Positions 1 to 64,000 of a stretch of 64,000 bases of DNA are shown here, piece after piece. The translations under genes were made by a program, and so were the position numbers. Positions within the stretch are counted from its first letter, which is position 1; every line of letters begins with the position of its first letter. The stretch is from Escherichia coli (lineage in GTDB: Bacteria > Pseudomonadota > Gammaproteobacteria > Enterobacterales > Enterobacteriaceae): assembly GCF_013122565.1 (NCBI RefSeq), contig NZ_CP053258.1, one strand, 5' to 3'. The notes beneath the pieces are model-generated. The model was not told where the DNA came from. It worked only from the letters and a program-made list of their open reading frames with translations, and did no database searches.

Positions 1-1125
1 CCATTATTGCTGGATGAACTGCTCGATCCAAACACTCTCTACCAGCCGACGGCGACCGATGCCTACCGTGATGAACTGCGCCAGTATTTGCTGCGCGTGC
101 CGGAAGATGACGAAGAACAACAGCTTGAGGCGCTGCGTCAGTTCAAACAGGCGCAGCTGTTACGCATTGCGGCAGCGGATATCGCCGGTACGCTACCGGT
201 GATGAAAGTGAGCGATCACTTAACCTGGCTGGCGGAAGCTATGATAGATGCCGTCGTTCAGCAGGCGTGGGTTCAAATGGTGGCCCGCTACGGTAAGCCA
301 AATCACCTCAACGAACGTGAAGGGCGCGGTTTTGCGGTGGTCGGCTACGGCAAGCTGGGCGGCTGGGAGTTAGGCTACAGCTCCGATCTTGACCTGATCT
401 TCCTCCATGATTGTCCAATGGATGCGATGACTGACGGCGAGCGGGAAATCGATGGGCGACAGTTTTATCTGCGTCTGGCGCAACGCATTATGCATCTGTT
501 CAGTACGCGTACCTCTTCCGGCATTTTGTATGAAGTAGATGCTCGACTGCGTCCGTCCGGGGCGGCGGGAATGCTGGTGACATCCGCAGAAGCATTTGCC
601 GATTATCAGAAAAACGAGGCCTGGACGTGGGAACATCAGGCGCTGGTGCGTGCGCGTGTAGTGTACGGCGATCCGCAGCTCACCGCGCACTTTGACGCGG
701 TGCGTCGCGAGATTATGACGCTGCCGCGTGAAGGTAAAACTCTGCAAACGGAAGTGCGGGAAATGCGCGAGAAAATGCGCGCTCATCTCGGCAATAAACA
801 TCGCGATCGCTTTGATATCAAAGCCGATGAAGGCGGAATTACCGATATCGAATTTATTACCCAATATCTGGTGTTGCGCTACGCTCATGAAAAACCGAAG
901 TTAACGCGCTGGTCAGACAACGTGCGCATTCTGGAACTACTGGCGCAAAACGACATTATGGAAGAGCAGGAAGCGATGGCGCTGACCCGTGCTTACACGA
1001 CGCTGCGCGATGAACTTCATCATCTTGCATTACAGGAATTGCCGGGCCATGTGTCGGAGGATTGCTTCACCGCAGAGCGTGAACTGGTGCGGGCAAGCTG
1101 GCAGAAGTGGCTGGTGGAAGAATGA
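1..1125 (+). CDS. glnE: Glutamine synthetase adenylyltransferase GlnE, C-terminal part; 5' end lies outside the window
   Basis: Open frame from position 1 to a stop at 1125; translation matches the GlnE nucleotidyltransferase C-terminal domain as remembered; followed directly by hldE as in E. coli. Confidence 0.9.
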
Positions 1126-1172
1126 AGTATGGTATTATCGCGCGCAAATTTTGAATCTCTCAGGAGACAGGA

Positions 1173-2606
1173 ATGAAAGTAACGCTGCCAGAGTTTGAAC
1201 GTGCAGGAGTGATGGTGGTTGGTGATGTGATGCTGGATCGTTATTGGTACGGTCCCACCAGCCGTATCTCGCCGGAAGCGCCGGTGCCCGTGGTTAAAGT
1301 GAATACCATCGAAGAACGTCCGGGCGGCGCGGCTAACGTGGCGATGAACATCGCTTCTCTCGGTGCTAATGCACGCCTGGTCGGGTTGACGGGCATTGAC
1401 GATGCAGCGCGTGCGCTGAGTAAATCTCTGGCCGACGTCAACGTCAAATGCGACTTCGTTTCTGTACCGACGCATCCGACCATCACCAAATTACGGGTAC
1501 TTTCCCGCAACCAACAGCTGATCCGTCTGGATTTTGAAGAAGGTTTCGAAGGTGTTGATCCGCAGCCGCTGCACGAGCGGATTAATCAGACGCTGAGTTC
1601 GATTGGCGCGCTGGTGCTTTCTGACTACGCCAAAGGTGCGCTGGCAAGCGTACAGCAGATGATCCAACTGGCGCGTAAAGCGGGCGTTCCGGTGCTGATT
1701 GATCCAAAAGGTACCGATTTTGAGCGCTACCGCGGCGCTACGCTGTTAACGCCGAATCTCTCGGAATTTGAAGCTGTTGTCGGTAAATGTAAGACCGAAG
1801 AAGAGATTGTTGAGCGCGGCATGAAACTGATTGCCGATTACGAACTCTCGGCTCTGTTAGTGACCCGTTCCGAACAGGGTATGTCGCTGCTTCAACCGGG
1901 TAAAGCGCCGCTGCATATGCCAACCCAGGCGCAGGAAGTGTATGACGTTACCGGCGCGGGCGACACGGTGATTGGCGTCCTGGCGGCAACGCTGGCAGCG
2001 GGTAATTCGCTGGAAGAAGCCTGCTTCTTTGCCAATGCGGCGGCAGGCGTGGTGGTCGGCAAACTGGGAACCTCCACGGTTTCGCCGATCGAGCTGGAAA
2101 ATGCTGTACGTGGACGTGCAGATACCGGCTTTGGCGTGATGACCGAAGAGGAACTGAAGCTGGCTGTAGCGGCAGCGCGTAAACGCGGTGAAAAAGTGGT
2201 GATGACCAATGGCGTCTTTGACATCCTGCACGCCGGGCACGTCTCTTATCTGGCAAATGCCCGTAAACTGGGTGACCGTTTGATTGTCGCCGTCAACAGC
2301 GATGCTTCCACCAAACGGCTGAAAGGGGATTCCCGCCCGGTAAACCCACTCGAACAGCGTATGATTGTGCTGGGCGCACTGGAAGCGGTCGACTGGGTAG
2401 TGTCGTTTGAAGAGGACACACCGCAGCGCTTGATCGCCGGGATCCTGCCAGACCTGCTGGTGAAAGGCGGCGATTATAAACCAGAAGAGATTGCCGGGAG
2501 TAAAGAAGTCTGGGCCAACGGCGGCGAAGTGTTGGTGCTCAACTTTGAAGACGGTTGCTCAACCACTAATATTATCAAGAAGATCCAACAGGATAAAAAA
2601 GGCTAA
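1173..2606 (+). CDS. hldE: Bifunctional D-glycero-beta-D-manno-heptose-7-phosphate kinase / heptose-1-phosphate adenylyltransferase
   Basis: 477-aa ORF; N-terminal ribokinase-like domain with GAGD motif, C-terminal cytidylyltransferase-like domain; ribosome-binding site GGAGA upstream. Confidence 0.95.
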
Positions 2607-2619
2607 CCGGAAAGCGGTT
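2593..2619 (-). terminator. Putative minus-strand intrinsic terminator (hairpin AACCG/CGGTT followed by a U-run) overlapping the hldE stop; candidate ibsD mRNA terminator
   Basis: Read on the minus strand: gaaccgctttccggtt then agccTTTTTT. Confidence 0.35.
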
Positions 2620-2686
2620 CACAGATCTCGCTTCGTAGCAGGCTGGCCTATTGACGCTGTTGTTTTTTCAACCTAAAGTAAAGGAA

Positions 2687-2834
2687 CAAGGGTAAGGGAG
2701 GATTTCTCCCCCCTCTGATGAGTTGTTAGTAAGTCGGGAAACTTAACAGTAACAACACAACCAGTATGATGACGAGCTTCATCATAACCCTTTCCTTCTA
2801 TAAGGCCCCTTCCTCGGGAGGGGCTTTCCCGTTT
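2687..2834 (+). ncRNA. sibD: Sib-type antisense sRNA (antitoxin of ibsD); ends approximate
   Basis: Sigma70-like promoter TTGACG (2651-2656), 17-bp spacer, TAAAGT (2674-2679); hairpin 2805-2824 followed by a weak T-tract; fully antisense to the 19-aa ibs ORF. Confidence 0.6.
2726..2785 (-). CDS. ibsD: Type I toxin Ibs family, 19-aa hydrophobic peptide MMKLVIILVVLLLLSFPTY
   Basis: Hand translation of the minus strand gives ATG ATG AAG CTC GTC ATC ATA CTG GTT GTG TTG TTA CTG TTA AGT TTC CCG ACT TAC TAA; AGGAAAGGG ribosome-binding site upstream; missing from the supplied ORF track because it is shorter than the length cutoff. Confidence 0.8.
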   Translation of the reverse strand: MMKLVIILVVLLLLSFPTY

Positions 2835-2976
2835 CAGCCCCTTGCTGACTCCCCGATTGTTGATGAGCGCCGGACCCCGCGCAACGCTTTCCCTGATGCA
2901 GTTTTCTCTTCCCCGAGTCGACTCGCAAAATGCTGCAACATCCTGATCATTTGCACTTTTTAGCGGAACGCAGATA

Positions 2977-3005
2977 TAAAAAATCCCCGGCTTTTTGGGC
3001 CAGGG
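2977..3005 (-). terminator. Minus-strand intrinsic terminator (CCCUGGC/GCCGGGG stem with G-U wobble, then U6), copy within repeat unit 1, downstream of ibsE
   Basis: Same motif as the terminator after yqiK. Confidence 0.45.
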
Positions 3006-3061
3006 ATATGTGTTAATGAAACCTTCTTGACGCTGATTTTTTTTCAACCTAAAGTAAAGGA

Positions 3062-3210
3062 ACAAGGGTAAGGGAGGATTTCTCCCCCCTCTGATTGGCT
3101 GTTAATAAGCTGCGAAACTTACGAGTAACAACACAATCAGTATGATGACGAGCTTCATCATAACCCTTTCCTTATACAAGGCCCCTTCTTCGGGAGGGGC
3201 TTTCCCGTTT
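3062..3210 (+). ncRNA. sibE: Sib-type antisense sRNA (antitoxin of ibsE); ends approximate
   Basis: Promoter TTGACG (3027-3032), 17-bp spacer, TAAAGT (3050-3055); hairpin 3181-3200 plus T-tract; antisense to ibsE. Confidence 0.6.
3102..3161 (-). CDS. ibsE: Type I toxin Ibs family, 19-aa peptide MMKLVIILIVLLLVSFAAY
   Basis: Hand translation of the minus strand gives ATG ATG AAG CTC GTC ATC ATA CTG ATT GTG TTG TTA CTC GTA AGT TTC GCA GCT TAT TAA. Confidence 0.8.
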   Translation of the reverse strand: MMKLVIILIVLLLVSFAAY

Positions 3211-3353
3211 CAGCCCCTTGCTGACTCCCCGATTGTTGATGAGCGCCGGACCCCGCGCAACGCTTTCCCTGAGGTAGTTTTGCCTTCCCCGAGCGGTCAC
3301 GCAAAATGCTGCAACAGCCCGATCATTTGCACTTTTTATCGGAACGCAGATAT

Positions 3354-3381
3354 AAAAAATCCCCGGCTTTTTGGGCCAGGG
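3354..3381 (-). terminator. Intrinsic terminator downstream of yqiK (minus strand)
   Basis: Minus-strand hairpin ccctggcccaaaaagccgggg followed by auuuuuu, 19 nt after the yqiK stop. Confidence 0.6.
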
Positions 3382-3399
3382 ACGTTCATAGCTGAAAAT

Positions 3400-5061
3400 T
3401 TATTCTACGTTTTCGGCGACGGGAGTTGTTGAGGTTAAGGGTGAAGTCAATGCCGCCAGTGAGCCGCCTGAAACGCCAATTTCATTGAGCAAGGAGTCAA
3501 TCAGCGGTGCCTGTGTGCGGTAAGAGAGAGCGGCTGATAATGCTTGTTCCGCCAGGTTTCCGCCCCCCACATTACCCGTGTTTGCATCACCCGCAGCGCT
3601 GCCACGATTCAGACCATCGACCTGAATAATCTTGATACCGTCAATAGATTTCATCGGCTCAACGGATTTTTCTATTACCGCAGGTAGCGCCTGCAACAAG
3701 GCCAGTTTGAATTTAAGGCTGGTTTGTTCATCAGAAAGTACGTTGATAGCATCGTTCAGCGCACGTTGTGCTTCTGCTTCCGCCAGACCCTTTTTACGTG
3801 TAGCTTCGGCTAACTCAACGATAGCCGCCGCCTGCATCTCTGCGGCTTCTTTTTCTGCTTTCGCCCGCACGGTCAGTTCAACCGCTTTGGTTTCTGCATC
3901 CTGCGCGGCAGCGATTAGGGCAACTTGTTTAGCACGATCGGCTTCGGCAGTCTGGCGAGTGGTTTCTACGTTTTGTTGGGCGCTTACCGCTTCTGCAAGT
4001 GCGAGATTAGCACGCGCTTCTGCCTGGGACTGTTGTTCCGATTTGGCGGCAATAGCGATCGATTTCGTCTGGTTAGCGATTTCGGTGACCTGCTGCTGTT
4101 CGATCTCTTTAATGCGAACTTCACGTTCAGCTTCAACCTTTCTTGAGCGGACGGCCTGTTCGCGGTCGATTTCTGTTTCCTGAATCTGTCGTTCAGCCAG
4201 AATTCGTGTCTGCTCTGCTTCACGACGACGTTCAGCTTCAAAAGCCGCAATACGTGCATTCTGTTCGGCAGTACGGGTTTTAACCTGCTGCTCCTGCTCA
4301 AGCGTCATAAACGCTTCTTGCTGTTCAATCTCCAGCTTGCGCGATAGCGCATCGCGATTTTTTTCACGCACCGCAACTTCTACATCCTGTTCAACTTCGT
4401 TACGTTCGCGGCGACGGCGCTCTGTTTCCTGAGTCAGTTTGGTTAAACCTTCGGCGTCAAAGGCATTGTTCGGATTGAAATGTTCTTTCGAGGTCTGGTT
4501 AAAGTTGGTAAGTGAAACGCTCTCCAGTTCCAGACCGTTTTTCGACAGGTCTTCTGCCACTGTATTTTGCACCCCCTGCACGAAGTTCTCGCGGGTATCC
4601 TGTAACTCATGCATGGTCATTTGCGCAGCTGTTGCACGGAGGGCATCGACAAATTTATCTTCAACCAACATACGTAAGTCTTCAGGCGACAGGGTGCGTT
4701 GCCCCAGCGTCTGGGCAGCGGTGGCAATCCCTTCTACTGAAGGTTTTACCCGCACAAAGAAAGCGACTACTACATCGACGCGCATACGATCTTTCGTAAT
4801 CAGGCTATCAATAGTTGAGCGGCTGACTTCCAGCTTCAGAGTATTCATATTGATGGGGATTATTTCATGAAAGATCGGCATCACGATTGCGCCACCGCTC
4901 ATTACCACTTTTTGCCCCCCTAAGCCGGTACGGACAAATGCTTGCTCTGCCGAAGCGCGACGATAGAGCCTGGCGAAAATAATTCCAATAATAAACAGAA
5001 TGCATACGGCAATAATCGCGGTAAACATCCAGGAGGGCACAGAATTAGCAATATCATCCAT
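3400..5061 (-). CDS. yqiK: Flotillin-like SPFH/band-7 membrane protein
   Basis: 553-aa ORF; N-terminal transmembrane segment, SPFH domain, long Ala/Glu/Gln-rich coiled-coil region. Confidence 0.9.
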   Translation of the reverse strand: MDDIANSVPSWMFTAIIAVCILFIIGIIFARLYRRASAEQAFVRTGLGGQKVVMSGGAIVMPIFHEIIPINMNTLKLEVSRSTIDSLITKDRMRVDVVVAFFVRVKPSVEGIATAAQTLGQRTLSPEDLRMLVEDKFVDALRATAAQMTMHELQDTRENFVQGVQNTVAEDLSKNGLELESVSLTNFNQTSKEHFNPNNAFDAEGLTKLTQETERRRRERNEVEQDVEVAVREKNRDALSRKLEIEQQEAFMTLEQEQQVKTRTAEQNARIAAFEAERRREAEQTRILAERQIQETEIDREQAVRSRKVEAEREVRIKEIEQQQVTEIANQTKSIAIAAKSEQQSQAEARANLALAEAVSAQQNVETTRQTAEADRAKQVALIAAAQDAETKAVELTVRAKAEKEAAEMQAAAIVELAEATRKKGLAEAEAQRALNDAINVLSDEQTSLKFKLALLQALPAVIEKSVEPMKSIDGIKIIQVDGLNRGSAAGDANTGNVGGGNLAEQALSAALSYRTQAPLIDSLLNEIGVSGGSLAALTSPLTSTTPVAENVE

Positions 5062-5087
5062 TATTAAATTTCCTTTTGATTAATAAA

Positions 5088-5717
5088 TTACAATATTTGG
5101 GGCCAGGGATTGTTTTCCGCCAAATATCGAGTTGCAGAAAGTCGGCAAATAATTAACACTTTGTCTCCTTTAGTGAAAATTTTTCCTTCTTCAGGCTCCA
5201 GTAGTAAATAATGTATTTGGCCAAATTGATCGGTGAGTTTTCCTTCGCAGGGATTACCTGAAGTGGCTTGATGACCGGTAATTAACGCCATGCTACCAAT
5301 ATATTCTTCTTCTGTAATAGCTGAACTATGATCGCGTGGAATCCAGGGCGCAACTATTTTACCGGTATAATGCACCGCAATAATCGTAAATAGTAAACTG
5401 ACAGGAACCACAAACAGGTTCGAGAGTGGTGATTGCCAGACCATGATGCAGGTATGCTGCAACAGGATGCCAATAAGACCAAAAAAACCAGCCAGTAAGC
5501 AAAGAACGACGAGAGCTGGCAATCTTCCGATATTGAGATAATGAAGTGCCTGGCTAATATGACCTGTGGTTATGGAATCATAATGGTCAAGATGTGCATC
5601 AAGTGCACCGGAGAGCATGTGACCGCAGATAAGCGCAAAAATTTCTAAAAGGCCGATCAACAGTACAAAGGAAATAGCGAAAAGATAAGGGGTGTTATAG
5701 TCGGCGAATAAAATCAT
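5088..5717 (-). CDS. yqiJ: NfeD-like inner membrane protein, partner of YqiK
   Basis: 209-aa polytopic hydrophobic ORF immediately upstream of yqiK on the same strand. Confidence 0.85.
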
Positions 5718-5985
5718 ATGTCACTCCAATGTCCATTTAGTGACGCAATATTTACTTTGGGATAGTTTCCTTGCTTACATTTATCTTTGTTAATAATAAC
5801 ACATGTTAGAGAAGTTCTGGAAGAAAAAGTCTTTTAATATGGTTTTTTATTTTTCACTAAAAAGTGTGATCGGGGACAATATATTTACGCACGTTATGTT
5901 TAAAGGCACTACACTGATTGGGGAATACTGAAATCAGAAAAAGCATATGGCCTTAAAAGGTATGCGATAACCGGAGGATGTGCTT

Positions 5986-6186
5986 ATGGATCATAGTCTT
6001 AATTCTTTAAATAACTTCGATTTCCTGGCGCGTAGTTTTGCCAGAATGCACGCAGAAGGTCGCCCGGTCGATATTCTGGCCGTTACTGGTAACATGGATG
6101 AAGAACATAGAACCTGGTTTTGCGCACGTTATGCCTGGTATTGCCAACAGATGATGCAAACCAGAGAACTTGAATTAGAACACTGA
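5986..6186 (+). CDS. glgS: Glycogen synthesis / surface-composition regulator GlgS (66 aa)
   Basis: Translation [66 protein letters not shown]; long AT-rich upstream region. Confidence 0.9.
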
Positions 6187-6190
6187 TATT

Positions 6191-6213
6191 ACGGGCCGTC
6201 TGGCCCGTTTTTG
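6191..6213. terminator. Terminator hairpin (CGGGCC gtct GGCCCG + T-run) in the convergent glgS/ubiK junction
   Basis: Perfect 6-bp GC stem followed by TTTTT; sits between the stop codons of convergent genes. Confidence 0.6.
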
Positions 6214-6220
6214 TGTTGCT

Positions 6221-6520
6221 TTATTCTGCTTTATCAATAGGCGGGATAGCCGGAGGAGATTGAAGATCTGCTACCGAATTATTGCGCGCTTCCAGTTCAC
6301 TGATGCGTTGCTCCAGTAACGCCAGTTTCTCACGAGTCCGTAACAGGACTTGCGTTTGGACGTCGAACTCTTCACGGCTTACAAGGTCGAGGCGCGTCAG
6401 CTGCGCTTGTAGGGTTTGGCGGATTTTTTTCTCCACATCTTCCCCGAACTCCCTGATTCCTTTAGGCATTGATTCGTGAACCTGGCGAGCGATTTGCTCA
6501 ATTTTTTTCGGGTCAATCAT
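6221..6520 (-). CDS. ubiK: Ubiquinone biosynthesis accessory factor UbiK (YqiC, BMFP family)
   Basis: ORF 6221-6580; start placed at internal Met ([13 protein letters not shown]...) to give ~99 aa; coiled-coil protein. Confidence 0.8.
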
Positions 6521-6606
6521 TGTAGTTTCCCTGTACTGATAGGTGTTGAGTGCCATTGTAGTGCGATAAGGGTAAGTCATAAACCAGAATTATGTGAAGC
6601 TATGCG

Positions 6607-6635
6607 TTGCTGCCGCTAATCATTAGCGTTATAGT
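6607..6635 (+). promoter_or_regulatory. Putative ribB promoter (-35 TTGCTG, 17-bp spacer, -10 TATAGT)
   Basis: Hexamers with canonical spacing just upstream of the riboswitch aptamer. Confidence 0.5.
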
Positions 6636-6644
6636 GAATCCGCT

Positions 6645-6795
6645 TATTCTCAGGGCGGGGCGAAATTCCCCACCGGCGGTAAATCAACTTGGTTGAAAGC
6701 CCGCGAGCGCTTTGAGTGCGAACTCAAAGGACAGCAGATCCGGTGTAATTCCGGGGCCGACGGTTAGAGTCCGGATGGGAGAGAGTAACGATTCT
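6645..6795 (+). promoter_or_regulatory. FMN riboswitch (RFN element) in the ribB leader; boundaries approximate
   Basis: Conserved RFN core: GGGCGGGGCGAAATTCCCCACCGGCGGTAAA...CCGGGGCCGACGGTTAGAGTCCGGATGGGAGAG upstream of ribB. Confidence 0.85.
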
Positions 6796-6893
6796 GTCGG
6801 GCATGGACCCGCTCACGTTATTTTGGCTATATGCCGCCACTCCTAAGACTGCCCTGATTCTGGTAACCATAATTTTAGTGAGGTTTTTTTACC

Positions 6894-7547
6894 ATGAATC
6901 AGACGCTACTTTCCTCTTTTGGTACGCCTTTCGAACGTGTTGAAAATGCACTGGCTGCGCTGCGTGAAGGACGCGGTGTAATGGTGCTTGATGATGAAGA
7001 CCGTGAAAACGAAGGTGATATGATCTTCCCGGCAGAAACCATGACTGTTGAGCAGATGGCGCTGACCATTCGCCACGGTAGCGGTATTGTTTGCCTGTGC
7101 ATTACTGAAGATCGCCGTAAACAACTTGATCTGCCAATGATGGTAGAAAATAACACCAGCGCCTATGGCACCGGTTTTACCGTGACCATTGAAGCGGCTG
7201 AAGGTGTGACTACCGGTGTTTCTGCCGCTGACCGTATTACGACCGTTCGCGCAGCGATTGCCGATGGCGCAAAACCTTCTGATCTGAATCGCCCTGGCCA
7301 CGTTTTCCCACTTCGCGCGCAGGCAGGTGGTGTACTGACGCGTGGCGGTCATACTGAAGCGACTATTGATCTGATGACGCTGGCAGGCTTTAAACCGGCT
7401 GGTGTGCTGTGTGAGCTGACTAATGACGATGGCACGATGGCGCGTGCACCAGAGTGCATTGAGTTTGCCAATAAACACAATATGGCGCTCGTGACTATTG
7501 AAGACCTGGTGGCATACCGTCAGGCACATGAGCGTAAAGCCAGCTGA
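6894..7547 (+). CDS. ribB: 3,4-dihydroxy-2-butanone 4-phosphate synthase
   Basis: 217-aa ORF matching RibB as remembered ([17 protein letters not shown]). Confidence 0.95.
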
Positions 7548-7580
7548 AAACCGCTGCTTAATTTACTGCCTTAATCAAGA

Positions 7581-7614
7581 AACCGAAGTTGTAGCAGGCT
7601 TCGGTTTTTATTTT
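7581..7614 (+). terminator. Intrinsic terminator after ribB
   Basis: Stem AACCGAAG / CTTCGGTT followed by TTTTTATTTT. Confidence 0.7.
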
Positions 7615-7808
7615 GCCCTGCTATGCAAGATGTTAATTCCGCTTCTCTTTCTATGAGAAAATTTCATTAATATCAGGCATTCTTTTTCATTATGATCAAA
7701 ATCATATAATTGTTCCGTTATTATGCGACCATATGAATATATCCGAAAAAGGATATGTGAAATTTATGCGCTAAATGTTTAGTATTGTTAAATATTAAGG
7801 GTAAAAGG

Positions 7809-7979
7809 ATGTTTATCGCCTGGTACTGGATTGTATTGATTGCTCTGGTTGTGGTGGGTTATTTCCTGCATTTGAAACGTTATTGTCGGGCGTTTCGCCA
7901 GGACAGAGACGCACTGCTTGAAGCGCGGAACAAATACTTAAACAGTACGAGAGAAGAGACAGCTGAAAAGGTAGAATAA
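7809..7979 (+). CDS. Small hypothetical membrane protein (~56 aa): one transmembrane helix plus a charged tail
   Basis: ATG with AAGGG ribosome-binding site; translation MFIAWYWIVLIALVVVGYFLHLKRYCRAFRQDRDALLEARNKYLNSTREETAEKVE; AT-rich upstream region. Confidence 0.4.
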   Translation: MFIAWYWIVLIALVVVGYFLHLKRYCRAFRQDRDALLEARNKYLNSTREETAEKVE

Positions 7980-8036
7980 GGCTTTCGTGAAGCTGGCAGA
8001 AGTTGTCCATGCGCTGGACAACTTCTGATGTTGTTT

Positions 8037-8810
8037 TTAACCAATTCCCGCCGTTTGTAGTAGCACTAAACTGAATCCCATCACTGACATTCCACATAGT
8101 ACGCCATAGCTGGGGTTATTATTAGGGTCAATCTCTTTGGCGAGCGGCATTAATTCATCAACCGAGAGCGCCACCATAATTCCTGCAACCGCCGCCATGA
8201 TTGCCGCCATGACCACCGGGGAAATCATGCTACCGAGGATTAACCACGCCAGCACACCACCAAGAATTTCTGCCAATCCAGAAATCCCCGCCCACAGAAT
8301 TGCCGTGCGTTTAGAACCCGTTGCTGCATAAACCGGGCCTGCAACCGCCAGACCTTCAGGAATATTGTGCAACGCGACGGCCAGTGCGATGCCAAATCCC
8401 AGCTCCAGGTTGCTGCTCGCCGTGACAAAGGTGGCAATCCCTTCCGGGAAGTTATGCAGACTGATGCCGAGAGTGAGCAGAATGGCTGTGCGCTTGATCG
8501 ATTTTGGCAACGGCTGCACCGATTTTTGCATTAAATCCTGCGGATGCGCATGTGGCAACATGCGGTCCAGGCCAAAATAGCCAAGCAGACCGAAGATAAA
8601 CATTCCATAACCCAACACAGGCGACATTCCTTCAGCGGCTAGTGCGGCAGGAAGCATTTCCATTAATGAGATGAGCAACATGATCCCCGCCGCAAATCCT
8701 AGCGAAAACGCCAGTAAGCGGTTCGAGGGTTTTTGCCCGAGAACGCCGAGAAACGCGCCAATAAACGTGGCTGCCCCCGCCAGTATGGTCAGAATGAGAG
8801 GTACTGACAT
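8037..8810 (-). CDS. zupT: Zinc transporter ZupT (ZIP family)
   Basis: ORF 8037-8852; start placed at [12 protein letters not shown] (257 aa); ZIP-family HNxPEG motifs. Confidence 0.9.
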
Positions 8811-8925
8811 CGACAACTCCTTATAAATCTTCACCTTCAGGCAGATTGTCAAAATAACTGATGATCATCATCATTGTTATCCGGGTTCTTACTCCGCCGA
8901 ACAAGCGTATTGTGAGGATATCAAA

Positions 8926-9741
8926 ATGACACCTTTAGTTAAGGATATCATCATGTCTTCAACACGTATGCCAGCATTGTTTTTAGGTCACGGTAGTCCG
9001 ATGAACGTGCTGGAAGATAATTTGTATACCCGCAGCTGGCAGAAGTTGGGGATGACATTGCCACGCCCGCAAGCGATTGTGGTGGTTTCGGCTCACTGGT
9101 TTACCCGTGGAACAGGAGTGACCGCGATGGAGACGCCGCCCACGATTCATGACTTTGGTGGCTTCCCGCAGGCGCTGTACGATACGCATTATCCTGCTCC
9201 GGGTTCGCCTGCGCTGGCACAGCGTCTGGTTGAGCTGTTAGCGCCGATCCCGGTGACGCTGGATAAAGAAGCCTGGGGCTTTGACCACGGCTCGTGGGGC
9301 GTGCTGATTAAGATGTATCCTGACGCTGATATCCCGATGGTGCAGTTGAGTATCGACAGTAGCAAACCTGCCGCCTGGCATTTCGAAATGGGGCGCAAAC
9401 TGACAGCGCTGCGAGATGAAGGAATAATGTTGGTCGCCAGCGGTAACGTGGTGCATAACCTGCGCACAGTGAAGTGGCACGGTGATAGTTCACCGTATCC
9501 GTGGGCGACGTCGTTTAATGAGTATGTGAAAGCGAATCTGACGTGGCAAGGGCCAGTGGAACAACATCCTCTGGTGAATTACCTCGACCATGAAGGTGGC
9601 GCGTTATCGAACCCAACGCCAGAGCATTATCTGCCGTTGTTGTATGTGTTAGGTGCGTGGGATGGGCAGGAGCCAATTACCATTCCGGTTGAGGGTATAG
9701 AAATGGGCAGCCTGAGTATGCTGTCGGTGCAGGTAGGTTAA
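8926..9741 (+). CDS. ygiD: Extradiol ring-cleavage dioxygenase class III (4,5-DOPA dioxygenase-like)
   Basis: 271-aa ORF; position between zupT and ygiC; exact start uncertain. Confidence 0.8.
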   Translation: MTPLVKDIIMSSTRMPALFLGHGSPMNVLEDNLYTRSWQKLGMTLPRPQAIVVVSAHWFTRGTGVTAMETPPTIHDFGGFPQALYDTHYPAPGSPALAQRLVELLAPIPVTLDKEAWGFDHGSWGVLIKMYPDADIPMVQLSIDSSKPAAWHFEMGRKLTALRDEGIMLVASGNVVHNLRTVKWHGDSSPYPWATSFNEYVKANLTWQGPVEQHPLVNYLDHEGGALSNPTPEHYLPLLYVLGAWDGQEPITIPVEGIEMGSLSMLSVQVG

Positions 9742-9778
9742 CAATTACCGGATGGCGAATGCCATCCGGTATCATTGA

Positions 9779-10939
9779 TTATTCAACAAAAATATGTGGA
9801 TAAAACCGAGACATATCCTGGGTGATCAATGCACGGTCTTCACGAATGCCAATTCCGGCAGGTTGATCGTTCACCAGCCAGCTACCAATCAGCATATAGC
9901 TGTCGCCGAATTTCGGTAACGGGTGGAATTGCTGAACAATCATTCCTTCTTCGCCATACGGACCTTCCGCTGCTTCAATGGTTTTGCCGTTCTCAATGAT
10001 CGACACGTTTGCGCCTTCACGGGAGAAGATTGGTTTAACCACATATTTTTCCATTTGCGGATGATCATCTTCCGCAAAATAAGCGGGCAGCAGGTTCGGG
10101 TGATTCGGGAACATCTCCCACAGTAGCGGCAGCAATGCTTTGTTGGAGATAATGCTCTTCCATGCCGGTTCCAGCCAGCGTACGCCTGCATCCTCCAGCT
10201 TGGTGGAGAACATCTCACGCAGCATAAATTCCCACGGATACAGCTTGAACAGGTTAGAAATCACCTGATCCTGTAAATCCGTGAACTGACCTTTTTCACC
10301 TAACCCGATATCGTCAATGTAGAGGAACTCGGTAGCGATTTCAGCTTCCGTCGCGCAGTCCTGCAAATACTGAATGGTTCCGCGATCTTCCACCGTGTCG
10401 CGACAGCAGGTGAGATGCAGCAACTGGAAGCCATACTGTTCACGCAGCTCAACGAAGCGATCGATCAGTTTTTCTTGCAGACTGTTAAACTGGTCGCTGC
10501 CCTCCGGCAAGTTACCGGCGTTAAGCTGATCTTCCAGCCAGATCCACTGAAAGAACGCCGCCTCGTATAGTGACGTTGGCGTATCGGCGTTATTTTCCAG
10601 AAGTTTAGGTTCGCCAGTGCCATCCCACGCCAGATCAAGACGCGAATAAAGCGATGGCTGGTGCGTCAGCCATGACTGGCGCACAAAACTCCAGGTGTGT
10701 TTTGGAATGCGGAATTTGGTCATCAGCTCATCGCTGGCGATCACTTTTTCCACCACTTTCAGGCACATCTGGTGCAGTTCGGCGGTGACTTCTTCCAGCT
10801 TTTCAACCTGGGCGAGGGTCAACTTGTAGTAAGCATCTTCACACCAGTACGGCTCGCCGTACATGGTGTGAAAATTGAAACCGTATTCGCGGGCTTTCTC
10901 ACGCCAGTCCGGGCGCTCGGTAATACTCACTCTTTCCAT
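9779..10939 (-). CDS. ygiC: Glutathionylspermidine synthase-like ATP-grasp protein
   Basis: 386-aa ORF; downstream of ygiB on the same strand. Confidence 0.85.
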
Positions 10940-10944
10940 CGGTA

Positions 10945-11616
10945 TCAGCCACCCATTGAACGAGAAGAGGTACCGGTTGCGCTACGCTGCATAGTGCTTT
11001 GTTTGGCAACAGATTCACCAAAACCGCCACGGGTAACGGTAGTGGTGGTCGCCGGTTTTGGTGCCATTGCCGTCTTCGGTACGGTCATGGTGCGGCCTGG
11101 CTGGGCTGCGCCATAGTTTTTACCCGTCGCGTCGGTATATTTACCGTAAGCCGGGCTGGCTGGGTTTTTCGAGGAGAACAGCGGCTGCTGTGCAAATCCC
11201 GCGCCGCCGCCCATCAGACGCCCCATCATGTAACCGGCCATCAGCGGCATCCAGAAACTCCCGCTGGATTGCTGAGCCTGCGCCTGGTTTTCTGGTGCCA
11301 TGCCAGCCTGGGCTGGTGCTTGCTGGCACTGACCTTCACCAAATTCAGCAACACAGTCTTCACGGGTGGCGTATTTCGGCGCAGTACGTTCGGCTTCTTT
11401 CAGCGCATTGTTGTACGCGGTGGTACATTCGGCGCTTTTGCCTGGGTTTGCAGCTGAACAGTCGTCAGCATTTTGATAGAGAGACACTGTTTCATCACTC
11501 TTTTCACAGCCAGCCAGCATAAAAACAGTGGCAACCGCGAGAGCGACTGGTGTCAGATGGCGTGCGCTCCAGTTTTTGCGGAACGATGCGTGGCGTATGG
11601 ATTTTGTCCGTTTCAT
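10945..11616 (-). CDS. ygiB: DUF1190-family protein
   Basis: ORF 10945-11649; start placed at MKRTKSIRH (223 aa). Confidence 0.8.
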
Positions 11617-11763
11617 TTTTGTCTTCCGGGACCAGTGGTAAATACCCATCAGAATAGAGGATGGCTGGTCGAAATTGAAGCGAGAAGGGGGAAGAATGCG
11701 GCAGATAACCCGTATCTTTACGTTGCCTTACGTTCAGACGGGGCCGAAGCCCCGTCGTCGTCA

Positions 11764-13245
11764 TCAGTTACGGAAAGGGTTATGACCGTTACTGGTGGTA
11801 GTGCGTGCGGATGTTTGCTGAACGACGGGTGCCGGGCTATCAGGCGCATAACCATCAGCAATAGCATTCTGTTCCGGCGTTTGCGGGGCAACGTTTTCCG
11901 GATTAGTGGAAACCGGTTTGCTCAGCGCATTGTTCAGTGCCAGCAGATCCTGCTCGTTCAACGTACCCAAGGCTGACTTAATATTCAGCTGATTAATCAG
12001 GTAGTTATAACGCGCATTCGCCAGCTCTTGCTTGGCGTTGTACAGCGTGGTGGTCGCATCCAACACATCAACAATGGTACGCGTACCGACCGAGTAGCCC
12101 GCTTCCATCGCGTCTAATGAGCTTTGAGCGGAAACTACGGCTTGTTTGTAGGCGTTAATGCTACTGATAGAAGCATTAATGTTGTTGAAGGAGGAACGTA
12201 CGGTTTGCACGACGCTGCGATGCGCGCTTTCCAGTTGCTCGCTGGCACCGACAAAGTTGTACTGGGCCTGTTTCACCTGCGAGTTAACCATTCCGCCCTG
12301 ATAAATCGGCAGCGAGAAGCTCAGGCCAACTTTGTTCTGGCCCATATTGCTATCGTCATACTGGGTACCAGCGGCACCACGGGTTTTCGAACCGCTATAA
12401 GAGGTGTCAGAAATCCCGGTAGAAGCCGTTAAATCCAGAGTCGGTAAGTGACCATCCTGCGCCTGGCGAATTTGCTCGCGCGCCAGGTCCTGGCTCAAGC
12501 GTGCCTGTAACAGCGACAGGTTGCGTTTTTCGGCTTCTTTCAGCAGCGCGTTAACCGGCTGTGGTTTGTCGGTTTTAAAGTTTTCGACATTCAGCGCCGC
12601 CAGTTCCGGATAGTAGTTACCGGTGATCTGGCGCAGCTGCTCTACCGCGTTATCAAGGTTATTACGTGCGGTCACTTCGTTCGCCAGCACGGTATCGTAC
12701 TGCGCGCGGGCGTTCTGCACGTCGGTGATCGCTACCAGGCCCACGTTAAAACGTTGGGTGGTTTGATCTAATTGACGGTAGATCGCTTCTTTTTGCGCCT
12801 GTGTATAGGAAAGAACGTCAATAGCATTCAACACGTTGAAATAAGCGGTCGCGGTGTTGAGGATCAAGGTTTGCTGATCGGTCTGATACGTGACGTCCTG
12901 AATCCCTGCTGCTTTTTCCTGCAGCGTTAACGCACGCCATTTCGACATATCAAAAATGGATTGAGTTAACTGCAGGGACGCACTGGTCGCGTTAGAGTTG
13001 ATGCCGTTCGCGTCGCGGTAGCCGTTGCTATAGGTGTAATCTGCACCTAAACCTAGCTGTGGCAGTAATGGACTGCGCGCTTCATTAATTTTTTCAAAGG
13101 CAGCATCACGATCGGCGGCAGATTTACGCAATTCCGGGTTACTAAGGCGTGCTTGCTGATAAACTTGCATCAGGTTCTCGGCCTGGCTCAACGAACTGAA
13201 CCCAGAAAGGCTCAGGCCGATAAGAATGGGGAGCAATTTCTTCAT
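11764..13245 (-). CDS. tolC: Outer membrane efflux channel TolC
   Basis: ORF 11764-13284; start placed at MKKLLPILIGLSLSGFSSLSQA signal peptide (493 aa). Confidence 0.95.
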   Translation of the reverse strand: MKKLLPILIGLSLSGFSSLSQAENLMQVYQQARLSNPELRKSAADRDAAFEKINEARSPLLPQLGLGADYTYSNGYRDANGINSNATSASLQLTQSIFDMSKWRALTLQEKAAGIQDVTYQTDQQTLILNTATAYFNVLNAIDVLSYTQAQKEAIYRQLDQTTQRFNVGLVAITDVQNARAQYDTVLANEVTARNNLDNAVEQLRQITGNYYPELAALNVENFKTDKPQPVNALLKEAEKRNLSLLQARLSQDLAREQIRQAQDGHLPTLDLTASTGISDTSYSGSKTRGAAGTQYDDSNMGQNKVGLSFSLPIYQGGMVNSQVKQAQYNFVGASEQLESAHRSVVQTVRSSFNNINASISSINAYKQAVVSAQSSLDAMEAGYSVGTRTIVDVLDATTTLYNAKQELANARYNYLINQLNIKSALGTLNEQDLLALNNALSKPVSTNPENVAPQTPEQNAIADGYAPDSPAPVVQQTSARTTTSNGHNPFRN

Positions 13246-13321
13246 TTGCATTCCTTGTGGTGAAGCAGTATTTAGCGCGATCAAACTGTAAAATTATTGC
13301 GGATTCTAGCAGAAGCCGCTA

Positions 13322-13348
13322 CCGCAAAAGGTTGGCGTTACGTGCCAT
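13322..13348. promoter_or_regulatory. Putative mar/sox/rob box in the tolC promoter region
   Basis: Sequence ccgcaaaaggttggcgttacgtgccat (reverse complement ATGGCACGTAACGCCAACCTTTTGCGG) upstream of tolC; resembles the marbox consensus from memory. Confidence 0.4.
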
Positions 13349-13449
13349 AGGGCGTTAATGTGCCTCAATTTAACACATGACTGCTCAAACGGCAGTCAAA
13401 CGTCGCTGAAATTCACATTTAATTCACTATTAGTGCCAGGACATTAACA

Positions 13450-14079
13450 ATGCTTAAGCCAGACAACCTGCCCGTTACATTTGGCAAAAACGATGTAGAA
13501 ATTATTGCACGAGAAACACTTTATCGCGGCTTTTTTTCATTAGATCTTTATAGATTTCGTCATCGTCTATTCAACGGGCAAATGAGTCATGAGGTACGGC
13601 GGGAAATTTTTGAGCGCGGTCACGCCGCAGTCTTGCTACCCTTTGACCCAGTGCGTGATGAAGTTGTGCTGATTGAGCAGATTCGAATTGCCGCGTACGA
13701 CACTAGCGAAACCCCCTGGCTACTGGAGATGGTTGCCGGGATGATTGAAGAGGGTGAAAGTGTGGAAGATGTTGCCCGTCGCGAAGCGATTGAAGAGGCG
13801 GGGCTGATAGTCAAACGGACCAAACCGGTGTTAAGTTTCCTGGCAAGCCCGGGGGGCACCAGTGAGCGTTCGTCAATTATGGTGGGCGAAGTGGACGCCA
13901 CGACCGCAAGCGGTATTCATGGTCTGGCTGATGAAAACGAAGATATTCGCGTTCATGTGGTAAGCCGGGAACAGGCATACCAGTGGGTAGAAGAGGGGAA
14001 AATCGACAACGCAGCGTCGGTCATCGCTTTGCAATGGCTGCAGCTGCATCATCAAGCGTTAAAAAATGAGTGGGCATAA
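13450..14079 (+). CDS. nudF: ADP-ribose pyrophosphatase (Nudix)
   Basis: 209-aa ORF with Nudix box ([23 protein letters not shown]). Confidence 0.9.
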
Positions 14080-14502
14080 ATGAAGCGTTACACACCTGAC
14101 TTTCCTGAAATGATGCGCCTGTGCGAGATGAACTTTTCACAATTGCGCCGTTTGTTACCGCGCAATGACGCACCCGGCGAAACTGTAAGCTATCAGGTGG
14201 CAAACGCACAATATCGGCTGACGATTGTGGAATCGACCCGATACACTACCCTGGTGACAATAGAGCAGACTGCGCCTGCGATCAGTTACTGGAGCCTTCC
14301 GTCAATGACGGTGCGTCTGTATCATGACGCGATGGTGGCTGAAGTGTGTTCAAGCCAGCAGATTTTTCGCTTCAAAGCGCGGTATGATTATCCTAATAAA
14401 AAGTTGCATCAACGCGACGAAAAGCATCAAATTAATCAGTTTTTAGCGGACTGGTTGCGATACTGTTTAGCACATGGAGCGATGGCGATTCCGGTTTATT
14501 AG
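14080..14502 (+). CDS. yqiB: DUF1249-family protein
   Basis: 140-aa ORF starting immediately after the nudF stop. Confidence 0.8.
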
Positions 14503-14526
14503 CGTCGTGAAACCTAAGGACACCAT

Positions 14527-15354
14527 TTGGAAAGCCTGTTAACCCTTCCTCTGGCTGGTGAGGCCAGAGTCAGGATTTTACAAATTACCGATACTCACCT
14601 GTTTGCACAAAAGCACGAAGCCCTGTTAGGGGTAAACACCTGGGAAAGCTACCAGGCGGTGCTGGAGGCGATTCGTCCACATCAGCACGAATTCGACCTG
14701 ATTGTCGCGACAGGTGATTTAGCGCAGGATCAATCCTCTGCGGCCTATCAGCATTTCGCTGAAGGCATCGCAAGTTTTCGTGCGCCCTGCGTCTGGCTGC
14801 CGGGCAACCACGATTTCCAGCCCGCGATGTACAGCGCGTTACAGGATGCGGGTATCTCCCCGGCGAAGCGGGTATTTATTGGTGAGCAATGGCAAATCCT
14901 GTTGCTGGATAGCCAGGTGTTTGGCGTGCCGCACGGTGAGCTAAGCGAGTTTCAGCTTGAGTGGCTGGAACGTAAACTGGCTGATGCGCCAGAGCGCCAT
15001 ACGTTGCTGCTGCTGCATCATCATCCGCTACCTGCGGGTTGTAGTTGGCTTGATCAACACAGCCTGCGTAACGCGGGCGAACTGGATACCGTGCTGGCGA
15101 AGTTTCCGCACGTCAAATACTTGCTGTGCGGTCATATTCATCAGGAGCTGGATCTCGACTGGAATGGTCGCCGCCTGCTGGCAACGCCGTCGACCTGTGT
15201 GCAGTTTAAGCCGCACTGTTCCAACTTTACGCTGGATACTATCGCGCCCGGCTGGCGTACTCTCGAGTTACATGCTGATGGCACGCTGACCACCGAGGTG
15301 CATCGCCTGGCGGACACACGTTTCCAACCTGATACCGCTTCAGAAGGCTACTGA
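14527..15354 (+). CDS. cpdA: 3',5'-cyclic AMP phosphodiesterase (calcineurin-like metallophosphatase)
   Basis: 275-aa ORF; TTG start; metallophosphatase motifs GDLAQD, GNHD. Confidence 0.9.
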
Positions 15355-15935
15355 TGTCTACGCTTCTTTATTTACACGGTTTCAACAGCTCGCCGCGCTC
15401 TGCAAAAGCGAGCTTGTTAAAAAACTGGCTGGCGGAACATCACCCTGACGTTGAGATGATCATTCCTCAGTTGCCGCCGTATCCTTCCGACGCGGCAGAA
15501 CTGCTGGAATCCATTGTCCTGGAACATGGCGGCGATTCGCTGGGTATTGTCGGTTCGTCACTGGGGGGATATTACGCCACCTGGTTGTCGCAATGTTTTA
15601 TGCTGCCCGCAGTGGTGGTAAACCCGGCGGTGCGCCCGTTTGAACTGCTGACGGACTATCTCGGTCAGAACGAGAACCCCTACACCGGGCAGCAATATGT
15701 GCTAGAGTCACGCCATATTTACGATCTCAAAGTCATGCAGATTGACCCGCTGGAAGCGCCGGATTTGATCTGGCTGCTGCAACAGACGGGAGATGAAGTG
15801 CTGGATTACCGCCAGGCGGTGGCGTACTACGCTTCCTGCCGCCAGACTGTCATAGAAGGCGGCAACCACGCATTCACGGGCTTCGAAGATTATTTCAACC
15901 CGATCGTCGATTTTCTTGGTCTGCACCATCTCTGA
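15354..15935 (+). CDS. yqiA: Esterase YqiA (alpha/beta hydrolase)
   Basis: 193-aa ORF overlapping the cpdA stop by 1 nt (TGATG); GSSLGG nucleophile elbow. Confidence 0.85.
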
Positions 15936-15960
15936 CGATCAACTCGAATTGCTAACTTAA

Positions 15961-17856
<1,896 letters not shown>

Positions 17857-17867
17857 TAATCTTAACC

Positions 17868-17892
17868 CGGCAAACATGTGTTTTGCCGGGTT
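17868..17892. terminator. Terminator hairpin after parE (CCCGGCAAA cat gtg TTTGCCGGG)
   Basis: 9-bp perfect palindrome with T-rich flank; lies between parE and the first islet gene. Confidence 0.6.
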
Positions 17893-17900
17893 GTCGTTGA

Positions 17901-18770
17901 TTATTTTATTGGGCACAGTTTGTTACGATCTGGAAATAGTGTTGCCAGCGAACCAGCCAGAGTTTTCCAGTCCGTAGCCATTTTTTCTGCTTGTGCAGTT
18001 GTTATTACTGCACCTTGTTGTTTAATAAGCTCATCCTCCACTCTGGTATAGTGAATAATGGTAAAATCCGTAGAGGACCATTTATCCTTAGAGAACATCT
18101 TCGTCATCGCATGAATGTTTGCTTGCCCGTCATCGATAAAAATAATCGCGTCATATTTGTTCCCCATTTTATCCAGCATATAATCGAGAATTACGCCTTT
18201 ATCTTGCCCGGAAGAAAAAAATACCCCCTGGCTGTACAGCCATGACCGTTTGAGTTTCCCTTTTTCAAAGGGTGGCAAAGTATCCTCTTTCTTCCTGAGT
18301 GCGGAAGACGAAAAATCAATGCCGTTTCGCTTTAATTCCCGCAATGTCGGAAAGAGAGTATCCGGTGCACGGGATGTCAGAGCAAAAGCGGTATGCTTTT
18401 GTTGCCACTGTTTTAACATTGTCGGTAACTGTGGCTCGGTAAGCTGCATAGGGCTAAGTTCGTAAAGCATACTGATTGTATTTTCATACAGGCAAGGAAC
18501 TTTTTGCGAGTCATCCGGCTTTAAGGGCAATTTATCGGTTTGCCATTGATACCAGATATCACCGCCAATGCGTGTGCCACTCGTTAATAACGTATTATCA
18601 ATGTCAAAAACCAATAATATCTTATCGGATGGATAGAGAGTTTCCTTTTCGGTGATAATTTTACTGACCGCACTATATTCGCCAGTAACTATATTTTTTA
18701 CCTGTGCGTAAGATAAAGCAGGCAGAGCAGAGAGCATCATCCAGAGAATGATTTTAAATTTATTATTCAT
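17901..18770 (-). CDS. Secreted HAD-superfamily phosphatase (acid phosphatase-like)
   Basis: 289-aa ORF; N-terminal signal peptide (MNNKFKIILWMMLSALPALSYAQ); HAD motif I DIDNTL; later FIDDGQ motif. Confidence 0.65.
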   Translation of the reverse strand: MNNKFKIILWMMLSALPALSYAQVKNIVTGEYSAVSKIITEKETLYPSDKILLVFDIDNTLLTSGTRIGGDIWYQWQTDKLPLKPDDSQKVPCLYENTISMLYELSPMQLTEPQLPTMLKQWQQKHTAFALTSRAPDTLFPTLRELKRNGIDFSSSALRKKEDTLPPFEKGKLKRSWLYSQGVFFSSGQDKGVILDYMLDKMGNKYDAIIFIDDGQANIHAMTKMFSKDKWSSTDFTIIHYTRVEDELIKQQGAVITTAQAEKMATDWKTLAGSLATLFPDRNKLCPIK

Positions 18771-18783
18771 TTTTTATTCCAGA

Positions 18784-19518
18784 TTAGAAAGTATAAGTCA
18801 GACCCCAGCGCCAGCGGATTTGGCGATTACTTGATGTTTTATCCACACCTTTATAATCCGCAATACTCATATAGGGTATCCACGATCCAATTTTGTACCC
18901 TACTTTAAATGATGCGGTATAGTTTTTATGGCCATCATTCCACGTTAAATAACCATTATTGTAATAGACCAGGTTTAACTGATATTGGAAGTTGGTTTTT
19001 TGTGGTCGATAGTCGATCCACACATCATAACGGCGGTTATTACGATCATCGTTGCCATAACCTTTGGATTTATCGGTGGCTTTATCCATGTCATAACGAA
19101 ACCGACCCGAAACTTTCCATTCTTTGCTGAAGTCATAACCCGCAGAAAGACCATATTCGTAAGTTGACCAATATTGCGTGGTATCAAGCCAGAACATGGG
19201 TTCTAACCAGAATTTTTTGTCATCCAGCGGCTTAAAGCGGTAAACAACAGATAATCCTGTTCCGTTATTGCCAAATTGTGAGGGGTCCCACTTATCTTTA
19301 TCACCTTCATCGGTGTTATAGCGTAATTCTCCCATCAAACCGATACCATTACTAAAAAATGTACCAAATTCAACGCGGTCCGCGTGGGTGCGAGTATCAT
19401 CAAGATACTCATGACGATAATCAATAAATCCATGCGGCTGTTCTGCACAGACTAGTGTAGGTGACAGGCAGGATAACATTGTTATTCCTGCAAGTGATAT
19501 TTTAAGATAAGAATTCAT
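18784..19518 (-). CDS. Outer-membrane beta-barrel porin, KdgM/NanC family (tentative)
   Basis: 244-aa ORF; signal peptide; Tyr/Trp/Gly-rich alternating pattern; C-terminal ...GLTYTF; IDYRHE motif near the N-terminus. Confidence 0.6.
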   Translation of the reverse strand: MNSYLKISLAGITMLSCLSPTLVCAEQPHGFIDYRHEYLDDTRTHADRVEFGTFFSNGIGLMGELRYNTDEGDKDKWDPSQFGNNGTGLSVVYRFKPLDDKKFWLEPMFWLDTTQYWSTYEYGLSAGYDFSKEWKVSGRFRYDMDKATDKSKGYGNDDRNNRRYDVWIDYRPQKTNFQYQLNLVYYNNGYLTWNDGHKNYTASFKVGYKIGSWIPYMSIADYKGVDKTSSNRQIRWRWGLTYTF

Positions 19519-19613
19519 AATATTCCCTTTCAGAATAAAATATATTTTTGGTGATCGAATACACCATCTGATGATTCCAGGTATTAGAATGTTTTTGTAT
19601 CTATAGTTTGACT

Positions 19614-20738
19614 TTAAACTTTAAGTTTGTTTTCCTTATCAATGAATAGATAAAATTTCGTCTGTTGATGGGGCTGGAAATTATTATCAGATACAAATAT
19701 TAACGATGTATGCCCATCAATCAGAGGACCGAAGGTTACCCCTTCAATACAATCCGCAGAGGAAGTGTAATCAGCAAAATCAATTAATAATTTTTTACTG
19801 ACGGGTTGTAACGTGGATTTATTGGACCAATCTTGCAGACTGTCAATATTCTTGATATCGCTGGCAGCAGTTAAATCGACCATATAAACTCTGACAGAGT
19901 AATCCCAGTCATTGAACCCAGCACTGACGTTTCTGCCGGAACGTTCGATGACCAACAATTGGTGATCATTCAGCGCCAGGACCTCGGATACGCCATTATC
20001 ATTAATACCGAACTTACTCACTTGCGGAACAGGATCAGTAATATAGAGATATTCATGCAATTGCTTTGAAGGTCGACCGTCTGCATCTATAGAAAATTGC
20101 AGTAAGCGTGCTGTGCCTGAATTTATTGGACTTGCAATAGGCCCATCCTGTTTAAGGCTGCTTTCAACGGCGATAAAAAGTGATTTTCCATCTGGTGTAA
20201 CTGTCAGGCCCTCCCAGGCGTTGCCGCTGCGAATACCATTGCTGCTCTCTTTGTCAGAACTAATATTAAAGCGAGCAGGAAATAAAGACGTAAAATCTTT
20301 CTCCATTACGCCATCGAGAGTGCTCAGACGCAGTGGAGCACCTAACTCCGAACTCCAGAGTAATGATTTACCATTGTGTGTCAGGGCCAGACCTTCGGCA
20401 TCCACCGTATTGGTCACGAAAGGCTGCTGTTTTGCATCAAGCAGTGGACGCTGGTTGAGAAAATTCACTTGCTCAATGCCCCTGGATGATACCTGTATTT
20501 TTAGTGTATAAAGACTGGCATCTCCTTCTTTATTATTGTTTCTGCTATCGTTAATAGCATAGAAAATATTTTTTTTTGCATCAAATGTGATGGCTGATAG
20601 CCCCGCGATTGTGACATTGTTCTGCTTTTCTCCCGTCCGGAAGTTAAACTCCCCAGCATAATGAAGAAAACTGTTTGCCTGCGCTGTTGTGCATAACAGC
20701 GGTAATGCCAGAAAAATAGCGGCATATCTTATTTTCAT
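19614..20738 (-). CDS. Secreted beta-propeller-like protein, phytase-like esterase family (tentative)
   Basis: 374-aa ORF; signal peptide MKIRYAAIFLALPLLCTTAQA; repeated AEGLA / EGLTVTPDG / IEGVTF motifs. Confidence 0.5.
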   Translation of the reverse strand: MKIRYAAIFLALPLLCTTAQANSFLHYAGEFNFRTGEKQNNVTIAGLSAITFDAKKNIFYAINDSRNNNKEGDASLYTLKIQVSSRGIEQVNFLNQRPLLDAKQQPFVTNTVDAEGLALTHNGKSLLWSSELGAPLRLSTLDGVMEKDFTSLFPARFNISSDKESSNGIRSGNAWEGLTVTPDGKSLFIAVESSLKQDGPIASPINSGTARLLQFSIDADGRPSKQLHEYLYITDPVPQVSKFGINDNGVSEVLALNDHQLLVIERSGRNVSAGFNDWDYSVRVYMVDLTAASDIKNIDSLQDWSNKSTLQPVSKKLLIDFADYTSSADCIEGVTFGPLIDGHTSLIFVSDNNFQPHQQTKFYLFIDKENKLKV

Positions 20739-20765
20739 GATATTTACCTTTGTATATATATGATT

Positions 20766-21680
20766 TTAGTCGTGTTGTGAAAGAAAAAGATTAACCTCCG
20801 ATGGTGTCGGCAGATGACCTCTGGCACCTAATGCAGTAATATTTATTGCTGCTGTGGCAGAAGCAAATTTTAGTGCTTCAATTAAGGGCATGTTTTTTAT
20901 TAAGCTATAAACAAATGCACCATTAAAAGTATCTCCAGCGCCTGTGGTATCAATAACGGGAATTGTATAACTACCTATTTTTACTTGCTCATTGCCTTTG
21001 ACTGCAATTACTCCCCTAACATCCAGCGTAACCACGACAGCGTCAAGTTGATACTCGTCTTGTATATCATGCAGAAGTGTAAAATCTGGCTCTGTTGCAT
21101 AGCCACGAATAAAACCGTCATAATTAAATATCGCAATATCAGCAAGGTGTAAAATTCTGGCAAGGTGTTCAGGTGTTGCAATGATATGAGGCTCAATATC
21201 AACGACAACTTTTGTCATTTGGCTACGGGAATATTCGGCCAGCATACGAAATTTCTCGATATCTGCTGGCATCGTATAAAAATAACGGCTTTGCGCAATT
21301 GCCTGCAGGGCTTTTTCTTTATCCCACTCATGATCACTACCAGGCGAGTAAACCAACGTTTTTTCACCTAATTCATCAATAAAGATAATCGCGGTATTGG
21401 CAATCAATTCCGGAATTACCTGAACGAAATCACAATTTACATGATATTTTTTAAATCCATCAAGAATGATCGAGGCTGAATGATCATTGCCCACACATGA
21501 AACAGATACCACATTGAGACCCAGTTGTCCCATCGCACAGGCACTGTTGGCGACTGTGCCGCCAGCTTGTTCACCCAGACGTGTCCCGACAACTTTACCG
21601 CCACGAGTGGGGAGTGACGGGATAGATAAAAAAATATCTATATTTCCACTGCCTAAAGCGGCGACATCAAATTTCTTCAT
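20766..21680 (-). CDS. PfkB-family carbohydrate/nucleoside kinase
   Basis: ORF 20766-21734; start placed at MKKFDVAALG with GGGAGA ribosome-binding site; PfkB signature DTTGAGDTFNGAF. Confidence 0.8.
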   Translation of the reverse strand: MKKFDVAALGSGNIDIFLSIPSLPTRGGKVVGTRLGEQAGGTVANSACAMGQLGLNVVSVSCVGNDHSASIILDGFKKYHVNCDFVQVIPELIANTAIIFIDELGEKTLVYSPGSDHEWDKEKALQAIAQSRYFYTMPADIEKFRMLAEYSRSQMTKVVVDIEPHIIATPEHLARILHLADIAIFNYDGFIRGYATEPDFTLLHDIQDEYQLDAVVVTLDVRGVIAVKGNEQVKIGSYTIPVIDTTGAGDTFNGAFVYSLIKNMPLIEALKFASATAAINITALGARGHLPTPSEVNLFLSQHD

Positions 21681-21684
21681 AGTC

Positions 21685-22683
21685 TTATTTCTCCCTATGG
21701 CTAACGCGTTGCCCGCCTGCGTCGACATAATCACAACTTAAATGCCAGCACATTTCATATAACCACTGCATGACCAGAAATAAATTGTTGGACTCACTGG
21801 CGTCAGGTATAAAACTGATTAATTCTGCTGTCGCTCCCTGTTCAACAATTGCTTTTTGGGTTGCAAGGTAAAATGGGGACTCGCAGGATGTGGCTGGTAG
21901 TAAAATATAATGCTGACCGACACCAGCCTGATGTAAGCGTAATGAATGATAAAATTCTTCCAGTGGAAGGGCTGTCGCACGAATCTGTGGGCCGCAAGAA
22001 AGTAAATTGCTCCCCGATATTGCCAGTCCCCAACTTAAGCCACTCCCAAGAAACGTTATCTCTTTTTGTTGGTAAAAATGGCGCTTCTTTTGCTGCCAGT
22101 GCTGATTAATCTGGCTAAATTTCCCTTCCAAATCCTCTTCAATCTGCAGTGGTGTTAAGCCTGGACATAATTTTTGCGCTAAGCGCAGGAGGGCATAAAG
22201 TGTGACGCTACTACTTTGCGTTGGAATACCCTGCTTATTCGCCCATGTATAGAGCATGTTTTCTGTTATTGCGCAAAATGGTGTTCCAGGGCAATTCGTC
22301 ACACCCAGCACTTGCGCGTTTGAGCATACTGCGTGGCAGAGGGCGTCAACGGTCATTGATGGTCTGCCACTTGCACTGAGAATAATGATTAACGTTTCTT
22401 TCTGATAACGGGTTAAATCAGTCTGAAGGAAATCCCACGTTTGCAATGCGTAACAAAACAGATGTGTGTATTTCCCCAGCCAGGCGGCGGCACATAGTGC
22501 CACCGTCCAGGAGTCGCCCGATCCCACTATACAGACGCGTTCAACAGCACGTTTATCGAGCTGAAAAGTAGAAAAACATTCACCCCAGATAGCTGCCAAA
22601 TGGCGTAACGATGCCGCGGTAGCATTTATTTCCTCACGAGTTTGCGCTAATGGCATAACAGGAGTACGGGCTGGCATGTTCAT
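21685..22683 (-). CDS. SIS-domain sugar-phosphate isomerase/deglycase-like protein
   Basis: 332-aa ORF; SIS motifs (VGSGDSW, SASGRPS); start codon overlaps the stop of the upstream gene by 1 nt. Confidence 0.7.
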   Translation of the reverse strand: MNMPARTPVMPLAQTREEINATAASLRHLAAIWGECFSTFQLDKRAVERVCIVGSGDSWTVALCAAAWLGKYTHLFCYALQTWDFLQTDLTRYQKETLIIILSASGRPSMTVDALCHAVCSNAQVLGVTNCPGTPFCAITENMLYTWANKQGIPTQSSSVTLYALLRLAQKLCPGLTPLQIEEDLEGKFSQINQHWQQKKRHFYQQKEITFLGSGLSWGLAISGSNLLSCGPQIRATALPLEEFYHSLRLHQAGVGQHYILLPATSCESPFYLATQKAIVEQGATAELISFIPDASESNNLFLVMQWLYEMCWHLSCDYVDAGGQRVSHREK

Positions 22684-23759
22684 TATTTCTCCTGTGCCTG
22701 TAATGCAAGCAATGTCAGACCCGATGCGATCGCTTCAATATCGAAATCTTTATTATTTACGGCGCGGAAAAAGGCATATTTATCTTCAGGGAGCGCATCA
22801 AAACCGCGCCATGCCCCTGCAATTGCGCCTGCCATCGTAGCGATGCTATCGGTGTCATTGCCAATATTGGCGCAGGCATGAATGGTTTCCCAGGGTTCTC
22901 CTTTGCAGTACAGCAATAGACCGATTGCCGCAGGAATGGATTCATGGGCGGCAACAGAGTTACCAACCAAACCTTCCATTTCTCGCAGACAAGACTCCAG
23001 GTCATTGGCTCGTCTGGCGATGTCCGCTGCAAGTTGGATGCGCATGGCGATAGATGGCCCTGCGACACATCGTGCATATTGTTTGGCCAGGCGTTCGCCG
23101 TAATTCGCTCCCCAGATTGCGGCGTCCAGTAATGATGTGAGCGAGGCTTCTGGTAACATAGCTTGTGATGTCGCCGCAGCGATGGCGCAAGCGCTGGCAA
23201 TCGCAATATTGGTGTCATGCGAAGGTAGGCAAGTTATTAGCGCCAGGTGACACGCTTTTTCTTTCTTGCCTGGCCAGATCAATCCTGCCGGGGCTACACG
23301 CATTCCTGCGCCGTTCGTGGTGCCGACATTGGGTGCCTGACGAGAAGATGTTCCAATACGCCCAATGGTGTTTGTTGGTCTACCTTCTTTTAGTGCCTTG
23401 ACGATTTGTTCTGTTGTGGGGCCTTTATAATTTGCGTAGGGCTGCATATCGGCCCAACGCAGAAGACAAGCTAACCAGTCATTATTGGTGAAGTTATCAA
23501 ATCCAGCCTCAATTAACCCTTCTGAAAATACATACATTTGGCTGGAATCGTCGGTAATAAGTCCCGCAATACCATTTAATGAGCCAGCAAAGGTATCGGC
23601 AGGAGGAGAAACAAAGGCATTTAAAAAACCTCCCCATTGCGCTTTTATTTCATCAATGCTGTAGAGTTCAGTCGCTGCGCCTAATGCATCGCCCATACCC
23701 GCGCAGGCTAAAGAACCTAATATTTTGTTATAAATTACGGCTTGTTCTATTTTGTTCAC
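22683..23759 (-). CDS. ADP-ribosylglycohydrolase-family protein
   Basis: 358-aa ORF; N-terminal GMGDALGAATE and C-terminal GNDTDSIATMAG motifs typical of the family. Confidence 0.75.
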   Translation of the reverse strand: MNKIEQAVIYNKILGSLACAGMGDALGAATELYSIDEIKAQWGGFLNAFVSPPADTFAGSLNGIAGLITDDSSQMYVFSEGLIEAGFDNFTNNDWLACLLRWADMQPYANYKGPTTEQIVKALKEGRPTNTIGRIGTSSRQAPNVGTTNGAGMRVAPAGLIWPGKKEKACHLALITCLPSHDTNIAIASACAIAAATSQAMLPEASLTSLLDAAIWGANYGERLAKQYARCVAGPSIAMRIQLAADIARRANDLESCLREMEGLVGNSVAAHESIPAAIGLLLYCKGEPWETIHACANIGNDTDSIATMAGAIAGAWRGFDALPEDKYAFFRAVNNKDFDIEAIASGLTLLALQAQEK

Positions 23760-23772
23760 AATATTCTCTCTG

Positions 23773-24525
23773 TTACACGCTAAAACTGTCTTTTGTAATT
23801 CGTGCTTTGTAGGAGTACCGACTTGCGGGATAAACCATCTCTACATACTCCATTGGTTTGCGTTCCACGGATAACGTGACGCGGGTACAACTTAATACGA
23901 CGTCATCGGCAGTCAGTTCCAGTAATTGACGCTCAAGAGGCGAGGGAAGTCGGGCAGAGATAATTTCCGTTGCTTCTAAAGGTTTAATAGCGAGTTTTTC
24001 TTCCAGTAAAATATAGAGGGAACCCGTCGCCAGCAGCTCTTCCTGAGTTATTTCTTGTCCGTCATTTAACGCAAGCCATGATGTCTGAATACCCAGCGGC
24101 GTACTTCCCATATAGCGAATGCGTTTTATACAGAAAACGGTATGGACATGGATATCAAGTTCGAGATTTTTTCTGATAATATCACTTAGAGGAATATAAC
24201 CTATTTCAAGAATATTCTGTGCAGGTACGCCGCCACGAGCCTTAATGTCATCAGTAAAACTATGTAATAAATGATTTTCCCGACTGCGAGCCGGTAATGT
24301 AAATGTTCCTTGCCCGTGGACACTATGCAGGTATCCGCGTTGTTTCAAACTTTCTATTGCTTTCCGAATTGTTGTTCTGCTGCTTAAAAAATGTTCAGCA
24401 AGTTCTCTTTCTGTTGGTATAGCTTTGCCTTCTTTCCATTCACCGTTATCAATCTTTTTCTTTATTTCATCAAAAATTTCACGATGCTTAAGCTGACCTT
24501 TACTGGCTTTATAAATTCTTATCAT
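23773..24525 (-). CDS. GntR/HutC-family transcriptional regulator (winged-HTH + UTRA domain)
   Basis: 250-aa ORF; N-terminal HTH (PTERELAEHFLSSRTTIRKAIESL); first gene of the minus-strand cluster, divergent from the transporter. Confidence 0.8.
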   Translation of the reverse strand: MIRIYKASKGQLKHREIFDEIKKKIDNGEWKEGKAIPTERELAEHFLSSRTTIRKAIESLKQRGYLHSVHGQGTFTLPARSRENHLLHSFTDDIKARGGVPAQNILEIGYIPLSDIIRKNLELDIHVHTVFCIKRIRYMGSTPLGIQTSWLALNDGQEITQEELLATGSLYILLEEKLAIKPLEATEIISARLPSPLERQLLELTADDVVLSCTRVTLSVERKPMEYVEMVYPASRYSYKARITKDSFSV

Positions 24526-24707
24526 GACAAAGCCTCATTTCAAGTGGTTGATACCAACTCTACATTCTTTTATTTTTATTGCGCAGTATGCTTCTTTGTT
24601 ATCTGTGATATAAAACAGAAAAAACCACATTTATTATTAAAAATCATTCAGTTAAATGAGATTGGTTTTTATGTGATGCTGCTCAATATTAACTCAGTGG
24701 TTTGTTG

Positions 24708-24719
24708 TGGTATCTACCA
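24708..24719. promoter_or_regulatory. Palindrome TGGTATCTACCA in the divergent promoter region; candidate GntR/HutC operator
   Basis: Perfect inverted repeat TGGTA-tc-TACCA between the regulator and transporter genes. Confidence 0.4.
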
Positions 24720-24811
24720 ATGCATTTATTCTCACTCGTAAAGTTATGTGCTGAATGAGTTCCGATACATTTGTTTTTAATATAATTTCACGTGATCAAT
24801 GAGTGCTGTGT

Positions 24812-26143
24812 ATGAAACTGACAATAAATGAAAAGATAGGTTTTGGTGCCGGTGATATGGCTATTGCGATAGTAATGATGTCTTTAGCCATGATCATCAC
24901 TTATTTTTACACGGATGTATTTGGTCTGAAACCCGTCGACTTAGGTATTCTGTTATTTTCTGTACGTATCCTTGATGCTGTGATTGATCCAGTTGTGGGA
25001 ACAATGACAGACAGAACGAATACACGTTGGGGAAAATATCGGCCGTGGTTGCTTTTTATGTCAATACCGTTTGGGATAAGCATTTGGTTGATGTTCACCA
25101 CACCTGATACCGATTATTCAGTTAAGCTTTTATGGGCCTGGGCTACCTATGTGTTACTTACCTTGACCTATACGTTAATCGCTATTCCTTATGTTTCATT
25201 AATCAGCGTTATCACGGATGATCCACAAGAGCGATTGAGCGCCAATGGTTATCGTTTTGTTATGACAAAAATTGCCATGTTCGCCGTAACAATTATTGTT
25301 CCTTTATCTGCAATGTATCTTGGGAAGAATAACGTACAACTGGGTTATCAAATAGCAATGGGGGCAATGGGAATTCTGGCAACGTGTTTATGCCTGTATT
25401 GTTTTTTTAGCGTGAGAGAGCGCATCTACCATCCAAAACCCAGTCTCGGTATGGCCGCGCAGTTTCGGTTACTGATCAAAAATGATCAATGGCTCATTTT
25501 GGGCGCTGTAATTGCGATCATTATGTTTGGCGGGATTATTCGTAACTCTGTCGCTGCATATTATGCAAAATATTACCTGAATGGTGGGGATGCTTTAATT
25601 TCACCGTTTTTAACTTCAGGCGTGATCGCCTCTGTTCTGGCTATGATCGCTTGTACCTGGCTTACTCGACTCTACGACAAAATAAAAATATTTCGTTATA
25701 CCCAATTACTGGCGTTCGTGGTGGGTGGTGCGATGTATTTCGTGCAACCAAATTCTATAGTGTTAGCTTTTACATTTTATATTGTGGTGACCTTCCTGAC
25801 GGATATTCAGCTTCCCATTTATTGGGCATCCATTGCTGAGTCCGTGGATTACGGTGAAATGAAAACGGGGCAACGTGTTTCTGGCCTGGCATTTGGCGGG
25901 ATTCTCTTTTTCCAAAAGTTCGGTATGGGGCTGGCAGGGGGCTTTATCGGAATCGCTTTAGCCTATTTGGATTATCAACCTGGTGTAGAACAAACACCAC
26001 AGGCGCTGTGGGGGATCTGCCTGTTAATGACGATCATTCCCGCGATACTTAACCTGATTACCGGACTCATCATGCGATTTTATCTGATTAATAATGAATT
26101 TTACGAACAGATTAAAGCACGGTTACAGACGGCGGAAGAGTGA
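24812..26143 (+). CDS. GPH-family (glycoside-pentoside-hexuronide) cation symporter
   Basis: ORF 24803-26143 with about 12 predicted transmembrane helices; N-terminal GxGxGD and RWGKYRPW motifs typical of MelB/YicJ-like transporters; start uncertain. Confidence 0.75.
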   Translation: MKLTINEKIGFGAGDMAIAIVMMSLAMIITYFYTDVFGLKPVDLGILLFSVRILDAVIDPVVGTMTDRTNTRWGKYRPWLLFMSIPFGISIWLMFTTPDTDYSVKLLWAWATYVLLTLTYTLIAIPYVSLISVITDDPQERLSANGYRFVMTKIAMFAVTIIVPLSAMYLGKNNVQLGYQIAMGAMGILATCLCLYCFFSVRERIYHPKPSLGMAAQFRLLIKNDQWLILGAVIAIIMFGGIIRNSVAAYYAKYYLNGGDALISPFLTSGVIASVLAMIACTWLTRLYDKIKIFRYTQLLAFVVGGAMYFVQPNSIVLAFTFYIVVTFLTDIQLPIYWASIAESVDYGEMKTGQRVSGLAFGGILFFQKFGMGLAGGFIGIALAYLDYQPGVEQTPQALWGICLLMTIIPAILNLITGLIMRFYLINNEFYEQIKARLQTAEE

Positions 26144-26186
26144 ATATAAATGGCCGGCAAACAGCACCGGCCTCTTTTCAGGAATG

Positions 26187-26501
26187 TTAAATCCCTGGCT
26201 GCAGAATACGAATATTCATCTCCAGCACGTCACCTTTTACGGCTTCGCTATACGCCTTCATGTGCGGGGTTTGCAGATGCGCTTCAAGATGCGCGATGCT
26301 TTCCCACTGCTCTATCATCACGATAGAATCCGGTGCCATAGACTGGAAACTCACGCCAGCAGCGCAATCCACCATTGGCGCATAGCCGTGGCAACCTTCT
26401 TCTTTCAGTACGGTTGGAACGATTTTAGCAAACTGATCCAATACCGCCTGACGGTGATGTTGACCAGGACGAGTACGGATTTCTGCGATTACGGTAAGCA
26501 T
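26187..26501 (-). CDS. ygiN: Quinol monooxygenase
   Basis: 104-aa ORF (MLTVIAEIRTRPG...) downstream of mdaB. Confidence 0.9.
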   Translation of the reverse strand: MLTVIAEIRTRPGQHHRQAVLDQFAKIVPTVLKEEGCHGYAPMVDCAAGVSFQSMAPDSIVMIEQWESIAHLEAHLQTPHMKAYSEAVKGDVLEMNIRILQPGI

Positions 26502-26531
26502 GGTTAACTCCTTCTAAAGCCTGAGCTCTAG

Positions 26532-27113
26532 TTAACCAAAAATTTCCACAAGATGCTTGCGATATTCTTCAGTATAGCGGGGAACATCAGGCATTTTTAT
26601 CACGTCATTAGCGATAAATGTCGGCAGCGGTTCCATGCCAAGGAATTGGTTTGCTTTATGGAACGGCAGATACACACCGTCAACGCCAACGCCGTGGAAG
26701 AACTGATCTTTTTCGGTGAAGGCTTCCATTGGTGCGTTCCAGGTCAGAGAGAGCATATATTTTTTTCCCTGTACCAGGCCGCCGGAACCGTATTTTTTCG
26801 ACGGATCTTTGCGGGTACGACCATCGCTGGCATACAGCGTGCCGTGACCTTCGGTGAATACATCATCAATGTATTTTTTCACTGTCCACGGCGCGCCCAT
26901 CCACCAGCCTGGCATCTGCCAGATCACCACATCAGCCCAGAGAAAGTTTTGTACTTCCGCTTTGACATCGTAGTCGCTGTCGGCGCGAACGATGCGGACA
27001 TCATGCCCGAGGTCGCGCAGTGTGCCATCCGCGACTTCGGTCAGGGTGTCGTTCAGTTGACCATTGGAGTGGGCGAATTTTTTCGCGCCGTTGATAATCA
27101 GGATGTTGCTCAT
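26532..27113 (-). CDS. mdaB: NADPH:quinone oxidoreductase MdaB
   Basis: 193-aa flavodoxin-like ORF (MSNILIINGAKKF...). Confidence 0.9.
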   Translation of the reverse strand: MSNILIINGAKKFAHSNGQLNDTLTEVADGTLRDLGHDVRIVRADSDYDVKAEVQNFLWADVVIWQMPGWWMGAPWTVKKYIDDVFTEGHGTLYASDGRTRKDPSKKYGSGGLVQGKKYMLSLTWNAPMEAFTEKDQFFHGVGVDGVYLPFHKANQFLGMEPLPTFIANDVIKMPDVPRYTEEYRKHLVEIFG

Positions 27114-27222
27114 TTTTTAACCTCAAGGTGAGACGTTTTCCGACTATAGTACGTCACAGAGCGGTACGGTGAAATTAGCAAAATGTGCAAAGTCTTTTGC
27201 GAATTTAGCAAAAATCTTACCC

Positions 27223-28572
27223 TTACCAGCTTACCTTCGCCTCAAATCCACCTTGTTTCGCATTCCCAAATTCAACATTCATGCCATGCAATTTGGCGAT
27301 TCGCTGGACAATCGATAGCCCAAGCCCGCTGCCGGTAGCGGTTTGTCCGGGTGGGCGATAGAAGCGTTCGCCAATTCTCGCCAGTGCCTCTGGTGTCACA
27401 CCGGGGCCGTTATCCCTCACGATGAAATTATCAGCATTCAGCGTGACGTCTACCACGCTGCCCTGTGGACTGTAGCGCACGGCGTTATCCAGCAAATTTC
27501 GCACCAACAAACTTAGCAATAGCGGTTGTCCGGTGCGTTTGATGCCGTGGGCATTGAGTGTCAGTCGCACGTCAATTTTCGCCTGCTGCGCCGTGTGGTA
27601 AATATCCATCACCGACGATTGCAGGAGATCTTCAAGCGGGATCTCCGCGACGTCCTGAAGGTTATCCAGTGAGTCCAGCCGCGATAGCGTGAGCAGTTGA
27701 TCAACCAGACGAGTAGCGCGATCGATCCCGGAATGTAATTGAAGCAGTGCTTTTTTCCGCGCCTGCGGATCATCGTCAGAGAGCTGCGCAACTTCGGTTT
27801 GCACTTTCAGCGCTGTTAACGGGCTACGAAGTTCGTGAGCTGCGTCGGAGGTAAAGCGTCGTTCACGAACCATCATCGCATGTGTGCGGGCGAACAGTTG
27901 ATTTAGCGACTCAACCAACGGACGCACTTCGCTGGGTACGCCAGTCGCGTTTAGTGGTTTTTCCGAGTCAGGGTCACGCATACGTAGCGCCAGCGCCAGC
28001 TTGTTCAGCGGCGCGAGTTCACGACCCAGTAGTACCATCATGATGATTAACATAATCGGCAGTGCGACCAGCCACGGGAGCAATTGCCCGGTAACAATCG
28101 CCAGCGCCATGTCTTCACGGTATTCCCATTCCTGACCAACAACGATGCGATATTTGCCATCAGGTGAGGTCATCCAGACAAAACGCCATTGATCTTTATC
28201 GCCCACCAGTTGCCCGTCAGCAAAACCTTCCCGTTGATAGCTATAGGGAATATCTTCTCCGTTATCGCCATCGTTAAGGACCATTCTGCCGTCGTGGGTA
28301 AAGATGGCAAAGGTCAGCGCATCGTCATCAACATGACCGTGTTTTAATTTATTTGGCGTCTGTGCCATGCGATCCGCCGCGTTGATTTCGTTGAGATCGA
28401 GCGTACTTAACCGCTTGGCAAACAGCATCAGTTGGGTGTCGAACAACTCATCGACGTTATCCGTTGTTTGTTTCCAGGCGACAAAGCTGGAAAGCAGCCA
28501 GGTCACCGAGGCCAGAATTAAAAAGATTAGCGTCAGCCTGACACGCAGACTAAGACGTTGGGTAAATTTCAT
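27223..28572 (-). CDS. qseC: Sensor histidine kinase QseC
   Basis: 449-aa ORF; two transmembrane segments, H-box HELRSPL, ATPase domain; overlaps qseB by 4 nt. Confidence 0.9.
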
Positions 28573-29228
28573 TTCTCACCTAATGTGTAGCCAATACCAT
28601 GCACGGTACGAATAAAATCACTGCCGAGTTTGCGTCGCAGATGATGCACATGCACTTCAACGGCATTACTGGTGACCTCTTCGTCCCAGGTATACAGTTT
28701 CTCTTCAATCAGTTTGCGCGGCAGTACCCGACCAGCGTTACGCATCAGTAATTCCAGCAGAGCAAATTCTTTTGGTTTCAGTATTAAGGGTTCGCCAGCC
28801 AGCGTGGCGATACGTTTGCCGGGGTCGAGCATGACGTTACCGTGGCGCAGTTCGTTGCTGGCCTGGCCGTTGGTTCGGCGCATCAGAGCTTCCAGCCTGG
28901 CGGCGACTTCTATCAACGCAAAAGGTTTACACAGATAATCGTCAGCTCCCAGACGCAGCCCCTCAACACGTTCCGCTAACGCATCGCGCGCGGTCAGGAT
29001 CAGTACCGGCTCACGCTGACCTTTTTCTCGCCATTCGCGCAAAATATCGCGACCATCCATGCCTGGTAAGGTTAAATCCAGGATCACCGCATCATAAGGC
29101 GCACTATATAGCGCCTCTTTTCCCTGACGACCTTGTGTAAACCAGTCGACGCTAAAACCCATTTTACCAAGGCCAGTTTTGATGCCGTCGCCAATCAGCA
29201 TGTCATCTTCTATCAGTAAAATTCGCAT
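28569..29228 (-). CDS. qseB: Response regulator QseB (OmpR family)
   Basis: 219-aa ORF; receiver domain (MRILLIEDD...DLTLPGMDG) and winged-helix output domain. Confidence 0.9.
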
Positions 29229-29379
29229 TTTTTCATCCCTGCGATAACCGTATTTGCTGCCAGTAAACCGTGTTGTAACGCGCTCTGTACAGCATTAAAT
29301 TTTATTTTTTTCCCTTAAGAAGTTGTTAAGGACTATCTTGTTAAATGCTCGGAAACAGACATTAAAGGGAGTAATAAAC

Positions 29380-29772
29380 ATGAAAAAATTCGCAGCAGTA
29401 ATCGCAGTAATGGCCCTGTGCAGCGCACCGGTGATGGCAGCAGAGCAGGGCGGTTTTTCTGGCCCATCGGCAACGCAAAGTCAGGCTGGAGGATTCCAGG
29501 GGCCGAACGGCAGCGTAACGACCGTAGAAAGCGCAAAATCCCTGCGTGACGACACCTGGGTAACCCTGCGCGGCAATATCGTTGAACGCATCTCTGACGA
29601 TCTCTACGTGTTCAAAGATGCCAGCGGTACTATCAATGTTGATATCGACCACAAACGCTGGAACGGCGTGACGGTGACGCCGAAAGATACGGTTGAGATC
29701 CAGGGGGAAGTCGATAAAGACTGGAATTCTGTTGAAATTGACGTAAAACAGATCCGCAAAGTAAATCCGTAA
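29380..29772 (+). CDS. ygiW: Periplasmic BOF (OB-fold) family protein YgiW
   Basis: ORF 29323-29772; start placed at MKKFAAVIAVMALCSAPVMA signal peptide (130 aa). Confidence 0.85.
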   Translation: MKKFAAVIAVMALCSAPVMAAEQGGFSGPSATQSQAGGFQGPNGSVTTVESAKSLRDDTWVTLRGNIVERISDDLYVFKDASGTINVDIDHKRWNGVTVTPKDTVEIQGEVDKDWNSVEIDVKQIRKVNP

Positions 29773-29824
29773 TTGTTACCGCTCCCGGGACGCGTTCCCG
29801 GGAATAATTTCGCAGGGAGGCAAA

Positions 29825-30307
29825 ATGACAAACCTGACACTGGATGTAAACATTATCGATTTCCCATCAATCCCTGTGGCGATGTTGCCGCACCGCTGTA
29901 GCCCTGAATTGCTCAACTACAGCGTGGCGAAATTTATCATGTGGCGTAAAGAGACGGGGCTTTCTCCTGTTGACCAAAGCCAGACTTTTGGCGTCGCCTG
30001 GGACGACCCTGCCACCACCGCACCGGAAGCGTTTCGCTTTGATATCTGCGGCAGCGTTAGCGAACCGATTCCCGATAATCGTTATGGTGTGAGTAATGGT
30101 GAACTTACCGGTGGACGTTATGCCGTGGCCCGCCACGTTGGCGAGCTGGACGATATTTCACACACGATATGGTGCATCATTCGCCACTGGCTGCCTGCAA
30201 GCGGCGAGAAAATGCGTAAAGCACCGATTCTGTTTCACTACACCAATCTTGCCGAAGGGGTGACAGAGCAGCGACTGGAAACGGATGTTTATGTGCCGTT
30301 GGCGTGA
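29825..30307 (+). CDS. ygiV: GyrI-like small-molecule-binding protein YgiV
   Basis: 160-aa ORF following ygiW. Confidence 0.8.
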   Translation: MTNLTLDVNIIDFPSIPVAMLPHRCSPELLNYSVAKFIMWRKETGLSPVDQSQTFGVAWDDPATTAPEAFRFDICGSVSEPIPDNRYGVSNGELTGGRYAVARHVGELDDISHTIWCIIRHWLPASGEKMRKAPILFHYTNLAEGVTEQRLETDVYVPLA

Positions 30308-30437
30308 TGCCTGACTCCAGCTTCCCTTATAAATTCCTGCTTCAAACTGGCGCTACTAATGCGCCACTTTCTTATATGGTCAATCACTTTCCTTAAAGAA
30401 TACGTTTTGTGTGGTCACTATCTCCGTACATCTAACT

Positions 30438-30481
30438 AACCTTTTAGGTGCTTTTTCATTGCTGTAATTAACCTTTTAGGT
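30438..30481. promoter_or_regulatory. Two AACCTTTTAGGT palindromes (30438-30449 and 30470-30481): MqsA operator sites in the mqsRA promoter
   Basis: Two perfect ACCT-n4-AGGT palindromes about 20 bp apart, 30-70 bp upstream of mqsR. Confidence 0.75.
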
Positions 30482-30511
30482 TATAACTAAAGTAACAGGG
30501 AGGCGGGGGTT

Positions 30512-30808
30512 ATGGAAAAACGCACACCACATACACGTTTGAGTCAGGTTAAAAAACTTGTCAATGCCGGGCAAGTTCGTACAACACGTAGTGCACTGTT
30601 AAATGCAGATGAGTTAGGTTTGGATTTTGATGGTATGTGTAATGTTATCATTGGATTATCAGAGAACGACTTTTATAAAAGCATGACCACCTACTCTGAT
30701 CATACTATCTGGCAGGATGTTTACAGACCCAGGCTTGTTACAGGCCAGGTTTATCTTAAAATTACGGTAATTCATGACGTACTGATCGTCTCATTTAAGG
30801 AGAAGTAA
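30512..30808 (+). CDS. mqsR: Type II toxin MqsR (mRNA interferase)
   Basis: 98-aa ORF MEKRTPHTRLSQVKKLV...; immediately precedes mqsA. Confidence 0.9.
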   Translation: MEKRTPHTRLSQVKKLVNAGQVRTTRSALLNADELGLDFDGMCNVIIGLSENDFYKSMTTYSDHTIWQDVYRPRLVTGQVYLKITVIHDVLIVSFKEK

Positions 30809-30809
30809 T

Positions 30810-31205
30810 ATGAAATGTCCGGTTTGCCACCAGGGAGAAATGGTTTCTGGCATTAAAGATATTCCATACACCTTCCGTGGACGAAAAACAGTATTGAAAG
30901 GTATCCACGGTTTATATTGTGTCCATTGCGAAGAGAGCATCATGAATAAAGAAGAGTCAGATGCTTTCATGGCGCAAGTAAAGGCATTTCGGGCTTCGGT
31001 GAATGCCGAAACAGTGGCACCTGAATTTATAGTGAAGGTTCGAAAAAAGCTCTCTCTTACACAAAAAGAGGCAAGCGAAATTTTTGGGGGAGGTGTAAAT
31101 GCGTTTTCGCGTTACGAAAAAGGCAATGCCCAACCTCATCCTTCCACAATCAAACTTTTACGTGTTCTGGATAAGCATCCAGAACTATTAAATGAAATCC
31201 GTTAA
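30810..31205 (+). CDS. mqsA: Antitoxin MqsA (zinc-ribbon + HTH-XRE)
   Basis: 131-aa ORF; N-terminal CxxC...CxxC zinc ribbon; C-terminal HTH; starts 2 nt after the mqsR stop. Confidence 0.9.
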   Translation: MKCPVCHQGEMVSGIKDIPYTFRGRKTVLKGIHGLYCVHCEESIMNKEESDAFMAQVKAFRASVNAETVAPEFIVKVRKKLSLTQKEASEIFGGGVNAFSRYEKGNAQPHPSTIKLLRVLDKHPELLNEIR

Positions 31206-31337
31206 TTAATGGAAAAGCGGGGGCAACTCGCTTTTTTCTTTACCGGAGTGTGAGCCAAATCACTCGTGATAAGTTTGAGCAAACAATGCCACAGGCGTAT
31301 TGTTGTCGGGCTTATAATTTCTCCGGTAAGGAATACC

Positions 31338-32945
31338 ATGTATACGCGAAATTTATTATGGCTGGTCAGCCTGGTAAGTGCGGCTCCTCTCTACGCTGCT
31401 GACGTTCCCGCCAATACACCGCTCGCCCCGCAACAAGTCTTTCGTTACAACAATCATAGCGACCCAGGTACGCTCGACCCGCAAAAGGTGGAGGAGAATA
31501 CTGCCGCGCAGATTGTGCTGGATCTGTTTGAAGGTCTGGTATGGATGGACGGTGAAGGCCAGGTGCAGCCCGCTCAGGCTGAACGCTGGGAGATACTGGA
31601 CGGCGGCAGGCGCTATATTTTCCATCTGCGTAGCGGTTTGCAGTGGTCCGACGGTCAGCCTCTGACGGCAGAGGATTTTGTCCTCGGCTGGCAGCGCGCG
31701 GTTGACCCGAAAACGGCAAGCCCTTTTGCTGGCTATCTGGCACAGGCGCACATTAACAATGCCGCGGCTATTGTTGCGGGTAAAGCAGATGTTACATCGC
31801 TGGGTGTCAAAGCGACGGATGATCGTACTCTTGAGGTTACGCTTGAGCAGCCGGTTCCTTGGTTCACGACGATGCTCGCCTGGCCGACGCTGTTCCCGGT
31901 TCCTCATCATGTCATCGCTAAACATGGCGATAGCTGGAGTAAGCCAGAGAACATGGTTTACAACGGTGCCTTTGTGCTTGATCAGTGGGTAGTTAACGAA
32001 AAGATTACTGCACGCAAAAATCCAAAGTACCGCGATGCGCAACATACAGTATTGCAACAGGTTGAGTATCTGGCGCTGGATAATTCGGTCACCGGCTATA
32101 ACCGCTATCGCGCGGGAGAGGTCGATCTCACCTGGGTTCCGGCGCAGCAAATTCCCGCCATTGAAAAATCACTGCCTGGCGAGCTACGAATTATCCCGCG
32201 GCTGAACAGCGAATATTACAACTTTAACCTTGAGGAACCGCCATTTAACGATGTGCGGGTGCGTCGGGCGCTATATCTTACGGTTGATCGACAGCTTATT
32301 GCGCAAAAGGTACTGGGGTTGAGGACGCCCGCAACCACGCTGACGCCGCCAGAGGTAAAAGGCTTTAGCGCGACGACGTTCGATGAACTGCAAAAGCCAA
32401 TGAGTGAGCGCGTCGCGATGGCAAAAGCCTTGCTGAAACAGGCGGGATACGACGCCTCTCATCCGCTACGCTTTGAGCTTTTCTACAACAAGTACGATCT
32501 GCATGAAAAGACCGCGATAGCGTTGTCTTCCGAATGGAAAAAATGGCTGGGTGCACAGGTGACGCTGCGCACAATGGAGTGGAAAACTTATCTTGATGCC
32601 CGACGAGCCGGTAATTTCATGCTGTCTCGGCAGTCGTGGGATGCGACGTATAATGATGCTTCCAGCTTCCTGAACACGCTCAAAAGCGATAGTGAAGAAA
32701 ACGTCGGTCACTGGAAAAATGCGCAGTATGACGCCTTACTAAACCAGGCCACGCAGATCACTGATGCGACAAAGCGTAATGCGTTGTATCAGCAGGCAGA
32801 AGTGATCATCAACCAACAGGCACCGCTGATTCCTATCTACTATCAGCCGTTAATCAAACTGCTTAAACCCTACGTTGGCGGTTTTCCGCTGCATAATCCC
32901 CAGGATTATGTCTACAGCAAAGAGTTGTATATCAAGGCACATTGA
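31338..32945 (+). CDS. ygiS: Periplasmic solute-binding protein, family 5 (oligopeptide/deoxycholate-binding-like)
   Basis: ORF 31266-32945; start placed at MYTRNLLWLVSLVSAAPLYA signal peptide (535 aa). Confidence 0.85.
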   Translation: MYTRNLLWLVSLVSAAPLYAADVPANTPLAPQQVFRYNNHSDPGTLDPQKVEENTAAQIVLDLFEGLVWMDGEGQVQPAQAERWEILDGGRRYIFHLRSGLQWSDGQPLTAEDFVLGWQRAVDPKTASPFAGYLAQAHINNAAAIVAGKADVTSLGVKATDDRTLEVTLEQPVPWFTTMLAWPTLFPVPHHVIAKHGDSWSKPENMVYNGAFVLDQWVVNEKITARKNPKYRDAQHTVLQQVEYLALDNSVTGYNRYRAGEVDLTWVPAQQIPAIEKSLPGELRIIPRLNSEYYNFNLEEPPFNDVRVRRALYLTVDRQLIAQKVLGLRTPATTLTPPEVKGFSATTFDELQKPMSERVAMAKALLKQAGYDASHPLRFELFYNKYDLHEKTAIALSSEWKKWLGAQVTLRTMEWKTYLDARRAGNFMLSRQSWDATYNDASSFLNTLKSDSEENVGHWKNAQYDALLNQATQITDATKRNALYQQAEVIINQQAPLIPIYYQPLIKLLKPYVGGFPLHNPQDYVYSKELYIKAH

Positions 32946-33082
32946 TGCCTTTATCGCCGTCGGAGCACGTCCGGCGGCGCTATTCACGCTGATCTCCTGT
33001 GACTCGACGCGGCAGATAATGTAGTATCTCCGGCAATATTGCCCCTTTGAAGGCTGGCGAATAAGTTGAGGAATCAGAATTA

Positions 33083-35341
33083 ATGAGCGATATGGCAGAG
33101 CGCCTTGCGCTACATGAATTTACGGAAAACGCCTACTTAAACTACTCCATGTACGTGATCATGGACCGTGCGTTGCCGTTTATTGGTGATGGTCTGAAAC
33201 CTGTTCAGCGCCGCATTGTGTATGCGATGTCTGAACTGGGCCTGAATGCCAGCGCCAAATTTAAAAAATCGGCCCGTACCGTCGGTGACGTACTGGGTAA
33301 ATACCATCCGCACGGCGATAGCGCCTGTTATGAAGCGATGGTCCTGATGGCGCAGCCGTTCTCTTACCGTTATCCGCTGGTTGATGGTCAGGGGAACTGG
33401 GGCGCGCCGGACGATCCGAAATCGTTCGCGGCAATGCGTTACACCGAATCCCGGTTGTCGAAATATTCCGAGCTGCTATTGAGCGAGTTGGGGCAGGGGA
33501 CGGCTGACTGGGTGCCAAACTTCGACGGCACTTTGCAGGAGCCGAAAATGCTACCTGCCCGTCTGCCAAACATTTTGCTTAACGGCACCACCGGTATTGC
33601 CGTCGGCATGGCGACCGATATTCCACCGCATAACCTGCGTGAAGTGGCTCAGGCGGCAATCGCATTAATCGACCAGCCGAAAACCACGCTCGATCAGCTG
33701 CTGGATATCGTGCAGGGGCCGGATTATCCGACTGAAGCGGAAATTATCACTTCGCGCGCCGAGATCCGTAAAATCTACGAGAACGGACGTGGTTCAGTGC
33801 GTATGCGCGCGGTGTGGAAGAAAGAAGATGGCGCGGTGGTTATCAGCGCATTGCCGCATCAGGTTTCAGGTGCGCGCGTACTGGAGCAAATTGCTGCGCA
33901 AATGCGCAACAAAAAGCTGCCGATGGTTGACGATCTGCGCGATGAATCTGACCACGAGAACCCGACCCGTCTGGTGATTGTGCCGCGTTCCAACCGCGTG
34001 GATATGGATCAGGTGATGAACCACCTCTTCGCTACCACCGATCTGGAAAAGAGCTATCGCATTAACCTCAATATGATCGGTCTGGATGGTCGTCCGGCGG
34101 TGAAAAACCTGCTGGAAATTCTCTCCGAATGGCTGGTGTTCCGCCGCGATACCGTGCGCCGCCGACTGAACTATCATCTGGAGAAAGTCCTCAAGCGCCT
34201 GCATATCCTCGAAGGTTTGCTGGTGGCGTTTCTCAATATCGACGAAGTGATTGAGATCATTCGTAATGAAGATGAACCGAAACCGGCGCTGATGTCGCGG
34301 TTTGGCCTTACGGAAACCCAGGCGGAAGCGATCCTCGAACTGAAACTGCGTCATCTCGCCAAACTGGAAGAGATGAAGATTCGCGGTGAGCAGAGTGAGC
34401 TGGAAAAAGAGCGCGACCAGTTGCAGGGCATTTTGGCTTCCGAGCGTAAAATGAATAACCTGCTGAAGAAAGAACTGCAGGCAGACGCGCAAGCCTACGG
34501 TGACGATCGTCGTTCGCCGTTGCAGGAACGCGAAGAAGCGAAAGCGATGAGCGAGCACGACATGCTGCCGTCTGAACCTGTCACCATTGTGCTGTCGCAG
34601 ATGGGCTGGGTACGCAGCGCTAAAGGCCATGATATCGACGCGCCGGGCCTGAATTATAAAGCGGGTGATAGCTTCAAAGCGGCGGTGAAAGGTAAGAGCA
34701 ACCAACCGGTAGTGTTTGTTGATTCCACCGGTCGTAGCTATGCCATTGACCCGATTACGCTGCCGTCGGCGCGTGGTCAGGGCGAACCGCTCACCGGCAA
34801 ATTAACGTTGCCGCCTGGGGCGACCGTTGACCATATGCTGATGGAAAGCGACGATCAGAAACTGCTGATGGCTTCCGATGCGGGTTACGGTTTCGTCTGC
34901 ACCTTTAACGATCTGGTGGCGCGTAACCGTGCAGGTAAGGCTTTGATCACCTTACCGGAAAATGCCCATGTTATGCCGCCGGTGGTGATTGAAGATGCTT
35001 CCGATATGCTGCTGGCAATCACTCAGGCAGGCCGTATGTTGATGTTCCCGGTAAGTGATCTGCCGCAGCTGTCGAAGGGCAAAGGCAACAAGATTATCAA
35101 CATTCCATCGGCAGAAGCCGCGCGTGGCGAGGATGGTCTGGCGCAACTGTACGTTCTGCCGCCGCAAAGCACGCTGACCATTCATGTTGGGAAACGCAAA
35201 ATTAAACTGCGTCCGGAAGAGCTACAGAAAGTCACTGGCGAACGTGGACGCCGCGGTACGTTGATGCGCGGTTTGCAGCGTATCGATCGTGTTGAGATCG
35301 ACTCTCCTCGCCGTGCCAGCAGCGGTGATAGCGAAGAGTAA
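33083..35341 (+). CDS. parC: DNA topoisomerase IV subunit A
   Basis: 752-aa ORF; GyrA-like N-terminus with active-site region AAMRYTE. Confidence 0.95.
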
Positions 35342-35574
35342 TATGCCGGGGCGGGCGCTGTTTCCTCCCGCTTGCAAGGAACGCCGGATGAAACGTTAAG
35401 TCGTCATCCGGCAGCGTATTCAACCCCCGGAAACGATAAAAATTCCCTTGAAACCGTTGTTTATTCATGCGTTGCGATTAACAATACGCTTTTCCAGAGA
35501 GCGGCTTTTAACAATGCCCTAACCTGATTTCAGGTGACGTACAATGCCAGTCTCTCAGACCTTCAGAGGGTGTT

Positions 35575-36312
35575 ATGCTATATATCTTTCGTCTTATTAT
35601 TACCGTGATTTACAGCATCTTAGTCTGTGTATTCGGCTCCATTTACTGCCTTTTCAGCCCGCGTAACCCGAAACATGTGGCCACCTTTGGGCATATGTTT
35701 GGCCGTCTTGCGCCGCTGTTCGGCCTGAAAGTTGAGTGCCGCAAACCTGCAGACGCTGAAAGCTACGGCAATGCTATCTATATCGCTAACCACCAGAACA
35801 ACTATGACATGGTGACAGCATCGAACATTGTGCAACCGCCGACGGTGACGGTAGGTAAAAAGAGCTTGCTGTGGATCCCCTTCTTCGGGCAGTTGTACTG
35901 GTTAACCGGCAACTTATTGATCGACAGAAACAATCGCACTAAAGCTCACGGCACTATTGCGGAAGTCGTGAATCACTTCAAAAAACGCCGTATTTCCATC
36001 TGGATGTTCCCGGAAGGAACCCGCAGTCGTGGTCGCGGCCTGCTACCGTTCAAAACCGGGGCATTTCACGCGGCAATTGCGGCAGGCGTCCCGATTATTC
36101 CCGTGTGCGTCTCTACAACTTCGAATAAGATTAATCTTAATCGACTGCACAACGGTCTGGTGATTGTCGAAATGCTGCCGCCAGTTGATGTCAGTCAGTA
36201 TGGCAAAGATCAGGTTCGTGAGCTGGCTGCCCATTGTCGTTCGATAATGGAACAAAAAATCGCCGAGCTCGATAAAGAAGTCGCAGAGCGCGAAGCCGCC
36301 GGAAAAGTTTAA
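35575..36312 (+). CDS. plsC: 1-acyl-sn-glycerol-3-phosphate acyltransferase
   Basis: 245-aa ORF; acyltransferase motifs NHQNNYD and FPEGTR. Confidence 0.9.
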   Translation: MLYIFRLIITVIYSILVCVFGSIYCLFSPRNPKHVATFGHMFGRLAPLFGLKVECRKPADAESYGNAIYIANHQNNYDMVTASNIVQPPTVTVGKKSLLWIPFFGQLYWLTGNLLIDRNNRTKAHGTIAEVVNHFKKRRISIWMFPEGTRSRGRGLLPFKTGAFHAAIAAGVPIIPVCVSTTSNKINLNRLHNGLVIVEMLPPVDVSQYGKDQVRELAAHCRSIMEQKIAELDKEVAEREAAGKV

Positions 36313-36386
36313 GTCGGCAATCTGTATTTTTGCGGGGAACACTTTCCTGCACGGTATTACTTTAGCCAGTTTTACATGGAGCAAAT

Positions 36387-37799
36387 ATGTCACTCAGTCG
36401 GCGTCAGTTCATTCAGGCATCGGGGATTGCACTTTGTGCAGGCGCTGTTCCCCTGAAGGCCAGCGCAGCCGGGCAACAGCAACCGCTACCCGTTCCGCCG
36501 CTGCTTGAATCTCGCCGTGGGCAACCGCTGTTTATGACTGTACAACGCGCGCACTGGTCATTTACGCCAGGGACACGCGCGTCGGTCTGGGGAATCAATG
36601 GTCGTTACCTGGGGCCGACTATCCGCGTCTGGAAGGGCGACGATGTTAAGCTTATTTACAGCAACCGGCTGACAGAAAATGTCTCAATGACGGTGGCCGG
36701 GCTACAGGTACCTGGCCCGCTGATGGGCGGGCCGGCACGGATGATGTCGCCAAACGCTGACTGGGCACCCGTACTGCCTATTCGCCAGAACGCAGCTACT
36801 CTGTGGTATCACGCCAATACTCCCAACCGCACGGCTCAGCAGGTCTATAACGGCCTTGCCGGAATGTGGCTGGTGGAAGATGAAGTCAGCAAGTCGCTGC
36901 CTATCCCCAACCATTATGGTGTGGATGATTTTCCGGTCATTATCCAGGATAAACGGCTGGATAACTTTGGTACGCCAGAATACAACGAACCGGGAAGCGG
37001 CGGCTTTGTTGGTGATACACTACTGGTTAACGGTGTGCAAAGCCCGTACGTTGAAGTCTCGCGTGGCTGGGTGCGCTTGCGACTGCTGAACGCGTCGAAC
37101 TCTCGTCGCTATCAACTACAGATGAGCGATGGTCGCCCGTTACATGTGATTTCTGGCGATCAGGGATTCCTGCCTGCTCCTGTATCGGTGAAGCAACTTT
37201 CGCTGGCACCGGGCGAGCGCCGCGAGATTCTGGTGGATATGAGCAACGGTGATGAAGTGTCGATCACCTGTGGCGAAGCGGCGAGCATTGTTGATCGTAT
37301 TCGTGGCTTCTTTGAGCCATCCAGCATTCTGGTTTCTACCCTGGTGCTAACGCTGCGCCCAACCGGCCTTCTGCCGCTGGTCACAGACAGTCTTCCTATG
37401 CGCTTGCTGCCAACTGAAATCATGGCCGGTTCGCCGATTCGCAGTCGCGATATCAGTCTGGGTGATGACCCGGGTATTAATGGACAACTGTGGGACGTCA
37501 ACCGTATTGATGTCACCGCGCAGCAAGGAACGTGGGAACGCTGGACGGTACGCGCGGACGAGCCGCAAGCGTTCCATATTGAAGGTGTGATGTTCCAGAT
37601 CCGTAACGTGAATGGCGCGATGCCGTTCCCGGAAGACAGAGGCTGGAAAGATACCGTTTGGGTTGACGGACAAGTGGAGCTGCTTGTTTATTTCGGTCAG
37701 CCTTCCTGGGCGCACTTCCCGTTCTACTTCAACAGTCAGACGCTGGAAATGGCGGACCGTGGCTCGATAGGGCAACTGTTAGTCAATCCGGTACCGTAA
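36387..37799 (+). CDS. ftsP: Cell division protein FtsP (SufI), multicopper-oxidase fold, Tat-secreted
   Basis: 470-aa ORF; twin-arginine signal SRRQFIQASG. Confidence 0.9.
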   Translation: MSLSRRQFIQASGIALCAGAVPLKASAAGQQQPLPVPPLLESRRGQPLFMTVQRAHWSFTPGTRASVWGINGRYLGPTIRVWKGDDVKLIYSNRLTENVSMTVAGLQVPGPLMGGPARMMSPNADWAPVLPIRQNAATLWYHANTPNRTAQQVYNGLAGMWLVEDEVSKSLPIPNHYGVDDFPVIIQDKRLDNFGTPEYNEPGSGGFVGDTLLVNGVQSPYVEVSRGWVRLRLLNASNSRRYQLQMSDGRPLHVISGDQGFLPAPVSVKQLSLAPGERREILVDMSNGDEVSITCGEAASIVDRIRGFFEPSSILVSTLVLTLRPTGLLPLVTDSLPMRLLPTEIMAGSPIRSRDISLGDDPGINGQLWDVNRIDVTAQQGTWERWTVRADEPQAFHIEGVMFQIRNVNGAMPFPEDRGWKDTVWVDGQVELLVYFGQPSWAHFPFYFNSQTLEMADRGSIGQLLVNPVP

Positions 37800-37849
37800 T
37801 GGACCAATTCATCGCTCCACTGAGTGGTGGGGCGATACAAGGATGAAAC

Positions 37850-39274
37850 ATGGATGGCATGGGATGGATGATTATTTTGGTACTTCCCTTTCTTTGGATG
37901 GGGTATGGACTGGCGTTGTTAATCATAACGGGGTGCGCTTTTGAATCTAAGGGGATTCGTCGCGTTCTGCTATGGGGTGTTGCGCCTCAGTTTATTATTC
38001 TTTGTATTGCGACCTTATTGCTTTACTGGACTAACTCTCGGTTAATTTATGTTTTTGTCTTTTTTCAGCCAGTTTTATGTATCACCACGGCAATTTTTTT
38101 ATTTGCTGGTAAAAAAACACAATATTCCAGATTGCTGTTTACTCTGTCTCATGTGATTTTTCTCGCTGGCGTTTTATATCAGGGGCATAGGGAAAATCTG
38201 CAATACATAATTAATAACGACTGGAAGGAATATAAAATAACGCGTTTATTTGAGCAAGTGCAGGACAATGGGGCGCATGCGCTGAATAACGATGTAACTT
38301 GTTCAGAATTAATGCAACTACTCACACTGGCAGCGGAACGTAATGACGTCAAAGAAGAGACGTTACGTACTCTTATTGCAAAGAAAGTATCGCCATTTCT
38401 GACAATGTCAGATAACTGTACGGGTGAGAATTCAGTAGAGACTTATTCTGTATATACTACGCCTTTTATGGCAGCTATTCAAAATCATAATATACATTCT
38501 GTCCGTTTTTTTAGTCAATTGCTTATGGGAAACTCATCAAAAGCAAAAAATAATCGTGACATTGTGCGCCGGGCAAACCCATTGATCGAAGTGTATAAAT
38601 ATAGTCATGGTTCTAAAAAACAACGTAAGTCAGGGTTAGAAATAAGTAAGCAATTAATGGCCATTATGCCAGAGCTATTAACAGATGCCGTCTGGCGTGC
38701 CGTGCTCAATGTATATGATGCCGATGCAGCACGATGGTTCTGGCGTAAGCAACCACCAGAAAATCGGTTGTATCGCTTAAAGGCTATGGCATTAATACCA
38801 CAAACGGATGCGCTATTGGCGGAGATTCGACAAACTCCAGAGGTACTGAATATCTCGTCTGAGGGAGACCTGAATGAAGAGGAGTTTCTCCATTTCTTAA
38901 TTTATGGAGGAGATACCGCTGTAATACATGCACTGGTTGAAAAAGGAATAGTTAACTGGCAGCACCTTATGAACATTGAGGGGTTTGATAAGGACCCCTT
39001 AATTTGGGCTATTTCAAAACTGGGAGAAAATGACAATGACCGGGAGGTTTTGACATTAATTATTCATGATATTAATGCGCAAAATGCACTGCCGGAGGAT
39101 CGCATAGCCAAATATTTAACGCGGACGGGATCAATGGGCGAGATTTTTTTAAAGGCGGGCGTACATTGTGATAAGTTATATGCGGCAATTGAGTCCGACA
39201 AAAAGCGAAATAATGGTATGTATAGTCAAAACGCCAGGGAAGAAGTGGATCGAGTATGTACGCCCGCAAAATAG
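37850..39274 (+). CDS. Hypothetical membrane protein, paralog A: about four N-terminal transmembrane helices and a helical (possibly ankyrin-like) C-terminal domain
   Basis: 474-aa ORF with AGGA ribosome-binding site; AT-rich codon usage; clear paralogy to the next ORF; not part of the K-12 gene order I recall. Confidence 0.6.
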   Translation: MDGMGWMIILVLPFLWMGYGLALLIITGCAFESKGIRRVLLWGVAPQFIILCIATLLLYWTNSRLIYVFVFFQPVLCITTAIFLFAGKKTQYSRLLFTLSHVIFLAGVLYQGHRENLQYIINNDWKEYKITRLFEQVQDNGAHALNNDVTCSELMQLLTLAAERNDVKEETLRTLIAKKVSPFLTMSDNCTGENSVETYSVYTTPFMAAIQNHNIHSVRFFSQLLMGNSSKAKNNRDIVRRANPLIEVYKYSHGSKKQRKSGLEISKQLMAIMPELLTDAVWRAVLNVYDADAARWFWRKQPPENRLYRLKAMALIPQTDALLAEIRQTPEVLNISSEGDLNEEEFLHFLIYGGDTAVIHALVEKGIVNWQHLMNIEGFDKDPLIWAISKLGENDNDREVLTLIIHDINAQNALPEDRIAKYLTRTGSMGEIFLKAGVHCDKLYAAIESDKKRNNGMYSQNAREEVDRVCTPAK

Positions 39275-39319
39275 GTGCAGTTTGGGGCGGTTAAGGAATA
39301 AAAAATAAAGGACTAAGCC

Positions 39320-40729
39320 ATGCGTAATGATGAATTTTTTCACCATTTTACTTTGACACTGTTTATGTTGGGTGGCTATCTACTGACTCTGTTCATCGTT
39401 ATCGTCCTTTCCTTTTTTAGCCCATTATGCCGAAAAATGGTCTTCCATGGCGCATTGCCGCAATTGATGATGGCAATAACGGTGTCGCTCGGTTTATATT
39501 ATCTGGAACGATACTCTTTTGCGGTATGGGCCTTACTGGATTCTTTTTGGATATTATTCCCCTGCCTGTTATTGATCATAGTGATAAATAAATGGTTAAA
39601 GCGTTCCCTTGTATGGATGAGTGCTTGTCATATTATGTGCTTGCTGTTGTTACTCTGGCAGGTGCAGCCCACGTTATTTAAAATCAGCTTTTATCACCAA
39701 CAATTAAGTCACCTGGCTCAGGCAGAGCAGGAAAATTTCCGCACACTGGATGCGATTCACGATACGCAACGTCTGGAAGCGATGTTACTGGTAGCGTTGA
39801 AATCCCCGGAAAATCAAACCTCTGAAAATGCCTTTCGCTATCTGTCAGGGCGAATCTCACCATTTGCTATACCTTCCATTGGCGATGAACAGTATTCTAC
39901 CCGCACTTTTTTTACGATTGCGTTGGAACATTACAACGCCCGCGCCATCCGCGCGTTTAGCCGCTTTCTGCAAGGAAATTCCTCAAAAGCGCAGGAATAT
40001 CGTGCGATTGTTCATCAAAAAAATCCACTGCAGCAGATGTACCGGGGAATAAGTTTGCCAATTCGTTTTAGTGAAGAAGAGATCGCCCGTCACATTATTG
40101 CCGCTCGCGAGATAAGCCTCACCTTACTGCCCCTGATGCCAGAATTATTAAACGAAGAGGCGTATGCAAATGTCATTGATGCTTATGACAGCGCAACGCT
40201 GAAGGCTTTTTGGCAGTTCCAGCTGCCGCCTACGCCGGTTTTGCGCCTGGAAGCGATGTCGGTAATTCCCATGACAGCGGCACTGGTTCAACAGGTGAGA
40301 GAGTCACCAAAACGGCTTGAACTGGAAGATAAAAGTGGCAGGACAGTACTAACTTACATCGTGCGCTTTGGAAATATTGCCGCAGTACAGGCACTGATTG
40401 ACGCTAATCTGATCGACTGGCAACGGCTTCGCCAATCGACAGAAAGGTCAACACCATTATTACTGGCGACCTGGCGACAAAAATACGACGATGATCATGT
40501 AATCTTCCCATTGATTTTAAAGGACATGCTGGCAAAAAATGCGCCACCCTCAGCAGAGGAAATAATGAACTGCCTTAAGGATGGTATGACCGCAGATGAT
40601 TTTTTCTCTGCCGGAATGAGCAACACGCAATTCTGTTCTGCGATTGAACAAAGCCTCCAGGCGAAAACGTCAGTATTACCGGCGAATCGATTACGCCATC
40701 TGCAATCCTCGCTGTGTGCAAAGCTGTAA
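39320..40729 (+). CDS. Hypothetical membrane protein, paralog B, same architecture as paralog A
   Basis: 469-aa ORF; shared blocks with paralog A, e.g. FSRFLQGNSSKAQEYRAIV vs FFSQLLMGNSSKAKNNRDIV and RLEAMSVIPMTAAL vs RLKAMALIPQTDAL. Confidence 0.6.
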   Translation: MRNDEFFHHFTLTLFMLGGYLLTLFIVIVLSFFSPLCRKMVFHGALPQLMMAITVSLGLYYLERYSFAVWALLDSFWILFPCLLLIIVINKWLKRSLVWMSACHIMCLLLLLWQVQPTLFKISFYHQQLSHLAQAEQENFRTLDAIHDTQRLEAMLLVALKSPENQTSENAFRYLSGRISPFAIPSIGDEQYSTRTFFTIALEHYNARAIRAFSRFLQGNSSKAQEYRAIVHQKNPLQQMYRGISLPIRFSEEEIARHIIAAREISLTLLPLMPELLNEEAYANVIDAYDSATLKAFWQFQLPPTPVLRLEAMSVIPMTAALVQQVRESPKRLELEDKSGRTVLTYIVRFGNIAAVQALIDANLIDWQRLRQSTERSTPLLLATWRQKYDDDHVIFPLILKDMLAKNAPPSAEEIMNCLKDGMTADDFFSAGMSNTQFCSAIEQSLQAKTSVLPANRLRHLQSSLCAKL

Positions 40730-40844
40730 CCAACCGGAAGTTAAGTCATCCGCTGAAAACATCGCATTAACTTTTCGATTTCTCTTTCGTTCCGGCTTAT
40801 AATCCCCGGCCTTTGATTATTTTTTTATCATTTCTGGAAGCAAA

Positions 40845-43064
40845 ATGAGCTCTATCTCCCTGATCCAACCGGATCGCGACCTGTTCTCCTGGCCGCAGTA
40901 CTGGGCCGCCTGTTTTGGACCGGCACCGTTTTTGCCGATGTCTCGTGAAGAGATGGATCAACTTGGCTGGGATAGCTGCGACATCATTTTGGTTACTGGC
41001 GACGCGTATGTCGATCACCCAAGCTTCGGGATGGCGATTTGCGGTCGTATGCTGGAAGCGCAGGGCTTTCGCGTCGGGATCATCGCCCAGCCGGACTGGA
41101 GCAGCAAAGACGACTTTATGCGTCTGGGTAAACCGAATCTGTTTTTCGGCGTTACTGCTGGCAACATGGATTCGATGATCAACCGCTATACCGCCGATCG
41201 CCGTTTACGTCATGACGATGCCTACACGCCGGATAACGTCGCGGGTAAGCGACCGGATCGCGCCACACTGGTTTATACCCAGCGTTGTAAAGAGGCGTGG
41301 AAAGATGTGCCGGTGATCCTCGGCGGTATTGAGGCTAGTCTGCGCCGTACCGCGCATTATGATTACTGGTCCGATACCGTGCGCCGTTCCGTGCTGGTGG
41401 ATTCCAAAGCCGACATGCTGATGTTCGGTAACGGTGAGCGTCCGTTGGTGGAGGTGGCGCACCGTCTGGCGATGGGCGAGCCGATTAGTGAAATCCGCGA
41501 TGTGCGTAATACTGCGATTATCGTAAAAGAGGCGTTGCCAGGCTGGAGCGGTGTGGATTCCACCCGTCTCGATACCCCAGGGAAAATCGACCCGATCCCG
41601 CATCCGTATGGCGAAGATCTGCCGTGCGCGGATAACAAACCTGTTGCGCCGAAAAAGCAGGAAGCGAAAGCCGTAACCGTGCAGCCGCCGCGCCCGAAAC
41701 CGTGGGAAAAAACCTACGTATTGCTGCCTTCTTTCGAGAAAGTGAAGGGCGATAAAGTGCTGTACGCCCATGCTTCGCGCATTCTGCACCACGAAACCAA
41801 CCCTGGCTGCGCCCGCGCATTGATGCAAAAACACGGCGACCGCTATGTGTGGATCAACCCGCCTGCTATCCCGCTTTCTACCGAAGAGATGGACAGCGTT
41901 TTTGCGCTGCCGTACAAGCGCGTGCCGCATCCGGCCTATGGCAATGCCCGTATTCCGGCTTACGAAATGATCCGTTTCTCGGTCAACATTATGCGCGGCT
42001 GCTTTGGCGGCTGCTCTTTCTGTTCTATCACTGAGCACGAAGGGCGCATTATTCAGAGCCGTTCGGAAGATTCGATCATTAATGAGATTGAAGCGATCCG
42101 CGACACCGTTCCAGGTTTTACGGGCGTAATTTCCGATCTCGGTGGGCCAACTGCCAACATGTATATGTTGCGCTGCAAATCGCCACGCGCTGAGCAAACC
42201 TGCCGCCGTTTGTCCTGCGTTTACCCGGATATTTGTCCGCATATGGACACGAACCACGAACCAACGATCAACCTCTATCGCCGTGCGCGTGATCTGAAAG
42301 GCATTAAAAAGATCCTGATTGCCTCTGGTGTGCGTTATGACATCGCCGTAGAAGATCCGCGCTATATCAAAGAACTGGCGACCCATCACGTCGGCGGTTA
42401 TCTGAAGATTGCCCCGGAACATACCGAAGAAGGGCCGTTATCGAAGATGATGAAGCCGGGCATGGGCAGCTATGACCGCTTTAAAGAGCTGTTCGATACC
42501 TACTCGAAACAGGCAGGTAAAGAGCAGTATCTGATCCCCTATTTCATCTCCGCGCACCCGGGTACGCGTGATGAAGATATGGTGAATCTGGCGCTGTGGC
42601 TGAAAAAGCATCGTTTCCGTCTCGACCAGGTACAGAACTTCTACCCATCGCCGCTGGCTAACTCGACCACCATGTATTACACCGGGAAAAACCCGCTGGC
42701 GAAGATTGGTTATAAGAGTGAAGACGTCTTCGTACCGAAGGGCGACAAGCAGCGTCGTTTGCATAAAGCGTTGTTGCGTTACCACGATCCGGCAAACTGG
42801 CCGTTAATCCGCCAGGCGCTGGAAGCGATGGGCAAAAAGCATCTGATTGGCAGCCGTCGCGATTGCTTAGTGCCTGCGCCAACCATTGAAGAGATGCGTG
42901 AAGCTCGTCGCCAGAACCGCAATACCCGTCCGGCGTTGACGAAACATACGCCGATGGCGACCCAGCGTCAGACGCCTGCTACGGCAAAAAAAGCGTCGTC
43001 TACGCAATCTCGTCCGGTGAATGCTGGTGCGAAGAAACGCCCTAAAGCGGCGGTTGGACGTTAA
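40845..43064 (+). CDS. ygiQ: Radical-SAM protein YgiQ (UPF0313)
   Basis: 739-aa ORF; radical-SAM cysteine motif CFGGCSFC; Lys/Arg-rich C-terminal tail. Confidence 0.9.
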
Positions 43065-43134
43065 ATTCGCTGTTCCCGGTAGCAGAATTGCTACCGGGGA
43101 TATTACTTCAGAATCTATCTCATTAGGCATTTAT

Positions 43135-43491
43135 TTATATGCCGAAATGTATCATGTGTTTATTTTCTCTGATAGCTTTTTGTATTACTTCTGATAAAGA
43201 AAGAAGTAAAGGATCGTGCTGGAATTTTGTATCCGATACAACAATATGAAGAAACTGATTTAATGAATCTGGTGGGATAATGGTGACTCCGTAGCGAGCA
43301 AGCGCATAACCTGGACGATTTAAACTATGATAGAAGGTTTTTATTGTCTGAAGTTGTTCCCACCATTCATCAATATAAATGTCATCATCAATATAAACGC
43401 AATTATATTTTTCAGGTTCATAGTGACCATAATCTTTATCAGTATCAATTTCATCAATAATACCAAATTCGGTTTTAATCATAATGACCAT
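43135..43491 (-). CDS. Small acidic hypothetical protein (118 aa)
   Basis: ORF with AT-rich composition downstream of the yqhG-like paralog on the same strand; no family recognised. Confidence 0.4.
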   Translation of the reverse strand: MVIMIKTEFGIIDEIDTDKDYGHYEPEKYNCVYIDDDIYIDEWWEQLQTIKTFYHSLNRPGYALARYGVTIIPPDSLNQFLHIVVSDTKFQHDPLLLSLSEVIQKAIRENKHMIHFGI

Positions 43492-43673
43492 GCTTTTTAA
43501 TTGTTATGCAGAAAAATGCCAGGAAAATGATTTAAATTGAATTTTCTGGGGTGATTTGTAATCTTGCTTGTCATATAGATGAGCCATCCAACGAGGTTGT
43601 GCAACATTTAATGAGGGAGACTGGACCAGAACAAGGCTGGGGATTAATATAGAAATGATTAACAATAGTGGCT

Positions 43674-44597
43674 TCATTTTGTCGTTGTTTCCATATTATT
43701 TTTAGCAGATTCCGCCTGTAATTTTTTGATTTCTTGTTCTCTGTGGCGTGCAAACTCTTTACGGGTCGTGACGCGTTCATACAAAGTAATATCGGTAATC
43801 CCCCCACTCCGCATGCCCAAATGACCTCGTATATCCATATCAAATGTTCCAGCTATCCGGACATAATCGCCATTTAGCTGACGAGCACGAGTTAAGGTCA
43901 CGACTGGGTTTGGGAAATCAATATCCAACCACACGCTATCACTTTGAACAAAATTTTCCCAGGATTCTTTATTTAAATATAAGGCGTTGCCTTCAAACTC
44001 AATATTGCCGACACCTTCGACAACCACCTTTTGCAAATGGTATTTTTCTGGCTGCGCAAGTAGTGCCGTCATTGATATCGAATGAGAAAAATGATCGCTT
44101 GAGGGTTCATTAATTACAGCTCTGCGTTTCATTCGCGTATCTTCACGTATTTCTGCCCGTAGACTGTTAGGCATTTCATTACCATCATCGATGTCTTCTA
44201 TTAGCCAGCGATGATTATCATTTTCACGAACCAGCATCAGCCCCAGTAACCGGTGGACATTGGTGCGATTTTGTTTGATAACCAACTGCAACAGTACATG
44301 CGTTCGGCCGCCATTTAGGTGTGTGCTTTGGATTATTTCTGCAGAAACGAAAGTATCATCAACACAGCGACACAAAAGATTATTATTCAGCCAGGGTGTC
44401 ATTTTGCCAGGAGTAGCGCTCATATTACTTCGCAAATCGAGACTGAATTCATCGGTTATTGGTATATCGCCATTACTGGTCAATGGTTGGTACAAACGTT
44501 CTATCGCTTCATTAATCGATTCTTTGCACAACACGTTTCCGCTGAAGCCACAGAACAGCAGAATAAAAAAACAGGTGTGCCAGCGTCGCATAATCAT
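43674..44597 (-). CDS. Secreted YqhG-like (DUF3828-like) protein, second paralog
   Basis: 307-aa ORF with signal peptide; shares motifs with the dkgA-proximal yqhG ORF (NHRWLIEDI vs NGRWVIDDI). Confidence 0.6.
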   Translation of the reverse strand: MIMRRWHTCFFILLFCGFSGNVLCKESINEAIERLYQPLTSNGDIPITDEFSLDLRSNMSATPGKMTPWLNNNLLCRCVDDTFVSAEIIQSTHLNGGRTHVLLQLVIKQNRTNVHRLLGLMLVRENDNHRWLIEDIDDGNEMPNSLRAEIREDTRMKRRAVINEPSSDHFSHSISMTALLAQPEKYHLQKVVVEGVGNIEFEGNALYLNKESWENFVQSDSVWLDIDFPNPVVTLTRARQLNGDYVRIAGTFDMDIRGHLGMRSGGITDITLYERVTTRKEFARHREQEIKKLQAESAKNNMETTTK

Positions 44598-44670
44598 GCC
44601 CTTATGTTTGGCTTTTTCTTAGCAAACAGCCTCTAACCCGGCAACTGACATGCTGCCGGGGATTTTTTTA

Positions 44671-44928
44671 TCATTCTGCGTACATACGCATGCAGCGCAG
44701 GCAATCAAAATAGTCCTGTGCATCAAGACGCGTATTGGCTCTGTTAGCTTCGGATTTGGCAGCATAGATTTGTGGGCGTAGTGCTTTCATATCCTGCTCA
44801 AGCCGGGCGATTTTGGCATTTAATGTTTGTACATTGCTCGCCAGTTGATTGACCTTTTGCTCATTGACGCAGCCACTGAGCAAGCAGGTTGCCAGAACAA
44901 CAGCTCCCACGGTGAAAATCGTTTTCAT
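44671..44928 (-). CDS. yqhH: Lpp-like small lipoprotein YqhH
   Basis: 85-aa ORF; lipobox LLSGC; coiled-coil; C-terminal Cys-rich tail. Confidence 0.85.
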
Positions 44929-44978
44929 ATAGTGTTCCCTTTTATTTATTGTTCCGGCTAATTGTTATTTAATTCAGC

Positions 44979-45905
44979 TCATTGCTTTAATCTGGCGGCG
45001 GTTTTCGCCTCAATCTGCTTAAGTAGGCTGCCGCTGTTCGGGCGGATAAAATCAGCGATTTCCCACTTACCTTCGCGCCGCTGTAAAACCAGCTCTTGCT
45101 CTTCGTTGTTGCCATTGGTCAGCGTAAAACGAACATGAATGCGGGCGGAATCGGCGGTTTTCTCCAGGACTCGAATTTCATCAACGCGTGAAAATAGCGA
45201 CTCTTCGCCAAAACAGATCGGATTGTCGTAAATAAATTGCCGTTCTATTTGCATATCTTCATCGGGATTGTTGGCCGTCTTGAAGGTGGTTTTATAGAAG
45301 GCATTGACCGCCTGGCGGTAAGAGTCGGAAACCACCCACGTCCACGGCCAGCTATAATCAGCAATATGTTCAAAGAGTTCAGCAACAAAGGATTCTGGCT
45401 GTTCTTTTTGCAACGAAGCTAAAGCGGCCAGCGTTTTTTCATTCTCGCTATTAACGGCATGCCAGATACTGCCATGATTGCTGACAATATCATCAATGAC
45501 CCAACGACCATTTTCCGCCACCATTTTCAGTGTCTGTGTGGTCTTTTCTTTATCATCTTTAAAGATACGAAAGCGCACAACGGCATCGGCATGATCGACG
45601 TCAGTTTGGGTTATCGCTACGCTTTCTAACACCAGCTCGCCAAAATCCTGACAATCACAAACCGGATCATAATCCAGCCAGCCAATATTGCCCGGTAGTG
45701 TAAGATTGTCGTTCAGGGTAAGCGCCTGTTGAATACGCGCTGAAGTTATCGCCCGCTCTCCGGTTTCACCGAAATAAGGCGTACTGGCATCTGATTTATA
45801 GTTCTGATAAATCTGCCGGACTGTTTGTTCTACGGTCTGTGAAGGAGGCTGCGCGTGTACGGTAAAACTTGCCAGGGCTGCTAAAAACAGAAGTATTATT
45901 TTCAT
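44979..45905 (-). CDS. yqhG: Secreted DUF3828-family protein YqhG
   Basis: 308-aa ORF with signal peptide MKIILLFLAALASFTVHA; adjacent to dkgA. Confidence 0.75.
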   Translation of the reverse strand: MKIILLFLAALASFTVHAQPPSQTVEQTVRQIYQNYKSDASTPYFGETGERAITSARIQQALTLNDNLTLPGNIGWLDYDPVCDCQDFGELVLESVAITQTDVDHADAVVRFRIFKDDKEKTTQTLKMVAENGRWVIDDIVSNHGSIWHAVNSENEKTLAALASLQKEQPESFVAELFEHIADYSWPWTWVVSDSYRQAVNAFYKTTFKTANNPDEDMQIERQFIYDNPICFGEESLFSRVDEIRVLEKTADSARIHVRFTLTNGNNEEQELVLQRREGKWEIADFIRPNSGSLLKQIEAKTAARLKQ

Positions 45906-46104
45906 CTGTTTTTCACCTCTCCGTTGCGTTTATCCCGGGTGTAGATGAGTTGTTCCTTTAAGAGCTTCCGGCTCTGCATGATGATGTCCTTATATTTGGC
46001 ATTCCTGAACAAGGAAGAGTAACAATGGGCAGGACGCGAGGGGAATAAATGATTTCTGAAAAGTCCGGTAGCGGAACATTACCGCCACCGGGAAAATTTG
46101 CACG

Positions 46105-46932
46105 TTAGCCGCCAAACTGGTCAGGATCGGGACCGAGACGCTTGCCCTGATCGAGTTTTGCAATCTCGCCGAGTTCGTCTTTGTCGAGACGGAAATCCCA
46201 GACATCAAAGTTTTCGGCAATACGTGAAGGTGTGACCGATTTCGGGATCACCACCAGGCCGCTATCCAGATGCCAGCGGATAACAATCTGCGCCGGGGTT
46301 TTGCCGTATTTATCTGCCAGATCGCGAATGACTTTCTGATCGAAAACGCCTTTCCCTCCTTGCGCTAATGGGCTCCAGGATTCGGTCTGGATTTTGTGTG
46401 TCGCGTTCCAGGCATGTAGCTGGCGTTGTTGCATCAGCGGGTGAAGTTCGATCTGATTAATAACAGGCGTCACGCCAGTTTCATCAATCAGGCGTTGCAG
46501 GTGATGGATCTGGAAGTTGCACACGCCGATGCTTTTGATTAATCCCTCTTTTTGCAATTCGATCATGCCTTTCCATGCTTCGACATAATGGTCGATAGCG
46601 GGAACGGGCCAGTGCATTAAGTAGAGGTCGATATAATCAAGCTGGAGTTTTTTCAGGCTGTCGAGCAGGGCTTCGCGGGGGCGCTTGTGGTCGTCGTTCC
46701 ACAGCTTAGTGGTGATGAACAGTTCTTCTCTGTTGACTGAGGCATTTTTCAGGGCTTTGCCGACACCTTCTTCGTTCTTATAGGCCGCGGCGGTATCAAT
46801 CGAGCGATAACCCACTTCTAACGCTTTTTGAATGGCGGTGATTACTTCCTCATTACTTGCTTGCCAGACGCCCAGTCCCAGCTGGGGCATGACATTGCCA
46901 TCCTGTAGCTTAATAACGGTTGGATTAGCCAT
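46105..46932 (-). CDS. dkgA: 2,5-diketo-D-gluconate reductase A / methylglyoxal reductase (aldo-keto reductase)
   Basis: 275-aa ORF with aldo-keto reductase motifs. Confidence 0.9.
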   Translation of the reverse strand: MANPTVIKLQDGNVMPQLGLGVWQASNEEVITAIQKALEVGYRSIDTAAAYKNEEGVGKALKNASVNREELFITTKLWNDDHKRPREALLDSLKKLQLDYIDLYLMHWPVPAIDHYVEAWKGMIELQKEGLIKSIGVCNFQIHHLQRLIDETGVTPVINQIELHPLMQQRQLHAWNATHKIQTESWSPLAQGGKGVFDQKVIRDLADKYGKTPAQIVIRWHLDSGLVVIPKSVTPSRIAENFDVWDFRLDKDELGEIAKLDQGKRLGPDPDQFGG

Positions 46933-47036
46933 ACGTTCCTCCTTTATATGAACTCACCGGAGCAGGCTCCGGTGAGGTGTTGTGAACTTAAGTCTGGACG
47001 AAATGCCCGAAAACGAAAGTTTGAGGCGTAAAAAGC

Positions 47037-48200
47037 TTAGCGGGCGGCTTCGTATATACGGCGGCTGACATCCAGCGTAATGTCATGATTTTCGCCCAGT
47101 TGGGTCATGCCGTGCTCTTCCAGTTTTTTCAGCAAAGCCGGGATGGAGCTGCCGTCCAGACCGTAGTCGGAGAGGTGGGTCGGCACGCCTAATTGCTCAA
47201 AGAAATTGCGGGTTGCGGCAATCGCGGCGTCAATACGCTCATCGTCGGAACCTTCAGTGATGTTCCAGACGCGTTCAGCATATTGCAGCAGCTTAGCGCG
47301 CTTGGTATCGCGTTTTTCATTCCACAGTGCAGGCAGGATGATAGCCAGTGTTTGCGCGTGATCCAGACCGTGCATCGCAGTCAGTTCGTGGCCCAGCATA
47401 TGCGTTGCCCAGTCCTGCGGTACGCCAGCGCCGATCAAACCGTTCAGCGCCTGAGTCGCCGCCCACATGACGTTGGCGCGCACATCGTAGTTTTCTGGCT
47501 CTTTCAGGGCTTTCGGACCATCTTCGATCAGCGTCAACAAAATGCCTTCTGCGAAACGGTCCTGAATTTTGGCATCAACCGGTTTGGTAACATACTGTTC
47601 CACGGTGTGTACAAAGGCGTCCACTACGCCGTTAGCCACCTGACGCGGCGGCAGGGTGTAGGTATAAACCGGATCGAGCACGGCAAATACGGGCTGAACA
47701 TGGGCAGAATGGAACGCCTGCTTGTCGCCTGTGGTTTTACGGGAGATCACCGCACCGGCGTTGGATTCTGAACCGGTTGCTGGCAGCGTCAGCACACAGC
47801 CCATCGGGATGGCGCTTTTAATCTCTTTACCGCCCGTTTGCAGAATGTGCCACGGATCGATATTTTCCGGATAGTTAGCCGCTGCGGCGATAAATTTGGT
47901 GCCGTCCAGTACAGAACCGCCGCCAACCGCCAGCAGGAAAGTCACTTTTTGTTCGCGAACCAGTTTCACGGCGTTCATCAGCGTTTCATAAGCCGGGTTT
48001 GGCTCAATACCGCCAAATTCCAGCACGTCCATGCCTTTCAGGGCATCCAGAACTTGATCGAGAACGCCGGTTTTTTTCACGCTGCCGCCGCCGTAGGTAA
48101 TCAATACGCGAGCATCGTGAGGAATTTGTTCGCGTAAACCAGCGATTGCGCCTTTACCAAACAGAATGCGGGTTGGGGTGTGCAGATTAAAGTTGTTCAT
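47037..48200 (-). CDS. yqhD: NADPH-dependent aldehyde reductase (iron-containing alcohol dehydrogenase family)
   Basis: ORF 47037-48224; start placed at [17 protein letters not shown] (387 aa). Confidence 0.9.
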
Positions 48201-48336
48201 TACTTGCTCCCTTTGCTGGGTCAATATGAGGGCAGAGAACGATCTGCCTGATGTTTTTCATTGTGGTCGCCAGCGCCGTACCTCTCAATGCTTATTTCTG
48301 CCAATGTCTTGCCTATTTCTCCAGAGTGCTGGAGAA

Positions 48337-49293
48337 ATGCTACAAAATTGCGCACAATCAAATTGCCGCATTCTTCCTAAGAAATTACGCGATATGAAAC
48401 GTGAAGAGATTTGCCGCTTGCTGGCGGATAAAGTTAATAAACTGAAAAATAAAGAAAATAGTTTGTCAGAACTGTTGCCCGATGTGCGTTTGTTGTATGG
48501 CGAGACGCCTTTCGCACGCACACCGGTGATGTACGAGCCTGGCATCATAATTCTCTTTTCCGGACATAAAATCGGTTATATCAATGAACGCGTGTTTCGT
48601 TATGATGCCAATGAATACCTGCTGCTGACGGTGCCGTTGCCGTTTGAGTGCGAAACCTATGCCACGTCAGAGGTGCCGCTGGCAGGGTTGCGTCTCAATG
48701 TCGATATTTTGCAGTTACAGGAACTGTTGATGGACATTGGCGAAGATGAGCATTTCCAGCCGTCGATGGCAGCCAGCGGGATTAACTCCGCCACGTTATC
48801 AGAAGAGATTTTATGCGCGGCGGAGCGGTTACTCGACGTGATGGAGCGACCACTGGATGCGCGTATTCTCGGCAAACAGATCATCCGCGAAATTCTGTAC
48901 TACGTGCTGACCGGACCTTGCGGCGGCGCGTTACTGGCGCTGGTCAGTCGCCAGACTCACTTCAGTCTGATTAGCCGCGTGCTGAAACGGATTGAGAATA
49001 AATACACCGAAAACCTGAGCGTCGAGCAACTGGCGGCAGAAGCCAACATGAGCGTATCGGCGTTCCACCATAATTTTAAGTCTGTCACCAGCACCTCGCC
49101 GTTGCAGTATTTGAAGAATTACCGTCTGCATAAGGCGCGGATGATGATCATCCACGACGGCATGAAGGCCAGCGCAGCAGCGATGCGCGTCGGCTATGAA
49201 AGCGCATCGCAATTTAGCCGTGAGTTTAAACGTTATTTCGGTGTGACGCCGGGAGAAGATGCGGCAAGAATGCGGGCGATGCAGGGGAATTAA
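48337..49293 (+). CDS. yqhC: AraC-family transcriptional regulator YqhC
   Basis: ORF 48166-49293 truncated to an internal Met to give 318 aa; C-terminal AraC HTH; divergent from yqhD. Confidence 0.8.
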
Positions 49294-49332
49294 ATACGTT
49301 CCCGGTACAGCAACCGGGAACGGGGAAAATCG

Positions 49333-49992
49333 TCAGGCGTTACAGTATTTTTTTTTAATCACCACAAACAGCGTGCCTAACAAGCCAGCGGTTAACAAGG
49401 CAATTGGCAGGATCATCAGGAACGTCATTACCTGATCTTCATGGCGTTTAACGAACGGAATCATACTTAAGGCATAGCCGAAACTGGTTACCACGCTGAC
49501 CCACAGCAATCCGCTTAACCAGTTGAAAAACTGGAAACGGCGGTTTGGCAGACCGGAAATTCCCGCCATGGTTGGCAGCAGCGTACGGACAAATGCAAGA
49601 AAACGTCCAGCCAGCAGCGCCAGCAGACCGTGGCGGTCAAACATGCAGGTGGCGCGCTGGTGATATTTAGCAGGAAGCTGTGCCAGCCAGCCTTTCACCG
49701 TTTTGGTATTCCCTAACCAGCGCCCCTGAATATAACTTAGCCAGCAGCCCAGACTTGCTGCGGCGGTCAGAATCGCAATCGTAGGCAGAAAATCCATAAC
49801 CCCCTGGGCAATCAATGCGCCTGCCAGTATCAACAAGCTGTCGCCTGGCAAAAATGAGGCGGGCAGCAGGCCGTTTTCTAAAAACAGCGTGGCAAACATG
49901 ACAAAGTAAACAACGCTAACAATATGAGGATCCGCCAGCGCGGCAAAGTCGTGTTGCCAGAGCGCAGCGATGATATCTTGAATAACAGCCAT
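49333..49992 (-). CDS. yghB: DedA-family inner membrane protein
   Basis: 219-aa polytopic ORF. Confidence 0.85.
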
Positions 49993-50131
49993 GGACTTTC
50001 CTGTGGAACAGCGTTTAAGCCTTTATCTGCCTATTGTACTCCTGAATCGTCCGGGACGCCTTGATCCCGGACGCAACAATTTAAGACTTTTCACAATAAA
50101 ATGTCTGCAAAATTGTCCAAAAGTGGCAATG

Positions 50132-51319
50132 TTATACAATCCGCGCAAAACCGGCGTCCAGATCGGCAATCAGATCGTCGACATCTTCCAGACCAATATG
50201 CAGGCGAATCAAGGTCCCGCTAAAATCGATCTCGCCTTGTGGGCGAATGGCGGCGATATGTTCTGGTTGATTTGCCAGGATCAACGATTCATACCCGCCC
50301 CACGAGTAGGCCATGCTGAATAAACTGAAGTTATCCAGATAGTTCGCCAGCTCTTCATCATTGAGTTTTTTCTTAAGCACAAAGGAAAATAGCCCGCTGC
50401 TGCCTGTAAAGTCTCGTTTCCAGAATTCGTGTCCTTTACTGCCAGGCAGGGCAGGGTGGTTAACTCGCGCAACTTGCGGATGTTCTGCCAGCCATTCGGC
50501 CACTTTCAGACTGCTTTCATGATGTTGACGCAAACGCACACCTAATGTGCGCAGGCCACGGCTGGTTATATAGGCGGTATCGGCATCGACCATCTGGCCC
50601 ATCAGATAGGCATTTTCCCGTAGCTGCTCCCAGCAACGGGCATTGCACACGGCAGTGCCAATCATCGCATCTGAATGCCCAACCAGATATTTGGTGGCGG
50701 CCTGAATAGAAACATCGATGCCAAAATCCAGCGCCTTAAACAGCACACCGGCTGCCCAGGTGTTGTCGATCATAATGATGGCATCCGGCACCACACTGCG
50801 CACGGCGGCAACAATCGCCGGAACGTCGTGGACTTCCATAGTGATGGAACCCGGCGATTCCAGAAACACGATTTTAGTGTTTGGCTGCAGATGCTTAACG
50901 ATATCGGCACCAATCAGCGGATCAAACCACGATGTCGTTACGCCCAGTTTGCTGAGGATTTTGCTACAGAAATCCTGACTCGGTTCATAGGCGGTGTTGG
51001 TCATCAACACATGATCGCCCTGTTCGACAAAAGCAAGAATCGAATTAGCAACCGCTGCCGCCCCGCAGGGAAATAGCGCGCAGCCTGCGCCACCTTCCAG
51101 TTCACACATCGCTTGTTGTAAGGAAAAATGGGTTAACGTTCCGCGCCGTCCATAGAACAACTCGCCATTGGCGCGATTGCGCGTCGCGTGCTTTTTGGCT
51201 TCCATACTCTCAAATACCAGCGAAGAAGCGCGCTGAATCACGCTATTTACCGCGCCGAGAGTGTATTTTTTGCTGCGTCCTGCATTCACCAGTTGAGTAT
51301 CAAGCTTTTTGTCCGCCAT
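50132..51319 (-). CDS. metC: Cystathionine beta-lyase (PLP-dependent)
   Basis: ORF 50132-51454; start placed at [14 protein letters not shown] (395 aa); PLP lysine region. Confidence 0.9.
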
Positions 51320-51337
51320 GTCGGGATTCCTGTTTTT

Positions 51338-51356
51338 ATACGTCTGGATGTCTAAA
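51338..51356 (-). promoter_or_regulatory. Putative tandem MetJ boxes (AGACATCC AGACGTAT on the minus strand) in the metC leader
   Basis: Two 8-bp repeats resembling the AGACGTCT met-box consensus just upstream of the metC ribosome-binding site. Confidence 0.4.
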
Positions 51357-51482
51357 CTAGCATGAATATTCGCGGGCGCATCCTGAAGAATTGGCATAAA
51401 GCAGAAAATTTTCGCAAATGGCGTGCTGGTGACTTTTTTACTGCGTAAACGCAAGGAAAAGAAAGCAAAGGTACGGCAGTAT

Positions 51483-51510
51483 GCAAATAGTAATGAGAAC
51501 GACTATCAAT
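51483..51510 (+). promoter_or_regulatory. Putative Fur box upstream of exbB
   Basis: AATAGTAATGAGAACGAC hexamer-repeat pattern resembling GATAAT-type Fur sites; exbBD is a classic Fur target. Confidence 0.3.
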
Positions 51511-51570
51511 TCGACGTCGTTTTGATATTATTATGCGCAGATTTTGTGACTTGCGTCCTGGAGATACACA

Positions 51571-52305
51571 GTGGGTAATAATTTAATGCAGACGGACCTT
51601 TCCGTCTGGGGTATGTATCAGCACGCCGATATTGTCGTTAAGTGCGTGATGATTGGGCTTATTTTGGCCTCCGTAGTCACCTGGGCAATCTTCTTCAGTA
51701 AGAGCGTAGAGTTCTTCAATCAGAAGCGTCGCCTTAAGCGCGAGCAGCAACTGCTGGCTGAAGCGCGTTCCTTAAACCAGGCCAACGATATCGCCGCTGA
51801 TTTTGGTAGCAAAAGCTTAAGCCTGCATTTGCTCAATGAAGCGCAGAATGAGCTGGAACTGTCAGAAGGCAGCGACGATAACGAAGGTATTAAAGAACGT
51901 ACCAGCTTCCGTCTGGAGCGTCGGGTCGCCGCAGTAGGTCGTCAAATGGGCCGCGGTAACGGCTATCTGGCAACCATCGGCGCGATTTCGCCGTTCGTTG
52001 GTCTGTTTGGTACGGTCTGGGGCATCATGAACAGCTTTATTGGTATCGCGCAAACGCAGACTACTAACCTGGCAGTCGTTGCGCCGGGTATCGCAGAAGC
52101 TCTGTTAGCAACGGCAATCGGCCTCGTGGCAGCGATTCCTGCGGTCGTTATCTATAACGTATTTGCACGCCAGATTGGCGGCTTTAAAGCGATGCTGGGT
52201 GATGTTGCAGCGCAGGTATTGTTGCTGCAAAGCCGTGACCTGGATCTGGAAGCCAGCGCCGCTGCGCATCCGGTTCGTGTCGCACAAAAATTACGCGCAG
52301 GATAA
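51571..52305 (+). CDS. exbB: TonB-system energiser ExbB
   Basis: 244-aa ORF with three transmembrane segments. Confidence 0.95.
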   Translation: MGNNLMQTDLSVWGMYQHADIVVKCVMIGLILASVVTWAIFFSKSVEFFNQKRRLKREQQLLAEARSLNQANDIAADFGSKSLSLHLLNEAQNELELSEGSDDNEGIKERTSFRLERRVAAVGRQMGRGNGYLATIGAISPFVGLFGTVWGIMNSFIGIAQTQTTNLAVVAPGIAEALLATAIGLVAAIPAVVIYNVFARQIGGFKAMLGDVAAQVLLLQSRDLDLEASAAAHPVRVAQKLRAG

Positions 52306-52311
52306 TGCCCG

Positions 52312-52737
52312 ATGGCAATGCATCTTAACGAAAACCTCGATGATAACGGCGAAATGCATGATATCAACGTGACGCCGTTTATCGACGTGATGTTGGTTCT
52401 GCTGATTATCTTTATGGTGGCGGCACCGTTAGCGACGGTAGATGTGAAGGTGAACTTGCCTGCTTCTACCAGCACGCCGCAGCCGCGCCCGGAAAAACCG
52501 GTTTATCTGTCGGTGAAGGCAGACAACTCGATGTTTATCGGTAACGATCCGGTCACCGATGAAACAATGATTACGGCGTTGAATGCGTTAACCGAAGGCA
52601 AGAAAGACACCACCATCTTCTTCCGAGCGGATAAAACCGTCGATTACGAGACGTTGATGAAGGTAATGGATACGCTGCATCAGGCGGGTTACCTGAAGAT
52701 AGGTCTGGTCGGCGAAGAAACCGCCAAAGCGAAGTAA
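52312..52737 (+). CDS. exbD: TonB-system energiser ExbD
   Basis: 141-aa ORF immediately after exbB. Confidence 0.95.
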   Translation: MAMHLNENLDDNGEMHDINVTPFIDVMLVLLIIFMVAAPLATVDVKVNLPASTSTPQPRPEKPVYLSVKADNSMFIGNDPVTDETMITALNALTEGKKDTTIFFRADKTVDYETLMKVMDTLHQAGYLKIGLVGEETAKAK

Positions 52738-52743
52738 AGTAGA

Positions 52744-52962
52744 ATTGCCTGATGCGCTACGCTCATCAGGCCTACAAAATCTATTGCAACATGTTGAATC
52801 TTCGTGCGTTTGTAGGCCGGATAAGGCGTTCACGCCGCATCCGGCATTAGGGGCTCAATGCCTGATGCGCTACGCTCATCAGGCCTACAAAATCTATTGC
52901 AACATGTTGAATCTTCATGCGTTTGTAGGCGGATAAGGCGTTTTCGCCACATCAGGTAAGAG
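52744..52962. repeat. REP/BIME cluster: two tandem ~113-bp units, each with paired REP palindromes
   Basis: Repeated gcctgatgcgctacgctcatcaggcctaca and gtaggccggataaggcgtt...gccgcatccggca motifs. Confidence 0.85.
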
Positions 52963-53008
52963 TGAATTCACAATGATGCCCGGTTGCTTTTCACAACCGG
53001 GCATTTTT

Positions 53009-53893
53009 TTAACCTAAATGCTCGCCGCCGCACACGCCGTGCACTTCTGCGGTGACGTAGCTCGACTCCTGACTTGCCAGATAAACATATACAGGGGCCA
53101 GTTCCGCCGGTTGCCCCGCACGCTTCATCGGCGTTTGCTGACCAAACTGCGGGATCTTATCCTGCGTTTGTCCGCCGGAAATTTGCAGTGCTGTCCAGAT
53201 TGGGCCTGGCGCGACAATATTCACCCGAATACCTTTCTCTGCGACCTGTTTTGCCAGGCCACGGCTGTAGTTCAGAATTGCCGCCTTCGTAGCCGCATAG
53301 TCCAGTAAATGCGGGCTTGGCTGGTATGCCTGGATTGACGAAGTGGTGATGATACTTGCACCTTTCGGTAGCAGGGGGATCGCTTCCTGGGTTAGCCAGA
53401 ACAGCGCGAAAACGTTAATGGCAAAGGTCTTTTGAAACTGTTCGCTGGTGAGGTCTGCAATATCAGGAATGGCAACCTGTTTCCCGGCGACCAGCGCCAT
53501 AATATCCAGCCCGCCTAAGGCCTTATGCGCTTCGTGAACCAGCGAACGGGCAAATTTCTCATCGCTTAAATCGCCTGGCAGCAGAACGGCTTTGCGTCCG
53601 CATTCTTCAATGATCTTTTTCACATCCTGAGCGTCTTCTTCTTCCACGGGAAGATAACTGATCGCCACGTCAGCCCCTTCACGCGCGTAAGCGATGGCGG
53701 CAGCGCGACCGATTCCGGAATCGCCCCCTGTCACCAGGGCTTTACGATCTTTCAGGCGACCGCTACCAACATAGGTTTTCTCGCCGCAATCCGGTACCGG
53801 TGTCATCTTCGCCTGGATGCCTGGCGTCGGTTGTTTCTGTTTGGGATATTCACCAGTGTAATACTGCGTGGTCGGGTCTTTTAAATGAGACAT
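53009..53893 (-). CDS. yghA: Short-chain dehydrogenase/reductase YghA
   Basis: 294-aa ORF; Rossmann motif [10 protein letters not shown]. Confidence 0.9.
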
Positions 53894-54014
53894 CGTTTTT
53901 CTCCCTTCAGGTTCAACGTCCTTTAAGGGTAGACGCTCTCGATGCGTTGATAAGGGAACCAGGAAAATCCCTAAACCTCAGAATTATGCGACAAAGGTTT
54001 AATGGATATGTTGA

Positions 54015-54578
<564 letters not shown>

Positions 54579-54617
54579 TCTGATTCGGGCGCGGTTCTCG
54601 CGCCCGTTATTAACAGG

Positions 54618-55658
54618 TCATTTATCGGAAGACGCCTGCCACAGATTCAGCTCGCCATCGGCGATATGCTGATCAATCTGCGCCAGCTCCTCGGTGCTAA
54701 ATGTCAGATTATTCAGCGCCTGCACGTTCTCCTCTAGTTGCTCCGCGCGGCTGGCACCAATCAATACCGACGTCACGCGATCATCTTTCAGCAACCAGCT
54801 TAACGCCATTTGCGCCATTGATTGTCCACGATGCTGTGCCATGTCATTCAATAATCGCAGGCTGTTGAGGTTGGCTTCGGTGAGCATTTTCGGCGTCAGG
54901 CCACGAACTTTATTCCCTTCACGATGCATCCGTGAATCTTGCGGAATGCCGTTGAGATATTTTCCGGTCAGCAATCCCTGAGCCAGAGGAGTAAAGGCAA
55001 TGCAGCCCACGCCGTTATTTTGCAGGGTATCCAGCAGGCCGCTTTTATCCACCCAGCGGTTCAGCAAATTGTACGAAGGTTGATGAATTAACAACGGAAT
55101 TTTCCACTCGCGCAGTAACTCGACCATTTTTTGCGTCCGCTCTGGCGAGTAAGAGGAGATCCCGACATAAAGCGCCTTACCGCTTTGTACCGCATGAGCC
55201 AGCGCAGAGGCGGTTTCTTCCATCGGCGTATTTTCATCAACGCGATGAGAGTAAAAGATATCGACATACTCAAGCCCCATACGCTTCAGGCTTTGGTCGA
55301 GGCTGGCGAGCAGGTATTTACGTGAACCGCCAGAGCCGTAAGGGCCGGGCCACATATCGTAGCCAGCCTTGGTAGAGATAATCAGTTCATCGCGATAAGC
55401 GGCAAAATCCTCCCGCAGCAGGCGACCAAAGTTCTCTTCTGCGCTTCCTGGAGGCGGCCCGTAATTGTTGGCTAAATCAAAGTGCGTAATGCCTAAATCA
55501 AACGCTTTACGCAGGATCGCACGCTGTGATTCCAGCGCGTTAACGTGACCGAAATTGTGCCATAAACCGAGCGATAACGCGGGCAGGCGTAAACCGCTTT
55601 TTCCGCAATAACGGTACTGCATCTGCCCGTAACGCTCGGGATTCGCTAACCAGACCAT
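54618..55658 (-). CDS. gpr: L-glyceraldehyde 3-phosphate reductase (aldo-keto reductase)
   Basis: 346-aa ORF (MVWLANPERYGQMQYRYCGKSGLRLPALSLG...). Confidence 0.9.
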   Translation of the reverse strand: MVWLANPERYGQMQYRYCGKSGLRLPALSLGLWHNFGHVNALESQRAILRKAFDLGITHFDLANNYGPPPGSAEENFGRLLREDFAAYRDELIISTKAGYDMWPGPYGSGGSRKYLLASLDQSLKRMGLEYVDIFYSHRVDENTPMEETASALAHAVQSGKALYVGISSYSPERTQKMVELLREWKIPLLIHQPSYNLLNRWVDKSGLLDTLQNNGVGCIAFTPLAQGLLTGKYLNGIPQDSRMHREGNKVRGLTPKMLTEANLNSLRLLNDMAQHRGQSMAQMALSWLLKDDRVTSVLIGASRAEQLEENVQALNNLTFSTEELAQIDQHIADGELNLWQASSDK

Positions 55659-55811
55659 GACCTCTCCTTTCCACCATTCAATTTCGAAACAATGTTTCTA
55701 GTTTAGCGATTCATCAGTGCGTATCCCGTAGTCTGGCTCACAGAGTGACGAAAAACTGGGCAAAAACACGTGCTTATGCTTTGCTTAAAAAAACACCAAG
55801 TGAGGAGTGCA

Positions 55812-56702
55812 ATGATGCCGCGTTTAACCGCCAAAGATTTCCCACAAGAGTTGCTGGATTACTACGACTATTACGCTCACGGGAAAATCTCGAAACGTGA
55901 GTTCCTCAACCTTGCGGCGAAGTATGCGGTAGGCGGGATGACGGCATTAGCGTTGTTTGATTTGCTCAAGCCAAATTATGCGCTGGCGACTCAGGTAGAG
56001 TTTACCGACCCGGAAATTGTTGCTGAGTACATCACGTATCCTTCGCCAAATGGTCACGGCGAGGTGCGGGGTTATCTGGTGAAGCCCGCAAAGATGAGCG
56101 GCAAAACGCCAGCCGTAGTGGTGGTGCATGAGAATCGTGGACTGAATCCGTATATCGAAGATGTGGCACGGCGAGTGGCGAAGGCGGGGTATATCGCCCT
56201 GGCACCTGACGGCTTAAGTTCCGTTGGAGGTTATCCGGGAAATGATGATAAAGGTCGTGAGCTGCAACAGCAGGTTGATCCAACCAAACTGATGAATGAT
56301 TTCTTTGCCGCAATTGAGTTTATGCAACGCTATCCGCAAGCGACAGGCAAAGTGGGTATTACTGGATTTTGCTATGGCGGTGGCGTATCGAACGCGGCGG
56401 CTGTCGCGTATCCGGAACTGGCCTGCGCGGTGCCGTTTTATGGTCGACAGGCACCCACCGCCGATGTGGCGAAGATTGAAGCGCCTTTACTGCTCCACTA
56501 CGCGGAACTGGACACCCGAATCAACGAGGGCTGGCCCGCTTACGAGGCGGCGTTGAAAGCCAATAATAAGGTTTATGAGGCGTATATCTATCCGGGGGTT
56601 AATCACGGATTCCATAATGATTCCACGCCCCGTTATGACAAATCTGCCGCCGATCTTGCCTGGCAAAGAACGCAGAAATGGTTCGATAAATATCTCTCCT
56701 GA
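55812..56702 (+). CDS. yghX: Dienelactone hydrolase-family protein, apparently intact
   Basis: ORF 55770-56702; start placed at MMPRLTAKDF with GAGGAG ribosome-binding site; uninterrupted 296-aa frame. Confidence 0.75.
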   Translation: MMPRLTAKDFPQELLDYYDYYAHGKISKREFLNLAAKYAVGGMTALALFDLLKPNYALATQVEFTDPEIVAEYITYPSPNGHGEVRGYLVKPAKMSGKTPAVVVVHENRGLNPYIEDVARRVAKAGYIALAPDGLSSVGGYPGNDDKGRELQQQVDPTKLMNDFFAAIEFMQRYPQATGKVGITGFCYGGGVSNAAAVAYPELACAVPFYGRQAPTADVAKIEAPLLLHYAELDTRINEGWPAYEAALKANNKVYEAYIYPGVNHGFHNDSTPRYDKSAADLAWQRTQKWFDKYLS

Positions 56703-56820
56703 TAGGTTTATCTCTTACGGGATTACGTCTTAAACAAGCATGAAAAAATAGCGTGCGCAAAAGTCGTTCTTTGCCTAAAATATCGCTATATATAACAATA
56801 TATAGCGAATGAGGTGAACG

Positions 56821-57108
56821 ATGAATAACCATTTTGGTAAAGGCTTAATGGCGGGATTAAAAGCAACGCATGCCGACAGTGCGGTTAATGTGACTAAATA
56901 CTGTGCCGATTATAAACGCGGTTTTGTATTAGGCTACTCACACCGGATGTACGAAAAGACCGGAGATCGCCAGCTTAGCGCCTGGGAAGCGGGTATTCTG
57001 ACGCGCCGCTATGGACTGGATAAAGAGATGGTAATGGATTTCTTTCGTGAGAATAATTCCTGTTCTACGTTGCGCTTTTTTATGGCCGGTTATCGCCTCG
57101 AAAATTGA
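56821..57108 (+). CDS. yghW: DUF2623-family protein YghW
   Basis: 95-aa ORF upstream of the hyb operon. Confidence 0.8.
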
Positions 57109-57296
57109 TCAAACATACGTATTATCTTGCTTTAATTAATTACACTAATGCTTCTTCCCTTCGTTTTAGCGCCCCGCCGCAGTATCATGATATCGATAAC
57201 CATAATAAATGTGTGGTAAATGGCGCATCGATCGCATTATTGATTTTGCGATTGAGGCAAAATATATGCCAGGTCTTCGCAACGGAATAACAATAA

Positions 57297-58415
57297 ATGA
57301 CTGGAGATAACACCCTCATCCATTCTCACGGCATTAACCGTCGTGATTTCATGAAGCTTTGTGCAGCATTAGCCGCCACCATGGGGTTAAGTAGCAAAGC
57401 CGCTGCAGAGATGGCCGAATCGGTTACTAACCCGCAGCGTCCGCCAGTTATCTGGATTGGCGCGCAGGAGTGCACCGGTTGTACGGAATCTCTGCTTCGT
57501 GCAACGCATCCAACGGTAGAAAACCTCGTGCTGGAGACTATCTCTCTGGAATATCACGAAGTGCTTTCCGCCGCCTTCGGTCATCAGGTCGAAGAGAACA
57601 AACATAACGCTCTTGAGAAGTACAAAGGGCAGTATGTGTTAGTGGTGGATGGTTCCATCCCATTAAAAGATAATGGGATTTATTGCATGGTCGCCGGTGA
57701 GCCGATTGTGGATCACATCCGCAAAGCGGCGGAAGGCGCAGCAGCGATTATCGCTATCGGTTCCTGCTCTGCGTGGGGCGGTGTTGCCGCAGCTGGAGTT
57801 AACCCGACTGGCGCAGTCAGCCTGCAAGAAGTTCTGCCAGGCAAAACCGTTATCAACATTCCGGGCTGCCCGCCGAACCCGCACAACTTCCTCGCGACCG
57901 TTGCGCACATCATCACTTACGGCAAGCCGCCGAAACTGGATGACAAAAACCGTCCGACCTTCGCCTATGGCCGTCTGATTCACGAACACTGCGAACGTCG
58001 CCCGCACTTCGATGCTGGTCGTTTTGCCAAAGAGTTCGGTGATGAAGGCCACCGCGAAGGCTGGTGCCTGTACCACCTCGGCTGTAAAGGGCCAGAAACT
58101 TACGGCAACTGCTCAACGCTGCAATTCTGCGATGTTGGCGGTGTGTGGCCGGTGGCGATTGGTCACCCGTGCTATGGCTGTAACGAAGAAGGTATCGGCT
58201 TCCATAAAGGCATCCATCAGCTTGCCAACGTCGAAAATCAGACTCCGCGTTCACAGAAACCGGACGTTAATGCTAAAGAAGGCGGCAACGTCTCGGCAGG
58301 CGCTATTGGTTTGCTCGGCGGTGTGGTTGGGCTGGTTGCCGGTGTCAGCGTGATGGCGGTGCGTGAACTGGGTCGTCAGCAAAAGAAAGATAACGCTGAC
58401 TCACGGGGAGAATAA
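57297..58415 (+). CDS. hybO: Hydrogenase-2 small subunit (Tat signal)
   Basis: 372-aa ORF; twin-arginine motif RRDFMK; Fe-S cysteine clusters. Confidence 0.95.
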
Positions 58416-58417
58416 CC

Positions 58418-59404
58418 GTGAACAGACGTAATTTTATTAAAGCAGCCTCCTGCGGGGCATTGCTGACGGGCGCGCTGCCGTCTGTCAGTCATGCGGCTGC
58501 TGAAAACCGCCCGCCAATTCCGGGATCGCTGGGGATGTTGTACGACTCGACCTTGTGCGTTGGCTGCCAGGCTTGCGTCACCAAGTGTCAGGATATCAAT
58601 TTCCCTGAACGTAACCCGCAAGGGGAACAGACCTGGTCGAACAACGACAAACTGTCGCCGTATACCAATAACATCATTCAGGTGTGGACCAGCGGCACAG
58701 GGGTCAACAAAGACCAGGAGGAGAACGGCTACGCGTACATTAAGAAACAGTGTATGCACTGCGTCGATCCGAACTGTGTCTCTGTGTGCCCGGTCTCTGC
58801 ACTGAAAAAAGATCCGAAAACCGGCATTGTCCATTACGACAAAGATGTGTGCACCGGCTGCCGTTACTGCATGGTCGCCTGCCCATACAATGTGCCGAAG
58901 TACGACTACAACAACCCGTTTGGTGCGCTGCATAAGTGCGAGCTGTGCAACCAGAAAGGTGTGGAACGTCTCGATAAAGGCGGTCTGCCTGGCTGCGTAG
59001 AAGTGTGCCCGGCGGGCGCGGTGATTTTTGGTACGCGTGAAGAGCTGATGGCGGAGGCGAAAAAACGTCTGGCGCTGAAGCCTGGCAGCGAATACCACTA
59101 TCCGCGTCAGACGCTGAACTCTGGTGACACTTACCTGCATACGGTGCCGAAATATTATCCGCATCTGTACGGCGAGAAAGAGGGCGGCGGTACTCAGGTT
59201 CTGGTACTGACGGGTGTGCCTTATGAAAATCTCGACCTGCCGAAACTGGACGATCTTTCTACCGGTGCGCGTTCCGAAAATATTCAACACACCCTGTATA
59301 AAGGCATGATGCTACCACTGGCTGTGCTGGCGGGCTTAACCGTGCTGGTTCGTCGCAACACCAAAAACGACCATCACGACGGAGGAGACGATCATGAGTC
59401 ATGA
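58418..59404 (+). CDS. hybA: Hydrogenase-2 ferredoxin-type Fe-S subunit
   Basis: 328-aa ORF; Tat motif RRNFIK; four CxxCxxCxxxCP ferredoxin motifs. Confidence 0.95.
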
Positions 59405-60572
59405 TCCACAACCGCTGGGCGGCAAAATCATCAGTAAACCGGTCATGATTTTTGGACCGTTAATCGTCATCTGTATGCTCCTGATTGTGAAGCGTCTGGT
59501 GTTCGGTCTGGGCTCTGTCTCTGACCTGAACGGCGGCTTCCCGTGGGGCGTGTGGATCGCGTTTGACCTGCTGATTGGCACCGGCTTTGCCTGTGGCGGC
59601 TGGGCGCTGGCGTGGGCGGTATACGTCTTTAACCGTGGGCAATACCATCCGCTGGTGCGTCCGGCGCTGTTGGCGAGTCTGTTCGGTTACTCACTGGGTG
59701 GCTTGTCGATCACTATCGACGTGGGTCGCTACTGGAACCTGCCGTACTTCTACATTCCGGGTCACTTCAACGTGAACTCGGTACTGTTCGAGACGGCGGT
59801 CTGTATGACCATCTACATCGGCGTGATGGCTCTGGAGTTTGCTCCGGCACTGTTTGAACGTCTGGGCTGGAAGGTGTCGCTACAGCGTCTGAACAAGGTG
59901 ATGTTCTTCATCATCGCGCTCGGCGCGCTGTTGCCGACCATGCACCAGTCTTCAATGGGGTCACTGATGATCTCGGCGGGCTACAAGGTGCATCCGCTGT
60001 GGCAGAGCTATGAAATGTTGCCGCTGTTCTCGCTGCTGACGGCGTTCATCATGGGCTTCTCGATTGTCATCTTTGAAGGTTCGCTGGTGCAGGCGGGTCT
60101 GCGTGGCAACGGTCCGGATGAAAAGAGCCTGTTCGTCAAGCTGACCAACACCATCAGTGTGTTGCTGGCAATTTTCATCGTGCTGCGCTTTGGCGAGCTT
60201 ATCTATCGCGACAAGCTGTCGTTAGCGTTTGCCGGTGACTTCTACTCCGTGATGTTCTGGATTGAAGTCCTGCTGATGCTCTTCCCGCTGGTCGTTCTGC
60301 GTGTGGCGAAGCTGCGTAATGATTCCCGCATGCTGTTCCTGTCAGCACTGAGCGCACTGTTAGGTTGTGCAACCTGGCGTCTGACCTATTCGCTGGTGGC
60401 ATTCAACCCGGGCGGCGGTTACGCCTACTTCCCGACCTGGGAAGAACTGTTGATTTCTATTGGTTTTGTGGCTATTGAGATTTGCGCTTACATCGTACTC
60501 ATTCGTCTACTGCCGATACTTCCTCCTTTAAAACAAAACGATCATAATCGTCATGAGGCGAGCAAAGCATGA
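59394..60572 (+). CDS. hybB: Hydrogenase-2 integral membrane subunit
   Basis: 392-aa polytopic ORF overlapping hybA by 11 nt. Confidence 0.95.
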
Positions 60573-62272
60573 GCCAGAGAATTACTATTGATCCGGTAAC
60601 CCGTATTGAGGGGCATTTACGCATCGATTGCGAAATCGAAAATGGCGTCGTTTCGAAAGCATGGGCTTCCGGTACCATGTGGCGCGGCATGGAAGAGATC
60701 GTGAAAAACCGCGATCCGCGCGATGCATGGATGATTGTGCAACGTATCTGTGGCGTATGTACTACCACTCACGCGCTGTCTTCCGTTCGTGCGGCAGAAA
60801 GTGCGCTGAATATCGACGTTCCGGTTAACGCGCAATACATCCGTAACATCATTCTGGCTGCGCACACCACGCATGACCATATCGTTCATTTCTATCAGCT
60901 TTCGGCGCTGGACTGGGTGGACATCACTTCTGCACTGCAAGCTGATCCAGCCAAAGCCTCCGAAATGCTGAAAGGTGTTTCGACCTGGCATCTGAACAGT
61001 CCGGAAGAGTTCACCAAAGTTCAGAACAAGATCAAAGATCTGGTTGCCAGCGGTCAGTTGGGTATTTTCGCCAATGGCTACTGGGGTCACCCGGCGATGA
61101 AACTGCCGCCGGAAGTGAACCTGATTGCGGTAGCGCACTACCTGCAAGCGCTGGAGTGCCAGCGTGACGCTAACCGCGTCGTGGCGCTGCTGGGCGGTAA
61201 AACGCCGCACATTCAGAACCTGGCGGTAGGTGGGGTCGCTAACCCGATCAACCTCGACGGTCTGGGCGTGCTGAACCTTGAGCGCCTGATGTACATCAAG
61301 TCTTTCATCGACAAGCTGAGCGACTTTGTTGAGCAGGTTTATAAGGTTGATACCGCCGTTATCGCCGCTTTCTACCCGGAATGGCTGACGCGCGGTAAAG
61401 GTGCAGTGAACTACCTGAGCGTGCCGGAGTTTCCAACCGACAGCAAAAACGGCAGCTTCCTGTTCCCGGGCGGCTACATTGAGAATGCGGATCTGTCCTC
61501 GTATCGTCCGATCACTTCTCATTCCGATGAATACCTGATTAAAGGCATTCAGGAGAGCGCGAAGCACTCCTGGTATAAAGACGAAGCGCCGCAGGCTCCG
61601 TGGGAAGGCACCACCATTCCGGCTTATGATGGTTGGTCTGACGACGGTAAATACTCCTGGGTGAAATCACCGACTTTCTACGGCAAAACGGTAGAAGTGG
61701 GTCCGCTGGCTAACATGCTGGTGAAACTGGCGGCAGGACGTGAGTCTACCCAGAACAAACTGAATGAAATCGTTGCGATTTATCAGAAACTGACTGGCAA
61801 CACGCTGGAAGTGTCACAGCTGCACTCCACGCTGGGCCGTATTATTGGTCGTACCGTTCACTGCTGCGAATTGCAGGATATCCTGCAAAATCAATACAGT
61901 GCACTGATCACCAATATCGGCAAAGGCGATCACACCACCTTCGTGAAACCGAACATTCCGGCAACGGGTGAGTTCAAAGGTGTTGGCTTCCTCGAAGCGC
62001 CGCGCGGTATGCTCTCTCACTGGATGGTGATCAAAGACGGTATCATCAGCAACTACCAGGCAGTTGTTCCATCAACCTGGAACTCTGGCCCGCGTAACTT
62101 CAATGATGACGTCGGTCCTTACGAGCAGTCGCTGGTGGGTACACCGGTTGCTGATCCGAATAAACCGCTGGAAGTGGTGCGTACCATTCACTCCTTCGAC
62201 CCGTGCATGGCCTGTGCGGTACACGTAGTGGATGCCGACGGCAACGAAGTGGTTTCAGTGAAGGTTCTGTAA
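60569..62272 (+). CDS. hybC: Hydrogenase-2 large [NiFe] subunit
   Basis: 567-aa ORF; N-terminal RICGVCTTTH and C-terminal DPCMACAVH nickel-binding motifs. Confidence 0.95.
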   Translation: MSQRITIDPVTRIEGHLRIDCEIENGVVSKAWASGTMWRGMEEIVKNRDPRDAWMIVQRICGVCTTTHALSSVRAAESALNIDVPVNAQYIRNIILAAHTTHDHIVHFYQLSALDWVDITSALQADPAKASEMLKGVSTWHLNSPEEFTKVQNKIKDLVASGQLGIFANGYWGHPAMKLPPEVNLIAVAHYLQALECQRDANRVVALLGGKTPHIQNLAVGGVANPINLDGLGVLNLERLMYIKSFIDKLSDFVEQVYKVDTAVIAAFYPEWLTRGKGAVNYLSVPEFPTDSKNGSFLFPGGYIENADLSSYRPITSHSDEYLIKGIQESAKHSWYKDEAPQAPWEGTTIPAYDGWSDDGKYSWVKSPTFYGKTVEVGPLANMLVKLAAGRESTQNKLNEIVAIYQKLTGNTLEVSQLHSTLGRIIGRTVHCCELQDILQNQYSALITNIGKGDHTTFVKPNIPATGEFKGVGFLEAPRGMLSHWMVIKDGIISNYQAVVPSTWNSGPRNFNDDVGPYEQSLVGTPVADPNKPLEVVRTIHSFDPCMACAVHVVDADGNEVVSVKVL

Positions 62273-62766
62273 TGCGTATTTTAGTCTTAGGGGTCGGCAA
62301 TATTTTGCTGACCGATGAAGCCATCGGCGTGCGGATTGTCGAAGCGTTAGAGCAACGATACATTCTGCCGGATTATGTTGAGATCCTCGATGGCGGCACG
62401 GCGGGAATGGAGCTGCTTGGCGACATGGCAAATCGCGATCATCTGATTATTGCGGATGCCATTGTGTCGAAGAAGAGCGCGCCGGGAACGATGATGATCC
62501 TGCGGGATGAAGAAGTTCCGGCGTTGTTTACCAACAAAATATCTCCGCATCAGCTTGGCCTGGCCGACGTATTGTCGGCCCTGCGCTTCACCGGTGAGTT
62601 TCCGAAAAAGCTGACCCTGGTCGGCGTGATCCCGGAATCGCTGGAGCCACACATCGGCTTAACACCGACGGTTGAAGCAATGATTGAACCTGCGCTTGAG
62701 CAGGTTCTGGCTGCGCTGCGCGAATCAGGCGTGGAAGCCATCCCACGGGAGGCGATTCATGACTGA
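62272..62766 (+). CDS. hybD: Hydrogenase-2 maturation endopeptidase
   Basis: ORF 62203-62766; start placed at MRILVLGVGN (164 aa), overlapping the hybC stop by 1 nt (TAATG). Confidence 0.9.
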   Translation: MRILVLGVGNILLTDEAIGVRIVEALEQRYILPDYVEILDGGTAGMELLGDMANRDHLIIADAIVSKKSAPGTMMILRDEEVPALFTNKISPHQLGLADVLSALRFTGEFPKKLTLVGVIPESLEPHIGLTPTVEAMIEPALEQVLAALRESGVEAIPREAIHD

Positions 62767-63247
62767 AGAGATAGCAGGTTTCCAGACCTCCCCGAAGGCG
62801 CAAGTACAGGCAGCGTTTGAAGAAATTGCCCGGCGTTCGATGCACGATCTCTCTTTTCTGCATCCTTCAATGCCGGTGTATGTTTCTGACTTTACGCTGT
62901 TTGAAGGTCAGTGGACGGGGTGTGTGATCACCCCGTGGATGCTGAGTGCGGTTATCTTCCCCGGCCCGGATCAACTCTGGCCGCTGCGCAAAGTGAGTGA
63001 AAAAATTGGTCTACAACTGCCGTATGGCACTATGACCTTTACCGTTGGCGAACTGGACGGTGTTTCGCAATATCTCTCCTGTTCGCTGATGTCGCCGCTT
63101 TCGCATAGCATGTCGATTGAAGAGGGCCAACGCCTGACGGATGACTGCGCACGAATGATCCTTTCGCTGCCAGTCACCAATCCGGATGTACCACACGCAG
63201 GGCGTCGCGCCCTGCTGTTTGGCCGCAGGAGTGGCGAAAATGCATGA
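62759..63247 (+). CDS. hybE: Hydrogenase-2 operon chaperone HybE
   Basis: ORF 62684-63247; start placed at MTEEIAGFQTSPKAQ (162 aa). Confidence 0.85.
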   Translation: MTEEIAGFQTSPKAQVQAAFEEIARRSMHDLSFLHPSMPVYVSDFTLFEGQWTGCVITPWMLSAVIFPGPDQLWPLRKVSEKIGLQLPYGTMTFTVGELDGVSQYLSCSLMSPLSHSMSIEEGQRLTDDCARMILSLPVTNPDVPHAGRRALLFGRRSGENA

Positions 63248-63581
63248 GTTGTCGCTTTGCCAGAGCGCCCTTGAAATTATCCAACGGCAGGCGGAGCAGC
63301 ACGATGTTAAGCGCGTCACCGCCGTGTGGCTGGAAATTGGCGCGCTCTCCTGCGTTGAGGAGAGCGCCGTCCGTTTTAGTTTTGAAATTGTCTGCCACGG
63401 AACGGTGGCGCAAGGGTGCGATTTACATATCGTCTATAAACCCGCCCAGGCCTGGTGCTGGGATTGCAGCCAGGTGGTGGAGATTCATCAGCACGATGCG
63501 CAGTGTCCGATCTGTCATGGCGAGCGGTTGCGTGTCGATACCGGCGATTCGCTGATCGTCAAAAGTATTGAAGTTGAATAA
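63240..63581 (+). CDS. hybF: Hydrogenase nickel-incorporation protein (HypA-like)
   Basis: ORF 63186-63581; start placed at MHELSLCQSALEI (113 aa); CxxC...CxxC zinc motif. Confidence 0.9.
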   Translation: MHELSLCQSALEIIQRQAEQHDVKRVTAVWLEIGALSCVEESAVRFSFEIVCHGTVAQGCDLHIVYKPAQAWCWDCSQVVEIHQHDAQCPICHGERLRVDTGDSLIVKSIEVE

Positions 63582-63593
63582 CCGGAGTTAACA

Positions 63594-63842
63594 ATGTGTA
63601 TTGGCGTTCCAGGCCAGGTGCTGGCTGTCGGTGAAGATATTCACCAGCTTGCGCAGGTTGAAGTATGTGGTATCAAGCGCGACGTGAATATCGCCCTGAT
63701 TTGTGAAGGTAACCCTGCCGATCTGCTGGGCCAGTGGGTGCTGGTACACGTCGGATTTGCCATGAGCATCATCGACGAAGATGAAGCCAAAGCCACATTA
63801 GACGCGCTGCGCCAAATGGATTACGACATTACCAGCGCGTGA
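63594..63842 (+). CDS. hybG: Hydrogenase maturation factor (HypC-like)
   Basis: 82-aa ORF beginning MCIGVPGQV (conserved N-terminal Cys). Confidence 0.9.
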
Positions 63843-63854
63843 TGATTAGCTTTT

Positions 63855-63935
63855 GTAGGCCTGATAAGACGCGATAGCGTCGCATCAGGCATTGTGCTCG
63901 ATTGCCGGATGCGGCGTGAATGCCTTATCCGGCCT
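63855..63935. repeat. REP palindromic units downstream of hybG
   Basis: gtaggcctgataagacgcgatagcgtcgcatcaggc and gccggatgcggcgtgaatgccttatccggcc. Confidence 0.8.
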
Positions 63936-64000
63936 GGATGGCTTGCTGCGACGAACACCAATCCTTACCCCTGACGCTTATCTTCCGTATTCGTCTCGAA

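Follow-up and report, generated by a model that had tools for sequence, protein, structure and literature searches.

A number of small proteins of the inner membrane act by modulating larger membrane proteins, among them the small partners in AcrZ-AcrB, MgtS-MgtA/PitA and MntS-MntP, as well as KdpF and CydX/CydH. YqiD of Escherichia coli, encoded between ribB and zupT, is comparable to AcrZ, MgtS, MntS, KdpF and CydX/CydH in its size class, its single predicted transmembrane (TM) helix and its conserved short soluble segment. It differs from them in that it has no sequence similarity to these proteins and in that its gene is convergent with zupT and forms no operon with a candidate partner.

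The protein itself has been described. VanOrsdel et al. 2018 (PMC6001520) printed an identical protein sequence and coordinates, and YqiD is one of the 36 small proteins which they detected by immunoblotting after chromosomal SPA tagging in MG1655. A tetracycline ribosome-profiling signal was noted for yqiD in the same work.

In supplementary tables to Myers et al. 2013 (PMC3688515), an FNR peak is given at U00096.2 3181647; it is described as "end of/5' of zupT/ribB" and was called by all three ChIP-seq peak callers as well as by ChIP-chip. An adjacent sigma-70 peak (3181649) amounts to 395 under aerobic and 1002 under anaerobic conditions, a 2.5-fold difference with an adjusted p of 7e-83. 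A PWM site, TTGATCATAATGAA, is given at 3181683 and is free of Fis, H-NS and IHF coverage (Table S6). For the 3181647 peak, "Unknown" is entered under downstream operon, under other regulators and under start sites alike. Several genes of the small membrane-protein class (ynhF, yncL, blr and yneM) also lie beside FNR peaks in that study (Table S5). Many FNR peaks are without regulatory effect.

The gene between ribB and zupT

The whole stretch of DNA that was analysed, 64,000 nucleotides in length, is referred to as the window. The following features delimit the gene and its surroundings:

6894-7547, + strand: ribB, 5' neighbour of the spacer
7578-7609, + strand: intrinsic terminator of ribB, made up of a hairpin (fold -16 kcal/mol, z = -4.9) and a T-run on its 3' side
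7739-7808, + strand: predicted 5' UTR of yqiD, about 70 nt, holding TAAGGG at 7796-7801
7809-7979, + strand: coding sequence of yqiD, 56 aa and a stop codon, from ATG at 7809 to TAA ending at 7979
7997-8037, + strand: intrinsic terminator of yqiD with a 13-bp stem at 7997-8027, from a terminator scan (fold -22.6 kcal/mol, z = -3.9)
8037-8810, - strand: zupT, ZIP-family divalent metal importer, given as context and arranged tail-to-tail with yqiD

The spacer is bounded by the ends of ribB (7547) and of zupT (8037, - strand), and ygiD (+ strand) is the next gene beyond zupT. In an earlier note on this DNA, the region was described as an AT-rich stretch of about 490 bp. The length is right, as the spacer spans 489 bp (7548-8036), but strong AT-richness is limited to its upstream ~260 bp: GC content is 0.29-0.35 across ~7550-7850 and climbs to 0.42-0.47 across the 3' half of the yqiD ORF.

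The 56-codon ORF in this spacer is the known small-protein gene yqiD and is not new. Its product is identical at 56 of 56 residues to YqiD of K-12 MG1655 (b4756, YP_009518818.1), the gene of which is annotated at 3183381-3183551 in NC_000913.3. The two spacers differ at three nucleotides, one of them a synonymous site within the ORF. Sequence, position between ribB and zupT and strand relations are all the same, and there is no difference of substance from the K-12 gene. The spacer is present at 95% identity or more in 4,432 of 5,426 complete E. coli genomes, with a median of one place per genome, and among the matches listed the RefSeq label under the spacer match is "yqiD: protein YqiD".

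The ORF had been proposed in the earlier note as a real small-protein gene of the kind that annotation misses. Its reality is upheld by the identity with YqiD, by published SPA-tag and ribosome-profiling data and by strong purifying selection (see below). It is no longer a missed gene, as yqiD has been annotated since 2018 and is named by RefSeq in most E. coli genomes. Insertion into the membrane and the regulation of a transporter or sensor kinase, also raised in the note, are predictions. Translation, which was to be checked by ribosome profiling or an epitope-tagged fusion, had in fact already been documented by the chromosomal SPA-tag immunoblot and the tetracycline ribosome-profiling signal (VanOrsdel 2018, PMC6001520). 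The translated sequence also agrees with the one given in the note, and so does the ribosome-binding site, a TAAGGG Shine-Dalgarno sequence located 7 nt from the ATG. A mechanical ORF list offers a 64-aa version starting from TTG 7785; this start is ruled out because one-base indels between the TTG and the ATG break the frame in other species.

Some sources refer to relatives of YqiD as "DUF4051 domain-containing protein". Scans of Pfam-A, NCBIfam and related collections gave no model at cut-off for YqiD or for its Salmonella or Citrobacter relatives. Matches below threshold are unrelated DUFs driven by the TM helix, and DUF4051 is not among them in the database copy searched. A literature search retrieved no experiment on the function or localisation of E. 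coli YqiD; other matches to the name yqiD were judged to concern the unrelated B. subtilis yqiD.

Conservation and distribution of YqiD

The length of the ORF is not significant in itself, because the other strand of this DNA also bears ORFs of 94 aa and 54 aa. It is conservation of the frame, together with the ratio of nonsynonymous to synonymous substitutions, that makes the yqiD ORF more than chance. All 35 extracted orthologous ORFs are intact and start with ATG, and the sense frame alone is free of stops in 35/35; each of the other five frames is stopped in nearly every orthologue. For codons 1-42, dN is about 0.08-0.13 and dS exceeds 2, giving dN/dS of 0.035-0.059; the comparators were Salmonella, Citrobacter, Intestinirhabdus and a diverged E. 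coli allele, and synonymous sites are saturated in these comparisons. Codons 43-56 evolve almost freely (dN/dS about 0.6-0.7). The conservation check suggested in the earlier note thus comes out in favour of a gene, with an open frame in every orthologue and a core dN/dS of ~0.04-0.06.

Eighteen residues are invariant: M1, I3, W5, Y6, W7, Y18, H21, K23, R24, C26, A28, R30, D32, R33, D34, A35, L36 and K42. They cluster in W5-Y6-W7 and between H21 and L36. Remote homologues retain mainly A-[FYC]-R-[QH]-[DE]-R-[DE]-A.

The YqiD family is tiny and restricted to some of the Enterobacteriaceae. Among 5.8 billion proteins, a word-indexed search retrieved 108 relatives, all of them from Escherichia, Citrobacter, Salmonella or metagenomic contigs, and a profile search run exhaustively over 1.84 billion cluster representatives yielded only 25 proteins at E <= 0.001. 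When one genome per species was scanned, 30 loci were found, belonging to Escherichia, Citrobacter, Salmonella, Intestinirhabdus, one "Enterobacter sp.", Phytobacter and Kosakonia.

The genomic neighbourhood on the 3' side is fixed. In all 38 loci bearing a relative (tblastn), zupT lies directly 3' on the opposite strand. This holds even for homologues at ~37-57% identity, and the tail-to-tail arrangement is also seen at the remote homologue loci L040, L041 and L043. One protein of 125 aa (P0123) has the first ~72 residues of ZupT fused to a YqiD-like C-terminus, even though zupT and yqiD are encoded on opposite strands. Its probable origin is an artefact of assembly or gene calling, or a local inversion.

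Protein features and predicted topology

Three segments can be distinguished in the protein:

residues 2-20, N-terminal: TM helix FIAWYWIVLIALVVVGYFL, from hydropathy
residues 21-42: juxtamembrane helix HLKRYCRAFRQDRDALLEARNK, conserved and predicted to be cytoplasmic
residues 43-56: charged tail, variable

The single TM helix and the basic and acidic tail noticed earlier are both evident, the former with a Kyte-Doolittle mean of 2.43 over residues 2-20 and the latter with nine K/R and seven D/E. AlphaFold2 predicts one continuous helix over residues 2-55 at moderate confidence (mean pLDDT 74).

YqiD is likely to be a signal anchor, with its N-terminus at the periplasmic face (only Met1 outside) and its C-terminal helix in the cytoplasm. 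This topology is predicted by the positive-inside rule, because the N-terminus has no charged segment and the charges right after the helix are +4/-1. The invariant juxtamembrane helix, H-x-KRYC-x-AFRQDRDALLEAR, would be the working surface of the protein. Short and charged, it would be held against the inner side of the membrane and may there bind and modulate a larger membrane protein, as is known for other small membrane proteins of bacteria. A metal-binding site made up of His21 and Cys26 was considered but is not supported, both residues being lost in remote homologues.

Transcription unit and 5' leader

Gene yqiD has its own terminator and probably forms an independent single-gene unit. 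The ribB terminator ends the ribB unit, and yqiD is therefore not simply transcribed by read-through from ribB. On the 3' side, the T-rich tract of the yqiD terminator reaches the zupT stop codon, and the hairpin is common to convergent zupT.

The upstream sequence is well preserved. Over the 125 bp 5' of the ATG, alignment of 21 genomes gives a mean column identity of 83%, despite saturation of synonymous sites in the gene. The predicted 5' UTR contains an invariant TGTTAA at 7786-7791. At the predicted 5' end of the mRNA (7739-7756), a 6-bp hairpin AUAUCC-GAAAAA-GGAUAU is possible; it is 71% paired over the 21 genomes and displays modest covariation, e.g. TACCT/AGGTA in C. amalonaticus. The leader as a whole was also considered as a structured element, riboswitch or thermometer, and this was rejected on a z of -1.2 and on RNAalifold covariation of ~0 with no compensatory pairs.

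Two RNA family matches were obtained in the vicinity. The FMN riboswitch at 6642-6790, within the leader of ribB (RF00050, 121 bits), is known, expected and unrelated to yqiD. A match of STnc240 over the ribB terminator (30 bits vs a gathering score of 55) is ascribed to chance, and it was rejected because STnc240 maps to yoeI-yeeY in Salmonella.

A conserved palindrome and a predicted promoter

Upstream of the predicted 5' UTR, the following elements were identified:

7686-7699: TTCATTATGATCAA, overlapping register with 9/10 FNR consensus positions in K-12-type E. coli; passes the published PWM (ln p = -10.9)
7692-7705, no strand assigned: palindrome ATGATCAAAATCAT, an FNR-type box aTGAT-N4-ATCAt with 8/10 consensus positions
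7724-7732, + strand: predicted extended -10 element, from alignment, consisting of TG (7724-7725), one base and GACCAT (7727-7732)

Boxes were scored against the FNR consensus TTGAT-N4-ATCAA. The palindrome, ATGATC(A/G)AAATCAT, is invariant in all 21 aligned sequences of Escherichia, Salmonella, Citrobacter and Intestinirhabdus. A matching palindrome occurs at 32 of 35 loci. At 30 of these, the exact 8/10 box is separated from the ATG by 108-111 nt; in two diverged lineages there is a 7/10 variant, ATGATCGG[G/T]GTCAT, at a distance of 62-68 nt. Exact ATGAT-N4-ATCAT occurs twice in the 64-kb window, vs 0.13 matches expected. The register at 7686-7699 overlaps the conserved palindrome by eight bases; its left half is good in K-12-type E. 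coli only, and it scores 3-7/10 in other genera.

The predicted extended -10 element is characterised by the invariant T39, G40, A46 and T47 and the nearly invariant A43 of the 21-genome alignment, which are equivalent to -15T, -14G, -8A, -7T and -11A, respectively. Its hexamer, GACCAT, is poor in K-12-type strains. The distance from the box centre to -7T, counted by hand, is 33.5 nt both in the main group and in the Enterobacter kpr-6/ENA lineage, in which the sequence between box and -10 is GC-rich and unrelated. A simple promoter scan takes the left arm of the palindrome, TATGAT, for a -10 hexamer.

The box is not present throughout the family. Homologues of Phytobacter and Kosakonia (L037-L041) are without an FNR-like box, so that control by FNR does not extend to the family as a whole. 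These loci share another conserved element, CTACTTATAAAGTGGTA, about 60-95 nt 5' of the yqiD homologue. Judging from the upstream sequences, this branch may be regulated differently.

Two further upstream motifs were observed. A second palindrome, ATGATCATCATCAT (ATGATC-N3-ATCAT), is located at 8861-8874 in the divergent promoter region of zupT and ygiD, in a context, CTGATGATC(T/A)TCATCATGGTTATC, that is conserved across nearly all genera examined. The list of Myers 2013 has no FNR peak at this palindrome, which could be a shared operator of another factor or just promoter sequence. A CRP-like motif, GTGTGATCTTATCGACA, is found ~170-190 nt 5' of yqiD in Salmonella, several Citrobacter and Intestinirhabdus (L004, L020, L027 and L030). 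It is absent from the window, where the ribB terminator abuts instead.

Proposed assignment of the orphan FNR site to yqiD

Coordinates of U00096.2 are converted to those of NC_000913.3 by a shift of +1978, which was checked via the PWM site. On this basis the FNR summit falls at ~7735 of the window, and the PWM site of Myers et al. (3181683) is the register at 7686-7699. Expression of yqiD could not be tested by these authors, because the gene was unannotated in 2013. We infer that yqiD is the target of this orphan FNR site and that it is induced anaerobically by FNR.

Transcription from the predicted extended -10 promoter would begin near 7739-7740. The FNR-type box would then take the place of the -35 region, centred ~40.5-41.5 bp before this predicted start, i.e. 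in the class II position, and activation by FNR from this position would induce yqiD in the absence of oxygen. The yqiD promoter is similar to class II FNR promoters in its TGAT-N4-ATCA core, in the predicted 40.5-41.5 centre, in FNR occupancy in vivo and in the anaerobic rise of sigma-70. It differs from them in that the box has A and T at its outermost positions, where FNR prefers T and A, and its geometry is a predicted one. The C-R-A-A spacer is conserved in this register as well. Conservation of the outer positions and of the spacer hints at an additional or different constraint, e.g. another factor or the embedded GATC.

Taken together, we consider it fairly probable that yqiD is a single-gene unit for an inner-membrane protein, that it is activated by FNR in class II manner and that its juxtamembrane helix modulates a larger membrane protein.

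Other regulators were also considered. ArcA control was rejected since the GTTAA/TGTTA repeats of the leader are spaced by 10 rather than 11 on inspection, and ArcA ChIP supplements have no entry at the yqiD locus. Putative PhoP, Fur and Zur boxes were dismissed by eye, their spacing being at odds with the consensus. There are independent signs that yqiD is regulated. Natural upstream variants alter its expression, and GWAS, a promoter model and a GFP reporter agree on this; a yqiD promoter fusion spanning ~7609-7840 is described in bioRxiv 10.1101/2025.06.10.658842. In EAEC 042, a "DUF4051 family" gene, orf3334, is among three genes up-regulated in a mutant of the regulator Aar (aar). This gene is probably yqiD, because there is a single locus per E. 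coli genome and every E. coli relative resembles a yqiD allele.

Alternative explanations

Conservation of the region might reflect a non-coding function, such as a small RNA, a 3' element of zupT or an antisense regulator, with the ORF being incidental. The convergent arrangement with zupT, the terminator hairpin in common and the conserved upstream leader would suit such a function, yet substitutions in codons 1-42 are overwhelmingly synonymous with dS saturated, the frame is free of stops and frameshifts in 35 genomes while the other five are closed in nearly all, and neither structural covariation nor an Rfam family match was found. As the protein has moreover been detected experimentally (VanOrsdel 2018, PMC6001520), the probability of this explanation is close to negligible. 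The ORF could alternatively encode a hydrophobic peptide akin to the type I toxins Ibs, Ldr, Hok, TisB and ShoB, with a small RNA that is antisense to it or overlaps it keeping it silent. Similar size, a hydrophobic N-terminal helix, the AT-rich spacer and the conserved 5' UTR would correspond to such a toxin. Type I toxins are mostly hydrophobic, unlike YqiD, half of which is a conserved, highly charged helix. The gene is present in single copy per genome at a position that is stable and syntenic across genera, no Rfam antitoxin-type RNA family is matched in 6000-9000 even at E <= 1, and no conserved antisense frame or structure accompanies it. Tagged YqiD is also detectable during ordinary growth in rich medium (VanOrsdel 2018, PMC6001520). 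We regard a toxin as very improbable.

A more substantial objection accepts yqiD as genuine and concerns its control: the palindrome might serve another regulator as its operator, or simply belong to the core promoter, and the FNR ChIP signal would be incidental and of no regulatory consequence. The conserved register agrees with the FNR consensus at only 8/10 positions, its spacer is invariant too, and the similar palindrome at 8861-8874, with no FNR peak listed, could point to a different factor shared by both sites. Myers 2013 (PMC3688515) assigned no regulated operon to the peak. On the other hand, FNR occupancy is reported by three ChIP-seq callers and ChIP-chip, sigma-70 increases 2.5-fold anaerobically, and box and -10 stay the class II distance apart even in a lineage with wholly different sequence between them. 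As to a core promoter, it is suggested by the scan that reads TATGAT as a -10 hexamer, but the -35 hexamer paired with it sits in sequence that is unrelated between lineages. We thus take a non-FNR role of the palindrome to be possible but rather unlikely, and prefer class II activation of yqiD by FNR.

Two haplotypes and variable upstream neighbours

About 991 of the 5,426 complete E. coli genomes (e.g. ST131 ZH193) carry a deeply diverged allele of yqiD with 69% protein identity, for which the RefSeq name is "hypothetical protein". Its core dS from the K-12-type allele is ~2, a distance equal to that of Salmonella. The diverged block comprises the promoter, gene and terminator of yqiD only (window ~7690-8064; L003 8997-9350), and identity returns to 92-100% inside zupT in these genomes. 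Recombinant alleles occur; in P0013, an N-terminus of the diverged type is joined to a C-terminus of the K-12 type.

The region just 5' of the yqiD promoter is a hot-spot of insertions, with the breakpoint at ~7610-7690 of the window. In K-12-type E. coli and in Citrobacter there is no insertion and the 5' neighbour is ribB itself. The neighbour in Salmonella is an assT-dsbL-dsbI cluster (L004 413-3601), and in B2-type E. coli it is a chaperone-usher fimbrial operon (L003 3569-8541), which ~991 E. coli genomes (e.g. ST131 ZH193) carry at this position. A related operon of K-12, ygiL-yqiG, is located on the far side of ubiK-ribB. Homology among these upstream arrangements starts ~120 bp 5' of the ATG, and the promoter must therefore lie inside that stretch.

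ZupT as a candidate partner and implications

If YqiD modulates a larger membrane protein, ZupT would be the first candidate partner, solely on the strength of invariant adjacency. An FNR-induced, membrane-anchored modulator of ZupT might tune Fe(II)/Zn(II) uptake on loss of oxygen, comparably to MntS-MntP and MgtS-MgtA. Were this true, the two diverged yqiD haplotypes of E. coli would reflect selection on ZupT control. We nevertheless judge this specific partnership improbable, because the arrangement is convergent and not operonic, the clade is narrow and zupT is reported to be constitutive. Vertical inheritance within this small clade may by itself account for the adjacency of yqiD and zupT.

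YqiD belongs to the numerous E. coli small proteins that have been validated but have no known function. What is added here are figures for purifying selection on the gene and a plausible assignment of an orphan FNR site to it. The link to this site would make anaerobiosis a condition under which to seek the role of YqiD, and its pairing with zupT would provide a first candidate for a partner.

Follow-up and report, generated by a model that had tools for sequence, protein, structure and literature searches.

The parE–ygiN junction of this E. coli chromosome holds an eight-gene accessory locus. From the protein families that it encodes and from its relatives in other genera, we consider it reasonably likely that this islet is a strain-variable chromosomal locus by which the cell catabolizes or scavenges a phosphorylated compound from outside, one that contains ribose and is of the nucleotide type. 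It probably acts on a ribose- or nucleotide-type substrate, and not on an Amadori compound or phytate. A full-text literature search found no published description of the eight-gene locus, and the RefSeq names of its proteins are all generic, in agreement with the preliminary description, in which the gene set was not recognized as a described pathway.

Organization of the islet

In the window, by which we mean the whole 64,000-nucleotide stretch that was analysed, the islet occupies 8,330 bp (17857–26186) between parE (15964–17856, plus strand) and ygiN (26187–26501, minus strand). Its GC content is 42.5%, compared to 50.8% in the remainder of the window. The minus strand encodes, from the parE side, a secreted DUF2608/HAD-like protein (289 aa, 17901–18770), a KdgM-family outer-membrane porin with a signal peptide (244 aa, 18784–19518), a secreted, phytase-like five-bladed beta-propeller of family PF13449 (374 aa, 19614–20738), a PfkB-family, ribokinase-like sugar or riboside kinase (304 aa, 20766–21680), a double-SIS-domain protein resembling the GlmS C-terminal region and FrlB (332 aa, 21685–22683), an ADP-ribosylglycohydrolase-family (ARH) enzyme (358 aa, 22683–23759) and a GntR/HutC regulator with a GntR HTH and a UTRA domain (250 aa, 23773–24525), whose gene leads the operon. 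A GPH-family (glycoside-pentoside-hexuronide:cation) symporter (443 aa, 24812–26143) is encoded divergently on the plus strand. Gene starts follow the RefSeq annotation of a near-identical genome, placed on top of ORF calls; for the PfkB kinase, the mechanical ORF extends to 21734, whereas the RefSeq start places the boundary at 21680.

All eight family assignments in the preliminary description were backed by Pfam or NCBIfam matches, and the tight packing that it reported was borne out: the intergenic gaps, from DUF2608 to GPH, are 13, 95, 27, 4, −1, 13 and 286 bp. The 1-nt overlap of the ARH and SIS genes reads TAATG; the SIS gene is translationally coupled to ARH. The left junction spacer (17857–17900), as read from the sequence, contains a hairpin (about 17864–17892, AACCCGGCAAA...TTTGCCGGGTT) that probably terminates both parE and the minus-strand operon of the islet. 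This spacer is unlike the 47-bp spacer of empty-site genomes. The right junction spacer (26144–26186) has a hairpin at 26152–26172, identified by a terminator-like match and by reading the sequence.

Distribution and insertion site

The islet was present in 405 of 5,426 complete E. coli genomes (about 7%), at 406 places, all of them chromosomal; the sole "plasmid" match is a 4.8-Mb record, that is, a chromosome. The alleles fall into three classes with 97.5–99.8% identity. In line with the preliminary description, the islet is absent from K-12 MG1655, where ygiN and parE adjoin with a 47-bp spacer between them. In O157:H7, the same junction is occupied by an iron-uptake cluster, which shares with the islet the bases just past the parE stop (TGAtaatc) and has a similar right junction, including the right hairpin and the bases downstream of it. 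ORF calls showed no integrase or transposase in the islet, as previously noted, and there was no convincing flanking repeat, the islet ends sharing a single k-mer, a 10-mer located in the two terminal hairpins (≈0.08 expected by chance). We considered an integrase-mediated mobile island flanked by a tRNA gene or att sites, and rejected it, given the lack of integrase, transposase, direct repeats and plasmid copies. The parE–ygiN junction is a replacement hotspot, and the islet is passed on with the chromosome, not via a mobile element.

Cytoplasmic enzymes

The ARH enzyme matched PF03747 over essentially its full length (4.5e-49, residues 15–326). Its motifs T69-D70-D71 and D302-T-D304-S were invariant in 14 orthologues at 50–79% identity; we take these TDD and DxD[TS] motifs to be the binuclear metal ligands, as in the structures of ARH3 and DraG. 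In the PDB, the enzyme matched MJ1187 (3e-21) and ARH3 (about 1e-9). We propose that it is a cytoplasmic ribosyl hydrolase. The ARH enzymes characterized to date take ADP-ribose off proteins or small molecules, and none is known to be an established catabolic nucleosidase, which weighs against the reading that we favour. The enzyme might be suspected of regulatory or defensive de-ADP-ribosylation, acting as DraG, Tri1 or DarG among unrelated neighbours. Its membership in PF03747 fits such a role, as do weak matches to DraG (1.4e-10) and Tri1 (5.8e-5), both far under the equivalog cutoffs (40.9 versus 337 bits and 22 versus 490 bits, respectively). However, the locus has no ADP-ribosyltransferase partner, and the ARH gene is coupled to SIS within a sugar-kinase/transporter operon that is kept across phyla, which makes this role highly improbable. 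None of the eight proteins had a match in PADLOC-DB that would indicate anti-phage defence.

The kinase is ribokinase-like (NCBIfam, 3.8e-43), although it scored under the equivalog cutoffs of TIGR02152 ribokinase (147.9 bits, cutoff 299.65) and PRK11142 (134.8 bits, cutoff 341). Its best PDB matches were the ribokinases 4x8f (9.6e-32) and 1gqt (3.1e-29), followed by the AIRs kinase 1tyy (9.8e-15). In the HMMER alignment to 1gqt, the columns of E. coli RbsK residues N14, D16 and N46 and of GAGD are kept, while K43 is replaced by T and E143 by P; all of these are presumably ribose-contact residues in the RbsK structure. The score under the ribokinase cutoff and the two changed contact columns were counted against a ribose- or nucleotide-type substrate. 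Duganella has this type of kinase together with a second, more ribokinase-like PfkB, so that free ribose may not be the substrate of the islet kinase.

The SIS protein has two SIS domains (PF01380, 1.6e-7) and a sugar-phosphate-binding loop, SxSGR, which is conserved in its clade along with the motifs GSGDS, G(M/I)PTQ and EE[FY]HH. Matches to GlmS and FrlB were weak (FrlB NCBIfam, 5.3e-4) and far under the FrlB/GlmS-type equivalog cutoffs (19 versus 430 bits). A profile comparison with FrlB by hhalign gave a probability of 96.8% over 251 columns at 17% identity, and at this low identity the column of the FrlB general-base Glu is Ser/Ala in the clade, while the motif's His is retained together with the Glu just before it (EE[FY]HH). 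The SIS gene was found in 6/6 close loci and in only 6/42 more distant ones. Both its absence from most distant loci and the apparent lack of the FrlB/GlmS general-base Glu in this alignment also counted against the reading that we favour.

The frl and fra loci likewise combine GntR/HutC, PfkB and double-SIS proteins, and together with the FrlB similarity this could indicate catabolism of Amadori compounds or glycosylamines. The kinase would then phosphorylate a compound of the fructosamine type, with the SIS protein as a deglycase, and ARH would cut an N-glycosylamine. The resemblance to frl/fra pointed out in the preliminary description turned out to be superficial. The kinase scored 45 bits to FrlD versus 148 bits to ribokinase, the general-base Glu appears not to be kept, and the transporter is of the GPH or Bmp-type ABC family rather than an amino-acid-type carrier. 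Furthermore, most ARH–PfkB loci do without SIS, frl/fra have no use for a periplasmic phosphatase module, and the relatives of the islet encode Tsx, UshA, adenosine deaminase and IU nucleoside hydrolases. We therefore regard Amadori catabolism as improbable.

Periplasmic and outer-membrane proteins

Signal peptides could be read from the translations of all three proposed extracytoplasmic proteins. The DUF2608 protein (PF11019, 3.9e-60) has an N-terminal signal peptide whose last residues are SYA; its translation contains HAD motif I (D56-I-D58-N-T60, of the form DxDxT) and a later F-I-D-D-G segment that corresponds to the C-terminal acidic motif of HAD phosphatases. Matches to HAD_2 and acid phosphatase B were weak, those to HAD-IIIC and HAD-IA were under the cutoff, and some homologues also match PF03767. 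We propose that it is a putative periplasmic nucleotide or sugar-phosphate phosphatase, a role suggested by these motifs and by its replacement, in Providencia, Kosakonia and Trabulsiella, with a UshA-type 5'-nucleotidase. The porin matched PF06178 over residues 31–244 (1.7e-30), and its gene was found in 6/6 close orthologous loci; Vibrio mediterranei has a KdgM/phytase-like/DUF2608 triad.

The phytase-like protein matched PF13449 (8.8e-68). Its propeller model is similar to, among others, a Ca-dependent nucleotidase, and we propose that it is a metal-dependent periplasmic phosphoesterase or nucleotidase. It was also considered as a true beta-propeller phytase, judged by likeness to known phytases, and was rejected as such. 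In a phosphate-scavenging locus, a genuine phytase or a generic organophosphate esterase would be expected of the propeller and an acid phosphatase of DUF2608, with the other genes using the carbon skeleton of inositol or another polyol. The Pfam name of PF13449 and the acid phosphatase B matches of some DUF2608 homologues would fit, as would, if it is the product of the islet gene, an accessory "phytase family protein" found in a chicken-gut GWAS and read there as a phytase (PMC12987596). All the same, we find phosphate scavenging decidedly improbable.

Transporter, regulator and candidate operators

The symporter matched TIGR00792 (GPH) over residues 11–442 with 351.5 bits, above the cutoff of 231.35, and is YagG-like (7e-109). 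GPH homologues with 57–58% identity adjoin divergent ARH+PfkB pairs in gammaproteobacterial MAGs, while the loci of Vibrio, and most of the distant ones, have a Bmp-type ABC importer in place of GPH. GPH carriers are known to move glycosides but are not known for nucleosides, a further point against the reading that we favour.

The regulator is HutC-like (3e-31), with HutC, PhnF and TreR-type NCBIfam matches between 3e-31 and 6e-25, all under the cutoff, and its orthologues carry PF00392 and PF07702. Two candidate operators lie in the divergent intergenic region: TGGTTGATACCA (24545–24556), 20 bp upstream of the gntR start, and TGGTATCTACCA (24708–24719), a palindrome of the half-sites TGGTA and TACCA that precedes the GPH start by about 90 bp. 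Matches to TGGTWKMWACCA in the 64 kb were found solely at these two sites (0.07 expected), and five other genera have kept paired TGGT-N4-ACCA boxes in the corresponding spacer between the divergent genes. From this conservation, the two boxes are probably operators of the HutC-type repressor.

Related loci in other genera

Loci orthologous to the islet, found in Enterobacter, Providencia, Kosakonia, Trabulsiella and Vibrio, retain GntR-ARH-SIS-PfkB with KdgM and the phytase-like gene. In these loci, where ARH is 68–79% identical, DUF2608 is exchanged for the UshA-type 5'-nucleotidase (739 bits, above cutoff) and GPH for a Bmp-type nucleoside ABC importer, and Tsx or adenosine deaminase may be added; the adenosine deaminase of the Providencia locus passes TIGR01430. 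More distant ARH orthologues are mostly flanked by a Bmp ABC importer on one side and a PfkB kinase on the other, and an IU-type nucleoside hydrolase usually accompanies them. Among 42 loci with ARH at 46–59% identity, PfkB was found in 36, IU nucleoside hydrolase in 32, Bmp/ABC in 25–29, a TonB receptor in 14 and the phytase-like gene in 12, as counted by tblastn with a query set of our choosing, not from full annotation. The transporter and phosphatase swaps, together with Tsx, adenosine deaminase and the IU hydrolases, point to a probable ribose- or nucleotide-type substrate. The scavenging logic of the preliminary description is upheld, but its generic glycoside or phospho-glycoside class gives way to a probable nucleotide or riboside.

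A narrower form of this reading is that the locus serves breakdown products of NAD, ADP-ribose or poly(ADP-ribose). Periplasmic enzymes would turn these into a riboside, for instance nicotinamide riboside or ribosyl-adenosine, in which ARH would cut the ribosyl bond like ARH3, its closest characterized relative in the PDB search. ARH and IU nucleoside hydrolase occur together in 32/42 loci, in keeping with two glycosidic bonds in the substrate, and the Providencia adenosine deaminase is also consistent with it. The interchange of a UshA-family enzyme and a HAD phosphatase in this locus family may have a parallel in NadN and e(P4), which serve NAD uptake in Haemophilus. However, such compounds are scarce as nutrients, linked NAD-salvage genes (pnuC, nadR) are absent, and the top PDB match is the uncharacterized MJ1187 rather than ARH3. 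On this evidence the narrower form is unlikely, though conceivable.

Proposed pathway

For a nucleotide-type compound in general, the steps would be as follows. The compound would cross the outer membrane via the KdgM-family porin, and the phytase-like propeller and the HAD-type DUF2608 protein would strip phosphodiester, pyrophosphate or monoester groups in the periplasm. The resulting uncharged riboside or nucleoside would be imported by the GPH symporter. In the cytoplasm, ARH would cut the ribosyl bond at C1 and the PfkB kinase would phosphorylate the sugar or riboside, in either order, after which the double-SIS protein would convert the resulting sugar phosphate. The HutC-type GntR probably represses both divergent units via the two TGGT-N4-ACCA boxes and, by analogy with other HutC regulators, is probably released by a pathway intermediate. 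This overall logic, from porin through periplasmic phospho-hydrolases and symporter to cytoplasmic hydrolase, kinase and SIS protein under a local repressor, had been put forward before, and the family assignments, including Pfam matches for DUF2608, KdgM, the phytase-like protein, SIS and ARH, support it. One objection is that ordinary nucleotides are covered in E. coli by its Tsx, UshA, AphA, Rih, Deo, RbsK and Rpi enzymes and would not require the islet; the true substrate must therefore be one that they cannot handle.

Comparison with known systems

UshA-family enzymes and HAD-type acid phosphatases turn extracellular nucleotides into transportable nucleosides, as UshA/AphA do in E. coli and NadN/e(P4) in Haemophilus. 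The islet family resembles the E. coli pair, and may resemble that of Haemophilus, in that UshA-type and HAD-type enzymes take the same operon position in different genera. DUF2608, however, is an uncharacterized HAD branch, and the PF13449 propeller has no characterized equivalent.

Like the islet, frl (E. coli) and fra (Salmonella) combine a HutC-type GntR, a PfkB kinase and a double-SIS protein, but they have no counterpart to ARH or the periplasmic module, and their transporter family differs. The islet kinase does not resemble FrlD, its SIS protein seems to have lost the catalytic Glu, and the context in other genera is of the nucleoside type.

The yegTUV-ggaR(yegW) locus of K-12 shares with the islet a secondary transporter of the nucleoside or glycoside type, ARH, PfkB and a HutC-type GntR repressor, so that the earlier comparison with yegU-yegV stands for architecture. 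It does not stand for orthology: the proteins are paralogous, with identities of 32% (ARH–YegU), 22% (kinase–YegV) and 25% (regulator–GgaR/YegW). YegT is an NHS-family MFS transporter, whereas that of the islet is GPH, and the yeg locus lacks the SIS gene, porin and periplasmic hydrolases. Since K-12 has yegTUV without the islet, the two are separate loci. ADP-glucose is reported as the GgaR effector, along with a glycogen phenotype. YegT, YegU and YegV are, like the islet proteins, of uncharacterized function (PMC10819704), and we place the islet in the same type of locus as yegTUV and stm4065-67.

In Salmonella, stm4065-4067 is an operon for a permease, a PfkB kinase and an ARH protein, and a mutant in the last, STM4067, is attenuated in the pig intestine (PMC3161100). 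STM4066 (PDB 1TYY) is an aminoimidazole riboside kinase that accepts a riboside (AIRs), while the islet kinase is nearer to ribokinases (about 1e-31) than to 1TYY (9.8e-15). SIS, porin and secreted phosphatases are all missing from the Salmonella locus, whose regulator gene, stmR, is of the GntR type.

In the rus PULs of Bacteroides, uptake across the outer membrane, ribokinases, a transporter and a regulator are combined with a changing set of enzymes that release ribose, among them nucleoside hydrolases and ARH; the loci are proposed to use nucleosides, NAD or (poly)ADP-ribose as ribose sources (bioRxiv 10.1101/574913). This recruitment of ARH and the phenotype of the Salmonella STM4067 mutant, both published for related modules, count in favour of our reading. 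They differ from the islet in their SusC/D-type uptake, regulators and phylum, and lack the KdgM, PF13449 and DUF2608 module. The likeness is one of composition: both are modular uptake, kinase, transporter and regulator loci with ARH-family members.

Architecture of the Islet

The segment between parE (15964–17856, plus strand) and ygiN (26187–26501, minus strand) is a genuine accessory metabolic locus: its boundaries are well defined and its domain calls are sound. This islet (17857–26186) spans 8,330 bp at 42.5% GC, with 50.8% GC in the remaining window, and carries seven minus-strand ORFs followed by one plus-strand ORF. From the parE side, the minus-strand ORFs encode a DUF2608 protein (PF11019, 3.9e-60, with weak HAD matches), a KdgM porin (PF06178, 1.7e-30), a secreted phytase-like protein (PF13449, 8.8e-68), a PfkB kinase closest to ribokinase (3.8e-43), a SIS protein (PF01380, 1.6e-7, with weak GlmS/FrlB similarity), an ADP-ribosylglycohydrolase-family (ARH) enzyme (PF03747, 4.5e-49) and a GntR regulator of the HutC type. 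The plus-strand ORF encodes a GPH symporter that scores over the TIGR00792 cutoff. The eight family assignments of the preliminary description were thus all upheld by Pfam and NCBIfam profile searches. The intergenic gaps are 13, 95, 27, 4, −1, 13 and 286 bp; the negative value is the 1-nt overlap between ARH and SIS already pointed out there, in which the ARH stop and the SIS start read TAATG. RefSeq annotates the same eight genes in a 99.7%-identical genome, that of strain CE0032f, from which the start of the kinase is placed at 21680 (304 aa) and that of the symporter at 24812 (443 aa).

The 286-bp divergent region contains two TGGT-N4-ACCA boxes, TGGTTGATACCA (24545–24556) and TGGTATCTACCA (24708–24719), which are the only matches to TGGTWKMWACCA in the 64 kb, where 0.07 would be expected. 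Paired boxes, ≈165–180 bp apart, occur in the equivalent intergenic region of Providencia, Enterobacter, Kosakonia and Trabulsiella, and the equivalent Vibrio region also has two. The motif resembles published HutC-family operators, and we infer that both boxes are candidate sites of the GntR/HutC repressor. Neither a riboswitch nor any other RNA family was detected in the islet by Rfam at E ≤ 1, and seven related loci likewise gave no relevant match; RNA therefore provided no ligand clue.

Insertion Site and Distribution

The islet had been proposed to be absent from K-12, and in MG1655 ygiN and parE indeed adjoin, separated by a 47-bp spacer. The same adjacency was seen in most genomes sampled. 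The ARH–SIS segment is present in 405 of 5,426 complete E. coli genomes and is chromosomal in every place; the sole “plasmid” match lies in a 4.8-Mb record and is thus also chromosomal. Across the complete genomes, the islet alleles fall into three classes of ≈99.8%, 99.2% and 97.5% identity, and a 90%-identity protein cluster includes a member annotated from Escherichia albertii. This cluster member and the 2.5% allele divergence suggest that the islet may be old in the genus and was lost repeatedly. In strain VTB97022v (hit H32), the ARH gene is broken by an IS903B transposase, constituting a natural knockout, and in EC12 (hit H3) the islet was matched in two pieces.

In E. coli O157:H7 BB24-1, the parE–ygiN junction holds an alternative cargo of 7.3 kb (L003, the locus of that strain, 4735–12034), encoding a TonB-dependent siderophore receptor, a FecCD-type ABC transporter, a binding protein and an RpiR regulator, which is presumably the published fit iron-uptake locus. 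A region listed in the BEN2908 paper as “GR 22 ygiN..parE”, which measures 7.3 kb and is common to B2 ExPEC strains, may be the same iron-uptake alternative, judged by its size and strain set. The bases directly 3′ of the parE stop (TGAtaatc) and a hairpin before ygiN are common to the islet and the O157:H7 cargo; the empty sites carry a distinct spacer.

No integrase or transposase was found among the islet ORFs, in line with the preliminary description. We considered the possibility that transposition had left a target-site duplication at the islet ends. Both GC-rich terminal hairpins contain the 10-mer CCGGCAAACA in direct orientation, at 17867–17876 and 26154–26163, and no other 10-mer is common to the two ends. 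However, a single 10-mer within hairpins, for which ≈0.08 would be expected by chance, was rejected as evidence of such a duplication. The two copies may either go back to the original insertion or simply reflect chance similarity of terminator sequences. A near copy, CCGGGCAAACA, sits in the empty-site spacer. Because two cargo types share the junction bases, integrase and transposase genes are lacking and the ends have only a single 10-mer in common, the parE–ygiN junction is read as a putative replacement hotspot at which cargo would be swapped through flanking homology.

A second small presence/absence polymorphism lies ≈1 kb from the islet. The ygiZ gene (DUF2645) is missing between mdaB (26532–27113) and qseC (27223–28572), leaving a gap of 109 bp (27114–27222); K-12 and the empty-site strain FMU073332 have the gene at this position, and both the O157:H7 strain and the islet carrier CE0032f likewise lack it. 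The gene run nudF-yqiB-cpdA-yqiA-parE directly precedes the insertion site (K-12 locus L095, at 6282–6911; same order in L003), and in it nudF encodes an ADP-ribose/ADP-sugar pyrophosphatase and cpdA a cAMP phosphodiesterase. The proximity of these two genes to a nucleotide-type locus containing an ARH gene is probably a coincidence.

Orthologous Loci

Orthologues of the ARH enzyme with 68–79% identity were found in Enterobacter, Leclercia, Providencia, Klebsiella, Kosakonia, Trabulsiella, Yersinia and Vibrio, and others with ≈50% identity in Burkholderiales, Rhizobiales, Azospirillales and Chloroflexi. Their neighborhoods were described from precomputed Pfam matches and a tblastn survey of 82 non-redundant loci. 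In the six close loci, the GntR, ARH, SIS, PfkB, phytase-like and KdgM genes are always kept, and the remaining parts are interchangeable. A UshA-type 5′-nucleotidase stands in for the E. coli DUF2608 protein in Providencia, Kosakonia and Trabulsiella (739 bits for the Providencia protein, against a UshA cutoff of 600). The Vibrio locus has a Bmp-family ABC importer instead of the GPH symporter, together with a 5′-nucleotidase and an added Tsx; Tsx is also added in Enterobacter, and an adenosine deaminase that passes TIGR01430 is added in Providencia.

Among the 42 loci in which ARH identity is 46–59%, PfkB accompanies the enzyme in 36, an IU-type nucleoside hydrolase in 32, a Bmp/ABC importer in 25–29, a TonB receptor in 14, the phytase-like protein in 12 and SIS in 6. 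Below 46% identity (34 loci, gut Firmicutes included), PfkB is found in 24 and an ABC importer in 12. Vibrio mediterranei has a contiguous KdgM, phytase-like and DUF2608 triad. No clue came from the neighborhoods around Bacteroidota homologues of the phytase-like protein or around the DUF2608 genes of Alteromonas and V. splendidus. The gene make-up and substitutions across these related loci point to a substrate of the ribose or nucleotide type as the probable target of the islet. The gene pattern also shows that the locus is built of two modules: an extracytoplasmic one (porin, phytase-like protein and phosphatase) and a cytoplasmic one (importer, ARH and kinase, with or without SIS or nucleoside hydrolase). 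A module of ARH, PfkB, transporter and HutC repressor is widespread, with examples from Enterobacterales, Vibrio, Burkholderiales, Rhizobiales, Chloroflexi and gut Firmicutes.

Several of these loci have features of their own. In a Caldilineaceae MAG of the Chloroflexi (L014, 8038–16649), ARH is accompanied by three paralogous nucleoside hydrolases of the IU type and by two SIS proteins resembling GlmS, an unusually redundant enzyme set that suggests a family of related substrates. In Vibrio bivalvicida (L006, 13485–21062), a complete Tn7-like tnsABCDE set begins 400 bp after the PfkB gene of the orthologous locus. In Providencia rettgeri (L004, 18297–21083; L005, 16516–21083), the orthologous locus is followed by antirestriction, DUF932, RadC and DUF987 genes, a set characteristic of integrative elements, which hints that it sits at the edge of a mobile island, unlike the E. 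coli islet.

Individual Proteins

The acidic motifs of the ARH enzyme, T69-D70-D71 and D302-x-D304, are invariant in 14 orthologues. From ARH3 and DraG, we take these motifs to hold two metal ions, and the islet enzyme is thus probably an active hydrolase. Its best solved relatives in a PDB search were the uncharacterized MJ1187 (3e-21) and then ARH3 (≈1e-9).

The kinase aligns end to end with the E. coli and Vibrio ribokinases and scores under the ribokinase cutoff. N14, D16, N46 and GAGD are kept, and K43 and E143 are replaced by T and P, respectively. In Duganella, the same kinase type lies beside ARH together with a second PfkB protein that scores 251 bits to ribokinase. Since this separate protein is the more ribokinase-like, free ribose may not be the substrate of the ARH-linked kinase, which could instead phosphorylate, for example, the intact riboside, by analogy with the Salmonella AIRs kinase.

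The SIS protein has two SIS domains and is a relative of FrlB, to which hhalign gave a probability of 96.8%. Its phosphate-binding loop and an EE[FY]HH motif are conserved, and Ser or Ala occupies the position aligned with the general-base Glu of FrlB/GlmS; the protein probably binds a sugar phosphate. The DUF2608 protein combines a signal peptide with an intact HAD motif I, and some of its homologues also match the class-B acid phosphatase profile. PDB sequence searches gave no match for the phytase-like or the DUF2608 protein. AlphaFold prediction of the phytase-like protein reached a pLDDT of 40 from the single sequence, and gave a usable model with a 54-sequence alignment. PADLOC returned zero matches for the eight islet proteins.

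Proposed Scavenging Route

The best-supported reading of the islet is a route for scavenging an extracellular phosphorylated riboside, each step being based on family membership, localization signals and conserved context. The phosphorylated riboside would enter through the KdgM porin, phosphate or phosphodiester groups would be removed in the periplasm, and the resulting riboside would be symported. In the cytoplasm, ARH would hydrolyze the ribosyl bond and the kinase would phosphorylate, in either order, and the SIS protein would convert the sugar phosphate. HutC-type repression would be lifted by a pathway intermediate. The main weakness of this reading is that the breakdown of ordinary nucleotides is already covered in E. 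coli; the true substrate must therefore be unusual, requiring an ARH-type hydrolase.

A more specific version, which we consider improbable, is that ARH acts catabolically as a ribosidase on linkages beyond the reach of ordinary nucleoside hydrolases, and that the islet and the widespread module of ARH, PfkB and nucleoside importer serve for feeding on ADP-ribose-type molecules. The linkages would be alpha- or O-linked ribosides, such as 2′-O-ribosyladenosine from poly(ADP-ribose), or NAD- or ADP-ribose-derived ribosides; the source would be the host or neighboring cells. YegU and STM4067 are paralogues belonging to this module. If true, this would be the first metabolic, non-signaling role for the ARH family.

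Whatever its exact substrate, the natural presence/absence polymorphism of the islet (405 of 5,426 genomes, with some alleles disrupted by IS elements) is usable for finding it. Solving the islet would annotate two domains of unknown function, give ARH enzymes a metabolic role and account for a niche-specific nutrient trait in E. coli of commensal and livestock origin.

Comparison with Known Systems

A strain-specific catabolic islet in E. coli is, as such, no surprise. Full-text literature searches found no account of the locus, consistent with the earlier failure to recognize this exact eight-gene set as a described pathway, and DUF2608 was absent from all searchable full-text papers. In Table 1 of a genome-wide association study on E. 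coli from chickens, an accessory “phytase family protein” appears together with a “porin family protein” as chicken-associated, and the authors read the former as phytate degradation (PMC12987596). These may be the PF13449 and KdgM genes of the islet, and if the “phytase family protein” is the islet gene, the present results argue against the phytase interpretation.

The islet is a new, more complete version of a recognizable ARH module that is itself uncharacterized. It is the most complete version of that module, adding an outer-membrane porin and two secreted phospho-hydrolases, which narrow the substrate to an extracellular phosphorylated riboside. The families of the two hydrolases, PF13449 and DUF2608, are without a characterized member, making the islet a tractable handle on both of them and on catabolic ARH enzymes. 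Bacteroides rus loci are an analogous case of modular ribose scavenging, in which ARH enzymes were also recruited (bioRxiv 10.1101/574913). The closest systems are yegTUV-ggaR of K-12 and stm4065-67 of Salmonella, neither of which has an assigned substrate (PMC10819704; PMC3161100); the Salmonella ARH enzyme (STM4067) contributes to persistence in pigs, its mutant being attenuated in the intestine (PMC3161100). Both share with the islet a core of transporter, ARH, PfkB and GntR, and yegTUV-ggaR is paralogous to it (32%, 22% and 25% identity). The islet differs from both systems by its SIS gene and by the entire extracytoplasmic module.

Follow-up and report, generated by a model that had tools for sequence, protein, structure and literature searches.

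A three-gene envelope module in a mobile Escherichia coli islet, putatively serving the use of a nucleotide-type phosphorylated ribosyl compound

What might an Escherichia coli strain obtain through a dedicated outer-membrane channel that is encoded between two putative exported phosphoesterases? The question is raised by positions 17901-20738 of the window, the 64-kb stretch of DNA analysed here, which hold three intact open reading frames, all on the minus strand (289, 244 and 374 aa). This triad closes an 8.3-kb islet that lies between parE and ygiN and is present in 408 of the 5426 complete genomes of E. coli (~7.5%). The rest of the islet encodes a GntR/HutC regulator, an ADP-ribosylglycohydrolase-like hydrolase, a SIS protein, a ribokinase-like kinase and, divergently, a GPH transporter (Table 1). 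The triad had been described from the letters alone as more AT-rich than the flanking core genes, and the comparison agrees: its GC content is 0.407 (GC3 0.38-0.42), against 0.48-0.56 in the flanking core genes (GC3 0.49-0.63), and 1.5% of equal-length segments of the 64-kb stretch are as AT-rich. The low GC extends beyond the three genes to the whole islet (0.425). A promoter and terminator scan of the islet gave matches fewer than, or no more than, those in shuffled sequences, and a defence-system check of unrelated open reading frames elsewhere in the window was negative.

Table 1. Positions of the islet genes and operator-like sites in the window
Feature	Coordinates	Strand	Basis
DUF2608 (PF11019) protein, 289 aa; HAD-fold, predicted periplasmic phosphatase, likely nucleotidase of the module	17901..18770	-	PF11019 match
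KdgM-family outer-membrane channel, 244 aa	18784..19518	-	PF06178 match and alignment to 4fqe
PF13449 'phytase-like' beta-propeller, 374 aa; putative Ca-dependent phosphodiesterase or pyrophosphatase, probably periplasmic	19614..20738	-	
PfkB-family kinase, ribokinase-like, 304 aa (RefSeq start)	20766..21680	-	NCBIfam and PDB matches
Double-SIS phosphosugar-binding protein, 332 aa	21685..22683	-	Weak family matches and PDB 3fkj
ADP-ribosylglycohydrolase-family (PF03747) hydrolase, 358 aa	22683..23759	-	NCBIfam DraG and PDB matches
GntR/HutC-subfamily regulator, heading the seven-gene minus-strand array	23773..24525	-	NCBIfam HutC, PhnF and TreR-like matches
Operator-like palindrome TGGTTGATACCA in the GntR/GPH divergent intergenic region	24545..24556		TGGT-N4-ACCA pattern
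Second operator-like palindrome TGGTATCTACCA	24708..24719		TGGT-N4-ACCA pattern
GPH-family (glycoside-pentoside-hexuronide:cation) symporter, divergent	24812..26143	+	TIGR00792

The initial annotation, which read the triad as a secreted HAD phosphatase, a KdgM-type porin and a secreted phytase-like protein, each with a signal peptide, agrees with the Pfam matches and with the layout of the N-termini. All three begin with a basic n-region and a hydrophobic h-region, and have small residues at -3/-1 of the predicted cleavage sites, which lie after residue 22 in the DUF2608 protein (SYA|QV), 25 in the porin (VCA|EQ) and 21 in the propeller (AQA|NS). This call was made by a hand-written rule rather than by SignalP or another trained predictor, and the same rule found no classical signal layout in the five other islet proteins. 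For the two enzymes the term 'secreted' should give way to periplasmic, as they carry a Sec signal and nothing that points beyond the outer membrane; both are probably located in the periplasm.

The porin matches PF06178 (KdgM) at 1.7e-30 over residues 31-244, and aligns to the 12-stranded KdgM crystal structure 4fqe over 213 residues (32-244, E 2.4e-11), from which it is predicted to be a 12-stranded barrel; a crude amphipathicity scan resolved eight clear strands against the 12 expected. The PDB sequence search did not detect NanC at E<=1. The protein ends in TYTF, the last residue being F or W in all ten orthologues. Members of the subfamily from E. coli to Vibrio share 54-80% identity, and nine of their Arg/Lys residues are invariant. 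KdgM-family channels are specialised for acidic sugars and solutes (PMC4849052). The islet porin shares its Pfam family with KdgM of Dickeya and NanC of E. coli, but its genomic context is unconnected with pectin or sialic acid; it is probably anion-selective, and the context argues for an anionic substrate other than acidic sugars.

The first of the two enzymes matches PF11019 (DUF2608) at 3.9e-60, alongside weak HAD matches. Its predicted model has the Rossmannoid core of the HAD superfamily, and the catalytic motifs are conserved across 42 homologues: in motif I (LVFD56-I-D58-N-T60-LL) D56, D58, N59 and T60 are invariant, while in motifs II-IV T132/S133 are nearly invariant, and K191, D213 and D214 invariant. 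The model resembles the periplasmic and lipoprotein acid phosphatases of classes B and C, with its best structural matches in class C. Membership of the class B/C family itself (PF03767, HAD-IIIB) was rejected, Acid_phosphat_B reaching only E 1.5 with no PDB sequence match; since the likeness is structural, the protein is filed as PF11019, a separate HAD family. PDB searches with the single sequence and with a 42-sequence profile returned nothing significant, the sole marginal match being the HAD phosphatase domain of Pnkp1 (E 0.009). No mention of DUF2608 was found in the literature searched, and a stand-alone copy in V. splendidus lies in an unrelated context. Motifs and model together suggest a HAD-fold phosphatase, likely the nucleotidase of the module.

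The second enzyme matches PF13449 (Phytase-like) at 8.8e-68 over residues 44-354, and this was its sole Pfam family even at E<=10. The beta-propeller phytase profile PF02333 was unmatched, and the islet protein, described as five-bladed, is not a six-bladed propeller close to the Bacillus phytases. It is not a true phytase, and its phosphoesterase activity is putative. PDB searches with the single sequence and a 42-sequence profile gave nothing significant, and the literature searched for PF13449 or its annotation held no biochemistry. At about 75 loci with distant homologues (in Rhizobium, cyanobacteria and Bacteroidota) none of the islet genes lay nearby, which restricts the module to the Enterobacterales/Vibrio clade of PF13449.

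Among the cytoplasmic proteins, the kinase scored 3.8e-43 against the NCBIfam ribokinase model, under its curated cutoff, and its best PDB matches are ribokinases (1e-31). The hydrolase matches NCBIfam DraG (1.4e-10) and, in the PDB, MJ1187 (3e-21) and ARH3 (1e-9); its identity across Enterobacterales and V. vulnificus is 68-79%. The SIS protein has weak matches to the GlmS isomerase domain, FrlB and NagB-II, and to the putative phosphosugar isomerase 3fkj (6.6e-6); it is retained in loci with the cytoplasmic genes at only 30-48% identity. The regulator, with matches of 3e-31 at best to its NCBIfam models, is present in the related loci that have the cytoplasmic genes, and the symporter scores 351 bits against the gph cutoff of 231. 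A channel, two signal-peptide enzymes and an importer, the envelope components of a porin/nucleotidase/importer route, are all present in one islet.

Porin and propeller are linked in 11 related loci, covering seven named genera plus two further records (E. coli, K. oxytoca, Enterobacter sp., Kosakonia, Trabulsiella, V. vulnificus, V. harveyi, V. mediterranei, a Y. frederiksenii plasmid and two more), with rearranged gene order. The third gene encodes DUF2608 in five of the 11 and a periplasmic UshA-type 5'-nucleotidase in the other six; none has both. The UshA-type protein exceeds the curated UshA cutoff of 600 in two loci (664 and 650 bits), and also matches the nadN model. Tsx-like channels occur in related loci (66% identity between Enterobacter and V. 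vulnificus), V. vulnificus carries a Bmp-type ABC transporter instead of the GPH symporter, three related loci contain adenosine-deaminase-family genes and one an XapX-domain open reading frame. The Kosakonia deaminase exceeds the cutoff of the housekeeping 'add' model, and may be adjacent by chance. Taken together, the alternation with UshA and the Tsx, Bmp-ABC, adenosine-deaminase and XapX neighbours support a nucleotide or riboside substrate, a pointer that the initial annotation missed. These loci also share an operator-like motif, present in eight of the eight species searched. TGGT-N4-ACCA occurs five times in the 64 kb (0.63 expected), with two sites in the 277-bp GntR/GPH intergenic region; paired sites lie in the regulatory regions of all five enterobacterial species searched, and the Klebsiella oxytoca locus contains three copies of a 12-mer identical to TGGTATCTACCA. 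Three Vibrio species, among them the two whose triads stand alone, have the motif 30-70 bp upstream of their porin gene.

The reading we favour, with slightly better than even confidence, is that the triad is one half, the envelope side, of a horizontally mobile system under GntR/HutC control, which exploits a phosphorylated ribosyl compound of nucleotide type from outside the cell. The KdgM-family channel, rich in arginine, would admit the anionic substrate across the outer membrane; in the periplasm, the propeller would cleave a phosphodiester or pyrophosphate linkage, and the DUF2608 phosphatase, or the UshA-type 5'-nucleotidase in other species, would take off the remaining monoester phosphate. 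The neutral riboside would then be imported by the GPH symporter (by the Bmp-type nucleoside ABC transporter in Vibrio vulnificus), and split and phosphorylated in the cytoplasm by the ADP-ribosylglycohydrolase-like hydrolase and the ribokinase-like kinase, with the SIS protein presumably handling a sugar-phosphate step and, in some species, adenosine deaminase the base. Both activities, their order and the nature of the substrate are what we infer from gene families and neighbourhoods; candidate substrates are NAD/ADP-ribose-type dinucleotides, RNA-derived nucleotides and nucleotide sugars. The earlier proposal of a charged phosphorylated substrate, entering by its own channel and dephosphorylated before import, broadly holds in the light of the 11-locus linkage, the UshA alternation and the common operator. 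Of its premise that the compound is too large or too charged for general porins, only an anionic character is suggested. Several points count against the favoured reading. GPH transporters are not known to carry nucleosides; riboside catabolism of a simple kind gives the SIS protein no obvious role; and UshA by itself cleaves both pyrophosphate and 5'-monoester bonds, which leaves the need for the propeller unexplained.

The propeller's closest solved structures are YjiK and glutaminyl cyclases rather than phosphoesterases, and Foldseek on the model retrieved generic propellers only (TM 0.3-0.4), so the protein could have a non-phosphoesterase role: the third gene, DUF2608 or UshA-type, would then encode the sole phosphatase, with the propeller acting elsewhere on the substrate, as a lyase, cyclase, lactonase or glycosidase-like enzyme, or in capture. 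We regard this as rather unlikely. The propeller model also resembles a Ca-activated nucleotidase, as it does further propellers with five blades, and many Asp/Glu residues are invariant among its homologues, as is typical of Ca-dependent propeller phosphoesterases. Moreover, PF13449 relatives are fused to EEP nuclease/phosphatase domains or, in Nostoc, to a genuine PF02333 phytase domain; one member adjoins GDPD and Ugp-like genes (locus L092), and another, in Nodularia, lies beside a metallophosphoesterase and is induced ~45-fold by P limitation (PMC9846622). This induction, and the abundance of PF13449 proteins in P-limited cyanobacteria, would suit a triad that scavenges phosphate by freeing it in the periplasm, to which the carbon-catabolic genes are only loosely associated; such independence is visible in V. 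harveyi and V. mediterranei, where the triad has no cytoplasmic partners within 10 kb, and in the metagenomic contig L091, where the UshA-type version also stands alone. However, matches to the Pho box (CTGTCAT-N4-CTGTCAT, <=3 mismatches) in the window and the V. harveyi locus were at or below chance and none was promoter-placed, so Pho control is not supported upstream of the triad in either E. coli or V. harveyi. The stand-alone triads share their HutC-type operator with the catabolic loci, and the E. coli triad begins 27 bp downstream of the kinase gene, on the same strand of the GntR-headed array. We judge phosphate scavenging distinctly improbable.

Two readings suggested by family names fare worse. 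A module for phytate or other inositol phosphates, in which the propeller and the HAD enzyme would strip phosphates from InsP6 admitted by the porin, could appeal to the Pfam name of PF13449, the Nostoc fusion and a weak IolC match of the kinase (5.5e-24); it was rejected on context, and is very unlikely. Membership of the KdgM family, with KdgM itself as the best PDB match, would fit a porin for acidic oligosaccharides of the oligogalacturonate or sialic-acid type, with the two enzymes as unrelated passengers. This was likewise rejected on context and is hardly credible, given that none of the 11 loci contains pectin or sialic-acid genes, that this porin subfamily is always accompanied by the propeller and a nucleotidase or phosphatase gene, and that the common operator lies immediately upstream of the porin gene in Vibrio.

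Nucleotide use of the favoured kind has a precedent in the NAD/NMN route of Haemophilus influenzae, in which the dinucleotide enters through the OmpP2 porin and is processed in the periplasm by the NadN pyrophosphatase/nucleotidase and the e(P4) class C HAD acid phosphatase, and the riboside alone crosses the inner membrane, through PnuC. The logic matches that proposed for the islet. The DUF2608 model best matches class C acid phosphatases, and NadN is a member of the UshA family, whose proteins stand in for DUF2608 at six loci. However, three of the four steps involve different families (KdgM-type channel, PF13449 propeller, and GPH or Bmp-ABC importer), the islet genes are clustered and co-regulated, and the product would be catabolised by the ARH-like hydrolase, kinase and SIS protein rather than salvaged to NAD. 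General nucleotide scavenging in enterics and vibrios, through Tsx/OmpK channels, UshA, CpdB, AphA and NupC/NupG, also places periplasmic dephosphorylation before nucleoside import, as proposed here, and UshA-type and Tsx-like genes lie inside several of the related loci. Those are scattered housekeeping genes, whereas the islet is a dedicated mobile module under one regulator, with a KdgM channel of anion type and two uncharacterised families in addition.

OmpL, of the KdgM family, and YihO and YihP, of the GPH family, provide a precedent of a different kind. In the sulfoquinovose cassette of E. coli K-12, ompL-yihOP, the porin gene lies beside, and is co-induced with, those of MFS transporters (PMC12608037). 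A porin-plus-GPH arrangement is thus established in E. coli, and the view that the islet's pairing is unusual for the species stands only for the two added periplasmic enzymes; the K-12 cassette lacks these, and its substrate is sulfonated rather than phosphorylated. The Rus clusters of Bacteroidetes resemble the islet in their combination of genes: besides ribokinases and transport across the outer and inner membranes, they encode a varying set of cleaving enzymes, ADP-ribosylglycohydrolases, phosphodiesterases and HAD enzymes among them, to which the release of ribose from many kinds of ribosylated nutrient is ascribed (bioRxiv 10.1101/574913). They differ in using SusC/D and in belonging to another phylum, and neither the propeller nor DUF2608 is described there. 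The cytoplasmic architecture recurs in yegTUV-ggaR of E. coli K-12 and STM4065-4068 of Salmonella, which combine a transporter, an ADP-ribosylglycohydrolase-family protein, a PfkB kinase and a GntR repressor, but unlike the islet lack both a SIS gene and an envelope module. STM4065-67 includes an ARH-family hydrolase and a PfkB kinase, STM4066 being an aminoimidazole riboside (AIRs) kinase, and mutation of STM4067 causes attenuation in the gut of pigs (PMC3161100), while GgaR responds to ADP-glucose in vitro (PMC10819704). No report combining the components of the present module was found in the literature searched.

If the favoured reading is correct, it supplies the first functional hypotheses for DUF2608/PF11019 and PF13449, widespread families without a characterised member in the literature searched, together with a clean non-orthologous replacement, of a HAD-fold enzyme and a metallophosphoesterase nucleotidase, within a conserved envelope module. 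It would also define a strain-variable nutrient-acquisition trait, carried also by plasmids of other enterics, that may affect competition for gut niches in the way that the related STM4067 locus affects it in pigs, and would offer a handle on the substrates of operons such as yegTUV and STM4065-67, which pair ARH-family hydrolases with PfkB kinases. A narrower version, which we put forward only tentatively, is that the triad and the ARH-like/SIS/PfkB core form an unrecognised mobile regulon for one ADP-ribose-type nucleotide, with PF13449 a new class of Ca-dependent periplasmic nucleotide pyrophosphatase or phosphodiesterase and DUF2608 a new family of periplasmic nucleotidases, functionally analogous to UshA. 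Under such a regulon, gut enterobacteria and marine vibrios would feed on a compound such as NAD, ADP-ribose in free or polymeric form, or a related ribosyl-ribose nucleotide, set free by host or microbial cells.

The three genes are intact, consecutive minus-strand ORFs at exactly the positions initially annotated (17901-20738). They belong to an 8.3-kb islet set in the chromosomal order tolC-nudF-yqiB-cpdA-yqiA-parE, islet (17857-26186), ygiN-mdaB-qseCB, which comprises seven minus-strand genes and one divergent plus-strand gene. The spacing of the seven ranges from a 1-bp overlap up to 95 bp, hence they probably constitute a single operon. The AT-richness reported relative to the core flanks was borne out, as GC content was 0.407 in the triad, 0.425 in the islet and 0.497 across the window, with GC3 of 0.38-0.42 in the triad versus 0.49-0.63 in flanking core genes. 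Among 5426 complete E. coli genomes, this foreign-looking DNA was carried by 408, in every case on the chromosome. Relative to the allele of strain RM10466, the triad differed by 0.6-1.2%, and the part encoding SIS, ARH, GntR and GPH proteins by 2-3%; such core-genome-like divergence suggests long residence in E. coli, rather than very recent acquisition. Decay variants of the islet were seen in E. coli genomes H5, H28/H30/H35 and others, and H80; one strain carried IS903B within the islet, and in MB06173 only the first 108 bp remained beside parE. Alleles one base shorter, annotated "porin | hypothetical protein" in several strains, may be frameshifts.

By a rule-based check rather than SignalP, all three triad products begin with a basic n-region followed by a hydrophobic stretch and a cleavage site with small residues at -3 and -1 (SYA|QV in DUF2608, VCA|EQ in the porin and AQA|NS in the propeller). 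The same check detected no such features in the cytoplasmic islet proteins. Pfam matches upheld the HAD, KdgM and phytase-like assignments. The porin matched PF06178 (1.7e-30), aligned over its entire mature length to the crystal structure of the 12-stranded barrel KdgM (4fqe, E 2.4e-11), and ended in the aromatic residue usual for such barrels. A crude scan for amphipathic strands picked out 8 clear ones of the 12 expected. Nine Arg/Lys residues were invariant across orthologues from Klebsiella, Enterobacter, Kosakonia, Trabulsiella and four Vibrio species (54-80% identity to the E. coli protein), which fits the known preference of the KdgM family for acidic solutes (PMC4849052).

The DUF2608 protein matched PF11019 at 3.9e-60, with weak HAD matches. 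Across 42 aligned homologues, the HAD motifs D56-x-D58-N-T60, T132/S133, K191 and D213-D214 were invariant or nearly so, and the invariant C93 and C286 would fit a periplasmic disulfide. By sequence it is not a class B/C acid phosphatase, as Pfam Acid_phosphat_B reached only E 1.5. Neither single-sequence nor profile searches gave it a significant match to a PDB sequence, and no mention of DUF2608 was found in the literature searched.

The propeller matched PF13449 at 8.8e-68. It was modelled with high confidence (pLDDT 91.7) as a beta-propeller whose 20 strands would suffice for five blades of four strands each. The name "phytase" proved unwarranted, as the Pfam scan gave no PF02333 match; Foldseek searches with the model returned only generic propellers, and sequence profiles found nothing in the PDB. 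The family alignment contained many invariant acidic residues (D64, D113, E115, E131, E176, E192, D198, E265, D329, E332 and D351) and three invariant arginines. PF13449 domains 35-36% identical to the propeller were fused to EEP (Endonuclease/Exonuclease/Phosphatase) domains in Kushneria and Lamprocystis, and joined to a true phytase (PF02333) and RTX repeats in a Nostoc relative. At another locus, a 42%-identical homologue lay between two glycerophosphodiester phosphodiesterase (GDPD) genes, in the company of genes for a UgpC-like ATPase, a HAD protein and a solute-binding protein. Phosphodiesters in general may be substrates of this family. In Nodularia, a family member adjoining a metallophosphoesterase is strongly induced under P limitation (PMC9846622). 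The fusions, the GDPD/Ugp-like neighbours and this induction provide indirect support for the propeller being a putative phosphoesterase.

The comparison of related loci was the decisive part of the analysis. Homologues of the three proteins were traced to their contigs, and a locus was counted if porin and propeller were linked, yielding 11 loci. All eight genes were present, in differing orders, in E. coli, K. oxytoca and Enterobacter sp. BIGb0383. Seven of the eight, without DUF2608, were found in Kosakonia oryzendophytica, Trabulsiella odontotermitis, a Yersinia frederiksenii plasmid and the 78.7-kb record CP158823.1, and in these four a gene for a secreted UshA-type 5'-nucleotidase/UDP-sugar hydrolase sat directly downstream of the propeller gene. 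The Kosakonia and Trabulsiella enzymes scored 664 and 650 bits against an UshA-model cutoff of 600, and the Yersinia gene is annotated ushA. Vibrio vulnificus combined PfkB-SIS-ARH, a four-gene Bmp-family ABC transporter replacing GPH, a GntR gene and a Tsx channel, followed by porin, propeller and 5'-nucleotidase; the last three also formed one metagenomic contig's locus, and V. harveyi and V. mediterranei had only porin, propeller and DUF2608. The third gene was therefore DUF2608 in five loci and UshA-type in six, and never both. This alternation is the strongest argument for predicting a periplasmic nucleotidase function for DUF2608. Accessory genes agree with this: Tsx-like nucleoside channels in the Enterobacter and V. 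vulnificus loci (66% mutual identity), adenosine-deaminase-family genes in those of K. oxytoca, Kosakonia and CP158823.1, and a XapX-domain ORF in that of Yersinia. None of these neighbours occurred around distant PF13449 homologues in Rhizobium, cyanobacteria or Bacteroidota.

The whole system (deaminase or XapX, GPH, porin, GntR, ARH, SIS, PfkB, propeller and UshA) was carried by both the mobilizable 254-kb Yersinia plasmid and CP158823.1. IS elements flanked both copies, indicating that the module can move horizontally as one block. In the Enterobacter locus, two neighbouring ~340-aa ORFs that follow immediately downstream at the kinase end had no NCBIfam match, and could be further lineage-specific components.

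TGGT-N4-ACCA occurred five times in the window, versus 0.63 expected, and such HutC/DasR-like palindromes were found in the regulatory regions of every orthologous locus searched. In K. oxytoca, Enterobacter, Kosakonia and Trabulsiella, the counterparts of the window's GntR/GPH intergenic region held the motif in pairs 154-179 bp apart; K. oxytoca had two such pairs, one upstream of its deaminase-porin-DUF2608 operon. V. vulnificus, V. harveyi and V. mediterranei each had one site upstream of the porin gene, at a distance of 30-70 bp, and in the last two of these species the triad is unlinked to any regulator gene. Hence, judging from this common operator-like motif, the triad appears to be part of the same regulon as the cytoplasmic genes, even when separated from them. 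No Pho box was found in the window or the V. harveyi locus. An inverted repeat in the 95-bp propeller-porin gap may serve as an internal operator or form a hairpin in the mRNA; in the Enterobacter locus this gap measures just 35 bp, which makes conservation of the element unlikely.

Coordinates of features in the window and at related loci (L numbers denote contig loci of homologues)
Feature	Location	Strand	Remark
DUF2608 protein	17901-18770	-	289 aa
KdgM-family porin	18784-19518	-	244 aa
TGGTGT-N6-TCACCA	~19549-19566	-	inverted repeat, coding strand
PF13449 propeller	19614-20738	-	374 aa
PfkB kinase	20766-21680	-	fourth, just before triad
SIS protein	21685-22683	-	third in minus-strand order
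ARH-family protein (ADP-ribosylglycohydrolase)	22683-23759	-	second in minus-strand order
GntR/HutC regulator	23773-24525	-	first of seven minus-strand genes
HutC-type palindrome TGGTTGATACCA	24545-24556		GntR/GPH divergent intergenic region; motif search
HutC-type palindrome TGGTATCTACCA	24708-24719		GntR/GPH divergent intergenic region; motif search
GPH symporter	24812-26143	+	divergent from minus-strand array
~470-aa ORFs	37850-39274; 39320-40729	+	between ftsP and ygiQ
Other ORFs	43674-44597; 44979-45905
Whole system	L093, NZ_MT039225.1 3485-12711		Yersinia plasmid
Whole system	L090, CP158823.1 2536-12786		78.7-kb record
~340-aa ORFs	L008 1414-3458		Enterobacter sp. BIGb0383
PF13449 homologue and neighbours	L092 1776-7418		GDPD/Ugp-like context
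Multidomain PF13449 relatives	L039 8840-11227; L044 8711-11020; L082 9833-12961		domain composition
TGGT-N4-ACCA sites	L002 6679, 6833, 11955, 12115; L008 7479, 7643		motif search
TGGT-N4-ACCA sites	L009 5936, 6113; L010 5885, 6064		motif search
TGGT-N4-ACCA sites	L088 8741, 9952; L089 9932; L007 256		motif search

The initial annotation proposed that a phosphorylated compound is admitted by a dedicated porin and dephosphorylated by two secreted putative phosphoesterases before GPH-mediated import. The triad is a real feature that was correctly read in outline, now refined to a nucleotide or riboside system, with "secreted", "phytase" and "unusual pairing" corrected. An anionic nucleotide-type compound would enter through the KdgM-type channel, the propeller would cleave a diester or pyrophosphate bond, and DUF2608, or UshA at other loci, would strip the monoester phosphate. 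The riboside would then be imported via GPH or the Bmp-ABC system, its sugar released and phosphorylated by the ARH-like hydrolase and ribokinase-like kinase, and the pathway finished by the SIS protein, plus adenosine deaminase in some species. As a whole, we consider this outline marginally probable. Ribokinases were the best PDB matches of the PfkB kinase (1e-31), and the nearest solved relatives of the ARH-family enzyme were ARH3 and MJ1187; ADP-ribose or NAD-type dinucleotides are the candidate substrates that fit this enzyme best, but they do not account for the SIS step.

This logic resembles both Haemophilus NAD uptake and UshA/CpdB/AphA with Tsx/NupC scavenging, in which periplasmic processing of nucleotides precedes riboside import. 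It is also similar to the ribose utilisation systems of Bacteroidetes, where ribokinases are combined with ADP-ribosylglycohydrolases, HAD enzymes and phosphodiesterases (bioRxiv 10.1101/574913), and the cytoplasmic half is similar to yegTUV-ggaR (PMC10819704) and STM4065-68 (PMC3161100). The pairing of porin with GPH, part of what had been called unusual for E. coli, already exists in ompL-yihOP of K-12 (PMC12608037), so that part of the claim fails. Rather, the novelty lies in an envelope triad that is conserved, mobile and apparently co-regulated, is built from two uncharacterised families, and shows a HAD-versus-metallophosphoesterase swap.

Elsewhere in the window, two adjacent ~470-aa ORFs between ftsP and ygiQ had no NCBIfam match at E<=0.01 and no PADLOC match, and two further ORFs were essentially unannotatable. 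GC content fell below 0.44 in 2.8-kb windows with starts up to 43.3 kb.

What the first reader, a model, noticed from the sequence alone, without database searches (positions are those of the whole stretch)
24526..24811. Divergent AT-rich control region with a perfect TGGTATCTACCA palindrome between the GntR/HutC regulator and the GPH symporter
The 280-bp intergenic region is strongly AT-rich and holds a 12-bp perfect inverted repeat at 24708-24719. HutC/GntR operators typically have this TGGT...ACCA architecture, so this is a candidate autoregulatory and transporter-controlling operator. Identifying the operator would help deduce the effector.
Basis: seen in the sequence. Interest (0 to 1): 0.35.

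Follow-up and report, generated by a model that had tools for sequence, protein, structure and literature searches.

The report
Paired operator sites of a HutC repressor
The flagged sequence is one of two conserved binding-site-like motifs (TGGT-N4-ACCA) for the neighbouring GntR/HutC repressor, placed with two CRP-like sites in a divergent promoter region that switches on an uncharacterised sugar/nucleoside-type catabolic islet of some E. coli strains; it is an ordinary local-repressor arrangement, well supported by comparison across species but not yet by experiment.

Summary
The 12-mer TGGTATCTACCA is at 24708-24719, in a 286-bp, 31.5% GC spacer between a GntR/HutC regulator (23773-24525, -) and a GPH symporter (24812-26143, +). 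It is not a perfect palindrome: it has 5-bp arms around a non-symmetric TC, and alone it is no better than chance.

It is 11/12 identical in reverse complement and lies 19 nt upstream of the regulator's ATG.

Across 10 orthologous spacers (two E. coli alleles, Enterobacter, Providencia, Leclercia, Trabulsiella, Kosakonia, metagenomes) I found 19 TGGT-N4-ACCA sites against 0.024 expected. The arms never vary. The central four bases change with the regulator's recognition helix.

CRP-like sites sit at fixed distances: 33-34 bp from the distal site and 61-62 bp from the proximal site.

In Leclercia the regulator gene has moved away. The site pair stays with the catabolic operon and transporter, and the regulator keeps its own single site.

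The regulator conserves the NagR residues that read the GG step and those that bind a sugar phosphate.

Verdict: a two-operator, probably CRP-dependent divergent control region of an uncharacterised HutC-family repressor. It is a new member of a known kind and of modest interest. No binding or transcription-start data exist.

The parts
24708..24719 (.). Distal operator O(T), TGGTATCTACCA: the flagged site, predicted to overlap the core promoter of the GPH symporter gene
   Evidence: The TGGT/ACCA arms are invariant in all orthologous spacers while the centre varies. A CRP-like site lies 33-34 bp away in 10 of 10 two-operator spacers.
24545..24556 (.).
   Evidence: I3, 92% complementary to the flagged site. 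In the eight enterobacterial-type loci tabulated it lies 14-22 nt upstream of the regulator start codon; in the two Vibrio-type loci it lies 54 and 71 nt upstream.
24672..24687 (.). CRP-like site 1, TGTGATGCTGCTCAAT (8/10 match to TGTGA-N6-TCACA), centre 24679.5, 34 bp from the centre of the distal operator
   Evidence: same distance (34 bp, once 33) in 10 of 10 two-operator spacers; 33 bp in Leclercia. Half-site columns are conserved in the alignment. CRP binding is inferred, not tested.
24604..24619 (.). CRP-like site 2, TGTGATATAAAACAGA (8/10 match), centre 24611.5, 61 bp from the centre of the proximal operator
   Evidence: 61-62 bp in 6 spacers; 60 bp in Leclercia. Inferred.
24727..24732 (+). 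Predicted -10 hexamer TATTCT of the symporter promoter. The -35 would be TTGTGG at 24705-24710, overlapping the operator, and the start near 24739-24740.
   Evidence: Read from the sequence plus the geometry. TATGCT sits at the same place in the APEC allele and in L009. Inference only; no mapped start site.
24557..24562 (-). Predicted -10 hexamer TAGAGT (minus strand) of the regulator/catabolic-operon promoter, abutting the proximal operator. The start would fall near 24550, inside the operator.
   Evidence: Sequence. TAGAGT is identical in L009, and TA...T-type hexamers abut the operator in other lineages. A CRP-like site 61 bp from the operator centre fits a class I position. Inference only.
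23773..24525 (-). GntR/HutC-family regulator (winged-helix GntR domain plus UTRA domain), 250 aa
   Evidence: Pfam PF00392 E=1.1e-17 and PF07702 E=3e-23. Closest solved structures are DasR and NagR/YvoA. The NagR DNA-contact residues Arg38/Arg48/Gly69 correspond to R40/R50/G71. The NagR phosphate-binding residues are conserved.
24812..26143 (+). GPH-family (MFS_2) symporter, divergent target gene
   Evidence: PF13347 E=9e-99. NCBIfam TIGR00792 gph scores above its cut-off.
22683..23759 (-). ADP-ribosylglycohydrolase-family protein, second gene of the regulator-led operon
   Evidence: PF03747 E=4e-49. Syntenic in all orthologous loci.
21685..22683 (-). SIS-domain (phosphosugar isomerase or deglycase-like) protein
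   Evidence: PF01380. Distant similarity to the GlmS isomerase domain.
20766..21680 (-). PfkB-family, ribokinase-like kinase; its product is the likely source of the effector
   Evidence: PF00294 E=8e-44. Ribokinase models hit below their cut-offs. The start at 21680 follows the RefSeq annotation of the same gene.
17901..20738 (-). Co-directional downstream genes, possibly part of the same transcript: phytase-like esterase (19614-20738), KdgM-family porin (18784-19518), DUF2608 protein (17901-18770)
   Evidence: Pfam. The same gene set accompanies the regulator in Enterobacter, Trabulsiella, Kosakonia, Leclercia and Vibrio. No TGGT-N4-ACCA site lies in front of them in E. coli.

Best explanation
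The 286-bp spacer is a divergent control region with mirror-like architecture: operator O(T), CRP-like site 1, an AT-rich core, CRP-like site 2, operator O(R).

Proposed mechanism:
1. A dimer of the adjacent GntR/HutC regulator binds each TGGT-N4-ACCA site. Two conserved arginines (R40, R50) read the GG step of each half-site, as in NagR and DasR.
2. O(R) (24545-24556) lies over the predicted transcription start of the promoter that drives the regulator and the catabolic genes behind it. Those genes are the ADP-ribosylglycohydrolase-like, SIS and PfkB kinase genes, and probably the phytase-like, KdgM and DUF2608 genes. The regulator therefore represses itself and the pathway.
3. O(T) (24708-24719, the flagged site) lies between or over the -35 and -10 elements of the symporter promoter and blocks RNA polymerase there.
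4. Both promoters have weak -35 elements and a CRP-like site at about -60, so full expression would also need cAMP-CRP.
5. Repression is relieved when a phosphorylated sugar intermediate binds the UTRA domain. That intermediate is most likely the product of the islet's ribokinase-like kinase.

Shown here: the sites, their conservation, the fixed geometry, the family assignment and the conserved contact residues.
Inferred: actual binding, the sign of regulation, the transcription start sites, CRP dependence and the effector.
For: 1. Two sites in the spacer, 11/12 identical in inverted orientation.
2. 19 TGGT-N4-ACCA sites in 10 orthologous regulator-upstream spacers against 0.024 expected from shuffles. 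The rest of the ten loci tabulated (about 89 kb) holds only 6 sites, some of them upstream of tsx genes in the Vibrio-type loci.
3. In the MAFFT alignment of spacers whose regulators are 52-100% identical to the window's, the fully conserved columns are essentially the TGGT and ACCA arms plus the CRP half-sites.
4. The proximal site lies 14-22 nt upstream of the regulator ATG in the eight enterobacterial-type loci (54 and 71 nt in the two Vibrio-type loci). Site spacing is 163-166 or 177-179 bp.
5. CRP-like sites (at least 8/10) number 19 against 1.7 expected. They sit exactly 34 bp (once 33) from the distal operator and 61-62 bp from the proximal operator.
6. A natural rearrangement test: in Leclercia the regulator gene is separated from the catabolic operon. 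The ARH/GPH divergent spacer still carries two TGGTAGATACCA sites 162 bp apart, with CRP-like sites at 60 and 33 bp. The regulator keeps one site 14 nt from its own ATG. These are the only three exact matches in 20.7 kb.
7. Protein-DNA covariation. Regulators with helix SSRTTIRKA and wing HGxG go with centres ATCA, AGAT, ATAT or AACT. VNRITVRKA with wing AKxG goes with GTAC or GTAG. The Vibrio type VSRSTVRKA goes with ACGT or TCGT. R40 and R50 are invariant (27/27), as is the GG step.
8. The closest solved structures are DasR and NagR. In NagR, Arg38 and Arg48 read two consecutive guanines and Gly69 contacts the minor groove (PMC4333415). Most HutC-subfamily sites have GT and AC 4 nt apart (PMC4494728).
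9. The NagR phosphate ligands Thr90, Arg133, Arg135, Ser165, Ile166 and Tyr167 align with T91, R135, R137, S169, L170 and Y171. All but T91 are invariant in the family.
Against: There are no experimental data: no binding assay, no mapped transcription start, no expression data for this islet. The generic promoter scan found no convincing sigma-70 promoter in the predicted places; its 2 hits match the 2.7 expected and lie at or inside the regulator's coding start. The proposed -10 elements match the consensus at only 4 of 6 positions. A perfect TATAAT at 24781-24786 could be an alternative symporter promoter, which would put the flagged site near -80. That hexamer is TATAAG in the 92%-identity E. 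coli allele, and nothing recognisably similar is seen at that place in more distant orthologues. CRP site 2 falls below 8/10 in four lineages. The covariation rests on only three regulator groups.
Confidence: 0.75

Rival explanations
1. The same two sites and the same regulator, but the two operators work as one unit. Two dimers bound 163 bp apart would interact and loop the DNA, shutting both promoters together, rather than each site blocking its own promoter.
For: Two sites at a roughly conserved distance in almost every lineage. GgaR/YegW, another E. coli HutC-type single-target repressor, also uses two neighbouring sites (PMC10819704).
Against: The spacing is 162-166 bp in one group and 177-179 bp in another. 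That is about 15.5 versus 17 helical turns, so the helical phase is not conserved. Each operator instead keeps a fixed distance to its own CRP-like site, which fits promoter-by-promoter control. Leclercia and the two Vibrio-type spacers have single sites in front of the regulator. HutC-family repressors solved so far are dimers.
Confidence: 0.1
2. The sites are real protein-binding sites, but for a different transcription factor (another HutC or GntR paralogue, or a global regulator) rather than the adjacent regulator.
For: TGGT...ACCA-like motifs are used by several GntR-family proteins: dre sites of DasR and NagR, and TGGTATT repeats of NagQ (PMC4494728). One Vibrio locus has a second GntR/UTRA gene next door.
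Against: The motif occurs next to this regulator or its target genes in every lineage, including after rearrangement. Its centre changes together with this regulator's recognition helix. E. coli GgaR is only 25% identical, and the spacer upstream of its target operon yegTUV contains no TGGT-N4-ACCA site, even allowing one mismatch.
Confidence: 0.06
3. The regulator binds the sites but acts as an activator, or as a dual regulator, at one or both promoters.
For: If the symporter promoter is really the TATAAT at 24781-24786, the flagged site would lie near -80, which is an activator-like position.
Against: Characterised close relatives (NagR, DasR, GgaR) are repressors released by effectors (PMC4333415, PMC4918961, PMC10819704). 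The proximal site, 14-22 nt from the ATG in most lineages, cannot be upstream of a promoter. The TATAAT is not conserved.
Confidence: 0.05
4. The flagged inverted repeat is a chance feature of an AT-rich spacer with no function.
For: Taken alone it is not significant: 39% of shuffles contain a 5+2+5 inverted repeat, and 27% contain a pair of 12-mers with at most one mismatch.
Against: 19 sites observed against 0.024 expected across orthologous spacers. The arms are invariant in otherwise diverged sequence, and the geometry is fixed.
Confidence: 0.02

Closest known systems
dre sites of NagR (YvoA, Bacillus subtilis) and DasR (Streptomyces coelicolor), GntR/HutC repressors of N-acetylglucosamine genes
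   Same: Dimeric HutC-type repressor. The operator is an inverted repeat with a GG step in each half-site. The two base-reading arginines and the wing glycine are conserved (R40, R50, G71). Natural sites are imperfect palindromes. The phosphate-binding residues of the effector pocket are conserved. These are the closest solved structures (PMC4333415, PMC4918961).
   Different: The regulator aligns with DasR and NagR only at E=1e-25 to 4e-20 and scores below every NCBIfam equivalog cut-off. The target genes are unrelated to nag genes. The operator centre is ATCA, AGAT, GTAC or ACGT rather than the dre core. The sites come as a pair tied to CRP-like sites in a divergent promoter.
GgaR (YegW) and the yegTUV operon of E. 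coli K-12
   Same: A HutC-type, single-target local repressor of an operon that encodes a transporter, an ADP-ribosylglycohydrolase-family protein (YegU) and a PfkB kinase (YegV). It has two adjacent binding sites and is released by a sugar-nucleotide effector (PMC10819704).
   Different: Only 25% (regulator), 32% (ARH protein) and 22% (kinase) identity. The yegT upstream region has no TGGT-N4-ACCA site. The transporter family differs (NHS versus GPH). yegTUV has no SIS, porin, phytase-like or DUF2608 genes. yegW is convergent with its target operon, not divergent from it.
NupR (NagR2) of Bacillus thuringiensis, a HutC-family regulator of nucleoside uptake
   Same: An autoregulated HutC-family repressor of nucleoside-type transport genes, with an added layer of catabolite control (CcpA there, CRP-like sites here) (PMC9430930). 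Vibrio-type orthologues of the present regulator sit in front of a Bmp-type nucleoside ABC transporter.
   Different: A different binding motif (20-bp nup site), a reported zinc effector and a purine riboswitch. Here no RNA element was found.
FrlR/frlABCD (E. coli) and FraR/fra (Salmonella) Amadori-compound loci
   Same: From general knowledge: a GntR/HutC regulator with a PfkB-type kinase, a SIS-domain deglycase and a transporter. An frl regulation study turned up in the literature search (bioRxiv 10.1101/2020.01.13.904318).
   Different: No equivalog match: the fructoselysine 6-kinase model scores 45 bits against a cut-off of 247. This islet has an ADP-ribosylglycohydrolase-family enzyme and nucleoside-linked neighbours instead. 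Not tested further.

Membership tests
GntR/HutC subfamily regulator (the protein) | N-terminal GntR winged helix-turn-helix domain | tested here: met
   PF00392, E=1.1e-17, residues 15-75
GntR/HutC subfamily regulator (the protein) | C-terminal UTRA (chorismate-lyase-fold) effector domain | tested here: met
   PF07702, E=3e-23, residues 97-237. Full-length alignment to DasR and NagR.
GntR/HutC subfamily regulator (the protein) | Base-contacting residues of NagR (Arg38, Arg48, wing Gly69) are present | tested here: met
   R40 and R50 are invariant in 27/27 family members. G71 is present in 22/27, with K in the group whose operator centre is GTAC or GTAG.
HutC-type operator | Inverted repeat with GT and AC separated by 4 nt (NyGTMTAKACNy) | tested here: met
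   TGGT-N4-ACCA at 24545 and 24708. Consensus taken from PMC4494728. The centre only partly fits MTAK (ATCA/ATCT).
HutC-type operator | Conserved in front of orthologous regulators and target genes | tested here: met
   19 sites in 10 spacers against 0.024 expected. The Leclercia rearrangement keeps sites at both the target spacer and the regulator.
HutC-type operator | Overlaps the promoter it controls | tested here: inconclusive
   The positions fit predicted -10/-35 elements and CRP geometry, but no start site is mapped and the generic promoter scan is uninformative.
HutC-type operator | Specific binding by the regulator, relieved by an effector | not testable with these tools
   Needs EMSA, footprinting or ChIP.
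dre site / DasR-NagR regulon (strict membership) | The regulator is orthologous to DasR or NagR and the targets are GlcNAc or chitin utilisation genes | tested here: not met
   No NCBIfam equivalog is reached. The targets are ARH, SIS, PfkB, GPH and KdgM genes. It is dre-like in recognition only.
CRP-dependent (class I) promoter | TGTGA-N6-TCACA-like site, conserved | tested here: met
   8/10 matches at 24672-24687 and 24604-24619. 19 sites observed against 1.7 expected across orthologues, at fixed distances.
CRP-dependent (class I) promoter | Site centred near -61.5 relative to the start, and cAMP-CRP dependence | not testable with these tools
   The start sites are only predicted. Needs 5'-RACE and a crp mutant.
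GgaR(YegW)/yegTUV system | Orthology of the regulator and a shared binding motif | tested here: not met
   25% identity. No TGGT-N4-ACCA site, even with one mismatch, in the fbaB/yegT spacer.

The most novel reading that the evidence does not exclude
The operator pair marks the regulon of a catabolic pathway that has not been described. The pathway would handle a ribose-containing or nucleoside-like compound.

Proposed route:
1. Porin entry (KdgM or Tsx).
2. Periplasmic dephosphorylation (phytase-like esterase, DUF2608).
3. Uptake by the GPH symporter, or by a Bmp-type ABC transporter in Vibrio.
4. Cleavage by an ADP-ribosylglycohydrolase-family enzyme.
5. Phosphorylation by a ribokinase-like kinase.
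6. Conversion by a SIS-domain enzyme.

The kinase product would act as inducer of the HutC repressor. The two conserved operators would then give a direct handle (reporter fusions, regulator release assays) for finding the unknown substrate.
Probability: 0.35. Interest if true: 0.55.

Novelty: new member of a known kind. Interest (0 to 1): 0.3.

Why it matters
In itself this is a routine local repressor-operator arrangement of a well-understood family. Its value is practical.

- It defines, with strong comparative support, the two cis-elements and the probable catabolite-control sites. These switch an eight-gene accessory islet found in about 7.5% of complete E. coli genomes and in several other Enterobacterales and Vibrio.
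- None of the islet's proteins reaches a curated functional assignment. The neighbours in other species (Tsx, adenosine deaminase, purine nucleoside phosphorylase, Bmp-type nucleoside ABC transporter) point to an unstudied nucleoside- or ribosyl-compound pathway.
- A defined operator and a repressor with a phosphate-binding pocket make substrate and effector screening straightforward.
- The three regulator groups, each with a matching operator centre, add a small natural data set on how HutC recognition helices specify the centre of the operator.

Tried and rejected
1. 'Perfect 12-bp palindrome': rejected by direct reading. It matches its reverse complement at 10 of 12 positions, and alone it is not significant.
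2. TCACGTGA at 24787-24794 is a truly perfect 8-bp palindrome. It is broken in the 92% and 97% E. coli alleles, so I do not consider it functional.
3. The generic sigma-70 and terminator scan gave 2 promoter-like hits against 2.7 expected, both at or inside the regulator's coding start, and no terminator. It was uninformative.
4. RNA element in the spacer or 5' UTR: no Rfam match at E<=1. The predicted 5' UTR folds no better than shuffles, z=+1.3. A 5-bp stem with a 2-nt loop cannot form a hairpin.
5. Same system as GgaR/YegW-yegTUV of K-12: rejected on 22-32% protein identity and a different upstream motif.
6. Literature and supplement searches for the exact operator sequences returned only unrelated primers and the like. 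The sequences are not in the HutC regulon tables of PMC4494728. A search for the islet's domain combination found no paper.
7. DNA looping as a required mechanism: disfavoured because the helical phase between operators is not conserved.
8. Extra operators in front of the phytase-like, KdgM and DUF2608 genes in E. coli: none. The matches with one mismatch all lie inside coding sequence.
9. The other three TGGT-N4-ACCA matches in the window (2197, 15917, 62175) were set aside. Two are inside long ORFs, and the third corresponds to the 3' end of yqiA as annotated in APEC O2-211, a gene flanking the islet.

Full report
**Setting.** The window is E. coli chromosome. parE lies at 15964-17856, and ygiN, mdaB and qseCB follow from 26187 (RefSeq annotation of the same locus). 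Between parE and ygiN sits an 8.2-kb islet of lower GC content: 42.4% against 49.7% for the window. It has eight genes:

| Coordinates | Strand | Product |
|---|---|---|
| 17901-18770 | - | DUF2608 protein |
| 18784-19518 | - | KdgM-family porin |
| 19614-20738 | - | phytase-like esterase |
| 20766-21680 | - | PfkB kinase |
| 21685-22683 | - | SIS-domain protein |
| 22683-23759 | - | ADP-ribosylglycohydrolase-family (ARH) protein |
| 23773-24525 | - | GntR/HutC regulator (GntR + UTRA domains) |
| 24812-26143 | + | GPH/MFS_2 symporter |

The spacer region with its flanking gene ends is found in 407 of 5426 complete E. coli genomes. It occurs as three allele classes, at 99% or more, about 97% and about 92% identity.

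**Checking the observation.** TGGTATCTACCA is at 24708-24719, and the spacer (24526-24811, 286 bp) is 31.5% GC. The repeat is not perfect. Its reverse complement is TGGTAGATACCA, so the arms are TGGTA/TACCA around a non-symmetric TC. On its own this is unremarkable: 39% of shuffles of the spacer contain a 5+2+5 inverted repeat.

Its reverse complement, TGGTATCAACCA, differs from the flagged site by one central base. It lies 19 nt upstream of the regulator's ATG, just before the GAGG ribosome-binding site.

The pattern TGGT-N4-ACCA occurs 5 times in the window against 0.63 expected. The two sites in this spacer lie between genes. Two of the other three are inside long ORFs. The third lies just upstream of parE, where the same motif in APEC O2-211 falls inside the annotated yqiA gene.

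**Comparative evidence.** Within E. coli both sites are kept in all three alleles. The 92% allele has TGGTATCAACCA at the flagged position, so the 'palindromic' centre is free to vary.

I collected orthologous loci through a protein search, a genome scan and contig look-ups. They come from Enterobacter, Providencia, Leclercia, Trabulsiella, Kosakonia, Vibrio and several metagenome assemblies. Their regulators are 47-85% identical to the window's, and the same gene set travels with them.

Findings across these loci:

- Every regulator-upstream spacer carries TGGT-N4-ACCA: 19 sites in 10 spacers against 0.024 expected from shuffles.
- The proximal site lies 14-22 nt from the regulator ATG in the eight enterobacterial-type loci tabulated. 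In the two Vibrio-type loci it lies 54 and 71 nt upstream.
- The second site lies 163-166 bp away in one set of lineages and 177-179 bp away in another.
- In a MAFFT alignment of ten spacers, the fully conserved columns are essentially the TGGT and ACCA arms plus a few CRP half-site positions. The rest has diverged.
- In Vibrio europaeus further sites lie next to the start of the kdgM-like gene and just upstream of a second porin-like gene (one exact, one with a single mismatch). In the other two Vibrio-type loci similar sites lie next to called tsx and KdgM genes.

A natural rearrangement gives an independent test. In Leclercia the regulator gene is separated from the catabolic operon. The ARH/GPH divergent spacer nevertheless has two TGGTAGATACCA sites 162 bp apart. 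The regulator has its own single site 14 nt before its ATG. These three are the only exact matches in 20.7 kb.

**Second conserved element.** Matches of at least 8/10 to the CRP consensus TGTGA-N6-TCACA occur 19 times in these spacers against 1.7 expected. They sit at fixed distances:

- One has its centre 34 bp (once 33) from the centre of the distal operator in all 10 two-operator spacers. In the window it is at 24672-24687.
- One lies 61-62 bp from the centre of the proximal operator in six spacers. In the window it is at 24604-24619.
- Leclercia shows 33 and 60 bp.

With a -10-like TAGAGT abutting the proximal operator (24557-24562, minus strand), the CRP-like site falls at about -61.5 and the operator spans the predicted start.

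With TATTCT at 24727-24732 as the -10 for the symporter, the other CRP-like site falls at about -60. The flagged operator then fills the -35/-10 spacer and overlaps a TTGTGG -35 element. The same position holds TATGCT in the 92% allele and in L009.

If that promoter were class II (CRP at -41.5), the operator would instead cover the -10 element. In either case it overlaps the core promoter. These promoter assignments are inference: no start site is mapped, and the generic scan was uninformative.

**Protein side.** The closest solved structures are DasR and NagR/YvoA. In the NagR-DNA complex, Arg38 and Arg48 make bidentate contacts to two consecutive guanines, and wing residue Gly69 contacts the minor groove (PMC4333415). 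These residues align with R40, R50 and G71 here. R40 and R50 are invariant in 27 family members.

[quoted passage not shown] Both are present here, and the GG step is invariant in every site found. PMC4494728 reports that GT and AC are 4 nt apart in most HutC-subfamily sites, which also holds here.

The operator centre tracks the recognition helix:

| Regulator group | Helix | Wing | Operator centre |
|---|---|---|---|
| E. coli-like | SSRTTIRKA | HGxG | ATCA, AGAT, ATAT, AACT |
| Kosakonia, Trabulsiella, L016 | VNRITVRKA | AKxG | GTAC, GTAG |
| Vibrio | VSRSTVRKA | HGSG or QGSG | ACGT, TCGT |

This rests on three groups only, so it is suggestive rather than proven.

**Effector class.** The NagR residues that hold the phosphate of GlcNAc-6-P are Thr90, Arg133, Arg135, Ser165, Ile166 and Tyr167 (PMC4333415). 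They align with T91, R135, R137, S169, L170 and Y171, and all but T91 are invariant in the family. The inducer is therefore probably a phosphorylated sugar. The most economical candidate is the product of the islet's ribokinase-like PfkB kinase. This is inference.

**Mechanism proposed.** A divergent, probably CRP-dependent promoter pair is controlled by two operators.

- O(R) (24545-24556) represses the regulator-led catabolic operon, which gives autoregulation.
- O(T) (24708-24719) represses the symporter gene.
- Both are released by a phosphosugar intermediate.

Looping between the two sites is possible but not favoured, because the helical phase is not conserved (about 15.5 versus 17 turns). 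Each operator instead keeps a constant distance to its own CRP-like site.

**Comparison with known systems.**

- Recognition is dre-like (NagR/DasR). This is not a dre site in the strict sense: the regulator reaches no NCBIfam equivalog cut-off and the targets are unrelated to GlcNAc genes.
- The nearest E. coli analogue by gene content is GgaR(YegW)/yegTUV, a HutC repressor with two sites controlling a transporter, an ARH-family protein and a PfkB kinase (PMC10819704). Identities are only 22-32%, and the yegT upstream region lacks the motif.
- NupR of Bacillus thuringiensis is a functional parallel: an autoregulated HutC regulator of nucleoside uptake with catabolite control (PMC9430930).
- I found no paper or regulon table that contains these operator sequences.

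**Verdict.** This is a new member of a known kind, and its interest is modest. The more interesting open question is what the islet degrades.

Noticed in passing
window 17901-26143: An eight-gene islet of lower GC (42% against 50% for the window) is inserted between parE and ygiN. Its central spacer region is found in 407 of 5426 complete E. coli genomes, as three allele classes (at least 99%, about 97%, about 92% identity). None of its proteins reaches an NCBIfam equivalog cut-off.
   Followed up: partly
L010 1520-2323; L011 1-1313; L012 356-1528; L014 1555-2466 and 4776-8762; L015 412-1218 and 3896-7876; L016 277-1296: In orthologous loci the same regulon is joined by Tsx nucleoside channels, adenosine deaminase, a purine nucleoside phosphorylase-family gene, or (Vibrio type) a Bmp-type nucleoside ABC transporter in place of the GPH symporter. 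With the ribokinase-like kinase and the ARH-family hydrolase, this suggests a nucleoside- or ribosyl-compound substrate. The pathway appears uncharacterised.
   Followed up: partly
window 24620-24627 and 24663-24670: Perfect 8-bp inverted repeat AAAAACCA / TGGTTTTT, each arm next to one CRP-like site and each containing an operator-like half-site (ACCA / TGGT). It is conserved where the regulator is at least 67% identical and absent in more distant lineages. Its function is unexplained; it could be CRP flank or bending sequence, or auxiliary half-sites.
   Followed up: partly
window 24697-24711: GTGGTTTGTTGTGGT: a second TGGT half-site lies one helical turn (11 bp start-to-start) upstream of the left arm of the flagged operator. 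The equivalent ACCA-CAAYAA-ACCA is kept in E. coli, L011 and L012. It could be an auxiliary half-site or simply part of the -35 region.
   Followed up: no
window 24787-24794: TCACGTGA is a truly perfect 8-bp palindrome just upstream of the symporter start codon. It is disrupted in the 97% and 92% E. coli alleles, so it is probably not functional.
   Followed up: yes
L001 10849-18041 (E. coli APEC O2-211): In the 92%-identity allele the islet is followed, before ygiN, by a TonB-dependent siderophore receptor, a FecCD-type ABC transporter and an RpiR-family regulator. This cluster is absent from the window, so this chromosomal spot accumulates accessory modules.
   Followed up: no
L003 2845-7791 (E. 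coli Z142-3): The islet is decaying in this strain. Three IS1 copies replace the catabolic genes and split the control region, leaving the two operator sites about 2.3 kb apart. The symporter gene is frameshifted.
   Followed up: no
window 24739-24760 and 24783-24804: A 22-nt direct repeat (73% identity, 44 bp apart), with both copies ending in AATGAGT, lies in the predicted 5' UTR of the symporter gene. I did not examine it in orthologues.
   Followed up: no
window 20766-21734: The mechanical ORF for the PfkB kinase starts at a GTG (21734) that overlaps the SIS gene by 50 nt. RefSeq annotation of the same gene uses the ATG equivalent to 21680, 4 nt after the SIS stop codon, which looks more plausible.
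   Followed up: partly
L015 2005-2739: In Vibrio artabrorum a second GntR/UTRA regulator gene lies divergently next to the orthologous regulator. This suggests duplication or a two-regulator arrangement in that lineage.
   Followed up: no

Follow-up and report, generated by a model that had tools for sequence, protein, structure and literature searches.

In the E. coli strain analysed here, qseC and mdaB are separated by a short interval without ygiZ, the gene that K-12 carries between them. Taken as a whole, the explanation that we consider very probable is that this interval is an ancestral mdaB promoter interval, that a cassette was inserted into it later in other lineages, and that in K-12 the cassette decayed. 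The 109-bp gap would thus be the ancestral, uninserted arrangement and not a loss of ygiZ. "The window" refers below to the whole stretch of DNA analysed, which is 64 kb long.

The four genes of the locus are all on the minus strand of the window. According to the ORF list and translations, they are ygiN (26187..26501), mdaB (26532..27113), qseC (27223..28572) and qseB (28569..29228). mdaB encodes an NADPH:quinone oxidoreductase of 193 aa and qseC encodes a sensor histidine kinase of 449 aa; for both, the ORF and translation matched the RefSeq annotation. A tblastn comparison gave 100% identity between MdaB of the window and that of K-12. The mdaB start codon, an ATG, is at 27113 and the qseC stop codon TAA is 27223-27225, leaving an interval in the empty state of exactly 109 bp (27114..27222), with the coordinates and length that the first-pass annotation had given. 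A tblastn search with YgiZ over the 64-kb window found no homologue anywhere.

Two other features of the neighborhood were observed. An 8.3-kb block (17857..26186) lies between parE, which ends at 17856, and ygiN, where K-12 has 47 bp. It contains two unannotated ORFs and genes for a phytase-like esterase, a carbohydrate kinase, a SIS-domain protein, an ADP-ribosylglycohydrolase, a GntR regulator and an MFS transporter. At the same position UPEC132 has an island with a TonB-dependent siderophore receptor and an ABC transporter. As the islands of the window and UPEC132 are different, the parE-ygiN junction is a second variable site adjoining qseC-mdaB. On the other side of the locus, the window has mqsR as an intact ORF of 98 codons (30512..30808); in the closest complete genome found, that of strain 700481, the gene carries a frameshift annotation (L085:10513-10808).

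The first-pass annotation had tentatively placed ygiZ between qseC and mdaB in K-12 and had flagged a possible presence/absence difference, to be checked by alignment with the K-12 interval. The alignment bore out both points. The interval of K-12 GM4792 is not equally short: it measures 696 bp and contains ygiZ, compared with 109 bp without ygiZ in the window. K-12 ygiZ encodes a 110-aa protein of Pfam family DUF2645 and is on the strand opposite to qseC and mdaB. The flanking genes of K-12 qseC-ygiZ-mdaB (b3026-b3028), their order and their orientation are the same as in the window. The mdaB-proximal 104 bp of the K-12 interval, from the ATG through the second copy of a direct repeat described below, are also the same except at two positions. 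The difference is the 587 extra bp of K-12, which carry ygiZ along with a hairpin that is shared with the qseC end; none of this DNA is present in the window.

Alignments of empty with filled alleles showed similarity up to about 27217 on the mdaB side and again from 27223 on the qseC side. The insertion point, at about 27218..27225, covers the sole unconstrained bases between the qseC stop codon and the conserved promoter block. According to the alignments and junctions, the poorly conserved bases and the qseC stop codon (27214..27225) are where other strains carry ygiZ or hcp-effector-ygiZ. Other empty junctions, including those of O157:H7, E. albertii, Salmonella, Citrobacter and Klebsiella, have the same length (102-110 bp), the same promoter core and no gene between qseC and mdaB. 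The window differs from them by point substitutions only. Its private changes include A for G at 27214 and T in place of G at 27139.

Four sequence queries were run against 5,426 complete E. coli genomes. ygiZ was found in 4,600 of them (85%). The empty junction, detected with a 101-bp spanning probe covered to at least 80%, was found in 821, including O157:H7. hcp together with a gene for a 236-aa protein was present in 1,262 genomes, among them ST131 JJ1886, an ST95 strain and Nissle 1917, and the junction between the 236-aa gene and ygiZ was intact in 1,261 (at least 80% covered). The site in E. coli is empty in about 15%, carries ygiZ only in about 61%, and carries the three-gene cassette, as in UPEC132, in about 23%. 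TUM18780 has a ygiZ of a second allele class, with 89% protein identity to K-12 YgiZ; its interval of 735 bp has 39 extra bases upstream of ygiZ (approximately L003:2190-2232). In one E. coli genome (NZ_OZ510750.1), the orphan hcp of the cassette is broken by IS1A, which is another route of cassette decay.

For the outgroup sample, 80 Enterobacteriaceae species representatives were fetched with MdaB as the query. qseB, qseC, mdaB and ygiN were collinear in all 80, with qseC and mdaB adjacent and co-directional. The distance from the qseC stop codon to the mdaB ATG, measured by script, was 102-110 bp in 73 representatives. Two further intervals (L044 and L061) had been scored as long through tblastn truncation artefacts; their inspected sequences show the normal short junction, bringing the count to at least 75 of 80. 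The short-interval set includes E. albertii, Escherichia sp. MOD1, Salmonella arizonae, Salmonella diarizonae, Citrobacter, Klebsiella and Enterobacter. Only three representatives were clearly filled, namely E. whittamii with ygiZ only, and Citrobacter werkmanii and a Pseudocitrobacter MAG with the full cassette. One interval, scored as 144 bp by the script, was placed in neither the short nor the clearly filled count.

The spacer of the window, on the mdaB strand, is GCTGGTAA-GG-GTAAGAT-TTTTGC (in shorter form GGTAA-GG-GTAAGAT-TTTTGC). That of E. albertii, GCTGGTAG-CG-GTAAGAC-TTTTGC (GGTAG-CG-...), has equal length and is collinear with it. No island remnants were found at the window junction by comparison with the outgroups, and the junction has the form of an empty one. 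The filled alleles of K-12, TUM18780, UPEC132 and E. whittamii have identical outer junctions. At the mdaB-proximal end, the filled Escherichia alleles read GGTGAG----TCAGAGTAAGA(TCAGA)C and so match the empty MOD1 allele over its qseC 3' end and spacer, GGTGAGCTGGTCAGAGTAAGAC. We read this relic as a likely scar, left by an insertion at the extreme end of qseC. It is absent from the window. In addition, the inserted DNA has a G+C content of 34-35%, versus 50-53% for mdaB and qseC. The outgroups, the collinear spacer, the scar and the low G+C content together suggested that the empty state is ancestral and that the K-12 state is derived.

The relic of the qseC 3' end and spacer is a degenerate second copy, located at L001:2015-2038 in K-12 and at the same place in L003, L004 and L005. 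It is closer to the empty allele of Escherichia sp. MOD1-EC7003 than to that of E. coli, and it has an extra TCAGA. The islands of C. werkmanii and Pseudocitrobacter occupy the same few bases without a qseC-end relic. As for a target-site duplication, only the short qseC-end relic was seen, at one of the junctions in Escherichia, and none was seen in Citrobacter or Pseudocitrobacter. No recombinase was found in the insert of 0.6-1.8 kb, and the insert did not qualify as an integrase- or transposase-borne mobile element.

A short interval could also arise by a secondary clean deletion, if the lineage of the window once had ygiZ or the whole cassette. The high frequency of ygiZ in E. coli and its presence in E. 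whittamii agree with such a history. So do the window flanks, which are 99.0% similar to K-12-type alleles versus 98.7% to the best empty allele. The island may also be old in these bacteria, since its proteins diverge roughly as QseC does: for C. werkmanii and the Pseudocitrobacter MAG, the values are 77% and 69% for Hcp and 78% and 69% for QseC. This divergence would also fit an old resident island that was lost many times. However, a deletion would need to restore, exact to the base, a spacer with the length and pattern seen in E. albertii and other empty species. It would also need to take away the TCAGA duplication together with the relic of the qseC end, both of which all filled alleles carry. 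Moreover, independent deletions would not yield an empty state of uniform length in at least 75 of 80 species. We therefore consider a deletion unlikely, and we hold with considerable confidence, as part of the whole explanation, that the gap reflects the ancestral uninserted arrangement. Within E. coli, a kept empty allele and the re-acquisition of that allele by homologous recombination both fit.

The intervals of 18 Enterobacteriaceae species and genera were aligned. A 23-nt core, GCAAAAGACTTTGCACATTTTGC on the mdaB strand, was nearly invariant in all 18, with a single substitution in each of two columns. Empty and filled alleles alike retain the whole stretch from the mdaB ATG to the second repeat copy. 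The core shares bases with a marbox-like site, which is next to a weak candidate -35 element. The candidate mdaB -10 element is TACTAT (27146..27151, minus strand), where TAnnAT is at a fixed position in the 18 aligned intervals. The candidate -35 element, TTCACC (27168..27173, minus strand), is located 16 bp upstream of it and matches four of six consensus positions. Together they match 8 of 12 consensus positions, which is under the threshold of the promoter scan, and so the pair was not called. A weak -35 element is as expected of an activator-dependent promoter.

The marbox-like site, TTTGCACATTTTGCTAATTT (27172..27191, minus strand), was located by consensus match and conservation and overlaps the candidate -35 element by two bases. 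It matches 12 of the 14 specified positions of AYnGCACnnWnnRYYAAAYn (the scan lists 27173-27191, with 2 mismatches). Matches at that level are not distinctive, with 16 in the window versus 18 expected, and the consensus was dropped as standalone evidence because it showed no enrichment over chance. The candidate was kept for its position, its cross-genus conservation and the reported membership of mdaB in the mar regulon, which is given in a passage of PMC2989944 citing Martin and Rosner 2002. The layout of a marbox-like site at a weak -35 element, with the 2-bp overlap with TTCACC and the 16-bp spacer to TACTAT, is present and is conserved across genera. In sequence and placement, the 20-bp candidate site resembles those of mar/sox/rob promoters, where the marbox is at or overlaps the -35 element; its match to the consensus does not stand out statistically.

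Just upstream of the marbox-like site, the alignment of the 18 intervals revealed a palindrome, TTGC-N7-GCAA (27197..27211). Its half-sites are largely conserved in most of the aligned genera and its seven spacer bases vary. It is a probable operator for a dimeric regulator. The 109-bp interval is thus, in all likelihood and as one part of the whole explanation, the mdaB promoter region, with candidate promoter elements and a candidate marbox.

We also considered that the interval might hide an element other than a promoter, such as a micro-ORF, a small RNA or a qseBC terminator. It has one ORF, a frame of 33 codons with a TTG start (27110..27211, minus strand), and an AT-rich inverted repeat of 12 bp, and the qseBC transcript must either end or read through in the interval. 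However, the TTG frame overlaps the mdaB start and the promoter. A search of the interval against Rfam gave no match at E ≤ 1, and its RNA folding equaled that of shuffled sequences (z = 0.00). A terminator scan of 27114..27222 found no G+C-rich hairpin followed by a T-run, as an intrinsic qseBC terminator would have; filled alleles carry a hairpin at this place. Furthermore, fixed half-sites with variable spacers are the pattern of protein-binding DNA, not of coding sequence or RNA. A hidden element of this kind is therefore very improbable, and the first-pass annotation was right in judging the interval too short for a gene. The reading as a promoter region was retained.

The short direct repeat that had been noticed in the interval was confirmed by a repeat search (family D1). 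Its copies, GAAATTAGCAAAA (27171-27183, plus strand) and GAATTTAGCAAAA (27201-27213, plus strand), are 13 nt long, 30 bp apart from start to start, and identical at 12 of 13 positions. A repeat this good occurred in 2 of 2000 dinucleotide-preserving shuffles of the interval, a test picked after the repeat was seen, and an exact repeat of at least 9 nt occurred in 23 of 2000. The repeat is not due to chance, with the reservation that the test was chosen post hoc. An inverted repeat is formed by these bases as well, 27172-27183 being complementary to 27195-27206 at 11 of 12 positions. Copy 1 is inside the marbox-like site, and copy 2 overlaps the TTGC-N7-GCAA palindrome. The TTGC/GCAA core of copy 2 is kept in most of the aligned genera, and the remainder of the copy varies.

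A repeat so unlikely by chance, with its second copy ending four bases short of the point where empty and filled alleles diverge, might be taken for an indel footprint, as a target-site duplication or as a recombination substrate for ygiZ excision. This was rejected because both copies are on one side of the insertion in every allele. They are unchanged and in the same places in empty, ygiZ-bearing and cassette-bearing alleles, and thus do not flank the inserted DNA. Copy 1 moreover belongs to the 23-nt core, which hardly changes from genus to genus, and most of the genera that never had the island keep the TTGC core of copy 2. A footprint is accordingly extremely improbable. The repeat is unrelated to the indel and, as judged from its conservation, is formed by putative regulatory half-sites of the conserved mdaB promoter region.

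The cassette absent from the window is represented by UPEC132 (L004:8664-10195), where it consists of hcp, the gene of the 236-aa protein and ygiZ. The same cassette is also in L018, L077 and L086-L090. The Hcp/TssD protein of UPEC132 has 159 aa (L004:8664-9143) and matched PF05638 at 8e-20 and TIGR03344 at 2e-58. The orphan hcp is not APEC hcp2B, a candidate we rejected; hcp2B belongs to an hcp2B-vgrG2-xmtU/xmtV operon (PMC5874247). Likewise, the orphan Hcp-ET1 of STEC proved unrelated.

The 236-aa protein had no sequence match in Pfam (including SLT), NCBIfam or PDB, by phmmer and profile searches. Its homologues are in E. coli, Citrobacter, Pectobacterium, Erwinia, Serratia and Chania and are all annotated as hypothetical. 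Five other genera also keep the three genes of the cassette together. Pectobacterium, Serratia and Chania have this trio in unrelated contexts, with the effector and DUF2645 genes adjacent or overlapping by 4 nt.

The protein was modeled with medium confidence as a lysozyme/lytic-transglycosylase fold, the fold search alone being informative. The search with this model gave the lytic transglycosylases Slt (6fc4) and MltE (4hjy), both with a score of 9.9, followed by the lytic transglycosylases Slt70 (1qsa) and MltC (4c5f), both at 9.1. The T6SS muramidase effector Tse3 (4luq) scored 9.0, a goose-type lysozyme (4g9s) 8.3, and a T6SS effector-immunity complex of P. protegens (4kt3) 6.2. The product of the hcp-adjacent gene is thus predicted to have a toxin fold. 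In the family alignment, the invariant residues are E82 in I-E-S, G114/S115 and Q119 in TSFGSxxxQ, and Y188-N189-R190-G191. We take these motifs to resemble E-S, G-L-M-Q and A-Y-N-x-G of family 1 lytic transglycosylases.

Three stretches of YgiZ are hydrophobic, as would fit a protein of the inner membrane. In E. coli, ygiZ comes after the effector gene in every case, and ygiZ often occurs without the effector gene. Toxin/immunity pairs typically show such an asymmetry, in which the immunity gene may be found alone and the effector gene never is. Given that asymmetry, we think that K-12 ygiZ may be an orphan T6SS immunity gene. On balance, and by a modest measure, we favor the view that this DUF2645 gene is the orphan immunity gene of an undescribed family of Hcp-linked, lysozyme/lytic-transglycosylase-like T6SS effectors. 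The cassette is like Tse3-Tsi3 and Tge2-Tgi2 in that an hcp-linked lysozyme-like gene is followed by a small partner gene that often survives alone. It differs in that the 236-aa protein has no detectable sequence similarity to the Tse3/Tge families. The immunity proteins of such pairs are typically periplasmic. YgiZ, as a putative immunity protein, looks like an inner-membrane protein and would be expected to differ from the periplasmic type.

A literature search on DUF2645, ygiZ, orphan hcp, and mdaB with hcp found nothing tying ygiZ to T6SS. ygiZ is regulated by BglJ-RcsB, an activator of H-NS-repressed loci (PMC3950696), and this control fits horizontally acquired AT-rich DNA. K-12 shares with the UPEC132 cassette only the first 177 bp, on the promoter side of the cassette. 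In ygiZ-only alleles, including K-12, the approximately 140 bp upstream of ygiZ contain no significant hcp or effector remnant.

We propose the following history for this locus. The interval of the window would be a never-inserted Enterobacteriaceae qseC-mdaB region that carries the promoter of mdaB(-ygiN) and its regulatory sites. These sites would be the weak -35/-10 pair, the marbox-like site for MarA/SoxS/Rob-type activators abutting the -35 element, and TTGC-N7-GCAA upstream of it. An AT-rich accessory cassette would have entered at the qseC stop codon, where the interval has its only unconstrained bases. It would have consisted of hcp, a gene for a lysozyme-like T6SS effector, and ygiZ, probably the immunity gene for that effector. 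Later, in the lineage of K-12, the cassette would have decayed to ygiZ alone.

The difference found in the window is ordinary gene-content variation of E. coli, already known and visible in public annotations. The spacer between qseC and mdaB is an insertion site, and what occupies it depends on the lineage: nothing, ygiZ only or the full cassette. Strong constraint acts on the mdaB promoter region as far as this site. If the proposed roles are true, ygiZ, an inner membrane protein gene of K-12 whose function has long been unassigned, would gain an immunity role. The approximately 15% of E. coli with an empty site, including this strain and O157:H7, would then be unprotected against the effector, and lineage-specific susceptibility would be predicted in T6SS competition among E. 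coli.
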